From the IMG/VR virus record IMGVR_UViG_3300046542_000248, positions 182,902-246,901 of that record: a stretch of DNA of 64,000 bases, one strand, 5' to 3'. Positions 1 to 64,000 of the stretch are shown piece after piece (positions within the stretch are counted from its first letter, which is position 1; each line of letters begins with the position of its first letter). Position numbers and translations under genes: made by a program. The notes below the pieces were generated by a model. It was not told where the DNA came from. It made no database searches and worked only from the letters and a program-made list of their open reading frames with translations.

Positions 1-195
1 GTGTGGCTTAAAGAAAATTGGAAAGCCCTCTTTAATGAGGAACCTGTTGATATTAGGACTGAAATAGCCGAGACTCTAGTGAGATTCGGCTATAATACTT
101 ACACAGATTCTATCGGAGATAAGATCATAGCTATTATGAATATTAGCGGTGAGTCTGTAGAGCAAACTGTAAAATCTATATTAGGGGTGAGCTAA
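1..195 (+). CDS. hypothetical protein, WLKxxWK tandem paralog 1 (possibly 5'-truncated)
   Basis: WLKENWK start and LGY motif shared with the next two ORFs. Confidence 0.6.
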   Translation: MWLKENWKALFNEEPVDIRTEIAETLVRFGYNTYTDSIGDKIIAIMNISGESVEQTVKSILGVS

Positions 196-492
196 ATGAT
201 TAGAGTATGGCTTAAACCTGATTGGAAGCAAATTCTTGGAGAAAAAGTTGCAATAGTCCAAATAGCGGGTGGGAATGTAGTTTCATACGAAAGCCCACCC
301 AATATAAGATTAACTATCATTGACCATGATAGTCTTCAAGAAGAAATTCCTGAAGTTCTTGATGATTTAGGTTATAAGTACAATGATGATGAAGACTTCT
401 TATCTGATTTACACGATGATGTAGTTCATGTCATTGCTAAGACTGGAAATGAGGATATCAAAAGTATTATTAAAGATATCCTAAAATTATAA
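196..492 (+). CDS. hypothetical protein, tandem paralog 2
   Basis: MIRVWLKPDWK; SD ggggtgag; aligns with 508..855. Confidence 0.75.
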   Translation: MIRVWLKPDWKQILGEKVAIVQIAGGNVVSYESPPNIRLTIIDHDSLQEEIPEVLDDLGYKYNDDEDFLSDLHDDVVHVIAKTGNEDIKSIIKDILKL

Positions 493-507
493 TCTGGAGG
501 ATGATCT

Positions 508-855
508 ATGTTTAGAGTGTGGTTAAAAGATAACTGGAAAGAGATCTTTGCAAGTAAAACGGTAATAATTGAAATTGCAGATGGAGAAATTGCAGATTTC
601 GAAATTCCCGAACACATGGATCTTATCGTTATCAATCACGATAATTTATATGATGATCTACCAATTGCATTAGAAAATTTAGGATATGAAGATTCTGTTA
701 CTATGGCTCAAGAGATACATGATTTAGTTGCTGACGTTATGCGAGAAACTCAGAATGAAAATCTCGAAGCGGCAATAAAAGCTGTTCTTGCTGAGCATTA
801 TATTGAAATAGATGATGAGGATGAAGAGGTTCTCATCACAATTGTTGAAGATTAA
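508..855 (+). CDS. hypothetical protein, tandem paralog 3
   Basis: MFRVWLKDNWK; SD ggagg; acidic. Confidence 0.75.
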   Translation: MFRVWLKDNWKEIFASKTVIIEIADGEIADFEIPEHMDLIVINHDNLYDDLPIALENLGYEDSVTMAQEIHDLVADVMRETQNENLEAAIKAVLAEHYIEIDDEDEEVLITIVED

Positions 856-953
856 TGTATTAAGGCTATGGGAGTGTACTCATAGCCTTGTTTATATTAT
901 TATTTATTTCCCCTTGGAATATAGATAAATACTAACTGAAAAGAGGTAATTGA

Positions 954-2405
954 ATGTCATATGGCATGGATTCTCACATGGAAGAAGCATTATTAAAACT
1001 GGTAAACGAAAAACTGGATAAGAAAGATCAGCTCAAGATCAAGAAGTATCAAATGAGCGTACTATATGTATACGACCCAACCATTATCAAACAAATCTTG
1101 AAAGCCTGTAAATTCAAGGATGTTGGTAATATTTATGACTATCCGAAAGTATTCCCTAAGATGCGGATGGTTAACGGCTTCGATCTTACTGCCAATTTTG
1201 AATCATTCTTACGGATTGGCGTATCCAAGAAATTAAACACGGCGGTTATCTATAACTTCCAAGAGTATTCGTACTATTGTGTCTTCATGATTGACACTAA
1301 GATGCTCAAGAAGTTCGCCAAAGTCACTAAGCCGATCATTCAACAAGATTTATCTCAAATCAATATTTTCCAAGACGTTAGCTTCAAATGCAAACCTGGA
1401 CAATATCTTGAGGTATCTAAAGCGATCGGTAATCAAACAAAACCAGTTAATGCCGTTAAGAAAACTGTCTCTGATGAGAAGCTTGTCTTCGAAGAGAAGT
1501 CAGTTGTAAGTGAAGTTTTGGATGATATCACAAATTTCTTTACCGACGAAACCAAAGACTTCTATAAGAAAATGGATATTCCATTTAAACGTGGTTCTAT
1601 TCTTCATGGGCCGCCAGGAACAGGAAAATCTGCCGCTGTTCGTGAATTGATTCGTCGAATCGGTTCCGACGTTAGTAAAATCATTATCAGTCCAAACGTG
1701 GGATATGAGATTACGCATATCTTAGCATCAATGCTTCGTGCCTTGGACGGCAAGCCTGCAATTATCATTATTGAGGATATGGATTCTCTCATCAATGAAG
1801 AGAATCGCTCCGAGTTCCTCAATATCCTTGATGGTGTAGATGTTAAATCTGGTTCCTACATTATCGGTACTACAAACTACCCTGAACGTATTGACCCTGC
1901 ATTCGTTAATCGGTCTGGTCGATTTGATCGTGCATTTAAGATCGACAATCCGACACATGCAACTAGAAAACTCTTCTTTGAGAGTAAGAATCTTAAAGAG
2001 GTTTTCAATACTGAAGAGGACATTGCTGAGATCTTCGCTAAGTTTACTGAAGGTCTTCCAATGGCTACATTGAAAGAAGTTATCACAACTGCAAAGTACA
2101 CTCTTGCAGGTAATCCAAAACTGACTGTGACAGAAGCTGTCGAAGGTGCTACCAATAAGTTGAAATCCGACAAAGTGAAGCATATCGACGCTCACAAGCA
2201 GTTTAAGAATAAGAAGAAGAAAAATAAATTTGGATTCCAATCCAATGATGATGATGATGTGGAAGAGTTCGATACAGACAGCCTCGATGTTGTAACTGCG
2301 GCTACTGTTGAAGCGGTCAAAGTTGCTGGTAATGAAAAAGCAACTGGCTATATCAAGATCGTGAAGAAGGAAAACGCAGAAGTTGTCTTCGCTATGATTC
2401 CTTAG
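954..2405 (+). CDS. AAA+ ATPase
   Basis: Walker A GPPGTGKS, Walker B IIIIEDMD, sensor TTNYPERIDPAF, SRH RSGRFD. Confidence 0.92.
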   Translation: MSYGMDSHMEEALLKLVNEKLDKKDQLKIKKYQMSVLYVYDPTIIKQILKACKFKDVGNIYDYPKVFPKMRMVNGFDLTANFESFLRIGVSKKLNTAVIYNFQEYSYYCVFMIDTKMLKKFAKVTKPIIQQDLSQINIFQDVSFKCKPGQYLEVSKAIGNQTKPVNAVKKTVSDEKLVFEEKSVVSEVLDDITNFFTDETKDFYKKMDIPFKRGSILHGPPGTGKSAAVRELIRRIGSDVSKIIISPNVGYEITHILASMLRALDGKPAIIIIEDMDSLINEENRSEFLNILDGVDVKSGSYIIGTTNYPERIDPAFVNRSGRFDRAFKIDNPTHATRKLFFESKNLKEVFNTEEDIAEIFAKFTEGLPMATLKEVITTAKYTLAGNPKLTVTEAVEGATNKLKSDKVKHIDAHKQFKNKKKKNKFGFQSNDDDDVEEFDTDSLDVVTAATVEAVKVAGNEKATGYIKIVKKENAEVVFAMIP

Positions 2406-2423
2406 TCAACCATCATAAACAAC

Positions 2424-2466
2424 GACTACCTATATGTAAAAGTATAGGTAGTCTTATTTTTTTTTT
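2424..2466 (+). terminator. intrinsic terminator
   Basis: stem gactacctata/tataggtagtc followed by a T run. Confidence 0.85.
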
Positions 2467-2490
2467 GCCGCAAGTAGTAGCGTATATAGG

Positions 2491-2500
2491 TATATATTAT
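2491..2500 (+). promoter_or_regulatory. putative early (virion RNAP) promoter TATATATTAT
   Basis: motif recurs in ~10 intergenic positions upstream of accessory genes; resembles the phiKZ early TATATTAC core. Confidence 0.7.
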
Positions 2501-2572
2501 TGATGAGTATAAGATAGAAATATAATCTATCTCATAACTCTGCTAAACATATGAAGGAGAGCTGCTAATCTT

Positions 2573-3019
2573 ATGATTACAACGACAGTAACAGCAATTG
2601 CTACACAAAAAATGGTGGATATGGAATTCGTATTCCCTACAACGGATTATGCAAAACCGATTGAATTCAAGTATGAACATGCTGAAGAATTGAAAAAAGT
2701 TTTAGCGTTCCTAGCTGAGAGAGAAGAAATTATCGTGCATGATGATCATAATAGCGGCACTGATACTCGTAAGCTTTCGGCTATTGTGGTTCTTGCAACT
2801 GGTCATATCTGTGAATCATTTACAACTTCACGTCACTGTTTAAATCCTGTATATATTGATGACGCGAATAATAATTTGCATCTTTCAACTCTATCTTGTG
2901 CAGGTAATATTTATACAACTGACGATCCTAAGTATTATCGTAATGCAATCGCTGAATACAATAAAGGCATGCTTGGTTGGATGCCTAGTAAAAGAATTAT
3001 CGCTTACAAAATATTCTAA
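2573..3019 (+). CDS. hypothetical early protein
   Basis: 148-aa ORF, SD gaaggag, downstream of early motif. Confidence 0.7.
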   Translation: MITTTVTAIATQKMVDMEFVFPTTDYAKPIEFKYEHAEELKKVLAFLAEREEIIVHDDHNSGTDTRKLSAIVVLATGHICESFTTSRHCLNPVYIDDANNNLHLSTLSCAGNIYTTDDPKYYRNAIAEYNKGMLGWMPSKRIIAYKIF

Positions 3020-3041
3020 TTAGAGAAAAGGATGATAACCC

Positions 3042-3353
3042 ATGAAAAACTTTATCAAAGAAGCAATTAAACTTATATATATTAAATTCGGATATTTCTT
3101 AATGATCCTTCTTGGTCTTAGTATTATCTTTAACAGAACTTCTGAAATCAATGGCTGGATTGGAATGCCAATCGTAGTTATCATTATGCTAACTGCATTA
3201 TTCACTATGGTGATGGTTGAGTTTAATGATGATAAAGATTCATTCACAGTTAGATTCCTTAGAAGATTCACAAAGATAGATGTACTGCTTGCTTGTGTAT
3301 TAATAATCTTCTACATAGGCGCTTGTAATGGCTGGGTAGATATGGTACAATAG
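3042..3353 (+). CDS. small membrane protein (about 3 TM)
   Basis: hydrophobic segments; SD aaaggatg. Confidence 0.7.
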   Translation: MKNFIKEAIKLIYIKFGYFLMILLGLSIIFNRTSEINGWIGMPIVVIIMLTALFTMVMVEFNDDKDSFTVRFLRRFTKIDVLLACVLIIFYIGACNGWVDMVQ

Positions 3354-3394
3354 ATTCATAGGAAAGAGTTACCGCAAGTAGTGGGCTTCACAGC

Positions 3395-3404
3395 TATATA
3401 TTAT
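3395..3404 (+). promoter_or_regulatory. putative early promoter TATATATTAT
   Basis: exact motif; flanks duplicated with 2467-2531. Confidence 0.7.
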
Positions 3405-3473
3405 TATTGGGTATAAGATAGAAATATAATCTATCTTAACTATAAACTAACTAGCCTTAAGGAGGCAAACAAA

Positions 3474-3941
3474 ATGAAAATCACTATTAACAAAACAGAA
3501 ATGGTAAAAATCAACGGACTGGTAAAAACAATCTTTGAAAAGGTAGTCGCTGATCTTGGATTAACGGCAGGAATTGAAGCTGGTGCTTTCGATGTAATCG
3601 TTGATATGTTCAACCAAGAAGGTCCGGTTGATACTGGAACTGCAATTGTCACTGTATCTGTAACTGGCGAAGAATTAACAGTTGAAATCAAGGAAGAGTT
3701 CCTTGATAACTACTTAGAATTAATGAACGACATTGCAACTGACGTGCTGGCATTTGCAGTTACACATAAAGAAATCCTAATGCTTGGTGCTAGAAAAGCT
3801 GTAAACTCAATCGTTGGAAAAATGAGAGCGGTAGTAATGTCCACAATGTACAAATACTTCTTGCCAATCATGGAACCAGGTAAAGCGCTTATGGTTACAG
3901 TTCAAGGAAGATTCGAGAAGTTCGTTGAGAAATGCCTATAA
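3474..3941 (+). CDS. hypothetical early protein
   Basis: 155 aa; strong SD taaggagg. Confidence 0.75.
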   Translation: MKITINKTEMVKINGLVKTIFEKVVADLGLTAGIEAGAFDVIVDMFNQEGPVDTGTAIVTVSVTGEELTVEIKEEFLDNYLELMNDIATDVLAFAVTHKEILMLGARKAVNSIVGKMRAVVMSTMYKYFLPIMEPGKALMVTVQGRFEKFVEKCL

Positions 3942-3959
3942 TATCGCATTCATAAAATG

Positions 3960-3992
3960 GAGAATGGGACTTCGGTTCCATTCTCTTTATTT
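3960..3992 (+). terminator. intrinsic terminator with cUUCGg loop
   Basis: gagaatggga-cttcgg-ttccattctc-tttattt. Confidence 0.85.
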
Positions 3993-4038
3993 AATTTAAA
4001 ATTTTTTCTACGTTCCACGAGTCGAAAGTCGTATAAAA

Positions 4039-4048
4039 TATATATTAT
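4039..4048 (+). promoter_or_regulatory. putative early promoter TATATATTAT
   Basis: exact motif after a terminator. Confidence 0.65.
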
Positions 4049-4164
4049 TATAGAGTATCCCACATAGATGATTAATGCCATCTTAATTTATTTTATCAGA
4101 TGGACCAATAATCCAGAGATACTGGTGAGGTTTATGAAAGGAATCTATTGTGGGTGATTTAGCT

Positions 4165-4482
4165 ATGAAGTACGAGTTTAAAGGTATTGATTTTGATATT
4201 GATGAAGAGAAAGATGAGAATGGAGTTGTAGTATTTTCATGTATTAACGAAGCACATATACATCCAGTATTTCTCCGTACAAACAATGTAAACATGTTTC
4301 AGTACAAAATTGGAGATGGAGATGACGACGAAGTTGAATGGGGTTGCTGCACAAGCAAGACTCAACTTGTAGAAAATTTTATAGATGCCGCTAATATATG
4401 TGATAGACTAGATGGTGATTTCACTATTCCTAGTTGGTATGATAGCACTGATGCTTTACTGCATTACATAGAGTGGGTATGA
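4165..4482 (+). CDS. hypothetical acidic protein
   Basis: start moved to the ATG after ggtgat. Confidence 0.65.
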   Translation: MKYEFKGIDFDIDEEKDENGVVVFSCINEAHIHPVFLRTNNVNMFQYKIGDGDDDEVEWGCCTSKTQLVENFIDAANICDRLDGDFTIPSWYDSTDALLHYIEWV

Positions 4483-4592
4483 CTCACTTAGAGGAGAGAT
4501 ATAATTCTCTCCTCTTTATTTTTTATAGACAAGGAAAAATTAATTTTGTCCAAAACTTTCTATTAGAAAGTAAACTTAAAGGAGTGAAATAT

Positions 4593-4907
4593 ATGTTAAT
4601 GAAGCCACGCCCATGTGCTTATTGTGATTCTCTTGCATATGCAATTGATCCTATTAGATTTTGGATGACCCACAGATATGATGGCTTCTTTAATTCTACA
4701 AGACGAATAGCTTTACCATATGCTGGCTGTTCACGTTGCCATAGAAAAGTAACTGGTATGACTAAGGATGAAGCTATTAAAAATTGGAATAAAATAACAA
4801 ATTTCATAGCACCATTACTTTATAATAATTCGCATAGTTATTTCAATAATCTACGTAAAGCAGGAGGTCTATATGGAAGCTATACTTCATTCATGCCCGT
4901 TCTGTGA
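4593..4907 (+). CDS. Lar-like (restriction alleviation) zinc-finger protein
   Basis: PCAYCD...CSRC...TKDEAIKNWN pattern; SD aaggag before ATG 4593. Confidence 0.65.
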   Translation: MLMKPRPCAYCDSLAYAIDPIRFWMTHRYDGFFNSTRRIALPYAGCSRCHRKVTGMTKDEAIKNWNKITNFIAPLLYNNSHSYFNNLRKAGGLYGSYTSFMPVL

Positions 4908-5229
4908 TTTTAGTGCAGAGATTAAAAAGACCATAGATCTATATGCAGATAATCCGCATTTATTTGTGCAAGATAGATCTAGAAAATTTGTTATTCATTG
5001 TACTAATTGTAAAGTGGAAATGTTTGGATCATCCAAGGAAGCATTAATTGAAACATGGAATAATCAACGAGATAGAATATCAATGCTACAATATGCAAAT
5101 TTACGCACTCATTTCCAAAAATTAATTAAAGAAGTCCTTGGACTTGATTACTATAATGAGGGAATGGATGTTTATATGTGCGATGAATTTTCATGTCGTG
5201 ACATTAAACAAAAATTAAAGAAGAAGTAA
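4873..5229 (+). CDS. Lar-like zinc-finger protein with C-terminal extension
   Basis: SCPFCD...CTNC...SKEALIETWN. Confidence 0.7.
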   Translation: MEAILHSCPFCDFSAEIKKTIDLYADNPHLFVQDRSRKFVIHCTNCKVEMFGSSKEALIETWNNQRDRISMLQYANLRTHFQKLIKEVLGLDYYNEGMDVYMCDEFSCRDIKQKLKKK

Positions 5230-5240
5230 ACCTTTATATG
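5229..5240 (+). promoter_or_regulatory. putative nvRNAP promoter, AACC-N6-TG class
   Basis: AACC tttata TG, 23 nt before the SbcC start. Confidence 0.55.
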
Positions 5241-5263
5241 ATCTTGGGAGAGGGTGAATATAA

Positions 5264-7990
5264 TTGTATCGTTTAAAGACCTTCGAAGCTAATAACTTTA
5301 TAGGATTTTATAATGGTCTGAGTAAGAAGAAAATTACTTTAGATCTTAGTCGTTTTAGAGACAAATCTGTTTTTGTTATCATTGGTGCAAATACCAAAGG
5401 AAAGTCAACACTAGCATCTATTCTTCATCCATTCTCTGGCACTACTGATAATCGTGATAAATTTATCAGAGAAGAGAAAGAAGGATATAAGCTATTAGTT
5501 TATGAAGATATGTATGACGAAAGTCGTCAGATAAAAATAAAGCATGTTTATATTCCTAATAAGTCTGGCTCTCATTCTACCAAATCATACATATTTAAGA
5601 TTGAAAATGGTGAGGAGCTGGATTTAAACCCTAATGGTAATGTATCATCATTTCTATTAGCGGTAGATCAAGAGTTCGGTATTGATCAGGATTTCCTGAG
5701 ACTATCCACTCAAAATGAAGATATGGTTGGTTTAGTTAAAATGACTGGAGCCAATCGTAAAGATCATATCTATAAATTTGTACCTAAAGCTGATGACAGT
5801 ACAATTTATCAACGAATTATTACCAAGAAGCATAGGGATGTGGCTTCATTCCTCAAATCAATTATTGACAAACTTGGTAAGATGGACGATGAAGTCACTG
5901 TTAGTGAAAAACTGAAAGAGATTGAGACTGCTACAAATGAACTCGTTGAGAAGCGAGATAAAACTATAGGAAAGATTAACAAGTACCAAGCAGAATTAGA
6001 TCAGATTGATCCTGATGGTAAACTTGAGTCTGACTATAAGGAAATCAAATCTACATTGAAAGATCTTGAGAGAACTCAAGAGAAACTATTATCCAGACTT
6101 GAAGGGATTCGAGAAAGATTTAGTATTGAATCTCTGATGGAATGTGATAAGAAACTGAATGATATCATTGCTACTCGTAATAAAGCATGGGAGCAATTGA
6201 TTGATCTTAGATCACGATTAAACTCGAAGAAGTATCTGAAGTCAACTCTATTAGACCAGATTACTGAAAAGGAATCATTCCTAAATCAGATATCTGGAGA
6301 TTATTCCAAATCAGATCTTGAAAAGTTGATGGATGAATACATTGCGACAGTTAAGAACTTTGACTCCAGAACTAAGAAGCTTAATAGCTCTTTGTCTGCT
6401 GATGATTTAAGACAAGGTATTACTGTCATTGAAAATCTCAGAGAATTTATGGTTGATGTTTATAATAACTGTGACAGTGCATCTATGCTTGAAGAAGCTA
6501 TTGGATACATATTCACAAATAAGCTTGAAGCTAAATATGCTGATACTAAAGAAAAGCATGATAAGATTAGGGAGAAAGTCGAAGGACTAACTTCCAATAT
6601 CACAAAACTATCTGCTTTTGAACACATGAAAAACAGTATAAGTAAACGTCCAAAAGACTGTACTATTGATTCATGTGAGTTCCTACAAGACTATCACAAG
6701 TGGATTCAAATTGATAAGAAGATTAAACAGTTTGAGTCTGATCTTGGTGAAGTTGATTCTGATTATAAAGATTTGATGGATAAAGTAAAGCGATATGCTG
6801 AGATGATCAATGTAAAAGGTAAAGTTGAAAACCTTGTGAATATCTACAAGAGTCAGCATTATCTTATTTCTAAGCTACCGTTCAATGACTCATTCTCTAC
6901 TCAAGAGAAACTTTTAAAGATCCTAGAGAAGTATAACTCAATCGAGAATGTAGAGAATCAATACTACGACTTGATTGAGATTCTTCAGGATAAGGCTGAG
7001 TATGAAGAAATTAAGAATATCAAAATTCCTAAGATTAAGATTGAGCTTGAGAAGTTTGATACTAATAAGAATATGATAGACACTATTAAGAAAGATCTTA
7101 CATCTCTAAATAGCAAGTATGATGAGGTATTTGCAGATATTAAGAAAGAAGATAAAGAGCTAGAAGACCTTGAAGAATTATATGAGGAACTTAACTCTAA
7201 GTCTGAAACTCTTACTGAAGCCAGAGATCAATTTGTTAAGCTTCAAGATGGTAAAGACAGCATCATTAAACTCTCTGATAAGTTTGATTCTATTAAGAAT
7301 AAAACTACTCGGATTGATGAGCTGCATGAGAATCTTGATGAGAAGAAAGATAAACTCAAAAGTATTGATTCTAAACTAAAACCTTTAACTACTGAGAGGG
7401 ACAAGTATAAGTATCAAGAAATCCGAATAAGAGAATATAATCTTGAAAAGGAAGTTCTTGAACAAAACTTTAAGATTATTGGCTTAATCAGAAAAGCACT
7501 ATCTACTGATAAGGGTATGGCTGTAAGTCTATTGAATATGTATGTGGATGAAATCAGAAGAACAGCAAATCTCTTACTTAGTGAGACATTTGATGGTACT
7601 CTACATCTACATCCGTTTAATATTGATGAGAAGGAGTTTGCAATTCCATTTAGTCATAATGGAGAAACTGTAGATGATATCTCTAAAGGTTCCACATCAG
7701 AAAGAGCATTTATGTCAACCTGTCTATCAATGTCACTTATCGAGCAAGTAATTGCTGAGTATGGTATATTGACACTAGATGAAGTTGATGCTGGATTCTC
7801 TGAGCAGAATAAAGCAGTATACTGTAATATTCTGATGAAACAAATCAAACGTATTGGAATCTCTCAGGTCTTCATGATTACTCATGCTAGACAGTACTAT
7901 GAGAACTACAAAGATTCTGTATGCTTCATCCTGTTCCCTGAACATGGTATGGACAAATTTGATTCAAGCAGTATGATTAAAATCGCCTAA
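5264..7990 (+). CDS. sbcC: SbcC/Rad50-like SMC ATPase
   Basis: Walker A GANTKGKST, long coiled coils, central Cys pair CTIDSC, signature SKGSTSE, Walker B LTLDEVD, H-loop MITH. Confidence 0.92.
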   Translation: MYRLKTFEANNFIGFYNGLSKKKITLDLSRFRDKSVFVIIGANTKGKSTLASILHPFSGTTDNRDKFIREEKEGYKLLVYEDMYDESRQIKIKHVYIPNKSGSHSTKSYIFKIENGEELDLNPNGNVSSFLLAVDQEFGIDQDFLRLSTQNEDMVGLVKMTGANRKDHIYKFVPKADDSTIYQRIITKKHRDVASFLKSIIDKLGKMDDEVTVSEKLKEIETATNELVEKRDKTIGKINKYQAELDQIDPDGKLESDYKEIKSTLKDLERTQEKLLSRLEGIRERFSIESLMECDKKLNDIIATRNKAWEQLIDLRSRLNSKKYLKSTLLDQITEKESFLNQISGDYSKSDLEKLMDEYIATVKNFDSRTKKLNSSLSADDLRQGITVIENLREFMVDVYNNCDSASMLEEAIGYIFTNKLEAKYADTKEKHDKIREKVEGLTSNITKLSAFEHMKNSISKRPKDCTIDSCEFLQDYHKWIQIDKKIKQFESDLGEVDSDYKDLMDKVKRYAEMINVKGKVENLVNIYKSQHYLISKLPFNDSFSTQEKLLKILEKYNSIENVENQYYDLIEILQDKAEYEEIKNIKIPKIKIELEKFDTNKNMIDTIKKDLTSLNSKYDEVFADIKKEDKELEDLEELYEELNSKSETLTEARDQFVKLQDGKDSIIKLSDKFDSIKNKTTRIDELHENLDEKKDKLKSIDSKLKPLTTERDKYKYQEIRIREYNLEKEVLEQNFKIIGLIRKALSTDKGMAVSLLNMYVDEIRRTANLLLSETFDGTLHLHPFNIDEKEFAIPFSHNGETVDDISKGSTSERAFMSTCLSMSLIEQVIAEYGILTLDEVDAGFSEQNKAVYCNILMKQIKRIGISQVFMITHARQYYENYKDSVCFILFPEHGMDKFDSSSMIKIA

Positions 7991-8008
7991 CGGTTTAATG
8001 CAATTATC

Positions 8009-8020
8009 AACATTTATATA
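8009..8020 (+). promoter_or_regulatory. putative late promoter AACA-N6-TA
   Basis: AACA tttata TA; matches the AR9 late consensus. Confidence 0.65.
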
Positions 8021-8051
8021 GATTTTAATTAAAAAAGGATGGTGATTCACT

Positions 8052-8525
8052 ATGGGCAGTAATAAAGAAGATCGTCGCAGTCCTTCAACTTCATTTATTC
8101 ACGGTATAAAAGTTCGTAAAAGCGTGGCACAAGCTGCTCCAGTGAGTGGTACTGATGCAATTGTTACATGGGATGTAGAGGATTGGGATAGTGTTGCAGT
8201 TGGTGAATCTAAATACCATAGCATTGTAACTAACACTACCCAACTGATTGCTCCTCGTGAAGGGAAGTATACTCTTAAAGCTTCCTTGGATTATGCAGCA
8301 AACGCAACAGGTCTTCGTTCTGTTGGTTACAAAGTTAATGGCGGAGCAACTCTGCTATTCACTTCTATCACAGCGGCTGCTTCGGACACGGTTGCAGGGT
8401 TTGTTGATATTGCACTTGCTGAGGGTGATTATGTTGAAATCGTGGCAAATCATACAGCAGGCGCTACTTTAGATGTTGAAGCAACTGTGCGTACATTTGC
8501 TACATTGCAATTTAACGGTTACTAA
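8052..8525 (+). CDS. beta-sandwich (C1q/TNF-like) protein, likely virion fibre or decoration
   Basis: all-beta pattern with APREGKYTLKAS and LAEGDYVEI; late promoter. Confidence 0.55.
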   Translation: MGSNKEDRRSPSTSFIHGIKVRKSVAQAAPVSGTDAIVTWDVEDWDSVAVGESKYHSIVTNTTQLIAPREGKYTLKASLDYAANATGLRSVGYKVNGGATLLFTSITAAASDTVAGFVDIALAEGDYVEIVANHTAGATLDVEATVRTFATLQFNGY

Positions 8526-8528
8526 TAA

Positions 8529-8571
8529 AATAACGGTATAGGATTAATTTCCTATACCGTTATTTTTTTTT
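8529..8571 (+). terminator. intrinsic terminator
   Basis: 15-bp stem aataacggtatagga/tcctataccgttatt plus T run. Confidence 0.85.
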
Positions 8572-8599
8572 GTTTAATGCAGATTCATAGAGTAAAGAG

Positions 8600-8609
8600 T
8601 ATATATTAT
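8600..8609 (+). promoter_or_regulatory. putative early promoter TATATATTAT
   Basis: exact motif. Confidence 0.65.
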
Positions 8610-8652
8610 TCTCCTGATATAGTAAGAATAATTAATATTAGGAGGTTTATAT

Positions 8653-9141
8653 ATGGAATATAAAGTTGAGGATTGGATTGTTGGTAAAGAAAAGATTCTA
8701 TTTATTACTGGGTATAGTGGATCAGGTAAATCTACTTTAGCTGATCAAATGGCACGAACTCATAATGCTTATCATATTGAATTGGATATGGTTAATATTA
8801 ATCTTAAGTTAATGTATGGTGAAGATGTTTATCATGGCTGGACACATCCTCAATATTCAGCAGCCGTATTTCATTGGTTAGAATTATGGTTTCTAAATGA
8901 AAGAGTTGTAGTTGAAGGTGGTCAGGTATTAAAGTTAGATTTTAATTGGGTTAGTAAGCATTCTTTTATAATAACTAAAGCTGGGATTATAAAATCTTCG
9001 GTTATGGCAATAATAAGAGATTTTAAGAAAGAGCATTGGGCTAGATATAAATCTATCACACCGTTATATCATATCAAAAAGAATCTAGTTTGGCGTAAGC
9101 GATTAGAAAGATTTATAGTATTAGCGGACACATTCCTTTAA
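8653..9141 (+). CDS. P-loop nucleotide kinase-like protein
   Basis: ILFITGYSGSGKST; VVVEGG; similar to the N-terminal half of 62303..63805. Confidence 0.8.
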   Translation: MEYKVEDWIVGKEKILFITGYSGSGKSTLADQMARTHNAYHIELDMVNINLKLMYGEDVYHGWTHPQYSAAVFHWLELWFLNERVVVEGGQVLKLDFNWVSKHSFIITKAGIIKSSVMAIIRDFKKEHWARYKSITPLYHIKKNLVWRKRLERFIVLADTFL

Positions 9142-9163
9142 CGTAAGTACAAGCCTATATAGG

Positions 9164-9173
9164 TATATATTAT
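9164..9173 (+). promoter_or_regulatory. putative early promoter TATATATTAT
   Basis: exact motif preceded by tataggta, as at 2491. Confidence 0.7.
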
Positions 9174-9218
9174 TATTGTGTAATAACTAATTATATTTGG
9201 GAGAGGAGGTGAGTATCA

Positions 9219-9278
9219 ATGGTTAAAGTAGCTCTATTCGTTATCAAAACCGCAGTAAAAGTATTGGTTAAGAAGTAA
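9219..9278 (+). CDS. 19-aa cationic amphipathic peptide MVKVALFVIKTAVKVLVKK
   Basis: below the ORF-track cutoff; very strong SD gagaggaggtgag; first ORF after an early motif. Confidence 0.65.
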   Translation: MVKVALFVIKTAVKVLVKK

Positions 9279-9355
9279 TCTCGTACATATTTATCTCTGC
9301 TATTATTGGCTTTACTCTACTAAAAATAATTCACTTAGAAAAGGATGATTATCCC

Positions 9356-9568
9356 ATGATGCAAAAATTTATCCAAACTGCTCAAAATCTACAAACTACT
9401 GCTAATACAACACAAGAGGCTGTAAAATGTTTTGCTATGTCCTGTAACATATGCTGTAAACGTGGTATTAAAATGGATTGCGATCGCTGTCCAGTTAAAG
9501 TAAGCCACGAATTGGTTGTTGCAGTATTCGCTGATCTGGAAGAATACGATAGAAACAAGAACTCATAA
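9356..9568 (+). CDS. small Cys-rich protein
   Basis: CFAMSCNICC...CDRC; SD aaaggatg. Confidence 0.7.
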   Translation: MMQKFIQTAQNLQTTANTTQEAVKCFAMSCNICCKRGIKMDCDRCPVKVSHELVVAVFADLEEYDRNKNS

Positions 9569-9644
9569 TATTATTCTATTTTACTGATAACGAACAAATC
9601 GGGAATATGGAGAAATTCTCTATGTTCCCTTTACTAAATATAAG

Positions 9645-10112
9645 GTGGTAACCTACATGACTATTAATCTTATTCCTACTTTTGATCAGGAATCATTGGA
9701 AGAAACTTACGCACAGCTTAAAGAAAATGGATATACAGGTGTAAGATATACACCTGAAGGACATAAAGCTCTATTAATCGAAATTCCTCATATTGTAACA
9801 AAAGCTATCCGTAACTTTATATCTCAAAATGTAACTAAGATGGATGCTATATCTTATATGGAGCATCTTCTGTATAAAGATAAACAAATTCCAAATAAGT
9901 TAGCTTTATCTGCTGATGCTTCTTTCGCTAATTTTCAGTTCATACTCCGCCATGATCGGATTGATCTTAAGATTTATAAAAATCAGCTACAAAAATATCC
10001 AGAAGCATTCAAACTGCTACAATCAGCACATGACATGTATACTATAATTAATATCGCATTTGAACATGCTGAAAAAATTTTAATCACCCTGAGCACACGT
10101 GATGCTCCATAA
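9645..10112 (+). CDS. hypothetical protein
   Basis: 155-aa ORF in a co-directional run. Confidence 0.65.
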   Translation: MVTYMTINLIPTFDQESLEETYAQLKENGYTGVRYTPEGHKALLIEIPHIVTKAIRNFISQNVTKMDAISYMEHLLYKDKQIPNKLALSADASFANFQFILRHDRIDLKIYKNQLQKYPEAFKLLQSAHDMYTIINIAFEHAEKILITLSTRDAP

Positions 10113-10132
10113 CCTATAGGAGAGTGTTAGTT

Positions 10133-10594
10133 ATGCAAATTATTGATGATAAGCTTCAAGGACGTTACGGTAATAAAGGAGTCATCACTACGATTACTCC
10201 TGATAATATAATGCCAATGGCTTTTGACGGTGTACAGCCACAAATAATATTTTCACCACTGTCGATTCTAAATAGAATTGATGACGAAGAGTTAGAAAAT
10301 CTTATTATTGAAAGACTTAAACTAAATCATATTGCTCGTTTGGTTGATGAATTCTATCATCAAGTTAAAGCTCAGTATGGATTAGAAACTGTATTCCTAT
10401 CTGAGAAGAAAGTATCTGCTATGATCGCAATTGAAATGAGTGATAGATTATCTTACGTTTTTGAAAATACATTATACTTAGATGATGAAGTATTATTTGA
10501 TGATATAATGCTTGAACTATTTTCTGAAGGTGTTGAAGATGAAAGAGATATTGTACAAAGTATGATTTCATATATTAATATTAAGAGGAGGTAA
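10133..10594 (+). CDS. protein with an N-terminal RNA polymerase beta-subunit fragment
   Basis: DDKLQGRYGNKGVITTITPDNIMP...DG...IIFSPLSILNR matches the beta GDK..GRHGNKG..MP..DG..NP..R block; the rest is unrelated. Confidence 0.75.
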   Translation: MQIIDDKLQGRYGNKGVITTITPDNIMPMAFDGVQPQIIFSPLSILNRIDDEELENLIIERLKLNHIARLVDEFYHQVKAQYGLETVFLSEKKVSAMIAIEMSDRLSYVFENTLYLDDEVLFDDIMLELFSEGVEDERDIVQSMISYINIKRR

Positions 10595-10601
10595 ACCTAC
10601 T

Positions 10602-10994
10602 ATGCCTACTACTTGGACTAAATTTGATAAGAATAATATCCCTCCATCAGATGTACAATATTTGATCACTGATGGATTCGTTACGGAGATAAGCCGTTGG
10701 CCGTCTGAAGATTGGGGATTGTTTTATGGCGGTATAAGAAAGGTGAAAGATGTTACTCATTATTCAATTATAACATTACCTTGTAAACATCTCATCATTG
10801 AAAACTTAATGGGTGGAGTTGCATGGATTCATTTTGAATGTGAAAGTGAAATTGATGCAAATCTATTCTATAAAGAAATGGCTGCTCATGCACCACATAG
10901 CCGATATCAATTAATGACTATCAGTATTAGTGCATTGGAAGAATGTATTAACACAGGTGTTATGCAATATCTCGAAGATACTATTAAAATGTAA
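10602..10994 (+). CDS. hypothetical protein (DUF551-like N terminus)
   Basis: W...P...YLITDG...VTHY pattern; SD aggaggt. Confidence 0.6.
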   Translation: MPTTWTKFDKNNIPPSDVQYLITDGFVTEISRWPSEDWGLFYGGIRKVKDVTHYSIITLPCKHLIIENLMGGVAWIHFECESEIDANLFYKEMAAHAPHSRYQLMTISISALEECINTGVMQYLEDTIKM

Positions 10995-11019
10995 TCTATT
11001 TATAATGGAGGAATTACAT

Positions 11020-11298
11020 ATGTTAACAATTGCTAAAATGTTTCAATTTGCCACTACTAAAGTTCATCAGCCAATTACTATTATAACTAATGAATTCGTT
11101 TTAGATGAGCACTATGCTCAAGCAATAATTGATCTGGAGAAAAGAACAATTGCGCGTGCTGCTAGATTGACAGTTCTTCTTAAACGCCGCACTTATTTCA
11201 ACTACTTCAATGTACGTAAGCGTTATGGATTAACATTTAAAAACTTTAACTATAAAGTTGATAATGGTCTATGGGCTGAACTTGTAGCTGATAAATAA
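11020..11298 (+). CDS. hypothetical protein
   Basis: start moved to the ATG after ggagg. Confidence 0.65.
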   Translation: MLTIAKMFQFATTKVHQPITIITNEFVLDEHYAQAIIDLEKRTIARAARLTVLLKRRTYFNYFNVRKRYGLTFKNFNYKVDNGLWAELVADK

Positions 11299-11314
11299 GA
11301 AATAAACTGACGAG

Positions 11315-11767
11315 GTGTATGAAATGGAACTAACTGAAAAGCAAAAAGAAGTTTTTGAAAATCTTAGGAAAATATTTATAGATGCTTTTAAGATTGAGCT
11401 TACTGATGATAATTATTTAATTATTACTTATAAAGATGAATCATTTACTACTTCTACTGATATTGCTGGTATAACAACTCTTGTTGAAAAACATAATCAG
11501 CCAATTGAAGGTATAGCTACTGCTTTAGTAGGGTTATTTTCTAAAATGCAGATTGAGAGTCGAGCTAAGAAATTAGTCGGGATTAAGATTAATTTGAATG
11601 ATCCATTAATGATGTCGACTCAAGAAGCTGCTAAAAAATGGAATATCGACGATTCAAATATTCGTCAACGTATCAAATCTTTTCCTCAAGGAAGTATTCG
11701 TAAGTTTGGTAAACAATGGGTTGTCACTGAATATGGTATGCGGTGTGTATTTGGTGAACCAAGATGA
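11315..11767 (+). CDS. C-terminal helix-turn-helix DNA-binding protein
   Basis: MSTQEAAKKWNIDDSNIRQRI...RKFGKQWVVT, an excisionase/MerR-like winged HTH. Confidence 0.75.
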   Translation: MYEMELTEKQKEVFENLRKIFIDAFKIELTDDNYLIITYKDESFTTSTDIAGITTLVEKHNQPIEGIATALVGLFSKMQIESRAKKLVGIKINLNDPLMMSTQEAAKKWNIDDSNIRQRIKSFPQGSIRKFGKQWVVTEYGMRCVFGEPR

Positions 11768-11774
11768 AAGACAA

Positions 11775-11822
11775 AATAACTCACAAAGGATTTGATTTCC
11801 TTTGTGAGTTATTATTTTTTTG
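11775..11822. terminator. bidirectional terminator between convergent genes
   Basis: 16-bp stem aataactcacaaagga/tcctttgtgagttatt. Confidence 0.85.
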
Positions 11823-11823
11823 C

Positions 11824-13062
11824 TTAATATAGATGTGGAACTGAGATAACTTGGAATACCTGATCTGTACGTTTACATTTCATGATATCCTTATCGTCAT
11901 CCCATTTAGGATCAAGGTCTTTCTTCTTAGGAAGAAGTCCTGGATAATCATCTTTAAATCCTCTAAGAATCTTTCCATGATTATCAAGAGCAATTACTTG
12001 CCAGTCATCAGTTTTAAAGGATTTCATGATGGCAACTTTATATTTGCCTTCCATGCTAATAGCAAGTTCATGAGGAGACATATCAATGTCACCGCTCTTA
12101 ATGAGCTTAGTAACTCGTTTCTCGAAACTCTCCTCTTGACCTCTGTCCTTCAGCTTATTTTTTTTATTTTTACCTTTATCTTTCTTACCGTTATCATCAT
12201 CGTCATCTTTAGACTTTCCTTTAGAACTGAAAGCACCAGATGCAAGAAGTTGAGGGAAGAACTTATTCATCATGGCGATGTTTTTAGTTTTCTCATCACC
12301 TTGAGTACCTTTATCTTTAACACGTTTAAGCTCAAGATCAATTCTCGATTTCTGAATATCGGCAATGGATCTTGCACTTGATGCCCTTGCGTTAAACAAG
12401 TTTACTTTAGCAGAGATAAGATCTTTAAGCATAATGTGCTTGCTTCTAGATCTTGATTCTTTAGTCTCTTTAACCATATCATTGATATCGGTAAGAGCTT
12501 CAGACATATCAATTAAGTTCTCCCTAATAAGTGCAAGAGGTTCTTCGAATTTCTTATCGAATTCCTTTTGCTCCTTTTCAAGAGCACGTTTCTCAACGTC
12601 TTCCTCACTGAGTTCAACTTTCTTTGCACCTTTTTCTTTCGATGTGACACCAGAGAATTGTTCACCTTTCTTACCTTTTTTACCACCATGGAACTTATCT
12701 TTATATTCCTTGATAGCACCATGAAGAAGTTTAGCAGATTCAGGCATCTTACTAAGTTTTTTCTTTTCTTTCTTACGCTTCTTCTTTTCCTCTTTAAGCT
12801 TTTTCTTTTCTTTCTTGGATAAACCCTTCTCCTCGATTTCTTCGAGTGCAGAATGTTTCTTACGAAGAGATTCTAATTCCTTTCTCTTCTCCTCGATCTT
12901 GTCTTCCATATTTTTATTAAGCATGGAAGCGCCCCAAGCAGATAATGAAACTTTGATATAGCCATTACCAGAACGTTTGTCTTCATGAAAATCCTTCTTC
13001 AGTCCCTGTTCTTCCATTTCATCATCAGAGATATTGATTCTAGAAACTTTAGCTCTTGGCAT
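11824..13062 (-). CDS. Lys/Glu-rich coiled-coil hypothetical protein (late)
   Basis: 412 aa, low complexity; AACA-N6-TA upstream. Confidence 0.8.
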   Translation of the reverse strand: MPRAKVSRINISDDEMEEQGLKKDFHEDKRSGNGYIKVSLSAWGASMLNKNMEDKIEEKRKELESLRKKHSALEEIEEKGLSKKEKKKLKEEKKKRKKEKKKLSKMPESAKLLHGAIKEYKDKFHGGKKGKKGEQFSGVTSKEKGAKKVELSEEDVEKRALEKEQKEFDKKFEEPLALIRENLIDMSEALTDINDMVKETKESRSRSKHIMLKDLISAKVNLFNARASSARSIADIQKSRIDLELKRVKDKGTQGDEKTKNIAMMNKFFPQLLASGAFSSKGKSKDDDDDNGKKDKGKNKKNKLKDRGQEESFEKRVTKLIKSGDIDMSPHELAISMEGKYKVAIMKSFKTDDWQVIALDNHGKILRGFKDDYPGLLPKKKDLDPKWDDDKDIMKCKRTDQVFQVISVPHLY

Positions 13063-13100
13063 ATAACTCAGTCCTTCCTGTCTATTAATGAATAATAAGT

Positions 13101-13112
13101 TATTACGATGTT
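13101..13112 (-). promoter_or_regulatory. putative late promoter AACA-N6-TA
   Basis: minus strand AACA tcgtaa TA. Confidence 0.65.
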
Positions 13113-13168
13113 TTTAATGTAAAAATGTAATATGGAATGCAGGAAGCCCCACATTCCATATCTTATAA

Positions 13169-14401
13169 TTAAAGTTTTTCTAGAGTGTCCAGAGTGTTAT
13201 TCACACTTCTTAGGAATACTCCGTTCAAGCTAATGAAGTAAGCAATGAAATCATTGATTTCTTTTGTAATAACCGAAAGTGCTCTATAGGATTTTCTATC
13301 CATCATACCAGCTTCAACAACAGCTTTTTCAGAATCTTTCAACCCGTTCAAAGCATCATTGGATAAACCATCCAATAGTTGTCTATTCTTCTCAACAACG
13401 TCTGTCAGATGTTTTAAACCATTAAGAATTTCTTGAGTGGTGAGTTCTTGTGAACCATTTAAGCGTTTCCATTTATCACCATCTTCTTCTTTTTCAAATG
13501 TAGCTAAAGAACCAACTACACCTGATAGCTTTTTACCAATATCATCTTTCCGATTTTCCCCAGAAATAAATTGTTCAAGAGCGAATTTTACATTCTCATT
13601 GAAGTCCTCATCACTTTTATCAAGTTTATTAAGTCCTTCAATTCCGTCGAATGCATCTTGTTTACGAACTACGTTGTGTAGAACTTTATCTTGAATAGTT
13701 TTCACTTTATTGATATATACTTCCATCGTTTCCATCTTTGCAAATGTTAACGGTATTCTAATAGTTCTAGCTTGTTGCTTTGTAAACTTAGCATCGTCTT
13801 CTTCTCTTTTCTTACGTTTTGCTTCAGCCGCAGCCTCTTTCTTTTCTTTCTCAAGTTGAGCCAGCTTTTCTTGTTCTTCTTTTAACTGCTTTAGCTTTGC
13901 TTCGTATTCTGCATTTTCTTTATCTTTTAATTCTTTCATTTGATCTTTTAATTTATCCAGATTGGCTGCAACAGCATCAGTCATTGCAGTAAGTTTTTTC
14001 TCGGTTTGTGCATGAATTTCATCAGCTTTAACACCTTTAAATTCCGACTTCTTCATTCCTTCAGGTTGAGCCAACTTCTTTTCCACATCTTGTATTCTAA
14101 CTTTAGTATCTTTTACATTTTTGGAAAACTTGGATCGGATAAAGTTAACGAAGAGTCTAATTTTATCTCCAATCCATTTAAAGAATTTCTTAATGCCTTC
14201 GATAAACTTATTATCATCCGATTCTGTCAAATAAGTGCCAGACCAAGCTTCGAATAAGATATTATCGGTTGTAGTTGATTCATACATCAATGACTCTAGA
14301 GTCACAGGCTCAGGCATAACAAGTTCTGGGACATTTCCAGAACTAATTTCACCCATATTATATCCTTCCATAATGTAACGCAGTTTTGTTGAAATTTCCA
14401 T
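13169..14401 (-). CDS. internal head protein, KLxLIxEG family
   Basis: MEISTKLRYIMEG; repeated ES/EA sites; amphipathic FFKWIGDKIRLFVNFIRSKF. Confidence 0.7.
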   Translation of the reverse strand: MEISTKLRYIMEGYNMGEISSGNVPELVMPEPVTLESLMYESTTTDNILFEAWSGTYLTESDDNKFIEGIKKFFKWIGDKIRLFVNFIRSKFSKNVKDTKVRIQDVEKKLAQPEGMKKSEFKGVKADEIHAQTEKKLTAMTDAVAANLDKLKDQMKELKDKENAEYEAKLKQLKEEQEKLAQLEKEKKEAAAEAKRKKREEDDAKFTKQQARTIRIPLTFAKMETMEVYINKVKTIQDKVLHNVVRKQDAFDGIEGLNKLDKSDEDFNENVKFALEQFISGENRKDDIGKKLSGVVGSLATFEKEEDGDKWKRLNGSQELTTQEILNGLKHLTDVVEKNRQLLDGLSNDALNGLKDSEKAVVEAGMMDRKSYRALSVITKEINDFIAYFISLNGVFLRSVNNTLDTLEKL

Positions 14402-14429
14402 TTACTTTAACCTCCTATATAAAATATTC

Positions 14430-14441
14430 TATTTATATGTC
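14430..14441 (-). promoter_or_regulatory. putative late promoter GACA-N6-TA
   Basis: minus strand GACA tataaa TA. Confidence 0.55.
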
Positions 14442-14465
14442 ATCCAGTCTCTTATAAGCGTTAAA

Positions 14466-14475
14466 TATATATTAT
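14466..14475 (+). promoter_or_regulatory. putative early promoter TATATATTAT
   Basis: exact motif. Confidence 0.65.
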
Positions 14476-14515
14476 TAATATGACTATAACTATATCATAT
14501 TGGAGGAGGTAGGAA

Positions 14516-14758
14516 ATGTTTAAAACTCATGTAATTAAACTTAAATGCACAGGTAAAGACTGTAAAGACCATCAGAAGATTGAACTACAACCTGAACATT
14601 ATAACTCGGTAGCAACTGATATTAATCACTGGAAATCTATCGCTTTATGTGATGATTGCTTACAAAAGAAAATGGCTAAACGTGCCAAAGAATTTAGGAA
14701 TTTTATGGGTGATCCCAATGCAACTTTGGCTGAAATTTTAAATGGCCGCAGAAGATAA
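14516..14758 (+). CDS. small zinc-binding protein
   Basis: CTGKDC and CDDC; SD ggaggagg. Confidence 0.7.
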   Translation: MFKTHVIKLKCTGKDCKDHQKIELQPEHYNSVATDINHWKSIALCDDCLQKKMAKRAKEFRNFMGDPNATLAEILNGRRR

Positions 14759-14780
14759 AATACATTTTCAGAGTTATCAA

Positions 14781-14792
14781 AACCCTTAGATA
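14781..14792 (+). promoter_or_regulatory. putative nvRNAP promoter, AACC-N6-TA class
   Basis: AACC cttaga TA before the DNA polymerase. Confidence 0.55.
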
Positions 14793-14824
14793 ATAAATCT
14801 ACTCTATAGGAAAGGGCGCTGAGA

Positions 14825-17800
14825 ATGGCTGACAGTGGCTTATTATTACCAAAACCAGTATTAACCTTGCCAGAGGGTAAGGACAATGTGCTAATTACCA
14901 ACGTGCAATATATGAAGTCGCGTAAGTTAGATAACGGCTCATACTCTGATGATAAATTGTACGTAGTCTACAGAGACTTCGATACAAATAAGAAGAACCT
15001 GCAAATTATCAGTAATCCAACTACAAACTATTATACTACTAAACCTGAATATCGAGATGATTTTAAAACTCAAAGGGAGTTTATGAATCTCGATCAGGTT
15101 GAGATGCAAGAAAGTCTCTATAAGAATATCCATCGAGATTTATTCAATATGCTTAAAAAAGATCAACGATCCCAAGAAGATCGGGATGTGAAGATGGTAA
15201 TTGAACGTGCTCAAGAACTTGGCAGATGGAGTGCGATCAAAGAATCAAACAAATGGAGACATGCTTATTTCTCAGATACCGATATATTAGATTACTCGTA
15301 TATTACTGCAAATCTTCACTACAAACCACAGGAGACAATCTTAACTAAGTCCTATTTTGATATAGAGACTGATATCTTGGGTCGTTCGAGATTTGATATA
15401 GACAGAGGTCGTGCACCTATTTGGGCAATGACCATGATCTATGACTATGATATCAATCTTAATAAAAAATGTAAGCCAAAGGTATTTACCTTCTTACTTA
15501 GAGATCACAAAAGATATCCACAGCAAAAGAAATTTGAAGAGCAGATGGATAAATTCATTGATCGAGTTCATGAAGAATGTGATCACAAGTATGGGGTTGC
15601 AGATTATCATGTAATGATATTCGACGATGAAGCTGAAATGCTCTACAAAATGTTCCAAATTCAGCATTTAATGAAACCTGACTTCACGGGTATCTGGAAC
15701 ATGCCGTTTGACCTTTTAACCCTACACAAGAAAGCTCAATACTTAGGAATCCCTCCTGAGATTCTATTCTCACATCCAGACTTTAAAGAAGCTTGGTGTC
15801 ATTACCATCTTGATGAGAGATACAAGAATGACTTCAAGAATCGTGGGGATAATTTTAACTGCTTATCTTATACAAAATATACAGACCAAATGATGGGTTA
15901 TGCCGCTAGACGTAAAGGTGGTAAAGACTACGGTTCAAATGGTTTGGATAACATTGCAAAGATTGAATTAAAAGAAGGAAAGCGTAAATGGGATAGATCT
16001 TCGACAAATACAATCAATTCACCAATCGAAGAGTATTTCAATGCTGTACTCTACAATATTACAGACGTTTGGCTCTTAGCTGGTATTGAAAGAAAGACTG
16101 GAGATATTGATGACCAGTTTTACAAAGGCTATGATGCTGGAACAAGATTTGATAAGGCTAATAGACAAACTGTAGCTTTGAAAAACTTATGGTCCTTGGG
16201 TTACTTTGAACAAGGATACGTAATGGGTAATAATATTAATGCTGATTATATCTCTGAATACGGTGCTCAACAAGCTGAAGTTGTCATTGATGAGGATGAT
16301 GAAGAGAAGCTTAAAGGTGCATTGGTAGGTAATCCGTTGAATCTTAATAGAACTGGTGAGAAGATATTCGGTGATAAACGATCCGATCGTCTATTCTCAG
16401 AACTACTTGATTTGGATGCCGCTGCAATGTATCCTAATAACAAACTGAAGAATAATATTGCAAGATCTACTCAATATGGTAGATTGATTATCCGAGGTAA
16501 AGTATCACATCTTGAGTACGGCTTAACTCCTGCACTTAGGGGTGGGGAGTTTGTCGATGATTATGAGACTCAAGACTGGATTAAACTCGGTGTTAAATGG
16601 TTCAAGCTCAAGAATATTGAGAAGTACTTTAATGAGTTCGAGGATTGGTCGAAGAAAGATCGAACTCTCATTTACTTTAAAGGTAAAAATACTGATGTCT
16701 TCTTCGATCTATGGTCTGAAAAGATGCTCAGCATTTTCTCAATCATGTATCCTAATAAGAAAAAGAATCTCATTAAGTCATATCTAAAATATGTCTATAA
16801 TAGAGATGTCAAAGATGCAAAAGCTACAATCTATAATAACTATGATGATATAGAGTATCAAACATCATTGCTTTCTGTAATTGATTGGATAGCTGAAGTT
16901 CGTCCAATCCTTACTGAATCTGGTACATTCTTTAAACGTCATGATGAAACTGGGTTAATCCCTGGTCTAATCATCCTTGACAATCTGCTTAAACAACGTA
17001 AGAAACTTAAAAGAATGGCTCTGAACTACAAACAAGCTGGTGAAATGGATCTGTTTAGATTGTTTGATCTTAGACAGAATCGTAAGAAAATCTTTGCGAA
17101 CTCAGAATATGGAGTTAGTGGAGCACCATCAGCATTTAACTACAATTATCATGTGGCACAGTCTGTAACAAGTAAAGGTCAGACTCTTATCAGTAATGCA
17201 ATGACCTTATTTGAAGATTTACTCACAGATACTCTTCAGTTCTATGATATGAACGAATTGTTCCACTATTGTGATAATATCATAACTGAAGCCTCGAAAT
17301 ATCAGGATGCTATAATTCTGAATGCAAATAAAACTGTTAAGGAAGTATTGAAACGTCTGAAGAAGAAATGTGATAACATTGAGAAGTTCAATGAGGATAT
17401 GGTTGAGCGCTATTTAGGGAATGTTTCTCAAGAAGGACTCAACAAAATCTTCTACAAGAATAACATCAATCAATTCCTTTCTGAAAGTGATTATGTACAA
17501 AAGCTTCTGCGTAAATTTGTGAGACAAACGTCTACATTTATGAACCCAGAGCATCCTCCTAAACGTACAGCAGGTATTCTGAAAGAGTTTACAAATATCG
17601 TTCTAGAATACTGTCACTACAATTATCACTACTATGGACGGATTGACAGACTGATTAACAGTCCTCGAAACTCTGTACCTATTATTGATACTGATTCAAA
17701 TATTATCACTGTTAAAGATCTCTTAGATCATATTAAGACATTTGTGTCTGAAGATTCTAACAGAATTAAGATCGTAAGAAAAGATAGTGAAGAACGAGTA

Positions 17801-18646
17801 ACTGAAAGCAATAAGCTTAAGCTTATCAATATCATTGCTACAGTTCTTACTGAAGCTATCTCAAGATCTCTTCAGAAGTTTGAAGAGATTACGAATACTA
17901 CTAATACACCACTTGGAACTTATGCATTTAAGAATGAATTCTACTTCACATCACTACTGGTTGGTGAGGGTAAGAAGAGATATCTTTCTAACTACAAACT
18001 CCAAGAAGGTAAGTATTTCCCTAATGGTATTACAGACGTTAAAGGTTTTGATTTCTTGAAGATCTCCGCTGCTCCAGAAAGACTGCGGAAAGAGATTGAA
18101 TCAATTATCTTTAAACATATTGTATCTGATAAGGTAAACATTCAAAAAGCTCTTAAGAAGTTCCTTAAACTTGAGGACTCAATCAGAGCTAGTCTGTTAG
18201 AAGGAGATAAAGAACTCTTAAATATCTCTAAGGTTAATACAATGGATGCTTATGCTGATCCATTTAGTATTGGTCAATTTAAAGCAGCGTACATCTGGAA
18301 TACAATCTATCCAGATAAGGAAATTCAATTCCCTGCTGTAGTTAATTTGATCAAAGTTGATATTGCATCTGCTAAAGATATTGCTGTATTGGCTATCGAG
18401 GATAAAGAATACTTTGATATCCTAGTAGATCTGTTAAAGACACATGAGATGAGAACTGGAATTACACAAATTGCAGTACCACTCGATCAAGAAGTGCCAG
18501 AATGGTTGTTAAAGATAATGGATGTTGAAACTATGGTTCAGAAGTATATGAATCTAGTTGAACCTATTCTTGACTGTCTGGGTATTAAATCTGTATACAA
18601 AACATCCACGGGTCGATACATCTCAAATATCGTAGACGTAGGATAA
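14825..18646 (+). CDS. family B DNA polymerase, phiKZ-like, single polypeptide
   Basis: ExoI YFDIETD, ExoII NMPFD, ExoIII YNITD; motif A DLDAAAMYP, motif B KIFANSEYG, motif C DTDS. Confidence 0.93.
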   Translation: MADSGLLLPKPVLTLPEGKDNVLITNVQYMKSRKLDNGSYSDDKLYVVYRDFDTNKKNLQIISNPTTNYYTTKPEYRDDFKTQREFMNLDQVEMQESLYKNIHRDLFNMLKKDQRSQEDRDVKMVIERAQELGRWSAIKESNKWRHAYFSDTDILDYSYITANLHYKPQETILTKSYFDIETDILGRSRFDIDRGRAPIWAMTMIYDYDINLNKKCKPKVFTFLLRDHKRYPQQKKFEEQMDKFIDRVHEECDHKYGVADYHVMIFDDEAEMLYKMFQIQHLMKPDFTGIWNMPFDLLTLHKKAQYLGIPPEILFSHPDFKEAWCHYHLDERYKNDFKNRGDNFNCLSYTKYTDQMMGYAARRKGGKDYGSNGLDNIAKIELKEGKRKWDRSSTNTINSPIEEYFNAVLYNITDVWLLAGIERKTGDIDDQFYKGYDAGTRFDKANRQTVALKNLWSLGYFEQGYVMGNNINADYISEYGAQQAEVVIDEDDEEKLKGALVGNPLNLNRTGEKIFGDKRSDRLFSELLDLDAAAMYPNNKLKNNIARSTQYGRLIIRGKVSHLEYGLTPALRGGEFVDDYETQDWIKLGVKWFKLKNIEKYFNEFEDWSKKDRTLIYFKGKNTDVFFDLWSEKMLSIFSIMYPNKKKNLIKSYLKYVYNRDVKDAKATIYNNYDDIEYQTSLLSVIDWIAEVRPILTESGTFFKRHDETGLIPGLIILDNLLKQRKKLKRMALNYKQAGEMDLFRLFDLRQNRKKIFANSEYGVSGAPSAFNYNYHVAQSVTSKGQTLISNAMTLFEDLLTDTLQFYDMNELFHYCDNIITEASKYQDAIILNANKTVKEVLKRLKKKCDNIEKFNEDMVERYLGNVSQEGLNKIFYKNNINQFLSESDYVQKLLRKFVRQTSTFMNPEHPPKRTAGILKEFTNIVLEYCHYNYHYYGRIDRLINSPRNSVPIIDTDSNIITVKDLLDHIKTFVSEDSNRIKIVRKDSEERVTESNKLKLINIIATVLTEAISRSLQKFEEITNTTNTPLGTYAFKNEFYFTSLLVGEGKKRYLSNYKLQEGKYFPNGITDVKGFDFLKISAAPERLRKEIESIIFKHIVSDKVNIQKALKKFLKLEDSIRASLLEGDKELLNISKVNTMDAYADPFSIGQFKAAYIWNTIYPDKEIQFPAVVNLIKVDIASAKDIAVLAIEDKEYFDILVDLLKTHEMRTGITQIAVPLDQEVPEWLLKIMDVETMVQKYMNLVEPILDCLGIKSVYKTSTGRYISNIVDVG

Positions 18647-18657
18647 ACAAAAAGAAA

Positions 18658-18684
18658 AGACTGGGGTCAATTAAGCCCCAGTCT
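18658..18684. terminator. bidirectional terminator
   Basis: agactgggg/ccccagtct between convergent genes. Confidence 0.7.
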
Positions 18685-19045
18685 CTTCTACTGTTTCTGT
18701 TTTAGGTATTTCTGTTACTTTCTCTTTCGTCTTCCTAGTAAGCGTAGGAAATCGGGTAGCCAACTCATTGGTATGACTGGCTGTTGCTGACACCAGAATA
18801 CCATTAGCTACCGACAGAAAGTATGTTTGCCATACGTGTAAAGCACTTGGATTGACGTTAATCTGTACAAGAATAAGAATAACGGTTGCCACAAATAGTG
18901 AATAAACATTTGTAGGAACCCATGGTGCAAAACTGCCGAGAAGTCCTTTAGTATAAGCTACAATAAGGAAACAAAGCAGAGATGCTCCTCCAATAGTTTG
19001 GAGGTTTTCAAATGTAAACATTGAATCGCCTGCCATATGATTCAC
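18671..19045 (-). CDS. putative holin (3 TM, Firmicute phage type)
   Basis: three hydrophobic helices and a charged C-tail; TxGGA..IV..TK..PT..S..VA..NG.LV pattern. Confidence 0.6.
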   Translation of the reverse strand: MNHMAGDSMFTFENLQTIGGASLLCFLIVAYTKGLLGSFAPWVPTNVYSLFVATVILILVQINVNPSALHVWQTYFLSVANGILVSATASHTNELATRFPTLTRKTKEKVTEIPKTETVEETGA

Positions 19046-19069
19046 CCCTTAAAAATTATTATATAGGAG

Positions 19070-19312
19070 TTGATTTACATGAAATGGAAAGACTCGTTTA
19101 AGAGGTTACAAAAAGTTCAAGAAAATAAGATATTTCTAACTACAATGATTGTCGTTAATTCTATTGATGAATGGGTAATTAATATTCCATTTATGTATAT
19201 TATGGGTATGATATTATTAGCATCATTTGCGGATGATATATTAAATGGTGTTTATGATGACGATGATGAGGACGATGATCGGGATGGTGGAATACCCGTT
19301 ACATCGAGCTAG
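19070..19312 (+). CDS. small membrane protein with acidic tail
   Basis: hydrophobic core then DDDDEDDD. Confidence 0.55.
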   Translation: MIYMKWKDSFKRLQKVQENKIFLTTMIVVNSIDEWVINIPFMYIMGMILLASFADDILNGVYDDDDEDDDRDGGIPVTSS

Positions 19313-19341
19313 AAATATCAATAATAATGTATTATATCTAA

Positions 19342-19353
19342 AACCAGATATTA
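19342..19353 (+). promoter_or_regulatory. putative nvRNAP promoter, AACC-N6-TA class
   Basis: AACC agatat TA. Confidence 0.55.
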
Positions 19354-19387
19354 GAGATTAATCCCAATTTGCAAAGGAGAATTAACC

Positions 19388-20233
19388 ATGCAGCAAAACA
19401 ATGAGAGAAAACCATCAGTTGAAACTTTCGGGTATAAGAGTATTAATGAAGATACTCAAACCTGTTTGGCGGTAAGATATTTCGAAAGAACTGCCGCTAT
19501 CGGTATCCATCTTCCAGTTAAAGACGGGAACAAAAGTTACCTTCAATTTGATTATAAAGGTGGAGCAATCGCATATCTACAACCGCGTGATTGTAAAGCT
19601 ATTCACAAGAAAGGTTCCAAAGTTCTCAAGAAGTTTGAAGAAACTGGAGAATTTGAATCTTTCGCTATCGGTCTGAAAAAGGGCTTGATCGAATTCGCAT
19701 CTGCCCGTGACTTGAAGAATAAATTAAAGCACCTTACAGGTGATGTTAATCCAAATGACATTTGTGCAGTTGTTTATCTCACTGGTGATGATAGCAAACG
19801 CTCGAATGAATATTTGGTTCACGTATTCAATCAAGACAAAATCGTTAAAGGATATCAACCGGATAACGGTAGCTATAGCGTTGAATATGAAAATTCCGAA
19901 TTCGATTATTTCCTTGATGCATTGTATGACTTTGCTAAGGCTATGACGAATGGATATGTTCATGCACAAAATCACGAAGATCGTTATTCACAAAAACGTC
20001 TTGAGCAAAATATCTTTATGATGCTGCAAGCATTAAACGTTGATATTTCCAAACCAATGGCTCCTGCTAAAGGTGGAAATAGTGGCGGTTCAAAAGGTAA
20101 CTGGAGTGGTGGCAATTCATTCAATTCCAATCGTGGTGGAGGTCAAAGTCAAGGTCAAGAGATCGAAACTGAGAATCCAACTGATGAGGAATTGGAAAGA
20201 ATCATTGCTCAAATGACTGAAGGCGACGAGTAA
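19388..20233 (+). CDS. putative single-stranded DNA-binding protein
   Basis: beta-rich body, Gly/Asn/Ser linker, acidic tail ending EGDE; near the polymerase. Confidence 0.55.
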   Translation: MQQNNERKPSVETFGYKSINEDTQTCLAVRYFERTAAIGIHLPVKDGNKSYLQFDYKGGAIAYLQPRDCKAIHKKGSKVLKKFEETGEFESFAIGLKKGLIEFASARDLKNKLKHLTGDVNPNDICAVVYLTGDDSKRSNEYLVHVFNQDKIVKGYQPDNGSYSVEYENSEFDYFLDALYDFAKAMTNGYVHAQNHEDRYSQKRLEQNIFMMLQALNVDISKPMAPAKGGNSGGSKGNWSGGNSFNSNRGGGQSQGQEIETENPTDEELERIIAQMTEGDE

Positions 20234-20274
20234 CATCGTCCCTTCTTCTTTTTTAACCTGAAAGAGGTGAGCAG

Positions 20275-20961
20275 ATGTTAAAGTTCTATAACGGCGAAGA
20301 GCATCAAAATATTCTTATCCTCAATTATAATACAGTCATTCTTCAATCTGTAGGATTTCTTATGTATGTAAAGAAACATCTTAAAATGGATAATCCGTTA
20401 TCTCATCTTGAAGGTACTGAATTTATAGTTAATGTATTACAATTAGCTAATAAAAACACTGCTAGTATTCTGAACGATCCTACTATAGATGAAGAGTTCT
20501 ACTTTAACTTCATCAAGAAAAAATTTGTAGAAGTTAGTGGAGAATCTCCTATTGGTGCTATGCAATCATACATCACTATCCTACTATCTCAAAACTTTGT
20601 TAATAGAATTCACATTGCTTCTCCAGCAGACGTTGGAATGAAGACTGTGTTTCCTAACATTTCTGATGTTCAGTTTGATATCTTTGATGTGGATGCAATA
20701 GTCGATTATATCAATACTCATAAAATTACTTCTCTGTACATACATGATATAGACCTACTAAAGAAAGTTATCGAACATCCTGATATGGATTCGGAACAAT
20801 TCACGTATCTATTATCAAAGATCGGTTATAACTATCGAGAGATAGAAGATGCCGCATTCTTTAAACTTCCAGAAATCATGGATCTACGAGATGAAAAACG
20901 CTTCTTATTGGGAATAGTAAATCTACTTACCACTGATGAGGCTGAAAGTTTCTTATTATAA
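20275..20961 (+). CDS. hypothetical protein
   Basis: 228 aa; SD gaggtga. Confidence 0.7.
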   Translation: MLKFYNGEEHQNILILNYNTVILQSVGFLMYVKKHLKMDNPLSHLEGTEFIVNVLQLANKNTASILNDPTIDEEFYFNFIKKKFVEVSGESPIGAMQSYITILLSQNFVNRIHIASPADVGMKTVFPNISDVQFDIFDVDAIVDYINTHKITSLYIHDIDLLKKVIEHPDMDSEQFTYLLSKIGYNYREIEDAAFFKLPEIMDLRDEKRFLLGIVNLLTTDEAESFLL

Positions 20962-20973
20962 AACCAATTCGTA
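20962..20973 (+). promoter_or_regulatory. putative nvRNAP promoter, AACC-N6-TA class
   Basis: AACC aattcg TA before the chaperonin. Confidence 0.55.
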
Positions 20974-20989
20974 AAGGGGCAATTATACA

Positions 20990-22750
20990 ATGGATCGTCA
21001 ATACTTCCGTCAAAACATTTCTAACCCGCAAACATTTCACGGGACAGTTTCCCATGTATTCGATGTACTTGAAAACACAGTTGGTGCTACATATGGACCA
21101 GGTGGTACTCACAATATCTTCATGATGGGACCTGGAGAACTTAGTTCATCCAAAGATGGGCTTGAGAATTTGACTATGATGAAAATGGACAGCACAATTG
21201 CTCGTACAGTTCATCAAATGGCTATCGAAGTTGCTCAGCGTCAAGCATCCATCGTTGGTGATGGTACAACTTCCGCTGTTCTTATAATGGCTCAAGTGTA
21301 CAAACAGCTTCGTACTTCCAAAGCATTGTGGAATAAATATACATCTTCGACGATTCATAATGCAATGAATCAAATCCAAGATGGTATTATCTCTATGCTT
21401 AAAAACGCTGCATCAAAAATCAATACCGATGAAGAAGCATTCCACCTTGCGTACACTTCAACAGATCGCAATCGTGATCTAGCGGATGTTATCGCAAAGG
21501 TTTACAAAATCACTGAAAACTTTGCTGATACGAATATTATCCTTGACTATAGTGCAACGGAACAAACGTATCATTCCAATAGCAAAGGTCTATCAATCAT
21601 GGGTCGTATGATGAACCAAGCGTTCAATAACTACGATATCGAAACTTGTAAATTGAAAGAAGTTGAAGTTGTCGTAGTTGATGGTGCTGCTACTATCACT
21701 AATGACATCCTTGAATATGCAAATCAATTGAAACTTAGCGGTAAATCCTTGTTGATTATCTGCTCTGGTATTAAGAACGAAAACTTCTATCGTTATATTG
21801 AAGCAGTTGCTCAAAAGCAACCTGCATTCTTGCATAACATGGCAGTAGTATACAGCGATGCTAATACATTGCAAAAGAAAGATACTTACTATGATTTGAT
21901 TAAATCATCTGGCTGCGCAATCCTTGAAGAAGGCGTTGAGCTGAACAGTGAAACAATTCGTGAAATCTCCAAAGGGTATGCTCAAAACGTATTGATCAAA
22001 GACAAGAAAATGACTCTTGCTGGGTTTAACCAAACTCCAGAGTTAGAAACTTGGATTGAATCAATTGCTGCTCAAATTGCAGAGATTCACACAATGAACG
22101 ATAATCCGGAAGTATCCAAAGAAGATGTTCTTCAATCTCAAATGAAGATCAATTCGTTGAAAGCTCGCCATGCTAAACTTAAAGATGGTACTACTACTAT
22201 CTATGTAGGTGGCGAAACTAGTCAACGTAAATCTATTAACTATCGTCTTGTCGAAGATGGTGTTAAAGCGTTACAAGCTGCTTTGAACACTGGTTACTTC
22301 GTAGGGTGTAATACTACTACGATGAATGTTATCTATCAACTTCTGATCAAACAGAAGCAATCTAAGGGTAATCTAGATGATGTTTACGGACAACTTCTAA
22401 CGATTATTCTTACCGCTTACATTAATGTATACAAGAAGTTGGTTACAAACCGTGTAGCAACAGCTACCGAAGAAGCATTCTATCAAATGATTATCAATGA
22501 AAAATGTGCTGATATTATCAAGCCAATGGTTGATGATGTATCAGGTATTGAAGTTGATGTCAAGTATGCTGGAACTCCTGTATTCTGCGTAGTAAATCTA
22601 GCTGATGGTGATGAACTGGCTTCTGTAGTAATCAATCCTGCATCCACTGATACACTTATTGTGGAAAAAGCAATTGATGCTGCCTTGATTCTCGCTACTG
22701 CTAATACAATCATGACCGATGAGCATAATGAATTTGAATCTGTCCTTTAA
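20990..22750 (+). CDS. groEL: phage GroEL-like chaperonin (AR9 gp228/EL gp146-like)
   Basis: TYGPGG, SKDG, GDGTTSA, IYVGGET, EDGVKA, AIDAALILAT. Confidence 0.93.
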   Translation: MDRQYFRQNISNPQTFHGTVSHVFDVLENTVGATYGPGGTHNIFMMGPGELSSSKDGLENLTMMKMDSTIARTVHQMAIEVAQRQASIVGDGTTSAVLIMAQVYKQLRTSKALWNKYTSSTIHNAMNQIQDGIISMLKNAASKINTDEEAFHLAYTSTDRNRDLADVIAKVYKITENFADTNIILDYSATEQTYHSNSKGLSIMGRMMNQAFNNYDIETCKLKEVEVVVVDGAATITNDILEYANQLKLSGKSLLIICSGIKNENFYRYIEAVAQKQPAFLHNMAVVYSDANTLQKKDTYYDLIKSSGCAILEEGVELNSETIREISKGYAQNVLIKDKKMTLAGFNQTPELETWIESIAAQIAEIHTMNDNPEVSKEDVLQSQMKINSLKARHAKLKDGTTTIYVGGETSQRKSINYRLVEDGVKALQAALNTGYFVGCNTTTMNVIYQLLIKQKQSKGNLDDVYGQLLTIILTAYINVYKKLVTNRVATATEEAFYQMIINEKCADIIKPMVDDVSGIEVDVKYAGTPVFCVVNLADGDELASVVINPASTDTLIVEKAIDAALILATANTIMTDEHNEFESVL

Positions 22751-22820
22751 TTAGTGGCAGAGAATGGACAATGGATTAATGATATCCATTGTCCATTTTA
22801 TTTATGAAGGAGCGGTTGCG

Positions 22821-23465
22821 ATGTTTGATGATCTATTTGAGCAGAGAACTGAGTTACTATTTGAATCTACTGATATGAAGGAAAGTACTGAGCCTGTATA
22901 TGTAATGCTTACTCATACGGGAACTGCACTAAGTACTCTTATTAAAAAGGCTACTGGTGTGCCTTATTCTCATGCATCTATTTCTTTCGATTCGAGTATG
23001 AAATCTATGTATTCAATGGGAAGAAAGTATAAGAAAATTGCATTCGTTGGAGTATTCGTTAAGGAAGATATTAAAGAAGGTTTGTTTAGAGATGTTGCAG
23101 ATAGTGCCACATATAGTTTATATGTGACCTTTGTAACTCCTGAAGAAAAAGAAGCAATGCTTGCTAAGCTCGAAGAACTTTCCTCAATACATTTAACGAG
23201 TAAACTAAAGTATAGCTTTCTTGGCTTGCTTTATAATAAAATGAATATAGCTAAGGATCGTGGCGATAAAAAATTCTGCTCCGAGTTCGTAGCTGTAATT
23301 CTTGAATCTGGTAAGAACTTCTTTAGCAAGCATACAAGTTTGGTTCGTCCTTATGACTATGCTAAACACAAAGAGTTTAAGTTCATCAAAAAAGGTATGG
23401 CACGGAATTATAGCCAAAAAGAAGTTGATGATCGTATTGCTCAAATCAGGATGGTGAATAAATAA
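22821..23465 (+). CDS. permuted papain-like NlpC/P60 (YiiX/YaeF-like) protein with MFDDLFE N terminus
   Basis: YSHASISFD (His) precedes FCSEFVA (Cys); start moved to the ATG after gaaggag. Confidence 0.75.
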   Translation: MFDDLFEQRTELLFESTDMKESTEPVYVMLTHTGTALSTLIKKATGVPYSHASISFDSSMKSMYSMGRKYKKIAFVGVFVKEDIKEGLFRDVADSATYSLYVTFVTPEEKEAMLAKLEELSSIHLTSKLKYSFLGLLYNKMNIAKDRGDKKFCSEFVAVILESGKNFFSKHTSLVRPYDYAKHKEFKFIKKGMARNYSQKEVDDRIAQIRMVNK

Positions 23466-24229
23466 TGGCTGATCTTTCTATTAATCAGTATGTATCAAAT
23501 CCTTTAGGTAAAGGATCTTCTGCTAGTTCTCTAAAGATTATTAAAACTGAATATGATGCTAGGTATGACGCACTCTTAGATATGTATGATGAATTTCAAA
23601 CTCATATTTATAGAAATAAGAATGCATACTACATCCATCTATTAATCCCTTCTGAAACTACTAAAGACTTATCTTATGACGTTGTACTTAAGATTGATAG
23701 AGCGTCTGCTACTAAAGAATCCAATTATATCAATTGGGCTATGAAAGCAATTAGTAACTCCCCTGCATTTGCATTTACCTTTGCTAATACCTTTAAACGG
23801 AATGGAACTTTGATTGAGGAACTTAAATCAATCATTCCTTCTCAGACTGTAAAAGAATTTGCAGAGATTCGTAACCCTCATAAGCTTCCAGGTGTAGATA
23901 AATCTATTTACTATGCTTGTAAGTATATCAAAGAGAGTTACTCTAATATTGATGAGATTGATAAATTTGCATCTGATCTTGACCTGAAGAAGCTTATCAA
24001 AGAGCTTAGAGACTTCAGTGAGATCATGAAAGCCAAAGATATTGATCAAAAGAAAAAGGCTGAAGAAAAGAAAGAACAAAAAGCTCAGGAGAAAAAGGAG
24101 CTTAATGAAAAACTACACAATAGGGAACATGTTATAGGAAAAATTACTACAAAATCTAATTCGAAAACATCAATCAAGGCAGCCACAGCTAAGAAGGCTT
24201 CCAAGGCAAAAAAAGCAAAACGTATATGA
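23465..24229 (+). CDS. hypothetical protein, Lys-rich tail
   Basis: 254 aa; YDVVL and SNSPAFAFTF motifs; between chaperonin and sigma-like gene. Confidence 0.75.
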   Translation: MADLSINQYVSNPLGKGSSASSLKIIKTEYDARYDALLDMYDEFQTHIYRNKNAYYIHLLIPSETTKDLSYDVVLKIDRASATKESNYINWAMKAISNSPAFAFTFANTFKRNGTLIEELKSIIPSQTVKEFAEIRNPHKLPGVDKSIYYACKYIKESYSNIDEIDKFASDLDLKKLIKELRDFSEIMKAKDIDQKKKAEEKKEQKAQEKKELNEKLHNREHVIGKITTKSNSKTSIKAATAKKASKAKKAKRI

Positions 24230-24243
24230 TATCTATTTCAAAA

Positions 24244-24270
24244 AAGAGAACTGAAGGGAGCAGTTCTCTT
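24244..24270 (+). terminator. intrinsic terminator-like hairpin
   Basis: aagagaactg/cagttctctt. Confidence 0.6.
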
Positions 24271-24286
24271 AAAATTTTCTACGAAA

Positions 24287-24296
24287 TATATATTAT
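24287..24296 (+). promoter_or_regulatory. putative early promoter driving the sigma-like subunit
   Basis: exact TATATATTAT. Confidence 0.7.
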
Positions 24297-24343
24297 TATA
24301 TTAGTCATCTATTATCTATTAGAGGGGAAAGTGAACGGGGAAG

Positions 24344-25858
24344 ATGAGAGCTGATGTCTGTAAACCAAATAGGTATCTAACCGAACAAACTAAACTATTC
24401 AGACTGGGAAAGAAGGACACATTCATTTGTGACTTCGAGAAAATGTTTCCCAATATCGAGAAAAAAGGCTTAAACATCTTTTACATCCCTCGTCCTGCAT
24501 TCTATAAGAAGGGAGATTTAATCTGCGATACAATCAATGTATTTATGAACTATTACGATCCAGATCGTGAGTTAATTACCTGCTATATCAATATGAAGGT
24601 TATGACCGACCTGAGTAATCTAACGTATACGTTCAAAAGCTTCATCAACGATATTGTGAACAAGGTATTCAGCAAATCAATGGTGAAGAAAGTTCGAGGC
24701 TTCGTAGAAGAACAATATCGAGTTGACCTTGAAATCTCTACAGACAAAGATGAGAAATACAAGGAAAACCCGTATCAATTTACGAACAAACATGGAAAGG
24801 TATTGATGGCGATCAGTACTGCTATCAAAATTATCATTCCAATTATCTCCCATTACTATTCAGTACGAAAAGACATGGTAGAAGATATGATCATGAAGAA
24901 ATTCTTGTATCACTGCTTCTATGCCTTATTCCCTATCTTCGAGAAAGATGAAGAGGATAGAGATAAGGATATGAATATCTATAACAAGCTTTACGCTACA
25001 GTGGACAAGATTATCGAAAACTCGACTCACACTGATAGTGGTATGTGGAAACGTAATAAGAACAAAGGTATTACGCCTTCCTCAGAAAAGACTCGGATTA
25101 CCAAAATGGTTATCCAAGATCTTCTGTACAAATATGAATTTGATAAGATCCTTATTAACTTGAATTATGTAGGTATCAGAGGTGCTCTGAAATTTACAAT
25201 TGAAGGTAAGGATACTCATGATTATTCAGATATCAATACCAAGCGTTCCGATAGTAAGATGTCCGGTCTGGAACAATTGGAAATGAACGCTGCGAGAATT
25301 GATGAGCGAGATATTATTATCTCAAGTGCGGGTAGTAAGCATAAGATCGAAAAACTTGTAAAGCAATATAAGATTGAGATCAAAGACGAGGACATGAAGT
25401 TCTATGAGAATAATCTTCAGATGTCGTCCACTCAAACTAATATGGTCTTGCAATTCTTTGCTGATGACTTTAAAGGCTTAGAGAATATGAAACTCATTAC
25501 TAGGCAAGACTTCTTTAGACTGATTATCATCTTGAAGGAAGAGTTATATAGAAGAGGATTCCGTGTGGTTCCAAATCTTATTACTGGTCGTCCTTCTAAT
25601 CGTATCAAGGGAAGAAAGATTGGAACCAAGAAATTGGCGAAGATCAAAGCATTCCCACGCTACTATAACTTGATGAAGCAATACAAAGATGTAACTTCAA
25701 GTATCAATGAAGACATCATCATCAAGTACATCGGTACGTTTATCAACAACCCTCTTACATACGTAGATCACCAAAACAAGGCTCTACTTGGAGAGGACAT
25801 CGAGATTAACGAAAATATGATCATTGATGAGACTATCCGTCTGATCGAAATGTTCTAA
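24344..25858 (+). CDS. non-virion RNAP promoter-specificity subunit (AR9 gp226/phiKZ gp68-like)
   Basis: size, position near the chaperonin as in AR9 (g226/g228), and recalled similarity (DFEKMF, YxxxDxI, SxLEQLEMN..RxD); needs HHpred confirmation. Confidence 0.72.
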   Translation: MRADVCKPNRYLTEQTKLFRLGKKDTFICDFEKMFPNIEKKGLNIFYIPRPAFYKKGDLICDTINVFMNYYDPDRELITCYINMKVMTDLSNLTYTFKSFINDIVNKVFSKSMVKKVRGFVEEQYRVDLEISTDKDEKYKENPYQFTNKHGKVLMAISTAIKIIIPIISHYYSVRKDMVEDMIMKKFLYHCFYALFPIFEKDEEDRDKDMNIYNKLYATVDKIIENSTHTDSGMWKRNKNKGITPSSEKTRITKMVIQDLLYKYEFDKILINLNYVGIRGALKFTIEGKDTHDYSDINTKRSDSKMSGLEQLEMNAARIDERDIIISSAGSKHKIEKLVKQYKIEIKDEDMKFYENNLQMSSTQTNMVLQFFADDFKGLENMKLITRQDFFRLIIILKEELYRRGFRVVPNLITGRPSNRIKGRKIGTKKLAKIKAFPRYYNLMKQYKDVTSSINEDIIIKYIGTFINNPLTYVDHQNKALLGEDIEINENMIIDETIRLIEMF

Positions 25859-25867
25859 CAATAACTG

Positions 25868-25900
25868 GAGATAGACTCGTATAGGGTCTATCTCTTATTA
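25868..25900 (+). terminator. intrinsic terminator
   Basis: gagatagac/gtctatctc-ttatta. Confidence 0.7.
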
Positions 25901-25927
25901 CTTTAAAAATATTAGGAGGAATAAGAA

Positions 25928-26761
25928 ATGTCCAATAAAATGTATATGGTTCCAGTAATGCCTAAAATTGCTGATACAAGAGTAACTCGTCAAATGCGTC
26001 ATTATATGGAGCATGCCACTGTAGATTTCACTATAACTGACCATTTCAATGAAATTTATGTTACGCTTAATTTAAAAGTGTTATATCATAAAAGTTTTCT
26101 AGAGTACTTTCGTAGTTGGATTGACGCTGATGCTGAATTTGATAACGTTCCGCATAAATATTCATCAGAAAAAGATATTACATGTGAGGTACTAACTGGT
26201 AATTTTCATGAGGATGGTAGTATTAGCGAATTAACAAATTATGTAAACTTACGAGCAGGTCATGTTCGTAGAGAAGGTGAATATTTAATAATCTCATTTA
26301 GAGGTCAAATTAAACCATTAGGTTCTAATGAAATTAAATACTTTACTGAAACTTGGCAAGAGCATTTACAATCTATAAAGGAATATATGAGTGATGTATC
26401 AACTCCTCCAAAAGCTGCTAATAATACTGTAGATTTCATGGAAAAATTAAATGAAAAAGAAGCAAAGCTTCATATGTATAAAGCTCAGATGCATTCTCAA
26501 TTATATATGGGTATAGTATTATCAATATTAGCAATTATTGATGAGAAATATTTATTACCTGAGAATGTTTCTATGCATAAGTTAAGTAAATGCTTTAATC
26601 AGGCCACTGATGAATTGCTGGCTGATGAGGAATTTATAAATACATATGGTCTGGATAAAGACTATACTCCATCAGAGCAGTTATTAATAATCAATCGTAC
26701 TGTAGATAGAGTTATCGAGTTATTTCTCGGTGATGAGTTTCAGCCTGAAAAAATTAAGTAA
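25928..26761 (+). CDS. hypothetical protein
   Basis: 277 aa; SD aggagg. Confidence 0.7.
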   Translation: MSNKMYMVPVMPKIADTRVTRQMRHYMEHATVDFTITDHFNEIYVTLNLKVLYHKSFLEYFRSWIDADAEFDNVPHKYSSEKDITCEVLTGNFHEDGSISELTNYVNLRAGHVRREGEYLIISFRGQIKPLGSNEIKYFTETWQEHLQSIKEYMSDVSTPPKAANNTVDFMEKLNEKEAKLHMYKAQMHSQLYMGIVLSILAIIDEKYLLPENVSMHKLSKCFNQATDELLADEEFINTYGLDKDYTPSEQLLIINRTVDRVIELFLGDEFQPEKIK

Positions 26762-26811
26762 TATTCTCTTGGTGACAAGAGATTATATATGAATTATTAG
26801 GAGGAAAGTCT

Positions 26812-27663
26812 ATGACATATCCAAATGAAGTTATTGCTGTATCTAATATGTATCCTATATCAGTAGAACTTAATAACGCCGTTAGATCGTCTATTGAAAA
26901 AGGTGCATCTATTACATTAGGTCCACCTGTTGATAGATCTTCTAAGATGTTAGTATATTTAACAGTGACTGAAGGGATAGACGCTTGTAAACAATATTTT
27001 GAGCAGCTATCGGAAGTTATCGAATCACATAAGAAAAATAAGCCAGGATTACAATTGATTGCTGGTGTTGATGTTATATGTGCAAAGAGGGATGAGTCCA
27101 ATAATAGCAGCTTTTGGGGAGCATCCGGTACCAGTTTTGGTTTATATGCATATACCCAACTAACTTTACTCAGTGTCATGCACAGAGAAGGTAGTACGGT
27201 TTTTGCGTTAACAGGATATTTAAAAAATATCAATGATATTGAGATTAATTATTTGGAGAAATTATTAGAAGCATATAATAAATCCAAACCAGATTTTTCA
27301 ACTAAGGTTACAATAAAACTTGAAGGTGTTGAGCTTTATGCATATCAAAAGCAAGTTGATAATCAACTTCACATAACTTTAACTACCGAAAAGAAAGCTC
27401 TAACATCCGCTCTTGATAGTAGTTTTGTAATGAATATGACTGAAGGTACATCTTTAACCTATGCATTAAATTCTGCTGCAATTCCTGATAAAATTAAACA
27501 GGCGATGGAAACTTTGAAAGAAACCAGAGATAATCTGGATTCAATGCAGGTTGGTCAGCTTCTTAATTATGTCGAAAATGTTAAGAGAGATTTATCAAGC
27601 GCTTACGATAGTTTAGATAATCTCTATTGGAGTGCTTTTTACCATATGAAGAAAGAAGGTTAA
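26812..27663 (+). CDS. hypothetical protein
   Basis: 283 aa; SD aggagg. Confidence 0.7.
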   Translation: MTYPNEVIAVSNMYPISVELNNAVRSSIEKGASITLGPPVDRSSKMLVYLTVTEGIDACKQYFEQLSEVIESHKKNKPGLQLIAGVDVICAKRDESNNSSFWGASGTSFGLYAYTQLTLLSVMHREGSTVFALTGYLKNINDIEINYLEKLLEAYNKSKPDFSTKVTIKLEGVELYAYQKQVDNQLHITLTTEKKALTSALDSSFVMNMTEGTSLTYALNSAAIPDKIKQAMETLKETRDNLDSMQVGQLLNYVENVKRDLSSAYDSLDNLYWSAFYHMKKEG

Positions 27664-27666
27664 ACA

Positions 27667-27948
27667 ATGTATTTAATTCACACTCTGAAAGTTAGTGTAG
27701 AGATCGAAGCATTTAAAAAGATCTCTGAAATTGATACACTTAAAGCTAAAGATTATCGAGTTCTGTTTCATCTGATGACGCATCTAGATGGTAGGACTGC
27801 AAAATCTATCAGTCCAAAGAAAATCGCCGAACAACTTGGACTTGATAAAGATGATGTTAAAAAGTCTTTGGTAAAATTAATCGGTGTTGAATTACTGATT
27901 ATGGAGTCTAATGAACACGTCAAAGATGGTTATAAATTCACATTTTAA
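27667..27948 (+). CDS. winged-helix DNA-binding protein
   Basis: DYRVLFHLM...SISPKKIAEQLGLDKDDVKKSLVKL. Confidence 0.75.
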   Translation: MYLIHTLKVSVEIEAFKKISEIDTLKAKDYRVLFHLMTHLDGRTAKSISPKKIAEQLGLDKDDVKKSLVKLIGVELLIMESNEHVKDGYKFTF

Positions 27949-27968
27949 CCCTTGGGAGGGGCGAACAA

Positions 27969-28289
27969 ATGAGACAACTTATTTATCAAGATCAGTGGAA
28001 ATTAACATCACGTGTATTGAGTACTATGCATTTCATATTTACAAGAAATGAAGATGGTACTGTAGTATACAATAAAAATGCTGGAAGCAATGGTAATCAA
28101 ACCAATATTTATAAGACCACTAAATCTAATGAAGAAATTGCTGCTGAAGTTGGAGAGGTTATTAACAACTTTAAAACTAAAATTGCCAGTAGCAGTCCGT
28201 TTATTAGATTCGTCCGTGCTTTTATTCATGGTACAAAATTGGATAAAGAAATTGAAAAGATATTCGATGAAGACATTACTGAATATTAA
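27969..28289 (+). CDS. hypothetical protein
   Basis: SD ggagggg. Confidence 0.65.
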   Translation: MRQLIYQDQWKLTSRVLSTMHFIFTRNEDGTVVYNKNAGSNGNQTNIYKTTKSNEEIAAEVGEVINNFKTKIASSSPFIRFVRAFIHGTKLDKEIEKIFDEDITEY

Positions 28290-28299
28290 AGGAGGATAT

Positions 28300-28662
28300 A
28301 TGAGCGATCTTCAAAAGGATATTGATAAATGGAAAAAAATAACTGAGCTGCAAGAAACATCGGGTGATCGTGTTACATGTCCAGAATGCAAAGATCAAGT
28401 TGCATTTTGTGATTGCCCTCAACGATTAGCTCAAGAAATATTAACAAAATTAGTTGAAGATGATATGATTATTACTGAGGATAAGTCTGATACCAAACCG
28501 GTAGAAAATCCTCTTAATCGGTTTGTGGATAAAACTTCTACTTTGGATGAAGAAAGTGGAATTACTACAAATCATTATAAATATCGTTCTATACTCAATC
28601 CCAAGGTTCAACCTGGCGACAGGATTACAATAAGCATTAACAATTCGAAAGGGGATAATTAA
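28300..28662 (+). CDS. hypothetical protein with Cys cluster
   Basis: CPECKDQVAFCDCP; start moved to the ATG after aaggagg. Confidence 0.65.
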   Translation: MSDLQKDIDKWKKITELQETSGDRVTCPECKDQVAFCDCPQRLAQEILTKLVEDDMIITEDKSDTKPVENPLNRFVDKTSTLDEESGITTNHYKYRSILNPKVQPGDRITISINNSKGDN

Positions 28663-28663
28663 A

Positions 28664-29020
28664 ATGGCTGGTAAACAAGTGAAGATTCGTGCAAAGAAAG
28701 ACGGTATTCTTTCGAAGAAGCTGATTAAGAAAATTAACGGTGGTCACGAGGACGATACCAAAAAGAAGAAAAAGAAAAAGAAGAAAACGTCTGAGTGGAA
28801 GCCGCACAAGAAGTTCAAAAAGAAAATTGTGCACATTGAGACTAAGAAAGGCAAGGATAAAAAGAAGAAAAAGAAAGAGCATAAAGCTCCTATCAATTTC
28901 AAGAGTTCCAAGAAGTCATCTTCGAATACATCGGACGGTGCAAGAATCTTCCAGCTCTTGAAGAAAGATATGGATATTAAACTTGAACTTACTAAGCTGC
29001 TTCAAAAGATTTTAAAGTAG
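28664..29020 (+). CDS. extremely Lys-rich basic protein, putative nucleic-acid binding
   Basis: long poly-K runs, 118 aa. Confidence 0.65.
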   Translation: MAGKQVKIRAKKDGILSKKLIKKINGGHEDDTKKKKKKKKKTSEWKPHKKFKKKIVHIETKKGKDKKKKKKEHKAPINFKSSKKSSSNTSDGARIFQLLKKDMDIKLELTKLLQKILK

Positions 29021-29045
29021 TCTGATTAATTTTCAATTATAAGTA

Positions 29046-29057
29046 AACACTTATGTG
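29046..29057 (+). promoter_or_regulatory. putative late promoter AACA-N6-TG
   Basis: AACA cttatg TG, followed by inverted repeat tgtggatat/atatccaca (29054-29082). Confidence 0.5.
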
Positions 29058-29113
29058 GATATGACTGTGGGTTATATCCACAAAAACTAACCAGCCTTAA
29101 GGAGGCAAACAAA

Positions 29114-29893
29114 ATGAACAATGTACAATCTTGGGTACCAACGAAAGAAATGAAAGTAGTAAGCTTTAAAAATGATGTAATCGTATTTCCGTTTGAACAA
29201 GCAGGATTTCCACTAACAAATCCACACTTCAAAAACGAACGTCAAAATTACAAAAAGAATTTTGACCAAATTACACATTTCATTAATTATTTTATGAATG
29301 TGTACGATGTTGCAAGTCACGTAATTGATACGTATAACTTGCATAAGATCGTCGTTGATTCTAGTCTAGCACCGCGTTTGGAATATTTCGTAAATAACTT
29401 CTATACTGATCTATTCACACAAGAAGTTATTGACAAAATTAAACAAATGGTGAAAGATAATCTGGATCATGAAAACGTTTCTAACCATGTGTATTATGAA
29501 GCTATAAAAACCGAAGATTTGCTAATTATGTCTATCGCAACCAGATTAGTTCTACCAATGATAACTCATTATGATATCATGGAGCACAATGGTTCGGGCA
29601 GAAATATATACATCTATATCAAAGAATTATTTAAACGATTTGGTTTTAATGCACTTAATACCGAACTATCTCTAATGTGTATAGATAGAGTTCGGACCAA
29701 CTATACTGATAACAGGATACTTTGGGTTCAACAAAATTATCCTCTTACGCAGATTGCTCTTAATTTATTCGAAAAAGCTATCGTCACAAATGCATTGTAT
29801 AAATTCGATTTTGATAAGAATCCATTATCATTTATGGAAATTATTATCTCGCAATCGTTACTATTTGTGACGGCATCAAAGCAACCAGAATAA
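29114..29893 (+). CDS. truncated paralog of the gp226-like sigma subunit (N-terminal domain only)
   Basis: collinear motifs shared with 24344..25858 (FE..F; YKK..D.I...IN.FMN.YD; S.A....P.I.HY; LYK..FDK). Confidence 0.75.
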   Translation: MNNVQSWVPTKEMKVVSFKNDVIVFPFEQAGFPLTNPHFKNERQNYKKNFDQITHFINYFMNVYDVASHVIDTYNLHKIVVDSSLAPRLEYFVNNFYTDLFTQEVIDKIKQMVKDNLDHENVSNHVYYEAIKTEDLLIMSIATRLVLPMITHYDIMEHNGSGRNIYIYIKELFKRFGFNALNTELSLMCIDRVRTNYTDNRILWVQQNYPLTQIALNLFEKAIVTNALYKFDFDKNPLSFMEIIISQSLLFVTASKQPE

Positions 29894-29902
29894 ACCAACA
29901 AG

Positions 29903-29942
29903 ACCTACCACTGTAACAAGTGGTAGGTTAATTTATTTTTTA
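29903..29942 (+). terminator. intrinsic terminator
   Basis: acctaccact/agtggtaggt plus T-rich tail. Confidence 0.75.
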
Positions 29943-29955
29943 AGGAGAGATAGAA

Positions 29956-30714
29956 ATGTCGAAATATATACAAATAATCCCCAATCATTTTGGGATAAAG
30001 ATGTTAGAAAATGTTGCTCGTGGAAGTGGTAAGTCTGTAACTCTTCCATCTGACGGGCTTGAATATGAATTACTCAAAGCATACGTTGCAAACTTTCCAA
30101 AGAAGAAGGAAGGTAATCTTCCTAAGAAATTTCAACATGCTGGTTCAGATACATTTGTTATCCATGCTGAGACTAATGAAAATAAACCTGTTAGAACACT
30201 GGGACCTCAAGATCCTAATGAGGTATATAGATTCTTTGGAAGAATCAAAAGAAAGAAGCTCAATCAAATCATTACTAAACATCCTTATGCCAAGGTTTTA
30301 GTTGATCTTGGAAATGGGCTTAATAAGAGGGTTCCTATTAGAATCTTTAAGAAGTTATTACAGATTAAGTTCATTATCTTTGAACGAGACTACGAGTTCT
30401 GTTCACCTGATGAACATGAGTCTGAGTCGATGAATGTTGTCTGGGAAGCACCTCCTGAGATCATAAAGGAGTATATCTACTCTATCAACCAACTACTTTA
30501 CGTTCTTACTGTAGAGAGTTCTTATGATAAAGCAGTAGAAAACTTCCTGCTATCCAAATTCTTCTTATTGGTAGGACAAGAGAAAACTCTAAAGATCATG
30601 TATCAAAATGGTAAGTGTGAGAAGATGAAACTTGATGCGTTCTTAACTGAATATGGAATTAACGTTGATGTAAACTTCAATCGTATTTGGGATAAACAAG
30701 GAAGGTGGTCATAA
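29956..30714 (+). CDS. hypothetical protein
   Basis: 252 aa; SD taaggag. Confidence 0.7.
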   Translation: MSKYIQIIPNHFGIKMLENVARGSGKSVTLPSDGLEYELLKAYVANFPKKKEGNLPKKFQHAGSDTFVIHAETNENKPVRTLGPQDPNEVYRFFGRIKRKKLNQIITKHPYAKVLVDLGNGLNKRVPIRIFKKLLQIKFIIFERDYEFCSPDEHESESMNVVWEAPPEIIKEYIYSINQLLYVLTVESSYDKAVENFLLSKFFLLVGQEKTLKIMYQNGKCEKMKLDAFLTEYGINVDVNFNRIWDKQGRWS

Positions 30715-30715
30715 T

Positions 30716-31027
30716 ATGACTATGAATATGAGAGCAGTGGGACACGGAATGCCATCTTATGCAGCAATAGCTGGTTTGTTAGCAGGTTCACATTTTAAAG
30801 GTGAAACTGAACATCCTTCTAAATCAAATCCACCATCCTCAGCAATTCAAAAAGAATTTAGAGCAAAGATGCAAGCAAAGAGAGAAGAAGATCGTAGATG
30901 TTTTCTAATCCGTAAAGGTGTTTGTCCATCTTGCCAAGGTAAATTAACCCGTGGTAAGAAGGATAAACAGATGGAATATAAACGTCAATGGGTCTGTACT
31001 CCTTGTGATAAAATTCATTATATCTAA
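30716..31027 (+). CDS. zinc-ribbon protein
   Basis: CPSC...CTPC. Confidence 0.7.
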   Translation: MTMNMRAVGHGMPSYAAIAGLLAGSHFKGETEHPSKSNPPSSAIQKEFRAKMQAKREEDRRCFLIRKGVCPSCQGKLTRGKKDKQMEYKRQWVCTPCDKIHYI

Positions 31028-31235
31028 GAAAAACAAAGAATTCGGTAGAGAGCACTTAGCCCTCTACCGAGTTTATTTTTTTTTTGTTTACTTATTAGCT
31101 ACAAATAATGAAGGATTAGTTATTAATCTAACTTGTTTAAAATACTTCTTTAATTTTCGAGAAGTCATATCTTTATATGCTGGTATATTTGTATGTACTT
31201 CTTTAGCTGATATAGCAACTGCTGGTTGTGATCTT

Positions 31236-32273
31236 TTAGACATTTGAATCGCTCCTTTTTAATAAAAGTTCTTTATTGATTTTATCTTGATCATGATTAA
31301 GCATTCGACATTGATCATCATACCATTGCTGATCTTTACCGAGTTCAAAGAAATTATACTCAATATAAACAAAGTTATTAACAGATTCTTTATTAAGTAT
31401 TTCTCTAAGAGTATCTAAATCCATCATATAATAACTATCTTCCCATTGTAAAGCACCATTAATTACATGATCTACATGAAGAGATGAATTATCATCTGTA
31501 ATGAATGAAGAAATCATAATAGAACGAATCTTATTAGAATTATACCTGGCTGACATTGCATTAGCCCTATAGAAAGCTGGGATAGAAGCAGAGAATAGAG
31601 GCTCAAAGAATTTGACACTATCAGCAAGATGATAGTATTGCACATTCATAAACAATTCTCTACCGTACCAATCTGCCTTCTGAATACTTGTAGGAATTGG
31701 TATTGTCATAACACCCGTATTTAAACGAGTATTCTTAATTTGTCTAGCTCTTTCAACCATTTTATGCGTTGTATTGAAATAGTCTGGAAGATTGTGAAGA
31801 ATTTCACCAATACGATTAAATACAGCAGCATTGTTTTCTGTATCAGGGTTAATAACTCCTACATTGCTACCATTTTCTCCGAATAGGAATAGATATGCTA
31901 GTAGTTGTCCATAAGTCAATTCCCTATGATGCTGTCTTGGAAGTCGTACAACGTGATTAAGATTATTAAACGCAGTGTACAGAATTGCAAAAGTTCCTTT
32001 ATTGATAGGAAAATGTTCTGTTGGAGTTGCACCGCCGCCCATAGTTTCAATACGAGCAACTTCTCTGAAATAATACCAGGGATTGGTTGTACATTCCAAG
32101 ATAATCTTTTGCTTCTGTACAGATGTGAGGTTTGGATCATATGGATCTACATCTTGTAAATCATTATTATGCAGATGTAACATATGCGGAACTGTTAAAC
32201 CGTGTTCCTTAAATAATTTGTACAGAGCAAGGAATGAAATGTTCTTAGTATTGTGATGATACCAATAACTCAT
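31236..32273 (-). CDS. degenerate terminase-large-subunit ATPase paralog (no nuclease domain)
   Basis: TKNISFL...VDPYDP...EC..NPWYYFREVARI, typical of jumbo-phage TerL N termini; PRQHHRELT in place of PRQxGKT; 345 aa only. Confidence 0.7.
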   Translation of the reverse strand: MSYWYHHNTKNISFLALYKLFKEHGLTVPHMLHLHNNDLQDVDPYDPNLTSVQKQKIILECTTNPWYYFREVARIETMGGGATPTEHFPINKGTFAILYTAFNNLNHVVRLPRQHHRELTYGQLLAYLFLFGENGSNVGVINPDTENNAAVFNRIGEILHNLPDYFNTTHKMVERARQIKNTRLNTGVMTIPIPTSIQKADWYGRELFMNVQYYHLADSVKFFEPLFSASIPAFYRANAMSARYNSNKIRSIMISSFITDDNSSLHVDHVINGALQWEDSYYMMDLDTLREILNKESVNNFVYIEYNFFELGKDQQWYDDQCRMLNHDQDKINKELLLKRSDSNV

Positions 32274-32557
32274 TCTGCTTCCACCTTTACATTGAAATTT
32301 TTCATTTCTTCTGCAATGATTTCATTAGCTCGTTGATCACGATGGAAGATGGTTTTAATATAATCCGCTACTTGACCTCTGTTCCTAGAAAGAGAGTTTG
32401 TAGTAGCGACAGCTCTAGAAAGCTTTTCAATATTAATAGAACCATCTTCATTTTGGAAAGTGACCGCTTTAGTAGGATTCTCTAAAAGTTGTCTAACCTT
32501 CTTTTGAATCAAGTGCTTTCTTTCAGTAGTCAAATCTTTGGTCGCTGTTTTTAACAT
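32270..32557 (-). CDS. hypothetical protein
   Basis: 95 aa; SD aggagg; overlaps the start of the TerL paralog by 4 nt. Confidence 0.65.
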   Translation of the reverse strand: MLKTATKDLTTERKHLIQKKVRQLLENPTKAVTFQNEDGSINIEKLSRAVATTNSLSRNRGQVADYIKTIFHRDQRANEIIAEEMKNFNVKVEAE

Positions 32558-32577
32558 TTGTGTAGCCTCCTATAAAA

Positions 32578-32587
32578 TATATATTAT
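32578..32587 (+). promoter_or_regulatory. putative early promoter TATATATTAT
   Basis: exact motif upstream of primase. Confidence 0.55.
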
Positions 32588-32675
32588 TAACTAGTAACAA
32601 TACCATCTATATAGCGTTTCTAAATACTTATTATTTAATAAACCTTTAATAGAGAGGAAACGAGGTGAAGACTAA

Positions 32676-33731
32676 ATGGATAGTCAGAAAGTAGAATACA
32701 TAATTAAAACTTTATTCGAATCTTTAAAGAATGTGAAATATAATACTGACCAAACTGAATTACTGTGTGTATGTCCATACTGCGCTGGTGGCCGAAAAGG
32801 GGAGCGCTCGTTCTATATATCTATACCAACTAAAGAAAAACCAAGATTCTTATACAGATGCTTCAGGGCTGGCTGTAGACATGGACAAACTAAGGGTTAT
32901 ATCACACCAGATTTCCTTAGGATGATTGACTGTAATAATTACGAAGCGAACATTTACCTTAACGGGTTGAATAGGCAAGATGTAAAAGAAAAGAGATTTA
33001 CTAAGAAAGGTGCTAGATACCTAAAGAATTTTCCTTCTCCTGAAGATAAGTTGTCTAGAGCTAAGTTGCACTATCTTAATAAAAGATTGGGTATTGATCT
33101 AAAGATGAAGGATCTAATTAAGTTAAAGATCCATACTAATATGAATGAATTGTTTAAGTATAATGATGTATCTGTAGATAAGAAGAAAGAATATTACTAT
33201 AAGAATCTTTCTGATCATGGGATTGGATTTATATCCACGTATAATGATTACATTAATATACGAAATGCCACTGGTACAGAAAAGATTAAACGCTATACAA
33301 TCGTAGATATCTTTGATGCCGATGATGACGTTGAGAAATTCAAAACGTATAATATTCCTACAAAGATAGATCTACTCTCTGATGATCCAATTGAATTAAT
33401 TCTTGCAGAGGGATCGTTCGATATACTTTCAGTCTTCTTTAATATAGAAGATGAGGATGTCTTCAATAAAGTATATTGCTCAGTCTCTGGAGCTTCATAT
33501 GAAAGAATCATTAATCATTATATAAGACAATTTGGTTTGTTGGATTTAGTAGTAAAGATCTACTCAGATTCAGAAGTTGAATTATCTTATTATGAACGAA
33601 TCTATAAAAACATCAAGAAGTTTACCAATAGTCTTGAAATGTATGTCTACTATAATAAGAAGAGTGGGCAAAAAGACTTTGGTGTAACTAGAGAAGAAAT
33701 GGATATTCAAGAGAATTATATCTGGAACTAA
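32676..33731 (+). CDS. DNA primase (zinc finger + TOPRIM)
   Basis: CPYC...CFRAGC; LILAEGSFD; YSDSE; KDFG. Confidence 0.88.
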   Translation: MDSQKVEYIIKTLFESLKNVKYNTDQTELLCVCPYCAGGRKGERSFYISIPTKEKPRFLYRCFRAGCRHGQTKGYITPDFLRMIDCNNYEANIYLNGLNRQDVKEKRFTKKGARYLKNFPSPEDKLSRAKLHYLNKRLGIDLKMKDLIKLKIHTNMNELFKYNDVSVDKKKEYYYKNLSDHGIGFISTYNDYINIRNATGTEKIKRYTIVDIFDADDDVEKFKTYNIPTKIDLLSDDPIELILAEGSFDILSVFFNIEDEDVFNKVYCSVSGASYERIINHYIRQFGLLDLVVKIYSDSEVELSYYERIYKNIKKFTNSLEMYVYYNKKSGQKDFGVTREEMDIQENYIWN

Positions 33732-33734
33732 ACA

Positions 33735-33845
33735 AACAAAAAGCCGACCATCGAGGTCGGCTTTTCTGTTTTTCACAATCTCCTTCTAGATAGAAAGGAT
33801 CACCTCCGCGCCGAAGCGCATCAAAATGATTTGTGAAGATATATC
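33735..33845 (-). ncRNA. candidate structured small RNA or 3'-UTR element
   Basis: AACA-N6-TG at 33845-33856; closing stem; GCGC-UUCG-GCGC hairpin; GGAGGUGAUCC; second hairpin; terminator. Confidence 0.5.
33738..33765. terminator. bidirectional terminator
   Basis: aaaagccgacc/ggtcggctttt. Confidence 0.85.
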
Positions 33846-33855
33846 AATTAACTGT

Positions 33856-35145
33856 TTATTTTTTTGTGGGTAATACTATTTTACCTGCCATATCCATAGT
33901 GATCTGGCTAAGACCATCTAGGAACTTCCATGCTATGGAATTATGAACTACTGTAAAGTCTGTTGCTAATTTAAACATGTAGTTGTAAAGCTTGATAAGA
34001 CTATCCAACTTAGATTTATAATCAGCAAGTACTCGTTGCTCAGCATTTACAATATTCCACTTATTAGCTTTCTTAGCATTATCAATTCTATCCAAACTTA
34101 ATTGAAGTTCTTTAGTGATCATTTGCTCATAAAGTTTAAGTTTAGCTGGAATAACCTTATCAGCATAATCAATAATTTTTTCTTGCTGCCTTTCCATATG
34201 CTTTGCTTTCTCATATAGATAATCCATATCATCTTTGGGCCATACGATCACTTTCTTATTCGGACCATAGAGATTTTCATAGATAGATTCTTCACTATAC
34301 GGAGTTTTGAATACTTCCGCAAAGATAGAATCAAGGAATCGCTTCTCATTATCAATGATAGAATCGGTGAACATTACTACCTTAGAATCAGTTTGAGTTA
34401 AACCAATGATTCTTTGGATACGATCATCAAAGATATCAAATACCTTTTCGATCCCTTTAGCAAAGAAATCATAATCAGGTTTATCATACACATGAGAATG
34501 AACTGTCATCTCATAATTGATACTCTTCATATCAACTAACTTTGCAAGCTCTGGGTACTTCTCTTTCCATTCCGATTTAGCTTCATCAGCTTTACTTTTC
34601 TTACGAGAAAACTTACTCTTTAAGAAAGCAATAAACTGAAGTACTTTCTCTTTAATCCATTTAAAGAACCTACTGATATAAGATAAGAATCCACCATTAG
34701 AACTCTCAGTCAAAATATCCATAACAGATTCTGTAACATAATCGTTATTAATTAAAAGAAAATCAGGCAATGAGGATTCATGCAACTTATGTAATTCTTC
34801 CTCAAGTTCTGCAATTCTTTCCTTATTAGCCTCAGCACCAGATCTTTTCAGTAAGAAAATCTTATGACTAATTTCTTTCTTTTGCTGTGAAGTTGATGGT
34901 GGAGTTGAAGATACAATCTCATCATAACGCTTTTGAAGTTCCTCAATCTGTTTAGCAATCTCATCACTATGACCATGAAGTTGCTGCTGTCTAAGTTTGC
35001 CGATTCTAGTTTTAATTTGCTGCTTTTCATGTGTTACACGATTCTCATCTTTCCATTGAGGTAATGGGAAGTTAAATGATGATTCGTTTATTTCCTGAAA
35101 AGAATATCCTTCTTGAATAAGAAGTAGTTTAGAAGTTACATCCAT
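33856..35145 (-). CDS. internal head protein, KLxLIQEG family
   Basis: MDVTSKLLLIQEG; LTES; FFKWIKEKVLQF; start moved to follow SD ggaggg. Confidence 0.75.
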   Translation of the reverse strand: MDVTSKLLLIQEGYSFQEINESSFNFPLPQWKDENRVTHEKQQIKTRIGKLRQQQLHGHSDEIAKQIEELQKRYDEIVSSTPPSTSQQKKEISHKIFLLKRSGAEANKERIAELEEELHKLHESSLPDFLLINNDYVTESVMDILTESSNGGFLSYISRFFKWIKEKVLQFIAFLKSKFSRKKSKADEAKSEWKEKYPELAKLVDMKSINYEMTVHSHVYDKPDYDFFAKGIEKVFDIFDDRIQRIIGLTQTDSKVVMFTDSIIDNEKRFLDSIFAEVFKTPYSEESIYENLYGPNKKVIVWPKDDMDYLYEKAKHMERQQEKIIDYADKVIPAKLKLYEQMITKELQLSLDRIDNAKKANKWNIVNAEQRVLADYKSKLDSLIKLYNYMFKLATDFTVVHNSIAWKFLDGLSQITMDMAGKIVLPTKK

Positions 35146-35235
35146 TGCTATCCCTCCATAATTGATTATTCTAATTATAAGTTTTACATGCAAAAAGCCA
35201 TCTACATTTTTAGTAGATGACCTCTATTATGCAGA

Positions 35236-36298
35236 TTAAAGATTTTTACCTTTTTCAACGATTTTCGTATACTCAGCGTTAGCAATCTGTTCAGTCTTCG
35301 AAAGAAGACTCTCAGTGATGCTACCATGAGTTACAATGAAATCGTTAGTAATTTTGATCAGGTAGTTGAAAGATTTAACTACGAAACTTAATTTACGTTT
35401 CATTGTCATGATCTCTTTACCTGCTTGAGTTGCAGCGTCATGATCTTGAGAACTATTTGCTTTGTTCAATTTCTCTGTAGCTAGAGCAATTTGAGTATCA
35501 AATGCTCTCTTGTAATGACCAAGTTCTTCTTTGAGGGTTTTCTCTGAGAAATTAATGATACGATTACTTTGATCTTGCATATGACGCAATTTTGCTACCA
35601 ATTTAGTCATATCGAAAACGGTAACGGTTTCTTTCTTAGCGTCACCGTATACCAGTTTAATCAAATTCTCTTTACTATAATCAATACCAAGAGCAGACTT
35701 GAAAAGAGAATCAAGGAATTTCTGCTCATTATTAATTGCAGTGTCGTTGATTCCTTTTGCGCTGTCATTAGGAGTAGACACAATTGAAGATACGCTGTCT
35801 TTAACTGTGCTGTAAACTTTTCCTAAACCAATTTGCCAAGAAATCTACATTGTCTTTATCGTATACATTAGTATACGTTTCAACTTCATAGTCAGTAACC
35901 GATTTGCCAACAGTTGCTTTGAATTTCGGACTTTCAATTATTGCTACTTGCTCTTTAACTTTCTCTTCAACTTTATCGGTTCTAGTTTTAGTAGTACCGC
36001 CAGTGAATTTACTTTTAACGAACTTAACGAATTGTGCAATTTTATCAGCAATCCATTGGAATAGCTTAGCTACTGTAGCAAGGAATCCTTTGCTTTGAGC
36101 AGCACCATCACTCTCAGTGAGAGAACCGATTGTTAAATCAGCCATAAAGTTAATATCAGTTGAAACGCTCTCAATGAATAGTGAGAATTCATCACCAGCA
36201 GCTTCTGTTACTAGCTCTGTGAAACTTTTAGCACCAGAATTGATTTCTCCGATAGAGAAACCTTCCTGAATAAGTTGTAGTTTTTTTGCAATTTCCAT
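35236..36298 (-). pseudogene. KLxLIQEG family head protein interrupted by a +1 frameshift near 35830
   Basis: removing one base joins MEIAKKLQLIQEG...DFLAN to GLGKVYSTVKDS...INNEQKFLDS, collinear with neighbours. Confidence 0.75.
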
Positions 36299-36344
36299 GA
36301 CGTTTCCGCCTCCCATTATAATATTGTACACTAATTAGAAGTTG

Positions 36345-37367
36345 TTAAACGTTAACTGTAACTACAATATCACTGCGCAGTTTATCGGTCACAGTTTTAT
36401 GAGCCATCATAAATTCATTTGCAAGTTTAAATGTGTATTTGTATAGCTTAGAAATTTGCTGCACTTTAACTCTATTTACTTCCATCAAGTAATTTTGTTT
36501 GGCAATGGTTTGAGCATCCATATTCTTTGCCAGTATTTCAGTCTCATGATCCTGTATTTCAGGATTATTGATTCTATTAATCTTTTCCTCAGCTCTTGCA
36601 ATATGTATATTCAGAGCTGCTTCATAGTTTGAAAAATCTTTAGATATAGTTGATTTAACGAAATTAACAATCGCCCACTCTTGTGATTCCAAATGACTCA
36701 ATCTTGTATACAGAGTAAGTAGATTAGCACTGGAAGCATTAACCTTTTTGATAGGTCCATATATAATATCAAATATAGCGTTATTGCTATAATTAACATC
36801 AAAGCAGTCATTAAAGATAGTATTCATGAATTTTTGTTCATTATCAATATCAGGATTAACTGTAGTTGGATCTCCTGATGAATCGTGAAGTACTTCTAGA
36901 GCACGTTTATTCAGTACTTCAAAAACTATATTCACACCATTTCCAAAGTAGTCTTCTTTTTCATAATCAAATACATTACTGTATACATCAATTTGCTTTA
37001 CACCTTGAGCTTCAAACTTTATTCTAAACTCAGGCATCTGTATTCTATCAATAGATTCTTTGATAGACTTATTAATCTTAGTAGTATCAATTCTATTAGA
37101 TGAAAACTTATGTGTAATAAATTTAATAAATTGTGATATCTTTTCTCTAATCCAAGCAAGGAATTTTTTAATCTGTACCAAGATTCCAGTACCTGAACTT
37201 TCATAGATCATCATTACTGACATACTGTCAATATCGGAGATAACACCTTCAGTGAATAGTGATAGGCTATCGCTATTAATTGATTCAAATATTGATACTT
37301 TGCCAGCATTAATATCTTCAATAGAATTACCTTCTTGAATTAAACGTAGTTTTCTTGAAATATCCAT
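36345..37367 (-). CDS. internal head protein, KLxLIQEG family
   Basis: MDISRKLRLIQEG; YES; FLAWIREKISQF. Confidence 0.75.
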   Translation of the reverse strand: MDISRKLRLIQEGNSIEDINAGKVSIFESINSDSLSLFTEGVISDIDSMSVMMIYESSGTGILVQIKKFLAWIREKISQFIKFITHKFSSNRIDTTKINKSIKESIDRIQMPEFRIKFEAQGVKQIDVYSNVFDYEKEDYFGNGVNIVFEVLNKRALEVLHDSSGDPTTVNPDIDNEQKFMNTIFNDCFDVNYSNNAIFDIIYGPIKKVNASSANLLTLYTRLSHLESQEWAIVNFVKSTISKDFSNYEAALNIHIARAEEKINRINNPEIQDHETEILAKNMDAQTIAKQNYLMEVNRVKVQQISKLYKYTFKLANEFMMAHKTVTDKLRSDIVVTVNV

Positions 37368-37450
37368 ATTTGTACCTCCGTTATTATAATTTTCTATCAT
37401 AGGTTTCATAAATAAGATCATCTACCGCGAAGTAGATGATCTCTTAATTT

Positions 37451-38329
37451 TTACATATACTTCTCAATCATCGTTAATTTATTAATATGTGCATTCACGT
37501 ATGAAAGAATCTCTGGATATGTGTGTAACATTGTTTCACACAGAAGTTGAATGATCTTGAAACTGTCATCAGCCATTGCACTAAGATTCTCTATTTGAGT
37601 TTCGTAGTAACCTAATGCCTGATGCATATCTTTCCATAGATCATAGAATGAATCAGTGAATATGATAATATTTTGAATTTGCTCTTTGGACTGTATCCGA
37701 ACAGCGGCTGATTTATTAAGCGATAAATCAAGTGCATTCGGTGTGACATTTTTATCATAGGAAATTGGCGCTCCATTGAGTACCTTTCTCCAGATAATAC
37801 TTTGCATTCCGTTAACATCAGTACTGGATGTAATTTCGGAATTATAACCAGCACCAGTATACGCATAATCAACGTAATCAGCATTGACATCTTCGAATTT
37901 ACCAACCAAATTTTTTAGAACTGTCATTGCAGCATTTGGATCATTGACAATCATATCAAAATTGTCTGGAACCATAAATGGATGAAATTCTTTACTCATT
38001 ATCTTTTTCAAACTGGATGTAGTTTGTATGTGAGTTTCATGTTTCTTCTTTTGAAACATGTGCATTATGAAAGTTTTAAATTGACGAATCTTTTCGAGTA
38101 TCCAATTAATGAACTTTCTAAGAACGCTGGTTTTATCGCCATCACTCTCTTTGAGTATATTCATACTCATTTGAGAAACGTAGCTAAAATCAACAGCGAC
38201 ACTTTCTATGAATAATTGAAGTTCATCAGCGGATTCATTGATACTGGAGAATGATTTAGCTTCTCCTGAATTGATTTCTCCGATTGAGAAACCTTCTTGA
38301 ATAAGACGAAGTTTCGATGTTACGCTCAT
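37451..38329 (-). CDS. internal head protein, KLxLIQEG family
   Basis: MSVTSKLRLIQEG; LKES; FINWILEKIRQF. Confidence 0.75.
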   Translation of the reverse strand: MSVTSKLRLIQEGFSIGEINSGEAKSFSSINESADELQLFIESVAVDFSYVSQMSMNILKESDGDKTSVLRKFINWILEKIRQFKTFIMHMFQKKKHETHIQTTSSLKKIMSKEFHPFMVPDNFDMIVNDPNAAMTVLKNLVGKFEDVNADYVDYAYTGAGYNSEITSSTDVNGMQSIIWRKVLNGAPISYDKNVTPNALDLSLNKSAAVRIQSKEQIQNIIIFTDSFYDLWKDMHQALGYYETQIENLSAMADDSFKIIQLLCETMLHTYPEILSYVNAHINKLTMIEKYM

Positions 38330-38354
38330 GGTATATAAACCTCCCGAATTATAT

Positions 38355-39227
38355 TTAAGTCATATTTCTATCTAGTGTAACTAAACGTCCTAAATGTGAA
38401 TCAACGTATTTAAGAATTTCTGGAAGTGTATACAAGATAGTCTCACATACAAGCCTTATTGATCTAAAGCTTTCGTCCGAGAGACTTCTTAGTTTTTTCA
38501 ATTGACCTTCGTAATAAGATAAAGATTCATTGATATCTTTCCATAGATCATAAAAATTACCAGCAAACTCAACGATATTTTGAACTTGATATGATGAGTT
38601 AATTTCGACCGATGGCACTCGTTTAAGTGTAATATCTATCGCAGATTTAGTGATGTTATTATCACTTGTAATATTGCGACCAATTATCACTTGACCCCAA
38701 GTAACTTTTCTAAGATCAGAAATACTTTGATACCGAGTCATCTCAGCAGTATCTCCATTATATACAGCATCAAATCTTCTAACCAATGAATCTTCAAATC
38801 TTTCCATTACATCTTTGAGATTTTTAATGGCATCTTTAGGAGAATATACCACATCTTCAAAAGTATCATAAAAAACAAAAGGTGTAAAATTCTTACCTAA
38901 TAGAGATTGTAATTTTGCTAGATGAGTATAAGTTAATTCTTGTTTTTTCTTTCTAAACAAATTCATTAGTAGCATTTTAAATTGACCTATTTTCTGAACG
39001 ATCATATCCAGAATTCTTCTGAAGATAAGATCTTTATTAGGTCGGTTAACAGGTACATCACTCTCTTGTAAGAGAGAATTACTCATCTCAGAAATATACT
39101 CCAAATCAATAAAAAGACTGGAGAAAAGTAAAGAGAAGTCATCTTTTGGAAGTGTAATATGTCCTGTATTTATATCACTTATGGTATATCCTTCTTGGAT
39201 GAGTCGAAGCTTGGATTGTATGTCCAT
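38355..39227 (-). CDS. internal head protein, KLxLIQEG family
   Basis: MDIQSKLRLIQEG; LQES; close paralog of 37451..38329. Confidence 0.75.
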   Translation of the reverse strand: MDIQSKLRLIQEGYTISDINTGHITLPKDDFSLLFSSLFIDLEYISEMSNSLLQESDVPVNRPNKDLIFRRILDMIVQKIGQFKMLLMNLFRKKKQELTYTHLAKLQSLLGKNFTPFVFYDTFEDVVYSPKDAIKNLKDVMERFEDSLVRRFDAVYNGDTAEMTRYQSISDLRKVTWGQVIIGRNITSDNNITKSAIDITLKRVPSVEINSSYQVQNIVEFAGNFYDLWKDINESLSYYEGQLKKLRSLSDESFRSIRLVCETILYTLPEILKYVDSHLGRLVTLDRNMT

Positions 39228-39288
39228 CACTAGGCAACCTCCTGTCAACGAATAATTTTTACTCCGTTGTAATTATAATTACAGGTTA

Positions 39289-39300
39289 AACACATCAATA
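39289..39300 (+). promoter_or_regulatory. putative late promoter AACA-N6-TA
   Basis: AACA catcaa TA. Confidence 0.6.
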
Positions 39301-39322
39301 ACGGTGATTTTTTTAAAAGTAA

Positions 39323-39360
39323 GTATAAAATATTATAAAGTGTGTATAAAATATTATAAA
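39323..39360 (+). repeat. 17-bp direct repeat gtataaaatattataaa x2, 21-bp period
   Basis: exact copies at 39323-39339 and 39344-39360. Confidence 0.9.
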
Positions 39361-39373
39361 AGGATGTGTAACT

Positions 39374-40657
39374 ATGAAAGTATTAAATGTTCAAAATTTA
39401 ATTGAAACTCAGGCTAATCTACGGCAGGAGAGAAATCTAAGTCAGTTCGTAAGATTCCTTGATACAAACCCTGTGCCATCGACTTATTACTCTATTAATA
39501 ACCCAGAATCTACCACTGAAATTGGTACTGGGGATGTTATGTCCTATGTGGCTGAAGATTCGCCAGTTCGATATAACAAAATTCTTAATCTACCTTTATT
39601 TTCAGTAAATGCAATCACTGCTACTATTACCTACGATGAAACAACTGGTACTTATACTGAATATGCTGATCAGGCTCAGGTATTGAATCAAACGATTCAG
39701 CCTAACCCTGGTGATGCATTCATTATCGGCTCATTTAATCCTGAAATTATCTTCATGATCACAGCAGTAGGTATCCGTGCTATTAAAGGTAAAGATCATT
39801 ATATCATTGAGTATTCGGTTGTACCTACTTCTCGAATCAAAAGAATCGAGAATCAAGTTACTGATACTTATGAAACAATTTACAGAAATATCGGTACTGA
39901 AGATAAAGCTATCATTAGAAGAGAAGATTATAATCTTCTTGAACAATGTGTAGATTCTTATGGTAAACTTCTTGACCGATACCTTGAGGAGAATTATGAT
40001 GACGATATTGGCTATTTACGAACTCCTGACAATCTATCAGATGATATTTTGGGAATGGGTACTTGTAAATATCTTATAAAGTTCCTTACCGATAATAGAG
40101 TAATCTATTTCGATGAGATTCTTGAAATGATCTTTGCATTTGAAACTCCATTAGCATTTGAACCTAAACACAATCGTAATTATAATAGAACTTTCTTCCT
40201 TCAAAAGTTTATTACTAAAACTATGGAGAAAGATATGATGAGTTATGTATCATTCAGATCTCTTCCTGTAAGTTTATTCAAAGAGATCGAAGATGTCACT
40301 CTATACCAATCTATTGAATTTGATTATTTACCAATTCAATGGGTAGAACCTACTCCAGACCCTGAACTAGAAACGCCTCCTGAAGAGGGAGAATTAGAAC
40401 TTGTATTACCTGAAGCTCCTTATGGTTCTATGCTATTATTAGATTATCTTTATACTAATAGTATCATTGATAAAAACTATGAAGGATTAAGTGGTTTGAA
40501 ACTTGTAGTTGCTAAAGCATACAATGATGAGAAAATTACTGTAGATGAATTTAATACAGCAATTAATGATTATGATGCTACAGACTTCGAACGTTTCTAT
40601 CTTATCCCATATGTATTATTTATTCTTAAAGTAAAGATCAAAGCCCTACAAAAATAA
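39374..40657 (+). CDS. virion structural protein (jumbo-phage neck/connector-like)
   Basis: TYYSIN..ESTT..G...Y...DSP.RYNKI and QPNPGDAF pattern; late promoter. Confidence 0.6.
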   Translation: MKVLNVQNLIETQANLRQERNLSQFVRFLDTNPVPSTYYSINNPESTTEIGTGDVMSYVAEDSPVRYNKILNLPLFSVNAITATITYDETTGTYTEYADQAQVLNQTIQPNPGDAFIIGSFNPEIIFMITAVGIRAIKGKDHYIIEYSVVPTSRIKRIENQVTDTYETIYRNIGTEDKAIIRREDYNLLEQCVDSYGKLLDRYLEENYDDDIGYLRTPDNLSDDILGMGTCKYLIKFLTDNRVIYFDEILEMIFAFETPLAFEPKHNRNYNRTFFLQKFITKTMEKDMMSYVSFRSLPVSLFKEIEDVTLYQSIEFDYLPIQWVEPTPDPELETPPEEGELELVLPEAPYGSMLLLDYLYTNSIIDKNYEGLSGLKLVVAKAYNDEKITVDEFNTAINDYDATDFERFYLIPYVLFILKVKIKALQK

Positions 40658-40667
40658 ATTATCAATC

Positions 40668-40679
40668 AACAATCGAATA
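40668..40679 (+). promoter_or_regulatory. putative late promoter AACA-N6-TA
   Basis: AACA atcgaa TA. Confidence 0.6.
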
Positions 40680-40712
40680 AGGCCTGATATAAATAAGAAA
40701 GGTGGCAAACCA

Positions 40713-41015
40713 ATGTTCAATTCTCTTGCACAAGCGCGAAAGCAACGAATGGTAAATGCTTTTCATAACCAACTTATCCGCGAGTCTGTATTAGATCTCG
40801 TTGAAGATGACGGAACTGGTGAAATTGGAATTGATTCCTCTCCGCTGCTAATGGACCCTGAAACTGATATTCCGGACGATGTATTGGATTCAGTTGAAGC
40901 CCGAGTTGATGAAGTAATTGCTGGTTTGGATATCAGCAATATGACAGAAGAAGAGTTGGATGCTGTAGCTGATCAAATCATTGCAGGTCTAAACACAACT
41001 TCTTCTGAAAACTAA
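40713..41015 (+). CDS. small acidic late protein (scaffold or internal-peptide-like)
   Basis: 100 aa, very acidic after IRES. Confidence 0.65.
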   Translation: MFNSLAQARKQRMVNAFHNQLIRESVLDLVEDDGTGEIGIDSSPLLMDPETDIPDDVLDSVEARVDEVIAGLDISNMTEEELDAVADQIIAGLNTTSSEN

Positions 41016-41040
41016 ACTAAAACGAAAAGAGGAATAATCA

Positions 41041-41775
41041 ATGTCTAACCAAGAAGAGCAAGTACAAGAAGTACAAGGACCGACTCATAAGTGGATCGTA
41101 GTAAACGATCTTAACCGTGAACTTTCCCCGATCGGGTACGGATTCCAAAGTCCGATTTATCGCCCATCGCTATTTCCGGTAGACATTATCGGTCAGCTTC
41201 TGAACGTTTCCAAAGTAACGGCAATGTTCGAAGTGTATGAACAAGATCACACGCTACAAGTTCCATTAAACAATGCTAACTTCCGCAAACCGTTTGATGT
41301 AATTTGGGCAGAAGTAAATCCAGAAACTCCATTCCCTTGGACAAATACAGTTGAAACTGTTGCAGCTCCTGCTGCTTCTACACCTGTACCAGCGGATATT
41401 GAACAGACCGAAGTTATTGGTTCTGTTACATTGACTGGTAAAGTGGATCTTCCTGCTGGCACTACTGTTGGTGGTGAAGAAATCGTTACAGCAAAAACTG
41501 ATGCTGATCCTGCCGCTGAAGTAGTTGAAGGTAGCGAAGCTGCTATTACTGAAACAGGTACAACTGAAGGAGCTTCGGAACAAACTGACGCATCCGCTAG
41601 TGAAACTGTTACAGAGCAAACCGATGCACCTGCTGCTGCTGAAGTAGTTGAAGGTGGAGAAACTGTAGTTAAAGAAACTGCTGAGAAAGTTGCTGATGTT
41701 GCTCCTGCTACAACAGAAACTACTCAACCTGCTGCTGGCAATAAACAACAAAAAGCTCAACAACAACGTCGTTAA
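41041..41775 (+). CDS. late protein with Ala/Glu/Thr-rich repetitive C-terminus
   Basis: AAEVVEG x2, EQTDA x2. Confidence 0.7.
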   Translation: MSNQEEQVQEVQGPTHKWIVVNDLNRELSPIGYGFQSPIYRPSLFPVDIIGQLLNVSKVTAMFEVYEQDHTLQVPLNNANFRKPFDVIWAEVNPETPFPWTNTVETVAAPAASTPVPADIEQTEVIGSVTLTGKVDLPAGTTVGGEEIVTAKTDADPAAEVVEGSEAAITETGTTEGASEQTDASASETVTEQTDAPAAAEVVEGGETVVKETAEKVADVAPATTETTQPAAGNKQQKAQQQRR

Positions 41776-41784
41776 TAAAACAAG

Positions 41785-41820
41785 CTCCAAGAGTCTTTCG
41801 AGGCTCTTGGAGTTTTATTT
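41785..41820 (+). terminator. intrinsic terminator
   Basis: ctccaagag/ctcttggag-ttttattt. Confidence 0.8.
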
Positions 41821-41834
41821 GTTATTATTCAAAA

Positions 41835-41846
41835 AACCTTTAATTA
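41835..41846 (+). promoter_or_regulatory. putative nvRNAP promoter, AACC-N6-TA class
   Basis: AACC tttaat TA before RusA. Confidence 0.55.
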
Positions 41847-41862
41847 GAATTATAGCAAAGGT

Positions 41863-42564
41863 GTGATTATACTGGCTAAACGACGATTTAAAAATAAGAA
41901 AACTAAAATATCAGAATACAATACAAAGTATCATGATATTCCTAAAGATGATCCAGTTGCAAGAGTAATGCATTGTATTGGTGATAAACTAACTGAAAGA
42001 CGAGTGAAAGAAATCATTCGTAGAAAGAATAAGATTCTTGCTGAACGTACTTATTCCTGTATCAATCTTACTCTTTATGAAGAGCCAAGTGGTAGTGAAC
42101 GACCACGTCATCGCTCTATCGGTGATATGATTACTACTTATGTACCTAATGCTAAAGATAATAAGAATTACATATTAAACTTTGTCAAGAAACTGAATAA
42201 AGATATTCAAACTGTTCATACTCCTATCTTTATCAAGATTGATATCTATCATCCGATGCCATCTAGTGCATCTATTGAAGAGCAGGTTTTATTTGAAGCA
42301 AAGATTATTCCTCCTGCTACTAAACCTGATATTGATAACGTCTATAAAGCATATACTGATAACTTGATCGAAATCTTATTCTTGGATGACGATCTCATTT
42401 ATAAAGCTAATCTGGAGAAATTCTATTCATTCCTTCCTAGGATTGAAATGAAGATCTATTATGCTGATCAATTTACTTCTAAATATATTTATGATAAGAT
42501 TCGAAACAGAAAGAGTTTCAAGCGAATCTCTAGTAAGATCGAACTATCTAAGCTAATTATGTAA
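41863..42564 (+). CDS. rusA: RusA-like Holliday junction resolvase
   Basis: KPDIDNVYKAYTD...DDDLIY catalytic motif. Confidence 0.85.
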   Translation: MIILAKRRFKNKKTKISEYNTKYHDIPKDDPVARVMHCIGDKLTERRVKEIIRRKNKILAERTYSCINLTLYEEPSGSERPRHRSIGDMITTYVPNAKDNKNYILNFVKKLNKDIQTVHTPIFIKIDIYHPMPSSASIEEQVLFEAKIIPPATKPDIDNVYKAYTDNLIEILFLDDDLIYKANLEKFYSFLPRIEMKIYYADQFTSKYIYDKIRNRKSFKRISSKIELSKLIM

Positions 42565-42599
42565 GTATATATTCTTGATAAGAAGAGAGGATTTATTTC

Positions 42600-42866
42600 A
42601 TGCAAAATAATGTCGAGATTCTTCAAAAGATGACAAAAATGGTACTAGAAGAAGCTGAGAAAAATACTTTTGATTTTTCAAATTCTCAAGATAGTAAGTT
42701 GGAAAACATGATGGACAATGTTTATAATCGCGTAGCTCATTATCTTGCTAGACATGAAGGAGAAGTTATCCTTGCCCCAAGATGTATTATGAAAAATTCA
42801 AAGATTTACATAGTATCAATAGATCTCTGTAAACGCCCTGTTGACATTGATTTTAATATCAAATAA
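42600..42866 (+). CDS. hypothetical early protein
   Basis: TATATATTCT variant at 42566-42575; SD gagagg. Confidence 0.6.
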   Translation: MQNNVEILQKMTKMVLEEAEKNTFDFSNSQDSKLENMMDNVYNRVAHYLARHEGEVILAPRCIMKNSKIYIVSIDLCKRPVDIDFNIK

Positions 42867-42875
42867 TTATCTTAA

Positions 42876-42887
42876 AACCTTATATTA
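42876..42887 (+). promoter_or_regulatory. putative nvRNAP promoter, AACC-N6-TA class
   Basis: AACC ttatat TA before the lysin. Confidence 0.55.
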
Positions 42888-42912
42888 ATCCACTGAAAGG
42901 AATGATTAATTA

Positions 42913-44127
42913 ATGAGCAGCATTTTCGGTTATGATCGTGGCGGAGCACTTAGTTCAACTCAATTGAAATCTCTTGCAACGTATGAAGGAGGTAAGTTCA
43001 GTAAGTTCTTTATTCGTTATCTTGCTGAATCTTATTCTTGGAAATACTTCTCCTGGCCCGAGGTAGAAAGACTTTTGGCAGAAGGTTATATGATCGGATC
43101 TGTATTCGAAGACGGTGCAGATAGTATTAACGAAGGTTATGAAGCTGGTAAAGCGGCTGCTGGTAGATCCAAAGCAACTGCAATCCGCGTTGGTCAACCT
43201 AAGAAAAGTGGAATCTTCTATGCAGTAGATTATGATGCACCTGCATCTGATTACGATGCAATTGAAGCATTCCTTAAAGGGGCACAAGAAGTTCTCGGTG
43301 ATGACTTCTTTGCTGGTGTTTACGGTAAGTATGATGTAATTGAAGAAATGGGTAAACGGAAAGCATGTAAATACTTCTGGCAAACTCTTGCTTGGAGTCG
43401 TGGTAAACTTTCCGAATTTGCTGATATGTATCAATACAAAATTGATACTCCTGCAAACGGAATTAACGTTGACTTCAATGAATGTTTCAATCCTGAGTTC
43501 CTTTGGGGTCAATACAAAGAACCAGTTCCAGTTCCACCTGTTGTAGTGGTACCTCCGAAGATTGTAACTCTTTCGATGTATGATGATGTACCAGTAGATC
43601 ACTGGGCAGCATCGGCTATTGAAAAAGCTTTTAAGAAAAACTTTATGAGTGGCGTTTCGGATAGAAAGTTTGGTCTTAACCAAGAAGTTACTCGTGAACA
43701 ACTTGCGGTAGCTCTTGATAAAGCTGGTCTTTTAGAATCTGATGCTTTTGCTAAAACATCTGCAAGCTTAGTATATAGTGATGTGCCTGAATCTCACTGG
43801 GCAGCATCTGCTATTATGAAAGCTTTTAACAAAAATGTTATGAGTGGTGTTGGTGGTGGTAAGTTTGGTCTGGGTGAAGAACTCACTCGTGAACAATTTA
43901 CTACAGTTCTAGCTAACCTTGGTCTTATTACAATGGGTGAATCCTATTGGAAAATTCCAGATATTTACACAGATGTGCCGTCCGATCACTGGGCAGTTAA
44001 ATCCATCAAAAACGCATACCTTAAAGGTGTGATTGTTGGTGTGGGTGAACACCAGTTCGGTATGGGTGAAGCTGTAATGCGCGAACAACTTGCAAAAGTA
44101 TTCGACAACATGGGTAAACTGGATTAA
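42913..44127 (+). CDS. peptidoglycan hydrolase: GH25-like (DUF1906/Rv2525c-type) domain + three SLH domains
   Basis: FIRYL, FYAVDYD, GVYG, FWQTLAWS; three DVP..HWA..I...G....FG....TREQ repeats. Confidence 0.85.
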   Translation: MSSIFGYDRGGALSSTQLKSLATYEGGKFSKFFIRYLAESYSWKYFSWPEVERLLAEGYMIGSVFEDGADSINEGYEAGKAAAGRSKATAIRVGQPKKSGIFYAVDYDAPASDYDAIEAFLKGAQEVLGDDFFAGVYGKYDVIEEMGKRKACKYFWQTLAWSRGKLSEFADMYQYKIDTPANGINVDFNECFNPEFLWGQYKEPVPVPPVVVVPPKIVTLSMYDDVPVDHWAASAIEKAFKKNFMSGVSDRKFGLNQEVTREQLAVALDKAGLLESDAFAKTSASLVYSDVPESHWAASAIMKAFNKNVMSGVGGGKFGLGEELTREQFTTVLANLGLITMGESYWKIPDIYTDVPSDHWAVKSIKNAYLKGVIVGVGEHQFGMGEAVMREQLAKVFDNMGKLD

Positions 44128-44135
44128 TAATTAAT

Positions 44136-44170
44136 AAAGGTTAGTGGGATTTATTTCCCACTAACCTTTT
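44136..44170. terminator. bidirectional terminator
   Basis: aaaggttagtggga/tcccactaaccttt. Confidence 0.85.
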
Positions 44171-44195
44171 ATACTGAAATAAATAATTGTAATAA

Positions 44196-44933
44196 TTATT
44201 TGCCGGTCCACATATCCATCATTAATTTTTTAAGGGTAGCTTCAGTCATTACGAAATAACCGTTTTGACCCCAATTTTTACCCCAACTGTTGAGAATTTT
44301 GTAATATGTCGTTGTGCCCTTTGTATAGTAATCTACGATTAATACCTCATGACCACCAAGTTGCTGTTCTCCACGCTTAGGTGTCGGAACAATACCAGTT
44401 GTTGCAACCTTTTGGGATTCAAAGGAATTATAAACGAGCATTCCAAGTGCTACAACATCACCGGCTGCTAAGGCGGCTTTAAGCATTGATGCATCTGCAA
44501 TACGATGATATTCACTAATTTTATATTTAGCAGCTTCAGTTTCAGCAAGAGCTGATGGTTTAGTTGTGAAATCAGTATCATGGTATGGCATCAAACTGTC
44601 GGTACATACACCAAGGGTGTTAAGTACTTTCATACCATCACGAGGATAAGCGCCAGAATCCTGTGATATGGTCCCTTCAATAAGACGCTCATGCCAATAA
44701 ATGTAGGAACGGGATACAACCACAAATGGTACACCAGCTTGTTTTAGACGATACATTTTGAGACTTGCCAATGCATTGCCAGTACATGAACCTTGCTGTC
44801 CCTGATCAAAAACCCAATCAATTAATATCGCATTGTTGGTTTGTTTCGGTAGCAGTGATGTATCACTAACCGTTGCACGATAAAATTTGTCTTTCAAATT
44901 CTGCTTATCTTTCAATACTGGATACTTTTTCAT
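44196..44933 (-). CDS. papain-like C1A cysteine peptidase
   Basis: DQGQQGSC, GGHEV, LNSWGKNWGQNGYF. Confidence 0.92.
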   Translation of the reverse strand: MKKYPVLKDKQNLKDKFYRATVSDTSLLPKQTNNAILIDWVFDQGQQGSCTGNALASLKMYRLKQAGVPFVVVSRSYIYWHERLIEGTISQDSGAYPRDGMKVLNTLGVCTDSLMPYHDTDFTTKPSALAETEAAKYKISEYHRIADASMLKAALAAGDVVALGMLVYNSFESQKVATTGIVPTPKRGEQQLGGHEVLIVDYYTKGTTTYYKILNSWGKNWGQNGYFVMTEATLKKLMMDMWTGK

Positions 44934-44967
44934 TTTATCACCACTCCTATGATTATAAATTATCGTA

Positions 44968-44979
44968 CATCAGAATGTT
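44968..44979 (-). promoter_or_regulatory. putative late promoter AACA-N6-TG
   Basis: minus strand AACA ttctga TG. Confidence 0.55.
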
Positions 44980-44983
44980 CTAA

Positions 44984-45508
44984 ATGAAAAAGGAGGAGAA
45001 AAGAATTATGGATGAAATTCAATTGATAAATATTTTTGAAGAGAACGTAGTTATCCATCCCAACATGAATAGCCTCATCAAGAAAGAATTTAACAGTAGC
45101 AGGATTCAAGATCTTATCAGAAAAGATTCATTCTATGGTGAAGCTTTAGATAGTGATATGATCCTAGCAAGATCTGTATCTGATTTGAATATGATTCAAG
45201 ATAGAACTTCAGCGATTCAAATTCTTTCTCTTAAAGAAGATGGAGAATCACTTAAAGTTACTTTTAAATTCCTAGAGAATAACTTTGCTCAAGAGGTAAA
45301 ACAAACCTACATAGAAAATCCTCAATCCTATAAAATTCGCGCAAGAGCATTTACTGATTCTGGTCAAATGACATTCTTTCTAGTGACTTTTGATCTTATT
45401 CCTAATTTCCCATTTAGAACTGTGGGAACTGTTACACGAACTGAAAAAGGATTTTCTTTAAGAGCAATTGATTATGCAATGAAAGAAACCGAAAGGAATG
45501 ATAACTAA
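44984..45508 (+). CDS. hypothetical protein
   Basis: 174-aa ORF coupled to the kinase start. Confidence 0.6.
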   Translation: MKKEEKRIMDEIQLINIFEENVVIHPNMNSLIKKEFNSSRIQDLIRKDSFYGEALDSDMILARSVSDLNMIQDRTSAIQILSLKEDGESLKVTFKFLENNFAQEVKQTYIENPQSYKIRARAFTDSGQMTFFLVTFDLIPNFPFRTVGTVTRTEKGFSLRAIDYAMKETERNDN

Positions 45509-46305
45509 TGGCTGTAACTGGAAAACGGATGAAGAAGTGGAAATTTAAAAAACCTTATGTCATCGGAATCGAGGGATTAGATGGTACAGGTAAGGAAACT
45601 AGCACTAAAGGTTTAAAAACTCTTTTGGAATCTAAGGGATATAAGGTTAAGATGGTTTCTTTTCCTATGTATCATAAATGGCATGCATTCTTGGTTAGCT
45701 ATTTCTTAAAAGGGAAGTTTGGTAATTCTCCATATTCAGTTTCACCAAGAATTGCATCATTATTTTACGCCATTGATCGCTTCTTTGGTTATCATTTTGG
45801 AATCAAGCAGGGTATTAAAGCAGAAGCCGAAGCTACTGGTCATCCTTATAACTTCTTGATCTTTGATAGATATAGCACTTCAAATATGTTATACCAAGGT
45901 GCTAAAGGTAAAACGATTAAGAAAGGTTTGAGGATTGCTAAGTTTGTTGATTTTGTTGAGCACACCTTATTCAGATTACCACGTCCTAATAAAGTTTTTT
46001 CATTAATATCATCTGCTGAACAATCTAGGGATGGTATGAAGAATAGAGAAGCCCTTGATATATTGGAGAAAGATCTGGACTATCAGCGCAAAGTACGGAA
46101 ATTCATGAATACTTTAATCATGGAGTATAAATGGTTTCCAGTTGCTACTAGGAAAGATGAAGCTCCATATGAATGGTATCCTGTAGAAGATATTGCAGAA
46201 GTTATGTATTCTTTTATTGATTTCCCTGCATTGGCTGCAATGAAACTTTCCAGTGGTACTGAAATTGGTATCGTTGATTCTATTACAATTACGAAACACA
46301 GATAA
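45508..46305 (+). CDS. tmk: thymidylate kinase-like (deoxy)nucleotide kinase
   Basis: IEGLDGTGKET, SFP, LIFDRYSTSN..YQG, LPRP. Confidence 0.85.
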   Translation: MAVTGKRMKKWKFKKPYVIGIEGLDGTGKETSTKGLKTLLESKGYKVKMVSFPMYHKWHAFLVSYFLKGKFGNSPYSVSPRIASLFYAIDRFFGYHFGIKQGIKAEAEATGHPYNFLIFDRYSTSNMLYQGAKGKTIKKGLRIAKFVDFVEHTLFRLPRPNKVFSLISSAEQSRDGMKNREALDILEKDLDYQRKVRKFMNTLIMEYKWFPVATRKDEAPYEWYPVEDIAEVMYSFIDFPALAAMKLSSGTEIGIVDSITITKHR

Positions 46306-46306
46306 A

Positions 46307-46347
46307 ACGGATAGGGAGAAATCCCTATCCGTCTTTCTTATTTTTTT
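46307..46347. terminator. bidirectional terminator
   Basis: acggataggga/tccctatccgt. Confidence 0.8.
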
Positions 46348-48642
46348 TTAGATTTTGTTTCTGTAGTAATCTTGTGTAAGCTTATTGATTTTGGATTGAT
46401 CATAGTCACCGAATTTCATCGTGTTGAAAGTTTCATGGATTGTATACAGTGTAACTGTTTCAGCCATGATAGTTTCTTTTTGACTATTGATATCAAATCC
46501 AGTTCCAAGATGAGTTGCTTCTTGGATATATTTCTTGGAGCGGCTCATAACGATAGCTTCAAATAGACTCGCTGGTCCAGTGACAGCACCTTTATGGCTT
46601 TGTACCGCTTCTTGAATAGCTTCTCCACCTTCGGGGATCTTCTTGGAAAGTTTGGACAGAAGTTTTTGCTCATCCGCCTCAAGTTTCTCCATACGAGTTT
46701 CCTCAGCTTCGATAACTCCAATGATTTTGGATTTAACCACTTCAACTACTTTATCTTTACCAGTAGCAGATGCGATCGAGTCGATAAGTTTCTTCTCGTC
46801 ATCATCCAAGAAGTCATTAAGTTTAGGATACTTACCTTGTTTCAACTCTGCACTAGCAGCTTCCGAGATACCATTCGGATTAGCCATGTAAAGTTTTTTG
46901 TAAACAGCAGCTTCAAGGCAAGCCAATTGACCATGAATTTCTGGTGATGCAGTATCTTCAACTGATTCACGCATAGTTCTGATCATAACAGGAAGATCTT
47001 GTTTAACATCGAGGCTAGAATCATCAGATTCATTTACGATATTAACAATGTGCGCAATATCAGAAGCACTTGCTTCATACAGTTCGAAGAATTGAGCAGC
47101 TTCGAATACTGTGTTTGCAAGCATATCCATACCGACTTTGTGATCAAGTGAAAGAAGAGGAGAAATGCTTTCGCGAATCATCTTCTTACCACCACGGTTA
47201 AGATCAACTTGATTTAAGAAGGATTCAAGACGAACTCCTTGCTTAATCATGTTTGTAACTTCATAACCATGACGACGACCAGTTTCAACCACGGAAGAAA
47301 GGTTACTACGGTAAGCTCTACCTTCCTTAACGTATTGATCTTTTACCTTGTCAGGTAAGTTAGGAAGTTTAAGTGCTTTAATAATCAAGAGGGTAATGTT
47401 GGAACCAGAGTTACCATGTTTGATGAATTCATTGTGATAATTGGAATCTCCTGTAATGCGGTTAGCAAGTTTAAGATTTTCCAATCCTTGGTAAGCATCA
47501 AGGTCAATCATCGAAGTGCTGATCTTTTGCTTCAGACCAGTGATAATATCTTCGTGATTTACTGAAGTATTGGAAGTTGCATCAGCTTCTGTCAAAAACT
47601 CAACGAAAGACATTTCGTGAAGCTGTTTAGTTTGTTGCTTCTCAATCAACGATTGACGATATTGATTGATTACAACGATTGCTTTGTAAATAGAAACGAT
47701 CCGCTCGCCGACTTTCAAGTATTCTTTGGAATCGACAGGATAGTTCTTTTGAAGCTTTTTAAGAGTGATTGCTACGTCAATTGCTACATAGTAATAGCTA
47801 TCAACTTCAGCAAGAGTTTTGCGTAGAAGCTTATCTCTCAAAGTATCAGTGGATTCTTTACCAAATACGCCATTTACTACAGATAGAAGTTTATCTATAA
47901 CTGTATAGATACTTTTATCTACAGCAACTCCGCAACGAAGAACGATAATTGCTGCTTGAATGATTTTATGAGCAGAAGCTACCTTTTGCTCAAGAGTAAA
48001 GCGTTGGAACTCAGATGTGAGTTGGTCTACAACCGCACGAGCTTTATTCACTTTCTCCTCTTCAGTAATAGGAGTGACTGCAGAATGTACATGGTGGTGA
48101 TCATGAACAGATTCACCAATTACTTGTAGAGCATCAATGATTACGCTATCCAAAGATGTGCTGTTGAATTCATTCTCAAGAAGTGCAGTATATACACCTT
48201 CGTTCATTGATACGAGATTTTCAGCCCGTTCAATAACGTTCTCGATGATGATATTAGAATTCTTAGTGAATTCTTTAAACTTACCAAGAGTAGTAATATC
48301 ATTCTCTTTCAGAACTTGATAGAAGTAAGTTTCGAAAAGAGTTTTGATATTCTCTTGATACTCTGCTTTAGCAGATTCATCAAGTAGCAATGCGGATTCA
48401 AAGATTCCATACATTGCATCTTTCACTACGCTAATTACTGCACCTTCACGTAGGAATTTACGTTCAATACTTCTTGAAGCTTCTGTGTTATAAGTACGAT
48501 CGTACTCAGACGCAAGAGCATCAATTGAACTTTCAAGAAAACGGCGGTGAGCCTTCGTTGCTGCAAGCTCAGCTTCCATCATTACTTTACGATTATGATT
48601 CATAATACTTTTTTGAAGTTCAAAACTCGATAGATCGAACAT
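46348..48642 (-). CDS. virion (head) protein with many xxE processing-type sites
   Basis: 764 aa; frequent ES/EA motifs; late promoter at 48680-48691. Confidence 0.6.
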   Translation of the reverse strand: MFDLSSFELQKSIMNHNRKVMMEAELAATKAHRRFLESSIDALASEYDRTYNTEASRSIERKFLREGAVISVVKDAMYGIFESALLLDESAKAEYQENIKTLFETYFYQVLKENDITTLGKFKEFTKNSNIIIENVIERAENLVSMNEGVYTALLENEFNSTSLDSVIIDALQVIGESVHDHHHVHSAVTPITEEEKVNKARAVVDQLTSEFQRFTLEQKVASAHKIIQAAIIVLRCGVAVDKSIYTVIDKLLSVVNGVFGKESTDTLRDKLLRKTLAEVDSYYYVAIDVAITLKKLQKNYPVDSKEYLKVGERIVSIYKAIVVINQYRQSLIEKQQTKQLHEMSFVEFLTEADATSNTSVNHEDIITGLKQKISTSMIDLDAYQGLENLKLANRITGDSNYHNEFIKHGNSGSNITLLIIKALKLPNLPDKVKDQYVKEGRAYRSNLSSVVETGRRHGYEVTNMIKQGVRLESFLNQVDLNRGGKKMIRESISPLLSLDHKVGMDMLANTVFEAAQFFELYEASASDIAHIVNIVNESDDSSLDVKQDLPVMIRTMRESVEDTASPEIHGQLACLEAAVYKKLYMANPNGISEAASAELKQGKYPKLNDFLDDDEKKLIDSIASATGKDKVVEVVKSKIIGVIEAEETRMEKLEADEQKLLSKLSKKIPEGGEAIQEAVQSHKGAVTGPASLFEAIVMSRSKKYIQEATHLGTGFDINSQKETIMAETVTLYTIHETFNTMKFGDYDQSKINKLTQDYYRNKI

Positions 48643-48679
48643 ATTTTATTTCCTCCTTAAGAATAATTAATTTTTTCCT

Positions 48680-48691
48680 TATAAGACTGTT
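48680..48691 (-). promoter_or_regulatory. putative late promoter AACA-N6-TA
   Basis: minus strand AACA gtctta TA. Confidence 0.65.
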
Positions 48692-48743
48692 TAAAGTAGT
48701 AAAGAAAACCGTATAGGAAATAAAGATCCTATACGGCTTTTCG

Positions 48744-51700
48744 TTATACCGGAATGACCTCAATATCAATCTTACTAATATCAAGTTTAACGAATTCAGG
48801 TACATATTGCAGTAATTGATCTTTGTTCATAATATCAAGAGAAGGAGTTGTATTGATTAGGGATTGATACAGAAGTCCGAAATCATTAATCTGTCTAAGT
48901 TCAAATGCAAGAATACGAGATTGTTTGTATTTGAACTCATTCTCTACTTGAGTAATGATATTCGAGAAGTAAATACTTTCATTGATACTCATACTGGAAA
49001 CGTTAATAGTTTCGATCAGAGGTTGAATAAAAGCTTTTAAGTCTGCAACCAATGTGGTATCAGTTCTAGTAGAAAGCATACGAACTCTAAACTTCATCTT
49101 AATATCAAGACGGTCAAGAGATGTTACAGTATTTTCCATTCTAAAGTAATTAGATTTTCCATAAGTTGCATAGAACTTGAAGTCAATCGAAGAGTTATTC
49201 TTGATCTGATTCAAGATAATCTTTAAAGTTTCGTTACTATTCTTAATAACGTTAGATACTCGATCAATATCGGCTCGAAGCTCAGTATACTTGATCAAAG
49301 GAATCTGTTTAACGCTAAAGTCCATATCACTGCCACCAGAAGGCACATAGTTAATGATAGACTGTACCAATCGAGTCATATTAACCATTAATGTGACCTT
49401 ATCAAATTCATTAGTATAAATATTAAGAAGACCATAGTTTGCCATATTAGGAACGACGTTATTGTAAGTACCTTTATCTGTATAATTACCATCATTATAG
49501 TAGATACCGATACCAATCTTCACATCGTTCAAGGGACTAATATGATCATATATCAGATCCGAACCTTCAGTATAGATGCTGTCTTTGATACGTAATTCAT
49601 CATTAAGAGTGATATAATCATCAGTCTTTAATTCAGCAGATACTACAAAGTAGTTATCGTTCTTATTATAAGAAACGATCTTCATATTGAAATATCCTAC
49701 AATATTATTAGCATCAGTGGCAGAGTATACATAGCCGAACAATTTGAACATTGAAACGTCTATGATATTGCCGCTACTATCAATAATTCCATTAGGTAAA
49801 GCACTTGTAGGGACGATATTAAGATTAATCTTATAAGAAAATTCATTATCAATTGCATTCCGTGAAATCGTGAATTTGTTAATAATGAATTGTAATGGAG
49901 CATTAGTATTCGAGTAAGCAATCGAAACTGTATGCTCTTTATTAATACTATTAAGATAGTATGAGATTGAAGGTGGGTCTTCATTGATTATCATAAGATA
50001 CGGACAGCCGAAGAGGAACTTATTTGCATTTTCCTCTAATGAAGAAATTAATGTCGCATTACGTTTAAGAGGTACGAAATCATTCACTGTATTGCCCTGA
50101 ATGTTTTCAGTTGCAATAACTTCAAATTTTCTTGGGTTGATAATTGAAACCCATGTACCATCAGACCCATTAGCATTAGTTCCTGCTGAATCTTCATATT
50201 GAACTTCTACAGAACCTAGTGCATAGCTTCTGATATCGCTGTATGGAGTTGCCATAGTTATACCAGAAAGTAATGTAGGAGTTGCCATAGTTATAATAAC
50301 TTCAGTAAATTTAGTAGGATCATTCAACGCACTAGTATTACCTGCTGTCCAGAAAGTTGCTGGATCACCATCGAACATGTTGTCGATAGACCCTGTAGCA
50401 AGATCAATAGTACCAGTATGATTTGCACCTTGAGTAAATGTAAATGCAGTTCGAGGTAATACATTCGAATACATATCAATTACGTTAAGTACTCTAAAGT
50501 TAGATTCATTGTTGATCGTATTACCGGACAATCTCAGTCTGATACGTTTTACTTTATAATAAACGGTATCATTCTTTGCAATCTTGAAATTTTGTCCGTC
50601 TATCAGTGAATAAGCAGTTGATGGGTATATTATGCGTCGCGATGTTTGAGGATAATAAGCATTAACATCAGCAGCTTTGATTACACCATCAAGAGAATTT
50701 GTTGAAATAACGTTTCCATTCACATTACGCATAATCATGAATGCCGTATATTTCTTCTCATAGATATCAATCCGTTTCTTGATAAAAATGGTGTTATTAA
50801 CAACGTCGGTATTTTTAAAGAATCGGTTTAAATCATTCTCAGTATCAATAGATCTGAGAGTAGATTTGTAGTTAATAACTCTTGCTCTAATTTCTTCAGT
50901 AGTTAATGTATCAGTACCACCGAGAGAGTTACTAATAATAATCATATTAAAGTAACTTCCAGTATAGTCGATAGTATTAAGATATGATTCTGGAGAAATT
51001 TCAATTGTACCACCATTGTACGTGAAGTTGGCAGCCTTACCTTTAGTGGTAAACATATCTACTCTAATTTCACCATTGAAGTTGAAATTAAATGCAGCAG
51101 GAATAGATAGTCTAATCTTCCCAGGTTCTGTATCATTATAATACAGATATTTATTATTTTCCGATGTTAATTTAGAAGTATAGTAGAACTTGTCTACTTT
51201 GATAAATTCAGCATTATCATTATTTCTATAGAATACATTGAAATATGCAAGCTGATCATCGTATTTGAACTCAATACCCTGTAATGGAATTCGTTCAGTT
51301 TCAGTGATATTGTAAGTATCGTATTTCTTACGAACCTGTAAAAGATTTGTATTAAATAGAAGATACTTTTCAGAATCAATGGAAAGATTCTGTGTGATCA
51401 GGAATGGGTTAGTAATGTTAGAGATAGAGTTTTCTCCATCAAGTGTATATTGAGCACTGTATGAGAAATTACCATTAACTTTTCTACCCAAAATGTTTAC
51501 TGTAAATGGAAGCATAAAAGTAAATCCTGAAATTGTGATTATCGAATCTTTATGGAGAGTGAATCGAATATTAGACGAATCAACGGCCCATTTAGTTTCA
51601 AGATAACTAACAGGAACACCAATACTCACATTGATCGAAGCAGGTACAGCACCAGGCAATGTAAGCTCTGGATAACTTGCAGCTTCTTGAATGAGCGTTG

Positions 51701-51902
51701 GTTTTGTAGCTGTGATAGTTAATTTTTCTTTTGCTTTGATAGCATTATTTACGATTGAGTTTTCGTATATAGTTCCCATAGTTTCAGCAACCATACCGAA
51801 TACACCAATCCTATTTTTAGATAATTCTGCGAAATCATCATCAAAATACTTTGGTGCAATGTCATTGATAATTTTATTGATTATATCCACATTTAAAAGC
51901 AT
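48744..51902 (-). CDS. baseplate wedge-like structural protein with inserted discoidin-like domain
   Basis: 1052 aa; TTKGKAANF, SLGGTD.LT.EE.R baseplate-J/gp6-like pattern; MFDGDPATFW insert. Confidence 0.7.
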   Translation of the reverse strand: MLLNVDIINKIINDIAPKYFDDDFAELSKNRIGVFGMVAETMGTIYENSIVNNAIKAKEKLTITATKPTLIQEAASYPELTLPGAVPASINVSIGVPVSYLETKWAVDSSNIRFTLHKDSIITISGFTFMLPFTVNILGRKVNGNFSYSAQYTLDGENSISNITNPFLITQNLSIDSEKYLLFNTNLLQVRKKYDTYNITETERIPLQGIEFKYDDQLAYFNVFYRNNDNAEFIKVDKFYYTSKLTSENNKYLYYNDTEPGKIRLSIPAAFNFNFNGEIRVDMFTTKGKAANFTYNGGTIEISPESYLNTIDYTGSYFNMIIISNSLGGTDTLTTEEIRARVINYKSTLRSIDTENDLNRFFKNTDVVNNTIFIKKRIDIYEKKYTAFMIMRNVNGNVISTNSLDGVIKAADVNAYYPQTSRRIIYPSTAYSLIDGQNFKIAKNDTVYYKVKRIRLRLSGNTINNESNFRVLNVIDMYSNVLPRTAFTFTQGANHTGTIDLATGSIDNMFDGDPATFWTAGNTSALNDPTKFTEVIITMATPTLLSGITMATPYSDIRSYALGSVEVQYEDSAGTNANGSDGTWVSIINPRKFEVIATENIQGNTVNDFVPLKRNATLISSLEENANKFLFGCPYLMIINEDPPSISYYLNSINKEHTVSIAYSNTNAPLQFIINKFTISRNAIDNEFSYKINLNIVPTSALPNGIIDSSGNIIDVSMFKLFGYVYSATDANNIVGYFNMKIVSYNKNDNYFVVSAELKTDDYITLNDELRIKDSIYTEGSDLIYDHISPLNDVKIGIGIYYNDGNYTDKGTYNNVVPNMANYGLLNIYTNEFDKVTLMVNMTRLVQSIINYVPSGGSDMDFSVKQIPLIKYTELRADIDRVSNVIKNSNETLKIILNQIKNNSSIDFKFYATYGKSNYFRMENTVTSLDRLDIKMKFRVRMLSTRTDTTLVADLKAFIQPLIETINVSSMSINESIYFSNIITQVENEFKYKQSRILAFELRQINDFGLLYQSLINTTPSLDIMNKDQLLQYVPEFVKLDISKIDIEVIPV

Positions 51903-51922
51903 TTAGTTTACCACCTTTCTTA

Positions 51923-53014
51923 TTATCTTGCCGAATCGTGAATATTCCAACTTAAGAAATACTTTCCTGCATACTTCTGAATGATCGGATTACTTACAAA
52001 CGGATAACCCATATCAACATAACCAGTATTGCCAATTCTATAACTATTATCGGCAATAGTATTAGGTTTCTGATGATGTAAAGCTGATAACTTATTCAAT
52101 TCAGAAAGAATATACGGATCTAAGATACCCGACTTACTCTTCATTGAATATTTGAATTGTACTGAAAATTCAGGATATGCAAATTGATCTATGGTAGTTG
52201 CAAATGCACTATCTGGTCTTGTAATAGGAAATACCCCAAGAAGTTTTTCCGAATATACAATTTCTAGAGCACTTTTATTGATTATGCCACCTGATTGCTG
52301 AATCTCTGGTCCAATATGATCACGAGTTACTACATAATACATAGCAACTGCATAATCCAAAATACCAGATTTAATATAATATTCATTAGGTGCATGATCA
52401 CCAAGAAAGACTGCTTCAATATAATCAGTCCATAATGCAATTGTCTTATAGATTGGGAAGTCTCTAGTGTCTGCGAAGTTTAAAGTAATAGTCCCAGACG
52501 TTCTTGAATTCATGGAGTGTTTTGCATAACTTAAACGCATTCCATGAAGCGTATCTCCCTTCTCCACAGTATCTAAAACTTGATCTTCGGGAGTATAACC
52601 TTTAACTCCATTAGAAAGAGAAGGCATGAATGCTGAAGGATGACCAGTATTTTGCTGGAGCTGTTTCATTACAACTTTATTTGCAGTTACTTTAATACCT
52701 TCAACGCTATCACTGTTTTCTTCAATGAATGCAGAGAAGCCAGATCTACCTCTAAGTTTTTCTCTAAGAGGTAATGCTTTATTATCTATATCCATAAGAT
52801 TACAGTCAGGTCTTGTAAAGAATATATGACCTCTTAAACCACCTGGGTGCAAAAATCCCTCAGGTAAATAATATCTGTTAAACATTTCAAGATGAAACCA
52901 TGGGTTAGAAGCATGATTACCTATAAGAGCACGTTCATCTTGTCGTAAAGAAAACTCACTATTTGTTAATCCACTTCTAGCACTGACAATATCTGACCAG
53001 GTTAAAAAGCTCAT
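51923..53014 (-). CDS. tail/baseplate structural protein
   Basis: GHIFFTRPDCNL motif seen in jumbo-phage tube/hub-like proteins; late promoter. Confidence 0.55.
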   Translation of the reverse strand: MSFLTWSDIVSARSGLTNSEFSLRQDERALIGNHASNPWFHLEMFNRYYLPEGFLHPGGLRGHIFFTRPDCNLMDIDNKALPLREKLRGRSGFSAFIEENSDSVEGIKVTANKVVMKQLQQNTGHPSAFMPSLSNGVKGYTPEDQVLDTVEKGDTLHGMRLSYAKHSMNSRTSGTITLNFADTRDFPIYKTIALWTDYIEAVFLGDHAPNEYYIKSGILDYAVAMYYVVTRDHIGPEIQQSGGIINKSALEIVYSEKLLGVFPITRPDSAFATTIDQFAYPEFSVQFKYSMKSKSGILDPYILSELNKLSALHHQKPNTIADNSYRIGNTGYVDMGYPFVSNPIIQKYAGKYFLSWNIHDSAR

Positions 53015-53047
53015 TTATAAAACATCTCCTTCCTTAAAATATACGGT

Positions 53048-53059
53048 TATTCAGGTGTT
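53048..53059 (-). promoter_or_regulatory. putative late promoter AACA-N6-TA
   Basis: minus strand AACA cctgaa TA. Confidence 0.65.
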
Positions 53060-53104
53060 CCTTTCATATAAATACACCCATTAAAACTTCAATATTAAAA
53101 GGAA

Positions 53105-53114
53105 TATATATTAT
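53105..53114 (+). promoter_or_regulatory. putative early promoter TATATATTAT
   Basis: exact motif. Confidence 0.65.
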
Positions 53115-53145
53115 TACTATAGATAAAGAGAAAGGAATTGATCAT

Positions 53146-53361
53146 ATGATTAAGATCACACTTAATATCGAGAATTTTGAGAAGCTAAAAAACGGCACTT
53201 ATAATGATACTAAGAAAACTAATGTATTGAAACCTGTTATAGCAGCGGCTGGAGTTGGAGTACTTGCTGGTACTTTGCTAGAATTAGCATCAAGAGCTGA
53301 TACCAAGATTGGTAAAACGGCTAAACTCCTTAAAGAACTTGTAAGAATCTTCAGCAATTAA
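53146..53361 (+). CDS. small early protein with hydrophobic helix
   Basis: VIAAAGVGVLAGTLL; SD aaagga. Confidence 0.65.
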   Translation: MIKITLNIENFEKLKNGTYNDTKKTNVLKPVIAAAGVGVLAGTLLELASRADTKIGKTAKLLKELVRIFSN

Positions 53362-53542
53362 TATTATTTCTATTGCATTCCATTTGCCACCCTCTTGTCA
53401 TCATCTATAAAGATGAAAACTAATAATTTACAAATGGTCATCGGAAATAGTATTAATTCAATTATACAGCCTTTAAAGGTTGTATAAAAAAGAAGATAAG
53501 GATTATTTTTTTCTAAAATTAAATATCCAACATAGTTATTTA

Positions 53543-53554
53543 AACACACAAATA
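53543..53554 (+). promoter_or_regulatory. putative late promoter AACA-N6-TA
   Basis: AACA cacaaa TA. Confidence 0.55.
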
Positions 53555-53588
53555 ATATTAATTTATTAATTTCCCCGAACTGGAAGGA

Positions 53589-54719
53589 GTGTTGAGTTTT
53601 ATGATCATCGAAGATCTAATTATGCTCGGGAAAAAGGTGATTAAGGATAATATCTTAAAATCCAAAAAAGTCACTTTATCCCAACGATTCAAGTCACTAT
53701 CACAGGCTTCGACTGAATCTACTTATTTTTTCCCAATTGCATGCTCGGAACAAGCTACGCCTGATGAGATTGCAATGTCTATGAAGTTATTTGAGAGGAA
53801 CTATGCTATCTTTACACGAACGGCGTTCTCTCTCATCCCGTATGTCGAAATGTCTAGCTCGGAGTATGGTATTAAGGAGCATCTTTCCAAGGTTCATCAA
53901 AACATTGGAGTTATGCCGAATATGGGTTCTTACAAGTATTCACTTGAAGCATCTACTGAAAATATTAACTATGGTGTACTGAATGAGAACAATGCTTCCA
54001 ATGCATTCGTAAACCATGTTAAAGCGAAAGTATCTAATGACAATACTAGTATTGTAGGTAATTCAAGAGGTCAGAATGGTCAAGCAGCACCGATCACTGT
54101 TGACTATGAGTGGAAGAAAGCAAATGAAGTTCTTCCTACTACGGTAAATATTCCGCTTCGAGTTAATGGTGACAATATGGATCTTCCGGTTCATATTAAA
54201 GCCAATGTTCACAAAGTTCCTACATCTGTATTGGTGCAGGATATTGTTAAAAGTATGAATCAAAGTAAAGGTTTCCTAAACTTTGTTCAATACGTTTCTG
54301 GCGAACAAAAATCTCTAGTCGATTTCCTATTTGGCGTATCCAATATGAAGGAAGATATTTTGAAAACAAATTCTTCTCCTTGGTTGGATGCATTCAAACG
54401 TAGAAAACGTCTTGCTAATCTTGCATGGGGTACAGTTGCTGATAATTATAAACCGATCGGTACAATTGTATTGACCATGAATGAAGTAAACATCTTAAAG
54501 AATCAATATGAAATTGACGTTTTTGTGGAGGCTAAGAAGATTATGACGCAGTACTTCCTGCTTGGATTTATGATCCTCGATCAGACAAATGAAACTGCTC
54601 ATATTCTATTTGATTCCTTCCCAGGATTCCAAGAGTATCCATACAAAACTCTTGAACGTGAAGCTAGTAATCAAGACAAAACATTACGCGATATGATTCG
54701 TGCAATGGGTCGTATCTAA
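53589..54719 (+). CDS. virion structural protein
   Basis: 376 aa; late promoter; structural context. Confidence 0.6.
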   Translation: MLSFMIIEDLIMLGKKVIKDNILKSKKVTLSQRFKSLSQASTESTYFFPIACSEQATPDEIAMSMKLFERNYAIFTRTAFSLIPYVEMSSSEYGIKEHLSKVHQNIGVMPNMGSYKYSLEASTENINYGVLNENNASNAFVNHVKAKVSNDNTSIVGNSRGQNGQAAPITVDYEWKKANEVLPTTVNIPLRVNGDNMDLPVHIKANVHKVPTSVLVQDIVKSMNQSKGFLNFVQYVSGEQKSLVDFLFGVSNMKEDILKTNSSPWLDAFKRRKRLANLAWGTVADNYKPIGTIVLTMNEVNILKNQYEIDVFVEAKKIMTQYFLLGFMILDQTNETAHILFDSFPGFQEYPYKTLEREASNQDKTLRDMIRAMGRI

Positions 54720-54739
54720 AGAAGGGTGGTAAAGTCCAA

Positions 54740-55726
54740 ATGCAATTACAACGAGCTGACCTTGAATTACATGGATTGATTCAAGAGAATTACACTGGAA
54801 CTCTTACTATGCATAAGTTTATGAATTTGACAGAATCTGATAAGGTTTCCATCAGCAAAGGACTCATTGATCAAATCTATGTGACTATTGCTGAACGGTA
54901 TAACTCTATCAACTTCGAAATGGTTCCTAAATCTCTTGGTAAGATTAAAACCATGAAAGAGTATGAAAATCTTAGAGCTTCAATCGACTTGCTTATTGGT
55001 ATTGCTAATGAATCTAAGCAGCCGATCCCTGAAGTTGAGATTATCAGACAATCACTTGATAATTTGGTCATGTTTGAAGAAGCATTCTTCACTGGTTATA
55101 TGAAGAAAAATGCTCCTATCATCATGACTTACAATCTTCTTGCAATGGCAGTATTCTGTAGTACCTCACTTATGATATCCGTATTGGTTGATTTTATTAA
55201 TCAAGGAGCAAGTGGCGGCGATGCAAGACCTTCAGAATCTGTTGATATTATTATCAATCAGAAATACAAACGTCATCAAAATTATTTGATGATTGATGCA
55301 TTGAAGAAATTCAATGATCAAGTTGGTAATGGTAGTTTTGCTCAAACACTTCAAACGTACAATAGACAAAATGCCCAGAACTTAAATGAATCAGCAATCT
55401 TGACTACTGGTTTAGTAATTATCGGTATTGTGTTTATCCTGAAATTCATTCCTCTTGTAAAAGAACTTATCTACCTCTTCTATTACACGAGATTGAAACT
55501 TAGTGATGCACTTGCTATCCAAGCCGACCTTATCAATGGTAACATTGAAGCTCTTAAAAATAAGGGCGTTAGTAAAGATAGCAAGATATTCAAAATTCAA
55601 AAATGGTTTAGTGATAAGCTTACGGATCTTTCCAATAAGTTTGCTTTCACTTATGAAAAAGGCGAAAAACAGGCTGAGATTGAATCTAGGGTGAAACTTA
55701 CACCTGAAGATGTCATGCTCTTTTAG
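54740..55726 (+). CDS. virion structural protein with TM segment
   Basis: LNESAILTTGLVIIGIVFILKFIP; co-transcribed. Confidence 0.6.
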   Translation: MQLQRADLELHGLIQENYTGTLTMHKFMNLTESDKVSISKGLIDQIYVTIAERYNSINFEMVPKSLGKIKTMKEYENLRASIDLLIGIANESKQPIPEVEIIRQSLDNLVMFEEAFFTGYMKKNAPIIMTYNLLAMAVFCSTSLMISVLVDFINQGASGGDARPSESVDIIINQKYKRHQNYLMIDALKKFNDQVGNGSFAQTLQTYNRQNAQNLNESAILTTGLVIIGIVFILKFIPLVKELIYLFYYTRLKLSDALAIQADLINGNIEALKNKGVSKDSKIFKIQKWFSDKLTDLSNKFAFTYEKGEKQAEIESRVKLTPEDVMLF

Positions 55727-55728
55727 AT

Positions 55729-56223
55729 ATGTTTAATGATGTATTTGATAGATTCCATGATAGGAAGAAACTAATCTTTCTGGGCGGTACCTGTAATGAA
55801 ACCACCTGGAGAGATAAACTTATTCCTAAACTGGATGCTGACTATCATATGCCACTTGACTTTACCTGGGATAAAGATGTTACTAAATTAAGTAACGATA
55901 GTTTTAATCCAGTTGTAAAAAATTGGACCCCTGCTGACTATCAGAAAGAGCTTGAAGTTCGAGCATCTGCTGATTATCTTGTATATGTAATCACTCCTGC
56001 AATGAGCGGAGTTTATAGTATTGCGGAAGTAATTGATGATAGTAATAAGAAACCGTCCAAAACGATCTTCTGCTATCTTCGTACTGACGAAGTAAAAGGT
56101 AAGTTTTATAAATTCAACGAGGGACAATGTAGATCATTGGATGCTGTTGGTAAGATGGTTGTAACTAACGGTGCTAAATGGTTCAAATCACTCGATGAAA
56201 TTATTTCTTATCTAAATTCCTAA
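55729..56223 (+). CDS. nucleoside 2-deoxyribosyltransferase-like protein
   Basis: IFLGGTC..WR, FNPVV, ADYLVYVI, YSIAE. Confidence 0.75.
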   Translation: MFNDVFDRFHDRKKLIFLGGTCNETTWRDKLIPKLDADYHMPLDFTWDKDVTKLSNDSFNPVVKNWTPADYQKELEVRASADYLVYVITPAMSGVYSIAEVIDDSNKKPSKTIFCYLRTDEVKGKFYKFNEGQCRSLDAVGKMVVTNGAKWFKSLDEIISYLNS

Positions 56224-56273
56224 ACCTGTGAAGTGAGAGTCGCTTTTTTAGTGACTCTTGCTTTATATTTGCC

Positions 56274-56285
56274 GACAATAAGATA
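56274..56285 (+). promoter_or_regulatory. putative late promoter GACA-N6-TA
   Basis: GACA ataaga TA. Confidence 0.55.
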
Positions 56286-56310
56286 TATCATATAAGGGGA
56301 TGGTGTACAC

Positions 56311-56544
56311 ATGAGTATTGAAACTAAACTTAAATGCATTCTAGAGGGAACATTCATAGAAGAAACTGTATTAACTAGCAGTGAAACCGACGAACTTTAT
56401 GATTTAAAGGATAAAGTTAAGACAGCTAGAGATAGAATGCTGTTCATAAAAGATCCTTCTGAGAAACGTAGTCGTCAAGCAGAACTTGAGCATATGGAGG
56501 ATAGACTACATTCTCTTAGGTCCAAAGCCTTTGCAAGAGGATGA
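56311..56544 (+). CDS. small tagged internal head protein
   Basis: MSIETKLKCILEG then a helical hairpin. Confidence 0.65.
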   Translation: MSIETKLKCILEGTFIEETVLTSSETDELYDLKDKVKTARDRMLFIKDPSEKRSRQAELEHMEDRLHSLRSKAFARG

Positions 56545-56555
56545 GGAGGTTTGAA

Positions 56556-57680
56556 ATGGATATTAAAGAAAAGTTAAAGTATATACAAGAAGGACACTCC
56601 TTCAGCGAAATCGTTTCGGATAATTTCACTCCACTTAATCAAGTATTGAAAGAATCTCATGAGCTATTCATGGAATCTTTTATGGCTGATGCTAAATACA
56701 TTATCGAGATGGGCGAAGATCTCAAATCTAAAGCTACATTCTTTGATCATGTTAAAAATGTATTGAAATGGTTACGTGATAAAGTAGTTCAGTTCATTAA
56801 CTTTATACGTCAAAAGCTATTCTCTTCAGGTAAAGGTACTAAACAAACTGTTAAGAATGTGAAAGATACTGCTGCTAAGATGGAGATCATTGGTCGTAAA
56901 CCATCAAAACGTATTAATCCTGAAGATGAGCCAGATACATATAGTGATAATTCTGAAGATCATGGGATTCTTCATAAAGATGGAACTCTTCACTATAATC
57001 CAGAAAATCATGAGATTACTATATTCTCTAAAGTTCTGGATACTGATAACTTCTTCGATTCTGGATACAAGAGGATATATAATACTCTTCATGAGTATAT
57101 TTCCAAACTGGAGCAGAATCCAAGTAATCATGATCAAATAATTTCTGTAGATGATGTGATTAATACAAAACCTTTTCTCAATAAGGTATTCAAAGAATCA
57201 CTCTCAGTTAATTATGATAAACTAGAAATCTTTAAAAAGATTTATGGTGATCTTATCACTAAACCTATTACAGTTCGTGAGCTAACACTCTTAGCTGATA
57301 AGCTGTATAGTATGGATGAAGAATCTACTGTATTTGCTAATTGGATACAGAAATCTTTACCCAGAGCATTGGATGATGTTGAAAGACACTTTACTAGAAA
57401 TATGCAACTGATTAAAGATAAACTTGAAGTCGGCTCATCTAAAAATGTTCAAGCTGATACTGAGATGGTTAATAATCTTAATGATGCATTAGCTAAAGTT
57501 ATTAAGCTTATGAATATGCAAATGTCGGTTATTCAAATATTTGCCCAAATGCACGTTGAAGTATTTGTGCATCTTAAGGGTGAGATTGAACATTATGACT
57601 GGGTATTGAATCCATCTAATCAAGATTACGATCAGGATGACTTTAATAGCTATGATAATCATGACGGGTTAATTCATTAG
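56556..57680 (+). CDS. internal head protein, KLxxIQEG family
   Basis: MDIKEKLKYIQEG; LKES; VLKWLRDKVVQFINF. Confidence 0.72.
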   Translation: MDIKEKLKYIQEGHSFSEIVSDNFTPLNQVLKESHELFMESFMADAKYIIEMGEDLKSKATFFDHVKNVLKWLRDKVVQFINFIRQKLFSSGKGTKQTVKNVKDTAAKMEIIGRKPSKRINPEDEPDTYSDNSEDHGILHKDGTLHYNPENHEITIFSKVLDTDNFFDSGYKRIYNTLHEYISKLEQNPSNHDQIISVDDVINTKPFLNKVFKESLSVNYDKLEIFKKIYGDLITKPITVRELTLLADKLYSMDEESTVFANWIQKSLPRALDDVERHFTRNMQLIKDKLEVGSSKNVQADTEMVNNLNDALAKVIKLMNMQMSVIQIFAQMHVEVFVHLKGEIEHYDWVLNPSNQDYDQDDFNSYDNHDGLIH

Positions 57681-57684
57681 TACA

Positions 57685-57715
57685 GAGAGATACTTCTAAG
57701 GGAGTATCTCTTTTC
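57685..57715 (+). terminator. intrinsic terminator
   Basis: gagagatact/agtatctct-ttt. Confidence 0.7.
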
Positions 57716-57723
57716 ACTTTGAA

Positions 57724-57735
57724 AACATCGTTATA
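57724..57735 (+). promoter_or_regulatory. putative late promoter AACA-N6-TA
   Basis: AACA tcgtta TA. Confidence 0.65.
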
Positions 57736-57746
57736 ATACTTATTAT

Positions 57747-58820
57747 ATGGAGGGATACAATTTGTTCAATATCGAGCGTAAAGCTAACCGACTTAATGAA
57801 TCTATTTCTATCAACCTTGGTAAAAATACATTCAAAGATACTCTCCTTGAAGCTGGTCTTGATCACTTGAAACTTGATTCAGTGATTACTACAGCTCTGC
57901 AAGAATCTAATCAAGTATATGATGGACATGTGCAAAATAGTTTAAGAGAATACTCTATAGAATCTCTTAACAAAGCTATGGGAATTCTTGAAACTACTAT
58001 TGATATTATTTCAGCATTCAAGAATATCGTTGCTGGAGAAATGGCTCAATTTAAAGCTATCAATAAACGGGTTATTGAAACTTATGAACCTTTATTGAAA
58101 CGACTTGATCGTCACAAGTATGGATATCAAATTCCTGAATACAATCTTGAAAATTTGGAAGCTATTGATATTCTTACTCGTGTACTGAATCTACTCTCTA
58201 AGAAATTCAATTTCAATTTATATGGACCTGGTGCTATAAATTGCGATGAAGTAGAAAGTGCCATTACTAGATTTAAAAGAAATTACAATGAGTATCATGA
58301 GGATCTGAAACGTGCAATTCTTGGAGTTCCTAACTCTGCAAGTATTGATGACTTCCCAGGAATTGTAAGATCCTTCCTAGTAAGTGATAACAATCTTCAG
58401 ATGAAACGTATCGGAGATGACATATTTAATGATCTTCGGTCTGCTGAGATTGGAATTGATTCACTTGATAATGTGATAGGATTGCTGCAAAAAGAAATCT
58501 TTGGCATCCTTGAGCATAAAGCAGTCGTTGAAAATGGTACTGGTAATGATTATGTCAATAGTGTATATACAAATGCTATTATAATTCGTACCAATTTAAT
58601 TGCATCAAGTTTAACCTATATTGAAGATATTATTAAGATCAAAATACACATTGCTGAAGAAATGTGTATCAATCATCGGAAAGTAATCATCGACGGATAT
58701 GAAAAAATATCGAAGGACCCAGAAAGTAACGAGGGTATTTATCTGCCTAACAACGATCCAGAGATCGTTAAAACGCATTCAGAATACCTTAGTGGGCATT
58801 GGATTGGCGCTTCGAAATGA
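57747..58820 (+). CDS. internal head protein (related family)
   Basis: LNES, LLEA, LQES sites; helical. Confidence 0.6.
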   Translation: MEGYNLFNIERKANRLNESISINLGKNTFKDTLLEAGLDHLKLDSVITTALQESNQVYDGHVQNSLREYSIESLNKAMGILETTIDIISAFKNIVAGEMAQFKAINKRVIETYEPLLKRLDRHKYGYQIPEYNLENLEAIDILTRVLNLLSKKFNFNLYGPGAINCDEVESAITRFKRNYNEYHEDLKRAILGVPNSASIDDFPGIVRSFLVSDNNLQMKRIGDDIFNDLRSAEIGIDSLDNVIGLLQKEIFGILEHKAVVENGTGNDYVNSVYTNAIIIRTNLIASSLTYIEDIIKIKIHIAEEMCINHRKVIIDGYEKISKDPESNEGIYLPNNDPEIVKTHSEYLSGHWIGASK

Positions 58821-58870
58821 ATTATGAGTTTAGTAACATCTGATTGTAACAAATAACTTCTTTTTTTTGT

Positions 58871-58882
58871 AACATAGGTATA
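58871..58882 (+). promoter_or_regulatory. putative late promoter AACA-N6-TA
   Basis: AACA taggta TA. Confidence 0.7.
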
Positions 58883-58920
58883 AGGAAAATTAATTTTTAA
58901 CCCCCTAAGGAGGAAACCAC

Positions 58921-60090
58921 ATGTTTAAAGATCTTTTTGAAAGTTCCACAGGTGCAAGCGCTGGTACTCTGCAACTTGAGTCTGCATTTGATTCCGCTGA
59001 ATTCTCTCTTTACCTGAACGAAACTGATTCCACAATTAATGGATTGGTTGATTCCTACCGCGGCGTAATGACAGAAGCTCTTACTGAGAGCGCTGGCATT
59101 ATGAACGAAAGCGTTAACCTTGTTCTTGAACAAGCTAACGAGCATGTTGGTAACAAAATCGTAGCAGCTTTGAAAAAGCTGTGGAACTGGATCGTTAAGA
59201 TCGTTGATAGCTCTATCAACTTCGTAATGACTCTAGTAACAAGCAACAAAAAATTCATCGAAAAGATCAAACCGGAAGTTGCTAAAAAGAACCTTTCCGC
59301 TGAAGATCTTGCAAAAATCACGATGACTTCGTATAACTACAAGCCACAAGCTATCAGCACTGAAAAAGTGACGACTGTATTGGGTGAAGTTGATGCTGAA
59401 GCTCGTGCTGATTACAGCGCAGCAAACAAAGAAAAGCTTGACAAAGTTGTAGAAACTTACAACGAAAACAAACGTAAATCTGCTGGTTGGGAAAAAATCT
59501 CCCTGGCAAACCGTTTGACAAACGTTAGCATGCATGAGGTACAAGACTGGGCACGTTATAAAGACGAGCTTCGTGTATCTCTTCAAGGCGGCGAGAAGAA
59601 AACTACGAAGACTTTCTCCATGGATTTCTTCAAAGTTATCGAAACTTATTCCCAAAATGCCGAAGCAATCAAAGGCATTATGTCCAAATCCAAAGAAGAT
59701 TTCAAGAAAACCATCGACCACATCATCCAAAAAGCTGGATATGCTAAGGCCGAAGGTAAAGGCGAAGGTGCTGATGCTAAAGCTGCATCCGGTCGCGTAG
59801 CTTTCTTGAACTACTTGCGTGCAAGAACTGCTGCTACAGCAGATGCGTTTGCAGAATTGATGAGCATGAAGCTCTCCATTCTTAAACGTGAAGTAGGCGA
59901 AGCTCGTTCATTCTGTATGCATGCGGCTCGCTACAATCCGAAAAAAGCAGAAGGCGCTGCATCCGTGAAAAACGAATCCGCCGCTGTTATTCCTTTCGAT
60001 CCATTATTCGAAGATGCTGAAGAAGTAACTGAAGCTGGTTCGCTTACTGAAGGTGCACAAGGCGGCGCTGCTGCTTCTGTAACTTTCTAA
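58921..60090 (+). CDS. abundant internal head protein (MFKDLFES N terminus)
   Basis: strong SD taaggagg, own promoter and terminator, high-expression-type codons, ES sites at both ends, LWNWIVKIV helix. Confidence 0.65.
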   Translation: MFKDLFESSTGASAGTLQLESAFDSAEFSLYLNETDSTINGLVDSYRGVMTEALTESAGIMNESVNLVLEQANEHVGNKIVAALKKLWNWIVKIVDSSINFVMTLVTSNKKFIEKIKPEVAKKNLSAEDLAKITMTSYNYKPQAISTEKVTTVLGEVDAEARADYSAANKEKLDKVVETYNENKRKSAGWEKISLANRLTNVSMHEVQDWARYKDELRVSLQGGEKKTTKTFSMDFFKVIETYSQNAEAIKGIMSKSKEDFKKTIDHIIQKAGYAKAEGKGEGADAKAASGRVAFLNYLRARTAATADAFAELMSMKLSILKREVGEARSFCMHAARYNPKKAEGAASVKNESAAVIPFDPLFEDAEEVTEAGSLTEGAQGGAAASVTF

Positions 60091-60105
60091 TAGCGTAACG
60101 ATAAG

Positions 60106-60137
60106 AGAGCATACTCCTTGTGAGTATGCTCTTTTTT
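60106..60137 (+). terminator. intrinsic terminator
   Basis: agagcatactc/gagtatgctct-ttttt. Confidence 0.85.
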
Positions 60138-60205
60138 ATTGGATTAAAAAGTATAAGTAGCCAGTATAGGCTACTTATTTTTTCGTCTTTATCTTCTTAT
60201 TTACC

Positions 60206-60217
60206 GACCCTTAAATA
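60206..60217 (+). promoter_or_regulatory. putative nvRNAP promoter GACC-N6-TA
   Basis: GACC cttaaa TA. Confidence 0.45.
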
Positions 60218-60250
60218 AGTAATTGTTACTATTTTAAGGGAGGCTACATA

Positions 60251-60583
60251 ATGAACACACAGCAAAAGCTAAAGTTAATAATGGAAGGTGCTATTCTCAA
60301 TGAAGGCGATGTTATTCAGTTTGGCGATCATCATTTGAGAGAAAGAAGATATCAAGAGGAATTAGATAGACTTCAAACCGAGTTCAATAGATTTATTGAT
60401 GACTTGGCACAAACTATTGCTTATCTCAGCAGAAAGAAAGAAGATGGTTCATTATCCAATGATGAATATCTTGCTAAGATGGGTGAACTTGAATCTCGAC
60501 GAGCATTGATGATTACTTATAATAGTAAGATTAATCATCTTAAGCATGAGATACAAACGATGCAGCAAAGTCGAGGGCATTAA
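60251..60583 (+). CDS. small tagged coiled-coil protein 1
   Basis: MNTQQKLKLIMEGAILNEGDVI. Confidence 0.75.
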   Translation: MNTQQKLKLIMEGAILNEGDVIQFGDHHLRERRYQEELDRLQTEFNRFIDDLAQTIAYLSRKKEDGSLSNDEYLAKMGELESRRALMITYNSKINHLKHEIQTMQQSRGH

Positions 60584-60585
60584 GT

Positions 60586-60909
60586 ATGGATATTAAAAAT
60601 GCCCTTAATCTAATCATGGAAGGTGTCATTCTAAATGAATCTGATGTGATAGATTTTACCGCAAGACAGAGAGTAAAGACATACGAAAATCAAATCAGAG
60701 AATATACAGCACAAGTTACAAAGATGACTGCTGAAGTTCATCGTCAATGGACTATTCTTGAAAGTAAAAAGAAATCTGGTCTTCTAACTGGTGAACAGTT
60801 TATAGAGCAGATGATGGCACTTCAACCTACAACTAGTAGGATTCGTGAAATAGAAACTCAAATTAATATTCTTCAAGATAAAATAGATGGATTATCAAGC
60901 CATGCTTAA
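60586..60909 (+). CDS. small tagged coiled-coil protein 2
   Basis: MDIKNALNLIMEGVILNESDVI. Confidence 0.75.
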   Translation: MDIKNALNLIMEGVILNESDVIDFTARQRVKTYENQIREYTAQVTKMTAEVHRQWTILESKKKSGLLTGEQFIEQMMALQPTTSRIREIETQINILQDKIDGLSSHA

Positions 60910-60923
60910 GGAGGAATAGTACT

Positions 60924-61250
60924 GTGGATACTGTAAAAAAGTGTTTAAAGTTAATTATGGAAGGTACTATTCTTAATGAAAGCGATGTCGTAGATTTTAC
61001 ATCCAGACATAATGCACAAAGATATGAAGAAGATATTCATAACTTCCAACTTCAGCTAAATAAAGTTACTATTGAAGTACGTGAAGCTGAGGATAAGTAC
61101 GATCGACAAAAGAATTCTGGAGAGATTACTACTCATGAATTCGTAGCTAAGAAATTGGCTCTTGAGCCTAAGAAAAAATTAATTCAGTATTATACTCGCC
61201 GAATAGGTGATGCGAAGGTAAATCTTCAATCACTACAGGCACATGCATAA
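60924..61250 (+). CDS. small tagged coiled-coil protein 3
   Basis: KCLKLIMEGTILNESDVV. Confidence 0.75.
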   Translation: MDTVKKCLKLIMEGTILNESDVVDFTSRHNAQRYEEDIHNFQLQLNKVTIEVREAEDKYDRQKNSGEITTHEFVAKKLALEPKKKLIQYYTRRIGDAKVNLQSLQAHA

Positions 61251-61311
61251 TAAAAAGTGAATAGTTCCTATGCCTAGGGAACTATTCATTTCTATATTTT
61301 ATTTTAAGTAA

Positions 61312-61323
61312 AACCTCTAATTA
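61312..61323 (+). promoter_or_regulatory. putative nvRNAP promoter, AACC-N6-TA class
   Basis: AACC tctaat TA. Confidence 0.5.
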
Positions 61324-61332
61324 ATATAATAA

Positions 61333-62301
61333 ATGAAGGGTGGAATTATCTTGAGTATCTTCTCTAAAATTGATACAGGATTGTATATGGACAAGGATAT
61401 TTCTGAAGAAATCACGACCATGTTAGAATCTATAACCAGCACCGATGCACTTATTAATGCATACATGGTAGAAAGTTCTACTATTATTAATGAGGGTGCC
61501 ATTACCGACAGCATTCAAGCTGTTATTGCTAAGCTTATTAGCTTTATCAGGGGATTGTATGAGAAATTTATTTCTCTATTCTTGACCCAATCAGATTATA
61601 TCAAGTATATCCTTGATAAACATTCTGCAAGATTGCATGAATTAACTGATGCAGAATTGAAGACTATTGTATATCAATACACTCAATTCAATATCAGTAA
61701 AGATCTTCCAATATTTGGATATATTGACAATGTGCAAAAGTACATTGATAAACTATCCTCTTTCAAAATTAGCTTCTCAGATATTGAAGACTTTAAAGAT
61801 ATCTTCTCTGAAGAATTATCTGTGATCCGAGGTAAAATTCTTGGTAAAAATGAGAAAATCGCTGAATATGACTTTATTGCTAAAACTCGTGGAATCTTTA
61901 GACCGAATACTGAAGTATTTATGAAGCATATGTCTAAAGCTGATCTGAATAGCATCATTAGCGGGGTTAGTAGTTATAAGAATACTAAATCCATGATCGA
62001 ATCTAATAAAGATTCTCTTACTAGAGAATATAATAAATACTTTAAAGTAATATCCAGTCTAATGAGCGTTAAGTATTCTGATGATGCTCTTGGAGCTACG
62101 ATTACTAATAATAACGGCGATAAAGAGACTGTTGATTTGATTACTGTGAATAAGCATAAGACTTATCAATCATTAATCGTATCTTTCATCTCTCAAATCG
62201 GAGAAGTTTACTCCATTGTATATCGTGAAAAACTTCTTGCTATTAAAGATAAATACGAAATGGAAATGACTATACTATCTCAAGTAATCAGATTGGTGTA
62301 G
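61333..62301 (+). CDS. internal head protein (related family)
   Basis: MLES, MVES, INEG sites, then amphipathic IAKLISFIRGLYEKF. Confidence 0.6.
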   Translation: MKGGIILSIFSKIDTGLYMDKDISEEITTMLESITSTDALINAYMVESSTIINEGAITDSIQAVIAKLISFIRGLYEKFISLFLTQSDYIKYILDKHSARLHELTDAELKTIVYQYTQFNISKDLPIFGYIDNVQKYIDKLSSFKISFSDIEDFKDIFSEELSVIRGKILGKNEKIAEYDFIAKTRGIFRPNTEVFMKHMSKADLNSIISGVSSYKNTKSMIESNKDSLTREYNKYFKVISSLMSVKYSDDALGATITNNNGDKETVDLITVNKHKTYQSLIVSFISQIGEVYSIVYREKLLAIKDKYEMEMTILSQVIRLV

Positions 62302-62302
62302 T

Positions 62303-63805
62303 ATGTTTGACGATCTCTTTGTAGAGGCGAATCTTGTCCTCAATACGGATGATATCTACTATAAATTTGATGAGTGGAAACCTCAGAAAAATAAGAATAT
62401 CCTGTTAGTTACTGGATTATCTGGCAGTGGTAAATCCACATTAGCTAATGATTTATATGAAAAATATAAAGCTAAAGTTGTGTATCTGGATGCATTTGAT
62501 CAGCTAGATACTTCTGCTGGTAATACTTATATGATTGAGGATTTCTTTGCTAAGAAGAAAATAGATTATACTCAATATAAAAGAGTATGGGATATACCTG
62601 ATATAGAATATGATAATATCTTAAATGAATTCTTTGAATTCTGTGTATCAGAAATATATAAAGATCCACACAATCTATACATTATAGAAGGATTACAACT
62701 GTATGCTTATATTGATAAAGCTGCAATTGAAAATCTTCCTATGGTTATTAAAGGAACCAGTTATCTCACTTCTCAATATAGAAGATTAATGAGAGATAAT
62801 AGTGATTCCAAAAATGTAATTAGACCGATAATCTCTGAATTAAAGCATATTGGTTTAGCTGCATTTAAAATCAATCTTAAAGATCAACGAATATTAAAGA
62901 AACTTAAAACAGAGCTACAGCCTAAAAAGAGAGGATCTGATGGAATGTTTGGAGATTTGTTAAGAGAGGCTTCGATGCCTAATGAGTATTACCTACCTAA
63001 TGATGGTGGGAAGATCAAAGCATTTGAGGATGCTTTTGGTGATGATGAAATTAAGAAAAGTATTGCTTACGGTTTCTCTAGTAGTCATGAATATGATGCA
63101 CCAGAGAAAAAGAAAGATGCAGTTAAATCCTGTATCAAATTCGTAAACAACTACGACTGGAAGAAACGTGATCATAAAGTTGAAGATATCGAAGCATTTA
63201 ATAAGCCTCTCAATATGAAGAAGGTTTATAACATTGCTAAGACTATCGAAGAAAAAGGAAATACTGAGCCGTTGATTACTGTGGATAAGATTCACGGATT
63301 CAACTGGCAGTCCAAAGGTAAATCAATTCTCACTGACGGTAATCACCGACTTGGTGCTATTAAAGTATTGGAACAGAAAACATGTCCAGTATATCACGGT
63401 ATATATAGTGGTAATGCTGAGAGAGATCATCAGGATTTCCTTCCTACTATTGAAGATGATAGTGAGGTGGAAAGTGATGAAGAAAATTCAATGCATGAAT
63501 CAAGCAACTTTATTACTGAAGCTGTATTTGAAAATGTAGATAATGTGAAGAACTTCTTCATCGAGTCTGCTAACGAATTCAAACTTCTTCAAGAAGCAAG
63601 TAAGAAAAGAAAGATTGAACGTGTTTCTTTAACTGAAGAGGAACGAGCAGCGGTTGAAGCTAAGTATGGTAAGAACCATGTACTATTTGCTAAGGACGGG
63701 AAGTCCGGTAAGTACTACTGTGCAGCCAGAGCAACGAGTAAATTATATGATTCACCAACTGATATCCCTATGGATGCGGTTAGATTTGTAGCAAGTACAG
63801 CTTAA
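62303..63805 (+). CDS. P-loop kinase + ParB/Srx-like domain fusion with MFDDLF tags
   Basis: LVTGLSGSGKST; IIEGLQ; ILTDGNHRL; internal MFGDLLREA. Confidence 0.75.
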   Translation: MFDDLFVEANLVLNTDDIYYKFDEWKPQKNKNILLVTGLSGSGKSTLANDLYEKYKAKVVYLDAFDQLDTSAGNTYMIEDFFAKKKIDYTQYKRVWDIPDIEYDNILNEFFEFCVSEIYKDPHNLYIIEGLQLYAYIDKAAIENLPMVIKGTSYLTSQYRRLMRDNSDSKNVIRPIISELKHIGLAAFKINLKDQRILKKLKTELQPKKRGSDGMFGDLLREASMPNEYYLPNDGGKIKAFEDAFGDDEIKKSIAYGFSSSHEYDAPEKKKDAVKSCIKFVNNYDWKKRDHKVEDIEAFNKPLNMKKVYNIAKTIEEKGNTEPLITVDKIHGFNWQSKGKSILTDGNHRLGAIKVLEQKTCPVYHGIYSGNAERDHQDFLPTIEDDSEVESDEENSMHESSNFITEAVFENVDNVKNFFIESANEFKLLQEASKKRKIERVSLTEEERAAVEAKYGKNHVLFAKDGKSGKYYCAARATSKLYDSPTDIPMDAVRFVASTA

Positions 63806-63831
63806 TATATTATGATGAGAGGGTGATAACT

Positions 63832-63975
63832 ATGAAACGTGGAAACCTTAAACGTTTGTCAGTAGTTAGTGCAATTATTTTGATGGCTTCATTGAGCGGA
63901 CCAATAACAATTCCGGCGATTGAAGCTGAACGGTTGCGTATGCCTACAAATGAATACGCAAAGGAGATTTCATAA
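63832..63975 (+). CDS. 47-aa secreted pro-peptide (Phr/AimP-like architecture)
   Basis: MKRGNLKR n-region, hydrophobic h-region, AIEA cleavage site; SD gagagggtga; AATATATTAT at 63804-63813. Confidence 0.6.
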   Translation: MKRGNLKRLSVVSAIILMASLSGPITIPAIEAERLRMPTNEYAKEIS

Positions 63976-64000
63976 GATGGATACAGTATTTCTTTCACCA

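What the first reader, a model, noticed from the sequence alone, without database searches (positions are those of the whole stretch)
29046..29893. Second, N-domain-only copy of the phage sigma-like subunit under a late-type promoter
The 259-aa protein aligns collinearly with the first half of the 504-aa gp226-like subunit: FICDFEKMF/IVFPFEQAGF; RPAFYKKGDLICDTINVFMNYYD/RQNYKKNFDQITHFINYFMNVYD; LMAISTAIKIIIPIISHY/LIMSIATRLVLPMITHY; LLYKYEFDK/ALYKFDFDK. It stops roughly where, from recall of the AR9 gp226 structure, the sigma2-like N-domain ends. The full-length gene has an early promoter, while the short copy sits behind AACA-N6-TG. Inference: a phage-encoded alternative or dominant-negative specificity factor that reprograms or shuts off nvRNAP. 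I know of only one such subunit in AR9 and phiKZ.
Basis: partly seen in the sequence, partly recalled or inferred. Interest (0 to 1): 0.87.

Follow-up and report, generated by a model that had tools for sequence, protein, structure and literature searches.

The report
Stand-alone N-domain copy of phage sigma-like factor
An AR9-like giant phage carries its normal 504-residue promoter-recognition subunit and also a separate 259-residue gene for that subunit's N-terminal DNA-reading domain alone; this short form belongs to a fast-evolving, apparently undescribed family found in other uncultured giant phages and probably modulates the phage's own RNA polymerase, which is untested.

Summary
[quoted passage not shown] An AlphaFold model (pLDDT 92.6) matches only AR9 gp226 in the PDB (TM 0.77-0.78). 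The protein ends at the gp226 N-domain boundary (AR9 residue ~264), so it has no sigma finger and no C-terminal core-anchoring domain.

It is not a split gene, a fragment or a recent duplicate. At least 10 further complete ~240-280-aa N-domain-only genes exist in distant metagenomic phages. One contig carries three in tandem, and three lineages have the gene next to the nvRNAP beta'-C gene. Six of the nine short proteins form a supported clade.

The family evolves much faster than neighbouring polymerase genes and is patchily distributed. It is absent from AR9 and from GenBank phages.

The late-type AACA-N6-TG motif is real and plausible, but it is not conserved upstream of the other family members.

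My best reading is a trans-acting competitor or modulator of nvRNAP promoter engagement, not a complete specificity factor. That function is inferred, not shown. I rate it a new variant of a known kind, of moderate to high interest.

The parts
29046..29057 (+). AACA-N6-TG, an AR9-type late (nvRNAP) promoter-like motif. The predicted +1 is G29057, 57 nt before the ATG.
   Evidence: The motif class is depleted in the window (52 against 107 +/- 10). 17 of 52 matches lie in the 6.8% of the window that is intergenic, and 12-13 are correctly oriented 12-112 nt upstream of ORF starts. Those ORFs include orthologues of AR9 virion proteins g165, g213 and g214. The consensus comes from PMC7598289 and PMC9209446. 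Function is not shown. The chance of one match in this 93-nt spacer is about 0.04-0.08 (my estimate).
29055..29081 (+). Inverted repeat GTGGATAT-N11-ATATCCAC at the predicted 5' end of the transcript.
   Evidence: Read directly from the sequence. Its role (5' stem-loop?) is not tested.
29099..29105 (+). Ribosome-binding site AAGGAGG, 8 nt before the ATG.
   Evidence: read directly.
29114..29893 (+). CDS of 259 aa: a stand-alone gp226 N-terminal domain that includes the sigma2-like part. It has no sigma finger and no C-terminal domain.
   Evidence: AF2 pLDDT 92.6, pTM 0.91; 7s01_A and 7um0_A, TM 0.77-0.78, probability 1.0.
29902..29940 (+). Intrinsic-terminator-like hairpin (11 bp stem) followed by a T-run. 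It separates the short gene from the next ORF.
24284..24296 (+). Exact AR9-type early (vRNAP) promoter 13-mer AAATATATATTAT in front of the full-length paralogue.
   Evidence: (annotated AR9 early promoters).
24344..25858 (+). Full-length gp226 orthologue (504 aa), the nvRNAP promoter-specificity subunit. It is the paralogue in the same genome.
   Evidence: GroEL - X - gp226 - primase synteny with AR9 g228-g225.
25867..25895 (+). Terminator-like hairpin after the full-length gene. It marks the start of the variable island (about 25.9-32.6 kb) that holds the short gene.
   Evidence: In AR9, g226 and the primase gene g225 are adjacent. Relatives L001-L003 carry different genes here.

Best explanation
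The 259-aa protein is an independently folded copy of the N-terminal promoter-recognition domain of the phage's sigma-like nvRNAP subunit (equivalent to AR9 gp226 residues 1-264). It is made from its own gene, with its own ribosome-binding site and terminator.

It lacks the sigma-finger linker, which completes the template-strand promoter pocket. It also lacks the C-terminal domain, which tethers gp226 to the core and binds upstream DNA. So it cannot be a complete specificity subunit.

The most likely action is in trans, as a mimic of the full-length factor's mobile N-domain. It would occupy the non-template-strand AA(N)A element of AACA promoters, or the N-domain docking site on the polymerase claw, or both. 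That would damp or retune nvRNAP initiation, either by the phage's own enzyme (late negative feedback if the AACA promoter is used) or by a co-infecting relative's enzyme.

Shown here: homology, fold, domain boundary, family membership, fast evolution and patchy distribution. Inferred: DNA or core binding, competition, and timing of expression.
For: Identity:
- establish the homology and the fold.
- The protein ends at the N-domain boundary. The CTD profile finds no partner ORF.

Known gp226 mechanism (PMC9209446):
- The N-domain is a stable, trypsin-resistant unit and is mobile in the free holoenzyme.
- On its own surface it first captures the non-template AA(N)A motif.
- The C-terminal domain provides the anchoring, and the finger plus the beta' lid complete the pocket.

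Conservation pattern:
- The short family keeps constraint on the helix carrying S245/Y246, the non-template-strand groove (score 1.49 against 1.41 in full-length proteins). It also keeps the fold-core motifs NYFxxxYD and P148.
- It has lost constraint on the 2.1bis helix that forms the -10U pocket with the core (0.06 against 1.64).
- It shares a 4-residue deletion just after that helix.

Accessory, conflict-like behaviour:
- The short gene is 39% identical where the adjacent beta'-C gene is 80.5% identical.
- One contig has a tandem triplication.
- It is absent from AR9 and from close relatives of this phage.
- It lies in a variable island.
- In three lineages it is linked to the nvRNAP beta'-C gene.
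Against: - There is no binding, expression or activity data.
- Without the C-terminal anchor, affinity for the core may be too low to compete.
- The window's own copy keeps a full-length-like 2.1bis motif (NRILW, with Ile at the position of AR9 V206). This copy may therefore still form a promoter pocket.
- Promoter class differs among family members, so 'late feedback' cannot be general.
- The conservation contrast comes from alignments at 20-25% identity, and the two groups are unequal in size (9 against 23).
Confidence: 0.4

Rival explanations
1. It is a minimal alternative specificity factor that works like T4 gp55, a sigma2-only late sigma that needs separate partners. In this reading the N-domain-only protein binds the nvRNAP core, possibly with an unidentified partner replacing the C-terminal domain. 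It would direct initiation from a different promoter class or a different DNA state, for example single-stranded or forked DNA.
For: - It retains the whole sigma2-like part (AR9 184-264) and, in this copy, a 2.1bis-like NRILW motif.
- AR9 holoenzyme can initiate on ssDNA and fork templates without the non-template groove (PMC9209446).
- An alternative nvRNAP form has been postulated for phiKZ middle promoters (PMC7598289).
- The short gene is linked to the beta'-C gene in three lineages.
- The T4 gp55/gp33 precedent is from my own knowledge; gp33 is mentioned in PMC7824862.
Against: - There is no sigma finger, which in AR9 forms part of the promoter pocket.
- The 2.1bis helix is unconstrained across the family.
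- Evolution is very fast and distribution is patchy, which is unusual for a factor reading a conserved promoter.
- A crude k-mer scan of the window's intergenic regions found only the early-type motif and AT-rich words; no third motif stood out, and the gapped AACA-N6-TR motif is not a pattern this 8-mer scan could register.
Confidence: 0.2
2. It is a conflict decoy. Either the free N-domain copy titrates a host immune sensor or inhibitor that targets the essential sigma-like subunit, or it is a weapon against the nvRNAP of competing related phages. It would not regulate the phage's own programme.
For: - It evolves fast relative to its neighbours.
- It occurs as a tandem triplication.
- Its presence is patchy.
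- Its genomic positions are variable.
- In L005 it lies 25 nt downstream of an Apyc1-like anti-Pycsar gene.
- Protein-sensing defences against jumbo phages exist (Avs5/JADA, PMC12931631).
Against: - No known defence senses gp226 or gp68.
- The Apyc1 adjacency is seen in one locus only.
- JADA itself did not appear among the Foldseek PDB matches; whether its structure is in that PDB copy was not checked.
- The idea is purely circumstantial.
Confidence: 0.2
3. It is a subunit or specificity factor of the virion RNA polymerase. It would be made late, packaged and injected.
For: - A late-type motif like those in front of virion-protein orthologues precedes the gene.
- No promoter-specificity factor of any jumbo-phage vRNAP is known (PMC7598289, PMC13282480).
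Against: - AR9 uses the identical early-promoter 13-mer but has no detectable short paralogue.
- Close relatives of this phage also lack it.
- The family diverges fast although the early promoter is conserved.
- The L016 copies have an early-type promoter.
- In three lineages the gene sits next to an nvRNAP gene, not a vRNAP gene.
Confidence: 0.08
4. It is a non-functional remnant of a duplicated or acquired gp226 gene.
For: It is unique among close relatives, lies in a variable island, and diverges fast.
Against: - The ORF is intact, with a strong ribosome-binding site and its own terminator.
- The fold prediction is very confident.
- The same domain boundary is kept in at least 11 genes across distant phages, with invariant core residues.
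- There is a supported short-form clade.
Confidence: 0.05

Closest known systems
AR9 gp226 (PDB 7S01, 7UM0, 7UM1), promoter-specificity subunit of the non-virion RNA polymerase
   Same: The fold matches the N-terminal domain, residues 1-264, including the sigma2-like helices 184-264. Foldseek gives TM 0.77-0.78 and the short-family profile gives E=1.8e-14. A conserved helix corresponds to the non-template-strand groove (S245/Y246 align with S/F).
   Different: It has no sigma-finger linker (265-294) and no C-terminal domain (295-464) with its core anchor and pseudo -35 binding motif. It is not under an early promoter. It evolves fast and is dispensable, being absent from AR9 itself.
The 504-aa gp226 orthologue in the same window (24344-25858)
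   Same: It is a paralogue in the same genome: 24% identity over about 260 residues, collinear.
   Different: It belongs to a different, well-supported clade (100/100), so the short gene is not a recent duplicate of it. It has Gly where AR9 has V206, whereas the short copy has Ile. It has an early promoter, whereas the short copy has a late-type motif.
phiKZ gp68 (PDB 7OGP and others)
   Same: It belongs to the same superfamily. A phiKZ-like homologue (phage Noxifer) appears weakly in the BFVD fold search. PMC9209446 reports a gp68 N-domain model that superimposes on the gp226 N-domain.
   Different: gp68 is full-length and required for assembly of the enzyme. There is no detectable sequence similarity to the short protein.
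T4 gp55 (sigma2-only late sigma) and bacterial sigma region-2 fragments (from my own knowledge)
   Same: These are sigma2-type modules without a sigma4-type domain. They show that such a module can work, or compete, on a multisubunit RNA polymerase.
   Different: There is no sequence relationship. gp55 is essential and conserved in T4-like phages and needs gp33 and the sliding clamp. No partner was found here.

Membership tests
gp226/gp68 family of jumbo-phage nvRNAP sigma-like subunits | N-terminal domain fold (AR9 residues 1-264) including the sigma2-like helices | tested here: met
   AF2 pLDDT 92.6. The only Foldseek PDB hits are 7s01_A and 7um0_A, TM 0.77-0.78. phmmer and HMM matches are.
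gp226/gp68 family of jumbo-phage nvRNAP sigma-like subunits | Sigma-finger-like linker (AR9 265-294) that enters the cleft and pairs with the beta' lid | tested here: not met
   The protein ends at the column of AR9 residue ~264. A TAA stop and then a terminator follow.
gp226/gp68 family of jumbo-phage nvRNAP sigma-like subunits | C-terminal domain (AR9 295-464): core anchor and pseudo -35 DNA-binding motif | tested here: not met
   The CTD profile hits only full-length proteins. No CTD-like ORF is found in the window apart from the 504-aa gene, and the downstream 252-aa ORF is unrelated.
gp226/gp68 family of jumbo-phage nvRNAP sigma-like subunits | 2.1bis helix with the uracil-discriminating residue (AR9 V206, I207, Y210) | tested here: inconclusive
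   This copy has N-R-I-L-W-V-Q: Ile at position 206, Trp 208 kept, Tyr 210 changed to Gln. Across the short family the helix is unconstrained, 0.06 against 1.64.
gp226/gp68 family of jumbo-phage nvRNAP sigma-like subunits | Early expression from a vRNAP promoter | tested here: not met
   No TATATATTAT-type motif lies in the 160 nt upstream, only AACA-N6-TG. Expression itself is not testable here.
gp226/gp68 family of jumbo-phage nvRNAP sigma-like subunits | Binds the nvRNAP core and confers promoter-specific initiation | not testable with these tools
   This needs reconstitution or complex modelling. The core subunit genes lie outside the window.
Bacterial sigma-70 family | Sequence match to sigma region 2 or 4 models | tested here: not met
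   Pfam scan: no sigma domain, only a sub-threshold ARM_CPL3 hit. Foldseek finds no sigma chains in the PDB.
N-domain-only gp226 paralogues (family proposed here) | A complete ORF of about 240-280 aa that is internal to its contig, covers the N-domain only and ends 8-25 residues after the FDKN...QL.Y helix | tested here: met
   There are 11 genes besides the window's: L004, L005, L006, L007/8, L009/10, L011, L016 (three copies) and L017.
N-domain-only gp226 paralogues (family proposed here) | Co-occurrence with a full-length gp226 gene in the same genome, i.e. a paralogue and not a split orthologue | tested here: inconclusive
   Shown only for the window. The other members sit on contigs of 1.5-133 kb of which at most 18 kb was readable, and no full-length gene or CTD-only ORF was seen there.

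The most novel reading that the evidence does not exclude
N-domain-only copies of the sigma-like subunit are a hitherto unrecognised class of phage-encoded transcription regulators, 'sigma-domain mimics'. AR9-like giant phages would use them either to switch off or retarget their own multisubunit RNA polymerase, or to sabotage the polymerase of competing relatives. That would explain their rapid evolution, tandem amplification and patchy spread. A still bolder variant is that some of them are the missing promoter-recognition factor of the virion RNA polymerase.
Probability: 0.3. Interest if true: 0.85.

Novelty: new variant of a known kind. Interest (0 to 1): 0.62.

Why it matters
Giant phages of the AR9 and phiKZ type transcribe their genomes with their own multisubunit RNA polymerases. 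So far one sigma-like subunit (gp226 or gp68) is the only known specificity factor, and no regulator of these enzymes is known.

A recurrent, independently encoded copy of just the DNA-reading domain would be the first candidate for such a regulator. It comes with a simple test system. AR9 nvRNAP can be reconstituted, and its gp226 N-domain is a stable fragment. Adding an N-domain in trans would show directly whether this architecture inhibits, retargets or does nothing.

It also adds an example of domain-level paralogy of sigma-like factors outside cells.

Tried and rejected
1. Split gene with the downstream 252-aa ORF (259 + 252 is close to 504). Rejected for these reasons:
- BLASTP shows no similarity to the C-half.
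- The CTD profile gives no hit.
- The two ORFs are in different frames, with a terminator between them.
- The 252-aa gene has 39-54% identical orthologues in relatives L001-L003 that have no short gene beside them.
An AF2 model of the 252-aa protein was too poor (pLDDT 55) to use.

2. Recent duplicate of the 504-aa gene. Rejected by the tree.

3. Contig-end fragments. P0024, P0026, P0029, P0038 and P0043 are such fragments and were set aside. The others are complete internal ORFs.

4. A general vRNAP sigma. Disfavoured (see the rival explanations).

5. JADA, the conserved gene downstream of an nvRNAP subunit gene in Chimalliviridae (PMC12931631). It did not appear among the Foldseek PDB matches; whether its structure is in that PDB copy was not checked.

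6. A third promoter class in the window. None stood out in a crude intergenic k-mer scan.

7. Searches that found nothing:
- megablast of 24000-31000 against GenBank phages.
- tblastn of the short protein, P0021 and P0023 against GenBank phages.
- The word-indexed protein search, which found only the protein itself.

8. Co-occurrence of short and full-length genes on other contigs could not be shown.

Full report
**What is there.**
- The finding's interval holds one ORF, 29114-29893 (+), 259 aa.
- It has an AAGGAGG ribosome-binding site 8 nt before the ATG.
- An 11-bp hairpin plus T-run terminator follows at 29902-29940.
- The interval starts at an AACA-N6-TG motif, 29046-29057.
- The window (34% GC) contains a 504-aa ORF at 24344-25858.

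**The full-length paralogue.**
- phmmer matches the 504-aa ORF to AR9 gp226 (7s01_A) at E=6e-19 over almost its whole length.
- It also hits PHROG 25005 'RNA polymerase' at 6e-25.
- The order of neighbouring genes, GroEL - X - gp226 - primase, follows AR9 g228-g225.
- The phage has no close relative in GenBank. Metagenomic relatives on contigs of 186-258 kb share 72-91% identity in this protein.

**Is the similarity real?** Yes.
- BLASTP of the short protein against the 504-aa protein gives a single collinear alignment.
- An exhaustive phmmer scan of 1.84 billion representative proteins with the short protein returned 32 hits. All I examined are gp226-like. The best full-length hits have E=3e-20 and 7e-18, and the match always covers only their first ~280 residues.
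- AlphaFold2 with a 42-row alignment gave pLDDT 92.6 and pTM 0.91.
- In Foldseek against the PDB, only AR9 gp226 chains are significant (TM 0.77-0.78, probability 1.0); every other match has E>1.
- In BFVD the hits are again only gp226/gp68-family proteins.
- A profile made from the short proteins alone hits AR9 gp226 residues 30-260 at E=1.8e-14.

**Domain boundary.**
- PMC9209446 defines gp226 as follows: N-domain 1-264 (sigma2-like part 184-264), sigma-finger linker 265-294, C-domain 295-464.
- In the joint alignment the short protein's last residues fall on AR9 ~257-264 and then stop.
- It is therefore the complete N-domain and nothing more.
- A profile of the linker plus C-domain finds only full-length proteins. 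It does not find the downstream 252-aa ORF or any ORF near other short genes.
- The 252-aa ORF is an unrelated conserved gene whose orthologues in L001-L003 have no short gene beside them.
- So this is neither a split gene nor a frameshifted one.

**A family, not a one-off.**
- The phmmer hits fall into two length classes, about 500 aa and about 240-280 aa.
- The short ones are complete ORFs internal to their contigs: L004, L005, L006, L007/8, L009/10, L011, L016 and L017. All end 8-25 residues after the same C-terminal helix.
- L016, a 132.7-kb contig, has three in tandem, 40-44% identical to each other.
- In L004, L006 and L007/8 the short gene follows the nvRNAP beta'-C gene, the AR9 g154 orthologue (7s00_D at E=2e-53). 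AR9 has an unrelated 196-aa gene at that position.
- In a maximum-likelihood tree of the N-domain, six of the nine short proteins, including this one, form a supported clade (96/92). That clade is apart from the clade holding the window's 504-aa protein (100/100).
- A single origin of all the short forms is not excluded. The branches are long, so attraction artefacts are possible.
- The clade shares a 4-residue deletion right after the 2.1bis helix.

**Evolutionary behaviour.**
- Where the adjacent beta'-C genes are 80.5% and 57.6% identical, the short genes are 38.6% and 31% identical.
- Close relatives of the window's phage have a full-length factor 72-84% identical, yet no orthologue of the short gene appeared. 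The next-best short-form hit in the whole library is only 27% identical. Their syntenic regions also lack it.
- A six-frame HMM scan of the complete AR9 genome finds only gp226. E-values are 1e-58 and 1e-16, and the next hit is at 0.006.
- tblastn of three short proteins against 50,697 GenBank phage records finds nothing.
- In the window the gene lies in a ~6.8-kb island between the gp226 and primase orthologues. These two genes are adjacent in AR9.
- I found no mention of such paralogues in the held literature.

**Promoters.**
- The AR9 early-promoter 13-mer AAATATATATTAT, extracted from AR9's annotation, occurs exactly at 24284-24296 in front of the 504-aa gene. It also occurs at 4036, 14463 (DNA polymerase) and 32575 (primase).
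- The late consensus AACA-N6-T(A/G) (PMC7598289) occurs 52 times against 107 +/- 10 in shuffles. All 100 shuffles had at least 52.
- 17 of the 52 matches lie in the 6.8% of the window that is intergenic. Of these, 12-13 are oriented 12-112 nt before ORF starts, including orthologues of AR9 virion proteins g165, g213 and g214.
- The motif is therefore very probably a working late promoter in this phage.
- The copy at 29046 is a plausible instance, but with caveats. It ends ..TGTG where most instances end ..ATA. One chance match in this spacer has probability about 0.04-0.08 (my estimate). No terminator lies between 26782 and 29902, so read-through from upstream genes is possible.
- None of the other family members has the motif. 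The first gene of the L016 triplet has an early-type TATATATTAT 97 nt upstream.

**Clues to mechanism.**
- According to PMC9209446, the gp226 N-domain is a stable unit that is mobile in the free holoenzyme.
- It first captures the non-template AA(N)A element on its own surface, using S245 and Y246.
- The C-domain holds the factor on the core. The finger, the 2.1bis helix (V206, I207, Y210) and beta-N then form the template-strand -10U pocket.
- Column-wise conservation gives the following scores:

| Region | Short family | Full-length |
|---|---|---|
| Helix 236-256 (non-template groove) | 1.49 | 1.41 |
| 2.1bis helix | 0.06 | 1.64 |

- The short family also keeps the fold-core motifs. Besides the 2.1bis helix, it has lost constraint on the preceding sigma2.1 region.
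- This fits a protein that keeps the fold and the strand-binding face but is not selected to build the promoter pocket with the core.
- Together with the missing anchor and finger, I read it as a trans-acting mimic or competitor of the N-domain step, not a full specificity factor.
- The window's own copy does retain a full-length-like N-R-I-L-W, so an alternative-factor role for this copy cannot be excluded.
- None of this is shown experimentally.

**Verdict.**
- The feature is a new variant of a known kind: a stand-alone N-domain paralogue family of the jumbo-phage sigma-like subunit.

Noticed in passing
window, whole (list): AACA-N6-T(A/G) is two-fold depleted (52 against 107 +/- 10 in shuffles) and about five-fold enriched in intergenic DNA. 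This looks like selection against stray late promoters.
   Followed up: partly
window 25040-25042 (residue G233 of the 504-aa protein): The full-length factor and its whole clade have Gly (D-S-G-M-W) where AR9 gp226 has V206. That residue excludes thymine, and V206G makes AR9 nvRNAP accept T (PMC9209446). This raises the question whether this phage clade really has uracil DNA or needs that discrimination. The short paralogue has Ile at this position.
   Followed up: partly
L016:6899-9339: There are three tandem N-domain-only paralogues (277, 250 and 266 aa; 40-44% identical to each other). They sit behind an early-type TATATATTAT and upstream of gyrase B/A genes on a 132.7-kb contig.
   Followed up: partly
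L004:1-2347; L006:7926-10771; L007:2238-5418: The short paralogue lies directly downstream of the nvRNAP beta'-C gene (AR9 g154 orthologue). A terminator-like hairpin and a TTATATAAAT-like stretch lie between them. AR9 has an unrelated 196-aa gene there.
   Followed up: partly
L005:1124-2695: An Apyc1-like (anti-Pycsar, metallo-beta-lactamase fold) gene sits 25 nt upstream of a short paralogue on the same strand.
   Followed up: no
window 31236-32273 (-): [quoted passage not shown] The terminase may be split or interrupted, as in AR9 (g121, joined from 5 pieces).
   Followed up: no
window 14825-18646 (+): The DNA polymerase is a single 1273-aa ORF that matches both AR9 g152 and g132, which are separate genes in AR9.
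   Followed up: no
window 32553-32587: A late-type AACA-N6-TA and an exact early 13-mer lie 10 nt apart (22 nt start to start), in front of the primase orthologue. This suggests dual-class control.
   Followed up: no
window 28664-29020 (+): A 118-aa extremely lysine-rich ORF (runs of 8-10 K) lies immediately upstream of the short paralogue. It has no family match.
   Followed up: no
BFVD entry A0A8S5PNJ2 (Myoviridae sp. ctwwN25, 306 aa): This is the best structural match to the short protein (TM 0.86 and 0.73). It could be another N-domain-only member or a fragment. Its sequence was not retrievable here.
   Followed up: no

What the first reader, a model, noticed from the sequence alone, without database searches (positions are those of the whole stretch)
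31236..32557. Pseudo-terminase: TerL ATPase domain with broken Walker A and no nuclease
The N terminus is recognisably jumbo-phage TerL, but PRQxGKT reads PRQHHRELT, no clear Walker B DE is visible, and the protein ends at the ATPase-domain boundary. It is translationally coupled to a 95-aa gene. It might regulate packaging, or act as a decoy for terminase-sensing defences such as Avs2.
Basis: partly seen in the sequence, partly recalled or inferred. Interest (0 to 1): 0.6.

Follow-up and report, generated by a model that had tools for sequence, protein, structure and literature searches.

The report
Catalytically dead terminase ATPase-domain paralogue
This jumbo phage carries, besides its normal DNA-packaging enzyme, a second shortened copy that keeps the enzyme's shape and docking ends but has lost every catalytic residue; it belongs to a widespread, apparently undescribed family that probably modulates packaging rather than powering it.

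Summary
Window 31236-32273 (-) encodes a 345-aa protein homologous to the ATPase domain of large terminase (TerL). Walker A reads PRQHHRELT instead of PRQxGKT, Walker B reads YYHLA instead of WFDEF, and the protein stops exactly at the ATPase-domain boundary. An ATGA overlap couples it to a 95-aa gene.

It is not half of a split terminase. The same 246.9-kb phage genome has an intact 720-aa TerL about 52 kb away.

It is also not a one-off. A profile search found about 38 representatives among the top 150 hits that are short (about 315-375 aa) and have degenerate Walker motifs. Most fall in one group on the tree, and at least three more origins are needed.

Within these dead forms the N-terminal about 70-100 residues and the C-terminal lid (helix-loop-helix) are as conserved as in live TerLs. 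The catalytic core is not. In some contigs, further-reduced copies keep only those end modules.

Four complete or near-complete jumbo-phage genomes hold a dead copy plus a live TerL. In one of them the two genes are adjacent.

Best reading: a TerL pseudoenzyme that keeps TerL's docking surfaces and acts as a non-catalytic modulator of the packaging motor. The function is inferred, not shown. The Avs-decoy idea is neither supported nor excluded.

The parts
31236..32273 (-). Gene for the 345-aa dead TerL ATPase-domain paralogue (P0001)
   Evidence: ORF. PHROG TerL hits. AF2 model with pLDDT 94.6 and pTM 0.93. Best structural match is the T4 gp17 ATPase domain, Z 21.9.
31974..32273 (-). N-terminal module, residues 1-100 (NxSF ... 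DPYDPNL ... ECxxNPWYYFREVARI). Residues 1-70 are as conserved in the dead forms as in live TerLs; residues 71-100 somewhat less.
   Evidence: Ratio of dead to live conservation is about 0.8-1.2 for residues 1-70 and 0.56-0.72 for 71-100. Invariant columns N11, F14, L39, P44, E60, N64, Y67, R70, E71 in the dead-family alignment. A 96-aa stand-alone version exists in L121.
31914..31940 (-). Degenerate Walker A, residues 112-120: PRQHHRELT in place of PRQxGK(T/S)
   Evidence: Alignments. The column is variable across the dead family. Conservation ratio 0.34.
31620..31643 (-). Degenerate Walker B and catalytic-Glu position, residues 211-218: VQYYHLAD in place of hhhhDE
   Evidence: Alignments.
31254..31463 (-). 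C-terminal lid-like region, residues 271-340, ending in a helix-loop-helix (H315-324, H329-336) and the motif RELLLKR. Mostly conserved at TerL level.
   Evidence: Conservation ratio 0.7-1.0 in six of the seven ten-residue blocks; block 291-300 is 0.38. Secondary structure. All family members end at this boundary.
32270..32557 (-). Upstream 95-aa gene, overlapping the pseudo-TerL start by ATGA. GGAGG lies 8 nt before its ATG (32566-32570).
   Evidence: 67% identical homologue upstream in L010. Only weak HTH-like leads from the ESM Atlas.
31088..31243 (-). Possible 51-aa downstream ORF with a GGAG 8 nt upstream. It overlaps the pseudo-TerL stop (ATGTCTAA). Not conserved in relatives.
31042..31070 (-). 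Terminator-like hairpin (12 pairs, 7 G-C, T-rich tail) closing the three-gene unit

Best explanation
The gene encodes a pseudoenzyme. It is a stand-alone paralogue of the TerL ATPase domain that keeps the full fold but can no longer hydrolyse ATP (the Walker A, Walker B and coupling motifs are gone; nucleotide binding is probably lost too, though this is not shown). It has no nuclease domain.

It belongs to an old family of such dead copies that sit in jumbo-phage genomes alongside a normal TerL.

Selection has kept only two parts: the N-terminal module and the C-terminal lid (helix-loop-helix). In phage T4 gp17, the region reported to touch the portal is a helix-loop-helix by the hinge, and the NsubII subdomain relays to the nuclease domain.

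Inferred mechanism: the protein occupies a TerL docking site, on the portal and/or on TerL itself, without translocating or cutting DNA. It would therefore act as a non-catalytic modulator (gatekeeper, placeholder or accessory subunit) of the phage's own packaging motor.

Shown: homology, fold, loss of motifs, family-wide conservation pattern, and co-occurrence with an intact TerL. Inferred: the binding partner, and the direction of the effect on packaging.
For: Identity and fold.

Intact 720-aa TerL elsewhere in the same genome.

Orthologues at about 50% identity keep the same degenerate motifs (RLPRQHYRExTY, QYYHLAD) and the same end.

Family: 38 of the 153 aligned sequences are dead, most about 315-375 aa. 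Only 5 live ones are under 500 aa.

Tree: 32 dead forms fall in one group (SH-aLRT 92), sister to a live clade (joint support 99). At least 4 state changes are needed. Character W277 agrees with this tree.

Conservation: residues 1-70 and most of 271-340 are about as conserved as in live TerL. Residues 111-270 are at 0-0.35 of the live level in most blocks.

Natural deletions keep the N module and lid only (L121 275 aa, G012 243 aa), or the N module only (L121 96 aa).

G000, G001, G002 and G004 each have a dead and a live copy. In G004 the two are 4 nt apart.

For T4, a helix-loop-helix near the hinge is reported as the portal-contact region, and a peptide of that sequence inhibits packaging in vitro (PMC9958956).

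Co-folding of P0001 with its own TerL residues 1-640 gave weak support: score 0.51, best of 3 controls 0.00. That mark was reached by 58 of 80 solved complexes and 2 of 110 mismatched pairs, but at 0.60 or under by only 7 of those 80 and by both mismatches that passed. The runs agree in at least 91% of contacts, and partner pLDDT is at least 84.
Against: - There is no experimental or expression evidence. Only DNA runs from rhizosphere metagenomes hold the sequence.
- The gene lies beside a primase and far from TerL in G000, G001 and G002, not in the packaging module.
- Distribution is patchy. There are 4 clear cases among 26 large IMG/VR records examined (G000-G025), and none in 3 cultured relatives. 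Whatever it does is dispensable.
- By the tool's own calibration, the co-fold pass is more often wrong than right unless the pair was likely beforehand.
- The match of the C-terminal helix-loop-helix to the T4 portal-binding helix-loop-helix rests on aligned ranges, not on a residue-level superposition.
- Grouping of the fast-evolving dead forms in the tree could partly be long-branch attraction.
Confidence: 0.45

Rival explanations
1. Anti-defence decoy or sponge. The dead ATPase domain binds host sensors that recognise TerL (Avs1-3, Upx) and blocks or titrates them.
For: TerL-fold proteins other than TerL (T4 vs.8, Ksap1, Ksap2) are reported or proposed activators of Avs2, and the authors suggest such proteins may be anti-defence factors (PMC13601566). 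Upx is reported to recognise the ATPase core without needing catalytic residues. Patchy, accessory distribution and recurrent origins suit an arms-race gene. The gene lies among replication genes rather than in the late packaging module.
Against: The parts kept by selection are the N module and lid, not the ATPase core. The core is what Upx is modelled to bind, and the nucleotide site is what EcAvs2 contacts through a bridging ATP. A protein that binds these sensors would be expected to trigger them, as vs.8 does. No sensor partner was tested here.
Confidence: 0.15
2. Inter-phage weapon. The protein is a dominant-negative TerL mimic that poisons the packaging motors of co-infecting related jumbo phages while sparing its own.
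For: The same docking-without-activity logic applies. The window's copy is not derived from the genome's own TerL lineage; it groups with a different TerL clade, which suggests horizontal acquisition. Distribution is patchy.
Against: In G002 and G004 the dead copy and the live TerL appear to come from sister lineages, and in G004 they are adjacent, which points to action on the phage's own motor. The docking modules are conserved at the same level as in all live TerLs, so self-sparing is hard to explain.
Confidence: 0.1
3. Neofunctionalised DNA-handling factor working with the 95-aa protein. The pair resembles a small and large terminase subunit, binds DNA (replication or recombination intermediates) and neither cuts nor pumps it.
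For: The gene order, a small gene overlapping a TerL-like gene, mimics TerS-TerL. The 95-aa protein has weak HTH-like structural leads. The pair lies next to a primase here, and a primase is also nearby in G002. No recognisable TerS was found in the genome for two Pfam TerS families.
Against: The 95-aa partner is found only in the closest subclade. In both close relatives an NT5C gene precedes the pseudo-TerL gene, and in L010 it separates it from the 97-aa gene. Neighbourhoods of other family members differ. The HTH lead scores below the tool's reliability marks.
Confidence: 0.15
4. Decaying duplicate with no function.
For: All catalytic motifs are lost and the central core evolves freely. 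Distribution is patchy.
Against: Open frames of about 340 codons are kept in about 38 deeply diverged representatives, all ending at the same boundary. The N and C modules are as conserved as in essential TerLs. Orthologues at 50% identity conserve even the replacement residues. The AF2 model is confident.
Confidence: 0.05
5. N-terminal half of a split, functional terminase whose nuclease half is encoded elsewhere.
For: The best PHROG hit, phrog_32359, has a 210-position profile, the length of the N fragment of a truly split TerL found here (L018/G021, 211 aa).
Against: Those split fragments keep PRQRGKT. This protein lacks the Walker A Lys/Thr, the Walker B Asp/Glu and the coupling motif. The genome encodes a complete 720-aa TerL with all motifs and a nuclease domain. 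No stand-alone nuclease half was found; the only third match, E 1e-3, lies in an unrelated 204-aa ORF.
Confidence: 0.01

Closest known systems
Large terminase subunit (TerL) of phiKZ-like, AR9-like and Takahashivirus-type jumbo phages; structurally the T4 gp17 ATPase domain (PDB 2O0H, 2O0J, 3CPE)
   Same: Homologous over the whole ATPase domain (26-31% identity). Same fold and same domain boundary (Z 21.9, model 19-345 aligned to gp17 40-360). N-terminal module and lid conserved to the same degree.
   Different: No Walker A Lys/Thr, no Walker B Asp/Glu, no coupling motif and no nuclease domain. Encoded in addition to a normal TerL.
T4 vs.8, a stand-alone ATPase-like protein homologous to the T4 terminase ATPase domain (Evans et al. 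2026, PMC13601566)
   Same: A phage-encoded, nuclease-less, TerL-ATPase-like protein present beside the real TerL. Function unknown. Restricted to certain phage taxa.
   Different: vs.8 is 219 aa and is reported to keep the Walker A and B motifs. It is toxic with EcAvs2. There is no detectable sequence relation to this family (hhalign probability 0.3%). The present family is about 340 aa, spans the entire domain, and is catalytically dead.
Split TerL N-terminal fragments (phrog_32359 type; example L018/G021)
   Same: Short ORFs matching the TerL N terminus. They give the strongest family-scan hit.
   Different: They are parts of one interrupted functional gene. They have an intact PRQRGKT, and the rest of TerL follows about 2 kb downstream.
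Pseudo-ATPase subunits of oligomeric ASCE/RecA-like machines, such as RAD51 paralogues that cap RAD51 filaments. General concept; from my own knowledge plus PDB titles.
   Same: A paralogue of an oligomeric ATPase that keeps the fold and interaction surfaces while losing catalysis.
   Different: No evidence yet that this protein enters or caps a TerL ring. It is not homologous to these at the family level.

Membership tests
Large terminase subunit (functional TerL) | ASCE/P-loop ATPase fold of the terminase type | tested here: met
   AF2 model pLDDT 94.6. Top PDB matches are T4 gp17, P74-26, HK97, Sf6 and D6E TerL ATPase domains.
Large terminase subunit (functional TerL) | Walker A with conserved Lys-Thr/Ser (PRQxGKT or PRQxYKT in this clade) | tested here: not met
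   PRQHHRELT. All 115 live sequences aligned keep K(T/S).
Large terminase subunit (functional TerL) | Walker B Asp followed by catalytic Glu | tested here: not met
   YYHLA in place of WFDEF.
Large terminase subunit (functional TerL) | Coupling (C) motif (S/T)T(T/P) after strand 4 | tested here: not met
   ISSFI in place of ITSTP / ITTTP. Conservation at positions 257-258 is lost across the dead forms.
Large terminase subunit (functional TerL) | C-terminal RNase H-like nuclease domain | tested here: not met
   The protein ends at residue 345, at the ATPase-domain boundary. The stop codon is followed by a terminator-like hairpin.
Split TerL N fragment (phrog_32359 type) | Intact catalytic motifs, with the remaining TerL part encoded nearby in the same genome instead of a full-length TerL | tested here: not met
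   Motifs are degenerate. A full-length TerL is present at G000:C1:161269-163431.
T4 vs.8-like stand-alone terminase ATPase-like proteins | Sequence homology to vs.8 and conserved Walker A/B | tested here: not met
   hhalign of the family profile against T4 vs.8 gives probability 0.3%. Walker motifs are lost.
Pseudoenzyme (dead paralogue under selection) | Fold retained, catalytic residues lost, and purifying selection on other surfaces across a family | tested here: met
Pseudoenzyme (dead paralogue under selection) | Absence of ATP binding and hydrolysis shown biochemically | not testable with these tools
   Needs purified protein.
Avs-type decoy / anti-defence protein | Binds a terminase sensor and alters its activation | not tested
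   No sensor sequence was co-folded or assayed. The literature gives only analogy.

The most novel reading that the evidence does not exclude
These proteins are the first pseudo-ATPase regulators of a viral DNA-packaging motor. They would be TerL mimics that dock on the portal (or cap a nascent TerL ring) through the conserved N module and lid helix-loop-helix, and so gate when, or on which capsids, packaging can start. They have arisen several times independently in jumbo phages and have been pared down in some genomes to the docking modules alone. A variant of this reading is that the same mimicry is used against terminase-sensing immunity.
Probability: 0.25. Interest if true: 0.8.

Novelty: new variant of a known kind. 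Interest (0 to 1): 0.62.

Why it matters
Terminase is one of the most conserved and best-studied parts of tailed phages, and it is a main target of bacterial pattern-recognition immunity. A recurrent, conserved, catalytically dead copy of its motor domain points to an unrecognised layer of control, or of conflict, at the packaging step.

The family also marks out by natural selection which parts of the TerL ATPase domain carry non-catalytic function: the N-terminal module and the lid helix-loop-helix. That makes the roles of these parts directly testable in a group of phages where no small terminase subunit is known.

It also adds a dead counterpart to the stand-alone terminase-like proteins (T4 vs.8, Ksap1/2) whose function was recently called an open question (PMC13601566).

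Tried and rejected
- Pfam gave no significant hit for the 345-aa protein, nor for the longer family members P0025, P0090, P0065, P0088 and P0131. No fusion partner gives a clue.
- Sequence search of the PDB found nothing.
- Megablast of the region against 50,697 phage records found nothing.
- The first AF2 run, with a 3-sequence alignment, was useless (pLDDT 35). It was replaced by a 111-row alignment.
- The word-based protein search found only two orthologues because of its length and word limits. The exhaustive representative search was therefore used.
- IMG/VR scans mostly returned real TerLs: 8 of 8 loci and 78 of 80.
- Split-gene hypothesis: rejected.
- Relation to T4 vs.8: rejected at sequence level.
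- The 95-aa partner as a family-wide companion: rejected.
- TerS search with PF11053 and PF03592 found no match. Only two families were tried, so this is not proof of absence.
- The sequencing-run search found only two DNA runs from rhizosphere metagenomes, one probably the source, and no RNA. Read laying was therefore not used and expression is untested.
- The trans-arginine-finger idea (a dead subunit stimulating a live neighbour) was weakened. R205 is kept in only 22 of 31 main-clade dead forms, against all 74 live sequences in that alignment.
- Four literature searches found no description of dead terminase paralogues.
- Only genetic code 11 was used.

Full report
**1. What is in the window**

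On the minus strand there is a compact unit:
- A GGAGG at 32566-32570, 8 nt before the first ATG.
- A 95-aa ORF at 32557-32270.
- A 345-aa ORF at 32273-31236, whose ATG overlaps the upstream TGA as ATGA.
- A possible 51-aa ORF at 31243-31088, with its own GGAG, overlapping the stop of the 345-aa gene.
- A terminator-like hairpin at 31070-31042.

The unit is transcribed divergently from a DNA primase gene at 32676-33731 (phrog_19847, E 1e-42). It converges on a zinc-ribbon ORF and a well-conserved 252-aa ORF.

The window is the last 64 kb of a 246,901-bp IMG/VR virus record rated 100% complete. GC content is about 34%. The window also holds a GroEL-like gene and an RNA-polymerase subunit gene. 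The DNA is found in rhizosphere metagenomes.

**2.

- The 345-aa protein (P0001) has no Pfam hit. It matches PHROG TerL families.
- By tblastn it matches the first halves of TerLs in 314 jumbo-phage records. The best are Bacillus phages BpSp and Goe21, then Staphylococcus SA1/S6 and phiKZ-like phages, at 26-31% identity. Those TerLs are 658-733 aa.
- Aligned with them and with the genome's own TerL, P0001 shows LPRQHHRELT for LPRQFGKTTG, YYHLA for WFDEF, and ISSFI for ITSTP. It stops at 'LLLKR', where the others continue into the linker and nuclease domain.

**3. It is not half of a split terminase**

- The same genome encodes a 720-aa TerL at G000:C1:161269-163431. It has an intact PRQFGKT, WFDE, ITSTP and the nuclease domain. 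It lies about 52 kb from the pseudo-TerL gene.
- P0001 is only about 30% identical to it, no closer than to TerLs of other phages.
- True split TerLs exist. L018/G021 has a 211-aa N fragment followed by the rest about 2 kb downstream. They keep PRQRGKT. A split N fragment of about that length would explain why phrog_32359, a 210-position profile, gives the best family hit.

**4. It is a member of a large family**

- The word-based search found two orthologues, P0002 (344 aa) and P0003 (339 aa), about 50% identical. They share even the replacement residues (RLP[RK]QHYRExTY and YYHLAD) and the same C-terminal end.
- That tool only sees proteins of similar length, and the novelty claim rests on absence of relatives. 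I therefore ran the exhaustive profile search. It gave 1,221 hits at E <= 1e-3, of which the best 150 are listed.
- I aligned these 150 with P0002, P0003 and the genome's own TerL (153 rows) and scored the motif columns. 38 sequences lack K(T/S) and/or DE. Most of them are about 315-375 aa; a few carry unrelated extensions.
- The other 115 are live, and only 5 of those are under 500 aa.
- Within the dead set the Walker columns are not just altered but variable: DD, DN, NN, NE, SD, HL.

**5. Phylogeny** (IQ-TREE, LG+G4, 153 ATPase domains)

- 32 dead forms, including P0001-3, fall in one group (SH-aLRT 92). It is sister to a live TerL clade of 18 (joint support 99).
- The remaining six dead forms sit in three other places. 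One of them, P0147, is next to the clade that holds this genome's own TerL.
- At least four live/dead changes are required.
- A discrete character agrees with the tree. Position 277 is W in the main dead group and in its live sister clade, and F in most other live TerLs and in the other dead forms.
- The window's dead copy therefore does not derive from its own TerL lineage. It was probably acquired from, or inherited with, another jumbo-phage lineage.
- Caveat: long-branch attraction among fast-evolving dead forms cannot be excluded.

**6. What selection keeps**

Mean pairwise BLOSUM scores per ten-residue block, dead (37 rows) against live (74 rows), give these ratios:
- About 1 (range 0.77-1.19) for residues 1-70.
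- 0.56-0.72 for residues 71-100.
- About 1 for residues 271-290 and 311-330, and 0.70-0.74 for 301-310 and 331-340. Block 291-300 is an exception at 0.38.
- Between 0 and 0.35 for most blocks of the catalytic core (111-270). This core includes Walker A, the putative arginine finger R205, Walker B and the coupling motif.

Nature has repeated the experiment by deletion:
- Contig L121 carries three tandem derivatives. One is 275 aa (N module, a remnant of the core, and the lid). One is the full 346-aa P0022. One is 96 aa (N module alone).
- G012 has a 243-aa copy that also lacks much of the core.

**7. Structure**

- With a 111-row alignment, AF2 gives a confident model: pLDDT 94.6, pTM 0.93.
- Foldseek and VIA-align both rank the T4 gp17 ATPase domain first (2O0J: Z 21.9, rmsd 4.0, 264 residues; model 19-345 against gp17 40-360). 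Other TerL ATPase domains follow.
- The model ends in a helix-loop-helix (315-324, 329-336), immediately before the point where the hinge would begin.
- The correspondence of the two helix-loop-helices is inferred from aligned ranges, not from a residue-level superposition.

**8. Genomic company**

- G001 (246.7 kb, TerL 65% identical to this phage's) and G002 (234 kb, with terminal repeats) each hold one dead copy and one live TerL.
- G004 has a 327-aa dead copy 4 nt upstream of its 736-aa TerL. That is the position a small terminase gene usually occupies, and it is a plausible picture of the founding tandem duplication.
- Among the 26 large IMG/VR records examined (G000-G025), four clearly carry a dead copy. 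Two more carry odd short copies.
- BpSp, PhiPA3 and SA1 have only TerL.
- Neighbourhoods otherwise differ.
- The 95-aa partner is found only in the nearest subclade. In both close relatives an NT5C gene precedes the pseudo-TerL gene, and in L010 it separates that gene from the 97-aa homologue.

**9. Mechanism**

- Shown: this is a TerL ATPase-domain pseudoenzyme under selection on its N-terminal module and lid, kept alongside an intact TerL.
- Inferred: it still binds what those modules bind in TerL, namely the portal and/or TerL itself. Having neither motor nor nuclease activity, it would modulate assembly or timing of the packaging motor.
- A co-fold of P0001 with its own TerL residues 1-640 gave weak support only:
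  - Score 0.51, best of 3 controls 0.00.
  - The mark was reached by 58 of 80 solved complexes and 2 of 110 mismatched pairs. At 0.60 or under it was reached by only 7 of those 80 and by both mismatches that passed.
  - The runs agree in at least 91% of contacts, and partner pLDDT is at least 84.
  - I treat this as a hint, not as evidence.
- Rivals: anti-defence decoy, inter-phage poison, DNA-handling pair with the 95-aa protein, and plain decay. Each is weighed in its own section.
- The decoy idea is topical, since TerL-fold proteins vs.8 and Ksap1/2 are reported or proposed to engage Avs2 (PMC13601566). But the regions conserved here are not the ones those sensors are reported to read.

**10. 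Novelty**

- Four full-text searches found no description of catalytically dead TerL paralogues. A 224-genome comparative survey of jumbo phages does not mention them in any of the passages where it discusses terminase (PMC7824862).
- The nearest published thing is T4 vs.8. It is shorter, is reported to keep its Walker motifs, and is unrelated in sequence to this family.
- I therefore rate this a new variant of a known kind: stand-alone terminase-ATPase-like phage proteins, and pseudoenzymes in general.

**11. Limits**

- There are no expression data. No RNA run holds the stretch, and read laying was not used.
- Only the best 150 of 1,221 hits could be classified.
- The tree used a quick search and is unrooted.
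- Model coordinates could not be inspected, so surface mapping is by sequence position only.

Noticed in passing
window 33856-39248 (-): Six tandem paralogous genes (445, 181, 176, 358, 292 and 297 aa) share an N-terminal 'KLxLIQEGxSxxEIN' motif. The adjacent 176-aa and 181-aa ORFs match the N and C halves of the 358-aa type, so they are a split or broken copy. No PHROG hit for the four of them that were scanned (445, 358, 292 and 297 aa).
   Followed up: partly
window 31088-31243 (-): A 51-aa ORF with a GGAG 8 nt upstream overlaps the last codons of the pseudo-TerL gene (ATGTCTAA) and ends just before the terminator-like hairpin at 31042-31070. It is absent from the two close relatives, so it may be spurious or lineage-specific.
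   Followed up: partly
window 29956-30714 (+): A 252-aa protein of unknown function converges on the pseudo-TerL unit. It is much better conserved in the relatives (76% and 58% identity) than the pseudo-TerL itself (about 50%). No Pfam or PHROG hit.
   Followed up: partly
L009 2-355 and L010 374-1087: In both close relatives an NT5C-type 5'-nucleotidase gene lies immediately upstream of the pseudo-TerL gene. In L010 it sits between the 97-aa homologue of the upstream gene and the pseudo-TerL gene. The window lacks it, which is how the ATGA coupling arises here.
   Followed up: yes
L121 1127-3404: Tandem array of three TerL-N derivatives in one metagenomic contig: 275 aa (much of the core deleted), 346 aa (P0022) and 96 aa (N-terminal module only).
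   Followed up: yes
L105 490-3687 (G004:C1:183512-186709): A 327-aa dead TerL copy lies 4 nt upstream of the live 736-aa TerL, the position usually held by a small terminase gene.
   Followed up: yes
L018 5977-6609; G021:C1:89560-92535: TerL split into a 211-aa N fragment with intact PRQRGKT and a downstream part about 2 kb away whose frame holds stops. This looks like an intron or homing-element interruption. Several other IMG/VR TerLs are only 470-520 aa (for example L061-L064) and may be interrupted too.
   Followed up: partly
L120 563-1432 (-) (G010) and L119 1136-1867 (+) (G012): Other kinds of short TerL-like paralogues. One is 289 aa with an intact GKT but a D-N Walker B. The other is 243 aa, keeps HKT and DE, and lacks much of the core.
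   Followed up: partly
window 28664-29020 (+): A 118-aa ORF is extremely rich in lysine, with a run of about nine K. Function unknown.
   Followed up: no
window 20990-22750 (+) and 24344-25858 (+): A GroEL-like chaperonin (phrog_5725, E 7e-55) and an RNA-polymerase subunit (phrog_25005, E 6e-25). Both are consistent with a jumbo phage that has its own multisubunit RNA polymerase.
   Followed up: no

What the first reader, a model, noticed from the sequence alone, without database searches (positions are those of the whole stretch)
33856..39227. Five-gene tandem array of head-protein paralogs whose predicted mature N terminus is an amphipathic helix
After the last ES site each paralog has a F/I-x-x-W-I-x-(E/D)-K-(I/V)-x-Q-F helix (for example FFKWIKEKVLQFIAFLKSKF; the 38355 copy is more diverged). 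The helix is also present in 13169, 56556, 58921 and 61333. The array reflects recent serial duplication (two sub-pairs). Protease removal of the pro-region would unmask a membrane-seeking helix, suggesting ejection proteins that remodel membrane, as proposed for phiKZ early-infection vesicles, here in a Gram-positive host.
Basis: partly seen in the sequence, partly recalled or inferred. Interest (0 to 1): 0.62.

Follow-up and report, generated by a model that had tools for sequence, protein, structure and literature searches.

The report
Pro-piece-masked internal head protein array

Summary
The sequence observation holds with corrections. On the minus strand at 33856-39227 lie five tandem paralogs. 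The second is split by a one-base frameshift. Each has a 13-residue leader, an acidic pro-piece with hydrophobic-x-Glu sites, and a conserved cationic amphipathic helix. The window comes from a 247-kb rhizosphere phage that is distantly AR9/PBS1-like. No Pfam or PHROG family matches, but both AlphaFold models hit AR9 virion protein g096 first, then phiKZ-type virion and internal head proteins. This looks like the AR9-lineage counterpart of phiKZ internal head proteins. The duplication is not recent: paralogs are 20-37% identical and each has a closer homolog in other phages. Related contigs keep the array at the same locus, with different copy numbers. The leader also heads a scaffold-like protein and an M48-like protease, so it resembles a T4-type capsid-targeting and first-cleavage signal. 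A split-chain model (0.85 against controls at 0.00) places the pro-piece on the conserved helix face, which supports masking. In the models the helix is an integral bundle helix, it is not transmembrane, and it carries a near-invariant Lys in its hydrophobic face. The membrane role therefore stays a minority hypothesis. phiKZ, SPN3US and AR9 relatives show the same helix-after-cleavage layout.

The parts
33856..35145 (-). Gene A, 429 aa, C-type paralog with an ~85-residue insertion in the pro-region
   Evidence: best foreign homolog P0023 at 34% against best in-genome paralog C at 29%
35236..36298 (-). Gene B, C-type paralog split into an N part (35801-36298, 165 aa: leader, pro-piece, helix) and a C part (35236-35781 ORF, whose frame is open back to ~35841)
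   Evidence: both halves align to the family
35829..35830 (-). Frameshift site in gene B (one base too many compared with the paralogs' reading frame)
   Evidence: Read directly from the sequence and compared with paralogs A and C. An identical sequence stands in a Logan contig of run X1, depth 17
36345..37367 (-). Gene C, 340 aa, C-type paralog; folded (pLDDT 81, pTM 0.74)
37451..38329 (-). Gene D, 292 aa, D-type paralog; folded (pLDDT 80, pTM 0.74)
38355..39227 (-). Gene E, 290 aa, D-type paralog with a diverged helix
37329..37367 (-). 13-residue leader of C, ending in I-Q-E followed by G. The equivalent leaders are A 35107-35145, B 36260-36298, D 38291-38329 and E 39189-39227
37200..37328 (-). 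Acidic pro-piece of C (residues 14-56) with predicted sites after E28, E40 and E56. It is predicted to dock on the helix and on the last C-terminal helix
37104..37172 (-). Conserved cationic amphipathic helix of C (residues 66-88). The equivalents are A 34609-34677, B 36005-36073, D 38054-38122 and E 38955-39023
33738..33766 (.). Bidirectional terminator-like hairpin between the end of the array and the convergent primase gene
39332..39360 (-). Promoter-like site upstream of gene E (10 of 12 matches; such sites are not enriched over shuffles)
13169..14401 (-). Dispersed family member, 410 aa, with leader, pro-piece, helix and a coiled-coil-rich C-terminal part
56556..57680 (+). Dispersed C-type family member, 374 aa
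58921..60090 (+). Diverged member, 389 aa, with a different leader (MFKDLFES) and the helix retained with its Trp
61333..62301 (+). Most diverged putative member, 322 aa, with a helix lacking Trp
60251..60583 (+). 110-aa protein with the same leader but no helix

Best explanation
The array encodes a divergent, AR9-lineage branch of the jumbo-phage internal head protein superfamily, the kind typified by phiKZ gp92-97 (PF12699).

Each precursor has four parts:
1. A 12-13-residue leader ending in I-x-E followed by G. The same leader heads 11 ORFs of this genome (a twelfth, in B. of the genome, carries a variant), among them a scaffold-like acidic protein next to the capsid gene and an M48-like protease. 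It most likely acts as a capsid-targeting signal and first cleavage site.
2. An acidic pro-piece of about 45 residues with two to four further hydrophobic-x-Glu sites for the gp21-type prohead protease.
3. A conserved cationic amphipathic helix followed by a basic tail.
4. An elongated helical bundle, of which that helix is the first long helix.

In the precursor, the acidic pro-helix is predicted to lie on the conserved face of the helix and on the last C-terminal helix. Cleavage inside the prohead would remove it and leave a basic mature protein with an exposed conserved groove, held among the packaged DNA.

Inferred steps: the bared face then serves a specific new contact, most likely self-assembly or DNA-associated packing in the head. 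By analogy with phiKZ gp93, gp95 and gp97, at least some paralogs leave with the DNA. Fast divergence and copy-number change at a fixed locus suggest that the C-terminal parts meet host factors.

Shown here: gene structure, motif statistics, family distribution, predicted folds and the predicted pro-piece contact. Not shown: cleavage, packaging, ejection, or any membrane contact.
For: Gene structure and shared module.

Leader statistics: 11 observed against 0.115 expected, always at the N-terminus. It occurs on a scaffold-like protein lying between the protease and the capsid gene, and on a homolog of AR9 g051.

Protease and site motif: an AR9 g114-like protease (E 1.6e-17) and a capsid protein homolog are encoded. 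The capsid protein N-terminus carries LFE-S, FLE-S and LAE-S.

Fold: models with pLDDT 80-81 and pTM 0.74. The top BFVD hit for both is AR9 virion protein g096 (E 4e-4 and 7e-5, TM up to 0.65), followed by virion and internal head proteins of 201phi2-1, Psa21, Noxifer, Phabio and PhiEaH1. ESM features are nearest to clusters carrying PF12699 (0.93, 218 of 256 shared).

Link to PF12699: AR9 g096 residues 50-134 match PF12699 positions 92-178 (E 0.002, below the cut-off). This is in register with the conserved S-x-E site of phiKZ gp92 and gp96 at about positions 90-92.

Charge layout in 45 members: pro-piece mean -7.7, next 45 residues mean +5.8.

Masking: the split-chain model scores 0.85 against a best control of 0.00. 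Runs agree in at least 89% of contacts, and the partner's pLDDT is 71-72. In calibration, 58 of 80 solved complexes and 2 of 110 mismatched pairs reached the mark. Contacts fall on Q65, I66, F69, W72, I73, K76, Q79, F80, F83, I84, K87 and on residues 299-325.

Literature parallels: phiKZ gp93 is cut between E13 and S14, and its pro-region pieces line the capsid (PMC11297242). SPN3US gp53 and gp54 mature N-termini begin GWKETLKDLFER and SLWDDIK (PMC10052503). T4's capsid-targeting sequence concept is described in PMC5694885.

Locus behaviour: in related contigs the array sits at the same position; flanking genes are 55-83% identical and array members 27-43%.
Against: No significant sequence match exists to PF12699, to any PHROG, to phiKZ gp92-96 (hhalign probability 2.6%) or to AR9 g096.

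Fold matches have modest TM-scores (0.3-0.65), and long helical bundles match many unrelated folds.

The ESM recognition value was low.

The models rest on shallow alignments of 9-13 sequences. The complex test used my own alignment and splits one chain in two, so it mostly restates an intramolecular prediction.

Pfam's T4 gp21 model finds nothing in the genome.

No proteomic data exist for this uncultivated phage.
Confidence: 0.65

Rival explanations
1. The mature proteins are ejection proteins whose bared N-terminal helix inserts into or bends the host cytoplasmic membrane. They would help to build or reshape an early-infection membrane compartment, or a passage through the envelope, in a Gram-positive host.
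For: The helix is strongly amphipathic and cationic and is followed by a Lys-rich tail. It would pass a HeliQuest-type lipid-binding screen (my calculation with the published discriminant, which I recalled from memory).

Trp is near-invariant.

The acidic pro-piece is predicted to cover this face, as in many membrane-active precursors.

Many BAR, F-BAR and I-BAR domains appear among the structural neighbours (Z 7.3-8.8).

In phiKZ, PF12699 paralogs are injected and colocalise with lipid-stained puncta, and their roles are called an open question (bioRxiv 10.1101/2024.03.24.586471).

The mature fragment of SPN3US gp47 starts with a predicted membrane segment (PMC5694885).
Against: In both models the helix is one of the long helices of the bundle, not a free H0-type helix.

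Its hydrophobic arc spans about 180 degrees in a heptad-like pattern. It holds a 95%-conserved Lys, with a 70%-conserved Gln at its edge, which points to a specific protein interface.

There is no transmembrane-grade hydrophobicity: the mean of the highest 19-residue Kyte-Doolittle values is 0.48.

The BAR matches lie in the range the tool itself calls generic for helical bundles.

No chimallin was detected, and PBS1-type phages lack it (bioRxiv 10.1101/2023.02.24.529968).

Comparable amphipathic windows occur in 28 of 246 ORFs of this genome.
Confidence: 0.2
2. The proteins are inner-surface minor capsid ('cement' or vertex-complex) proteins that remain in the head, like phiKZ gp86 and gp162. 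The helix and groove serve lattice contacts.
For: The best phage match among solved structures is phiKZ gp86 (8y6v chain G; Z 9.4, 229 residues aligned, rmsd 5.8 A). gp86 is a cleaved helical-bundle protein of the vertex-binding complex (PMC11297242).

phiKZ gp89 and gp162 stay in the head after ejection (bioRxiv 10.1101/2024.03.24.586471).

The neighbouring gene 39374-40657 is a head-tail joining-like virion protein.
Against: Z 9.4 is within the generic range for helical bundles, and hhalign against gp86 finds nothing.

Structural cement proteins are usually single-copy and conserved. This locus instead varies in copy number (4-6) and diverges much faster than its flanks.

The strongly basic mature parts fit a position among the DNA better than one on the shell.
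Confidence: 0.2
3. The proteins are T4-type internal proteins. They would be basic, DNA-associated cargo whose variable C-terminal parts act against host defences after ejection. The helix and Lys-rich tail would mainly bind and neutralise DNA in the head.
For: The leader resembles a short T4 capsid-targeting sequence, with a hydrophobic-x-Glu cut (PMC5694885).

The mature N-terminal 45 residues carry a mean charge of +5.8 after an acidic piece is removed.

The locus is hypervariable at a fixed position.

phiKZ gp93 is reported to associate with phage DNA (bioRxiv 10.1101/2024.03.24.586471).
Against: There is no sequence or fold link to T4 internal proteins.

The conserved residues of the helix are hydrophobic (W, F, I) rather than basic only.

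No anti-defence domain was recognised.
Confidence: 0.25

Closest known systems
phiKZ-like internal head proteins (PF12699: phiKZ gp92-97, 162, 163; SPN3US gp53/gp54)
   Same: - Tandem paralog array among head genes.
- A 12-13-residue leader ending in x-x-Glu. phiKZ gp93 is cut between E13 and S14 (PMC11297242), and here every leader has E12 followed by G13.
- A long pro-region with several Glu sites.
- A conserved cleavage site followed within about 5-15 residues by an amphipathic helix that opens the mature domain (PMC10052503).
- An elongated helical fold with mutual Foldseek hits.
   Different: - No significant sequence or profile match.
- The P3 residue at the sites is L/I/F/M as in T4, not S/A/G.
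- The pro-piece is much shorter (about 45 against 85-260 residues).
- The helix is far more conserved and more cationic.
- The host is probably a Bacillota species, and the phage lacks a detectable chimallin.
Bacillus phage AR9 g096 (annotated virion protein, 268 aa)
   Same: - Top structural match of both models.
- Same layout: an N-terminal region with L-x-E sites, then a Lys-rich amphipathic helix with a Trp.
- The phage lineage is the nearest characterised one.
   Different: - No significant sequence similarity.
- AR9 g096 lacks the K-L-x-L-I-x-E-G leader and is not part of a five-gene array.
T4 internal proteins IPI-III and Alt with their capsid-targeting sequence
   Same: - A short shared N-terminal leader on several unrelated head-internal proteins, removed at hydrophobic-x-Glu by a gp21-family protease.
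- Basic mature proteins.
- A variable locus (PMC5694885 for the concept).
   Different: - No homology.
- Here the leader is followed by a second, acidic pro-piece.
- The leader also heads the scaffold-like protein itself.
N-BAR domains and other membrane-binding amphipathic helices
   Same: - A cationic amphipathic helix ahead of a long three-helix bundle.
- BAR-family domains among the structural neighbours.
   Different: - Scores lie in the generic range.
- The helix is modelled as part of the bundle.
- A conserved Lys lies in the hydrophobic face, with a conserved Gln at its edge.
- The dimer was not tested.

Membership tests
PF12699 phiKZ_IP (phiKZ-like internal head proteins) | Match to the Pfam model above its gathering score | tested here: not met
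   None of the ten window proteins hit the model at E <= 0.01. phiKZ gp92-96 score 32-253 bits as positive controls.
PF12699 phiKZ_IP (phiKZ-like internal head proteins) | Profile-profile similarity to phiKZ gp92-96 | tested here: not met
   hhalign gives probability 2.6% and E 0.018. The only local match puts the helix on gp93 residues 155-205, just after the S-x-E site.
PF12699 phiKZ_IP (phiKZ-like internal head proteins) | Shared fold with family members | tested here: inconclusive
   The BFVD hit lists of both models are dominated by jumbo-phage virion and internal head proteins, with E 7e-5 to 1e-2 and TM 0.3-0.65. ESM features score 0.93 to clusters carrying PF12699, but the recognition value was low. 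AR9 g096 bridges with a sub-threshold PF12699 hit (E 0.002).
PF12699 phiKZ_IP (phiKZ-like internal head proteins) | N-terminal propeptide removed by the prohead protease after Glu | not testable with these tools
   Conserved hydrophobic-x-E-(S/G) sites and a gp21-type protease gene are present. Actual cleavage needs virion mass spectrometry.
PF12699 phiKZ_IP (phiKZ-like internal head proteins) | Tandem paralogs in a head-gene neighbourhood, with copy number varying between phages | tested here: met
   There are five genes here and four or six in related contigs at the same locus.
T4-type capsid-targeting sequence cargo | Short conserved N-terminal leader shared by several head-internal proteins and ending in a protease site | tested here: met
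   The motif stands at the N-terminus of 11 ORFs (plus one variant leader), against 0.115 occurrences expected by chance.
T4-type capsid-targeting sequence cargo | The leader is sufficient to carry a protein into the prohead | not testable with these tools
   This needs reporter fusions in a cultivable relative.
T4-type capsid-targeting sequence cargo | gp21-family prohead protease encoded | tested here: inconclusive
   tblastn with AR9 g114 (annotated prohead core scaffold protein and protease) hits genome 154119-154697 at E 1.6e-17. Pfam PF03420 finds nothing.
N-BAR / membrane-binding amphipathic helix | Amphipathic, cationic N-terminal helix | tested here: met
   Hydrophobic moment averages 0.57, hydrophobicity 0.67 and charge about +3, followed by a basic tail.
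N-BAR / membrane-binding amphipathic helix | Helix free of the folded domain (an H0-like helix) and a BAR fold match well above background | tested here: not met
   The helix is modelled as a bundle helix that contacts the pro-piece and the C-terminal helix. The BAR matches reach Z 7.3-8.8, which lies in the generic range.
Ejection proteins with a transmembrane segment (SPN3US gp47 type) | Transmembrane-grade hydrophobic segment at the mature N-terminus | tested here: not met
   The highest 19-residue Kyte-Doolittle mean around the helix averages 0.48 and never exceeds 1.22.

The most novel reading that the evidence does not exclude
The family could be a protease-gated, membrane-active cargo. 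The acidic pro-piece would keep a cationic amphipathic helix and its groove closed while the protein is in the producing cell and the prohead. After ejection, the bared helices of many copies would bind and bend the cytoplasmic membrane of a Gram-positive host, in the manner of N-BAR proteins, to form or line an early-infection compartment. This would happen in a jumbo-phage lineage that has no chimallin nucleus. The same layout in phiKZ gp93 and gp95, SPN3US gp53 and gp54 and AR9 g096 would make this a general role for internal head protein paralogs.
Probability: 0.13. Interest if true: 0.8.

Novelty: new variant of a known kind. Interest (0 to 1): 0.5.

Why it matters

This family offers an unusually clear version of their layout. 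It has a short shared leader, a short acidic pro-piece, and a highly conserved helix with a single invariant Trp that could serve as a built-in fluorescence probe.

The masking model yields simple experiments: compare precursor and mature forms, add the pro-piece in trans, and mutate the Trp and the Lys. These can be done in AR9/PBS1 with Bacillus subtilis, or on phiKZ gp93.

The shared leader also predicts which proteins this phage packages, including an M48-like protease. If it works as in T4, it could serve as a packaging tag for Bacillus jumbo phages.

None of this is established yet. As it stands, the finding is a well-described new branch of a known kind of protein.

Tried and rejected
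Searches and tests that led nowhere:
- DNA and protein searches of the phage collection with the array and with gene C found nothing.
- The word-index protein search found only the protein itself.
- Three scans of IMG/VR viral contigs gave no usable result. In one the alignment was too diverse to search with. In the other two, pattern hits were not confirmed.
- The N-module and full-length profiles found nothing credible in AR9 or phiKZ. One 12-14-bit hit inside phiKZ gene 122 contains stop codons and I treat it as chance.
- Foldseek against the PDB and the ESM Atlas shape search gave nothing meaningful.
- hhalign against phiKZ gp86 and AR9 g096 was not significant.
- Contigs encoding the homologs P0011 and P0046 were too short to give context.
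- Three foreign homologs (P0045, P0046, P0049) looked kinase-like to me by motif, but Pfam found nothing. I make no claim about them.
- The paper by Thomas et al. 2012 on phiKZ proteolysis is not held, so its cleavage data are cited second-hand.

Readings I considered and dropped:
- A programmed +1 frameshift in gene B. The paralog alignment fits a simple extra base better, and no slippery or stimulatory element was evident.
- A secretion signal peptide. The leader has no hydrophobic core.

I inferred burial from the aligned ranges and from the contact list of the split-chain model.

Full report
**Origin and context.** The window is the last 64 kb of a 246,901-bp IMG/VR virus record that CheckV rates as complete. 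The same DNA stands in a rhizosphere metagenome run. Its DNA polymerase is only about 27% identical to those of the Bacillus phages AR9, PBS1 and BpSp, with more distant matches in Staphylococcus, Listeria and phiKZ-type phages. It is therefore a distant, uncultivated relative of the AR9/phiKZ-type jumbo phages. An endolysin at 42913-44127 joins a glycoside hydrolase-like domain to S-layer homology domains. Together with the Bacillus kin, this makes a Bacillota-type host plausible. A search with phiKZ chimallin found nothing, and PBS1-type phages are reported to lack chimallin (bioRxiv 10.1101/2023.02.24.529968).

**The observation.** Five genes lie head to tail on the minus strand: A 33856-35145, B 35236-36298, C 36345-37367, D 37451-38329 and E 38355-39227. 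They sit between a convergent primase gene and a divergent head-tail joining-like virion gene. A bidirectional terminator-like hairpin closes the unit at 33738-33766.
- Gene B is broken. Its N part ends at a stop at 35801, and the rest continues in another frame. Comparison with A and C places one surplus base near 35829-35830.
- A 118-kb contig from an independent assembly of the likely source run is identical over 34800-36800 at depth 17. The break is therefore not an assembler artefact, although rare intact variants cannot be excluded.
- All five genes share an N-terminal module. By profile comparison, A/B/C and D/E share only this module (E 4.7e-26 over about 106 columns). The two AlphaFold models nevertheless have the same order of helices and strands.

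**Anatomy of the module.** Every precursor starts with a 13-residue leader of consensus M-x-I-x-x-K-L-x-L-I-Q-E-G.
- The motif K-L-x-(L/Y)-I-x-E-G occurs 11 times in the genome, always at residues 6-13 of an ORF, against 0.115 expected in shuffles. A twelfth ORF, the helix-bearing copy at genome 82504-83562, has a variant.
- Nine leader-bearing ORFs also have the helix. Three do not. These are a 110-aa protein at window 60251-60583, an M48-like zincin that is homologous to AR9 g051, and an acidic low-complexity protein. The last lies between the prohead protease homolog (genome 154104-154991) and the major capsid protein gene (156638-158281), the position expected of a scaffold.
- After the leader comes an acidic pro-piece of about 45 residues with two to four sites of the form (L/I/F/M)-x-E followed by S, G or A.
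- The capsid protein's own N-terminus carries LFE-S, FLE-S and LAE-S. I therefore read the sites as T4-like cuts after Glu, not as 'ES' sites.

**The helix.** The helix motif starts a median of 12 residues after the last site. Anchored on its Trp, the consensus over 43 family members is I-K-K-F-I-x-W-I-x-E-K-I-x-Q-F-I-K-F-I-K-x-K-F, followed by a Lys-rich tail.
- Over 45 members, the pro-piece has a mean net charge of -7.7 and the 45 residues after the last site have +5.8.
- The helix has a mean hydrophobic moment of 0.57 and a mean hydrophobicity of 0.67.
- No window reaches transmembrane hydrophobicity.

**Relatives.** Pfam and PHROGs give nothing. An exhaustive profile search with the N-module found 49 proteins, about 39 of them foreign, all carrying the module at their N-terminus. 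Three longer metagenome contigs carry the family as tandem arrays of four or six genes at exactly the same locus, between the orthologs of the window's flanking genes.
- The flanking genes are 55-83% identical to the window's, the array members only 27-43%.
- The mix of types differs between phages.
- Window paralogs A, C and D each have a closer homolog abroad than at home, and E is about equally close to both.

The duplications are therefore old, and the locus evolves fast.

**What kind of protein.**
- The models of C and D (pLDDT 81 and 80, pTM 0.74) are elongated helical bundles.
- Against predicted viral structures, both hit AR9 'virion protein' g096 first (E 4e-4 and 7e-5). After it come virion structural and internal head proteins of 201phi2-1, Psa21, Noxifer, Phabio, PhiEaH1 and uncultured myoviruses.
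- Language-model features of C are nearest to clusters that carry PF12699.
- AR9 g096 has the same layout. It gives a sub-threshold PF12699 hit (E 0.002) whose start, Glu50, aligns with the model positions of the conserved S-x-E cleavage site of phiKZ gp92 and gp96.
- In phiKZ gp93, gp95 and gp96 an amphipathic helix follows that site.
- SPN3US gp53 and gp54 start their mature forms with GWKETLKDLFER and SLWDDIK (PMC10052503).
- phiKZ gp93 loses a 13-residue leader by a cut between E13 and S14 (PMC11297242).

I conclude that the window's family is the AR9-lineage counterpart of the phiKZ internal head proteins. A helix right after the maturation site is a shared trait of that superfamily, not a peculiarity of this phage. 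Formal membership in PF12699 fails at the sequence level.

**The helix and its masking.**
- Structural alignments to three- and four-helix bundles and to phiKZ gp86 (8y6v chain G; Z 9.4, 229 residues aligned, rmsd 5.8 A) start at model residues 31-64 and run to the end. The helix therefore counts as one of the long bundle helices.
- I split C into residues 1-57 and 58-340. The split-chain model scored 0.85 in two runs and 0.80 in the third, against a best control of 0.00. The runs agreed in at least 89% of their contacts, and the partner's pLDDT was 71-72. In calibration, 58 of 80 solved complexes and 2 of 110 mismatched pairs reached the mark. My own alignment was used, so those counts hold only roughly.
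- Pro-piece residues 26-56 touch Q65, I66, F69, W72, I73, K76, Q79, F80, F83, I84 and K87. This is exactly the conserved face. They also touch residues 299-325 of the last helix.
- This supports the idea that the pro-piece covers the helix and that cleavage would bare it. It does not show binding, and it is in essence an intramolecular prediction.

**Membrane or not.**
BAR-type domains appear among the structural neighbours. In phiKZ the injected paralogs colocalise with lipid-stained puncta. SPN3US gp47 matures to a form with an N-terminal membrane segment (PMC5694885).
- Against it: the helix is modelled inside the bundle. Its hydrophobic arc covers about half the circumference in a heptad-like pattern suited to two protein neighbours. 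A 95%-conserved Lys sits in that arc and a 70%-conserved Gln at its edge. The BAR scores (Z 7.3-8.8) lie in the range the tool calls generic. Similar windows occur in 28 of 246 ORFs. No paper in the library links internal head protein helices to membrane binding.

I put the membrane role at about 0.2. I rank a specific protein or DNA-associated contact in the head, followed by ejection of at least some paralogs, as more likely.

**Verdict.** The sequence observation is real and better than chance. The 'head protein paralog' and 'unmasking' parts of the interpretation gain in-silico support. 'Recent duplication' is refuted, and 'membrane-seeking' remains an untested minority hypothesis. The finding is a new, well-delimited variant of a known kind of protein. 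Two added points of interest are a T4-like shared leader that predicts the packaged proteome, and a predicted pro-piece gate on the most conserved element of the family.

Noticed in passing
genome 8303-9574 (+), locus L002, outside the window: A 423-aa protein with an HEIGH zinc-protease motif, homologous to AR9 g051 (annotated M48 zincin; tblastn E 2e-17). It carries the same 13-residue leader as the head-protein family, which suggests that a metalloprotease is packaged into the head.
   Followed up: partly
genome 155805-156542 (+), locus L003, outside the window: An acidic, low-complexity 245-aa protein with the same leader lies between the prohead protease homolog and the major capsid protein gene. 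This is the position expected of a scaffold protein.
   Followed up: partly
window 60251-60583 (+): A small 110-aa protein carries the leader, followed directly by a short coiled-coil-like region, and has no amphipathic helix module.
   Followed up: no
window 58921-60090 (+) and 62303-63805 (+): A second leader-like N-terminus (MFKDLFES, MFDDLFVEA) heads a diverged family member and a 500-aa P-loop protein. The P-loop protein repeats a similar motif internally (MFGDLLREAS). Several foreign helix-bearing proteins start with a comparable L-L-E-x-F motif.
   Followed up: no
window 42913-44127 (+): The endolysin has an Rv2525c-like glycoside hydrolase domain and two S-layer homology domains. This points to a host with an S-layer anchored to secondary cell-wall polymer.
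   Followed up: partly
window 31236-32273 (-) and genome 161269-163431 (+): The window ORF matches only the N-terminal part of large terminases (PHROG E 1e-35). A 720-aa ORF elsewhere in the genome starts with a visibly similar N-terminal sequence. This could be a split or duplicated terminase; AR9's terminase is annotated as joined from five pieces.
   Followed up: no
window 44196-44933 (-): A papain-family (Peptidase_C1) cysteine protease is encoded among the virion and lysis genes (Pfam E 8.5e-17).
   Followed up: no
loci L012, L013, L015 (metagenome contigs): In related phages the array locus differs in copy number (4 or 6) and holds a third C-terminal type of 407-422 aa. The flanking genes stay 55-83% identical. 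The locus behaves as a diversification hotspot.
   Followed up: yes
proteins P0045, P0046, P0049 (foreign, 471-521 aa): The helix module is fused to a larger C-terminal domain whose motifs (D-x-K-x-x-N, D-Y-G) reminded me of protein kinases, but Pfam finds nothing. If the resemblance is real, the module carries enzymatic cargo in other phages.
   Followed up: partly
window 37415-37442: A perfect 11-bp-stem hairpin lies in the C-D intergenic spacer. The scan scored it as terminator-like on the plus strand only.
   Followed up: no
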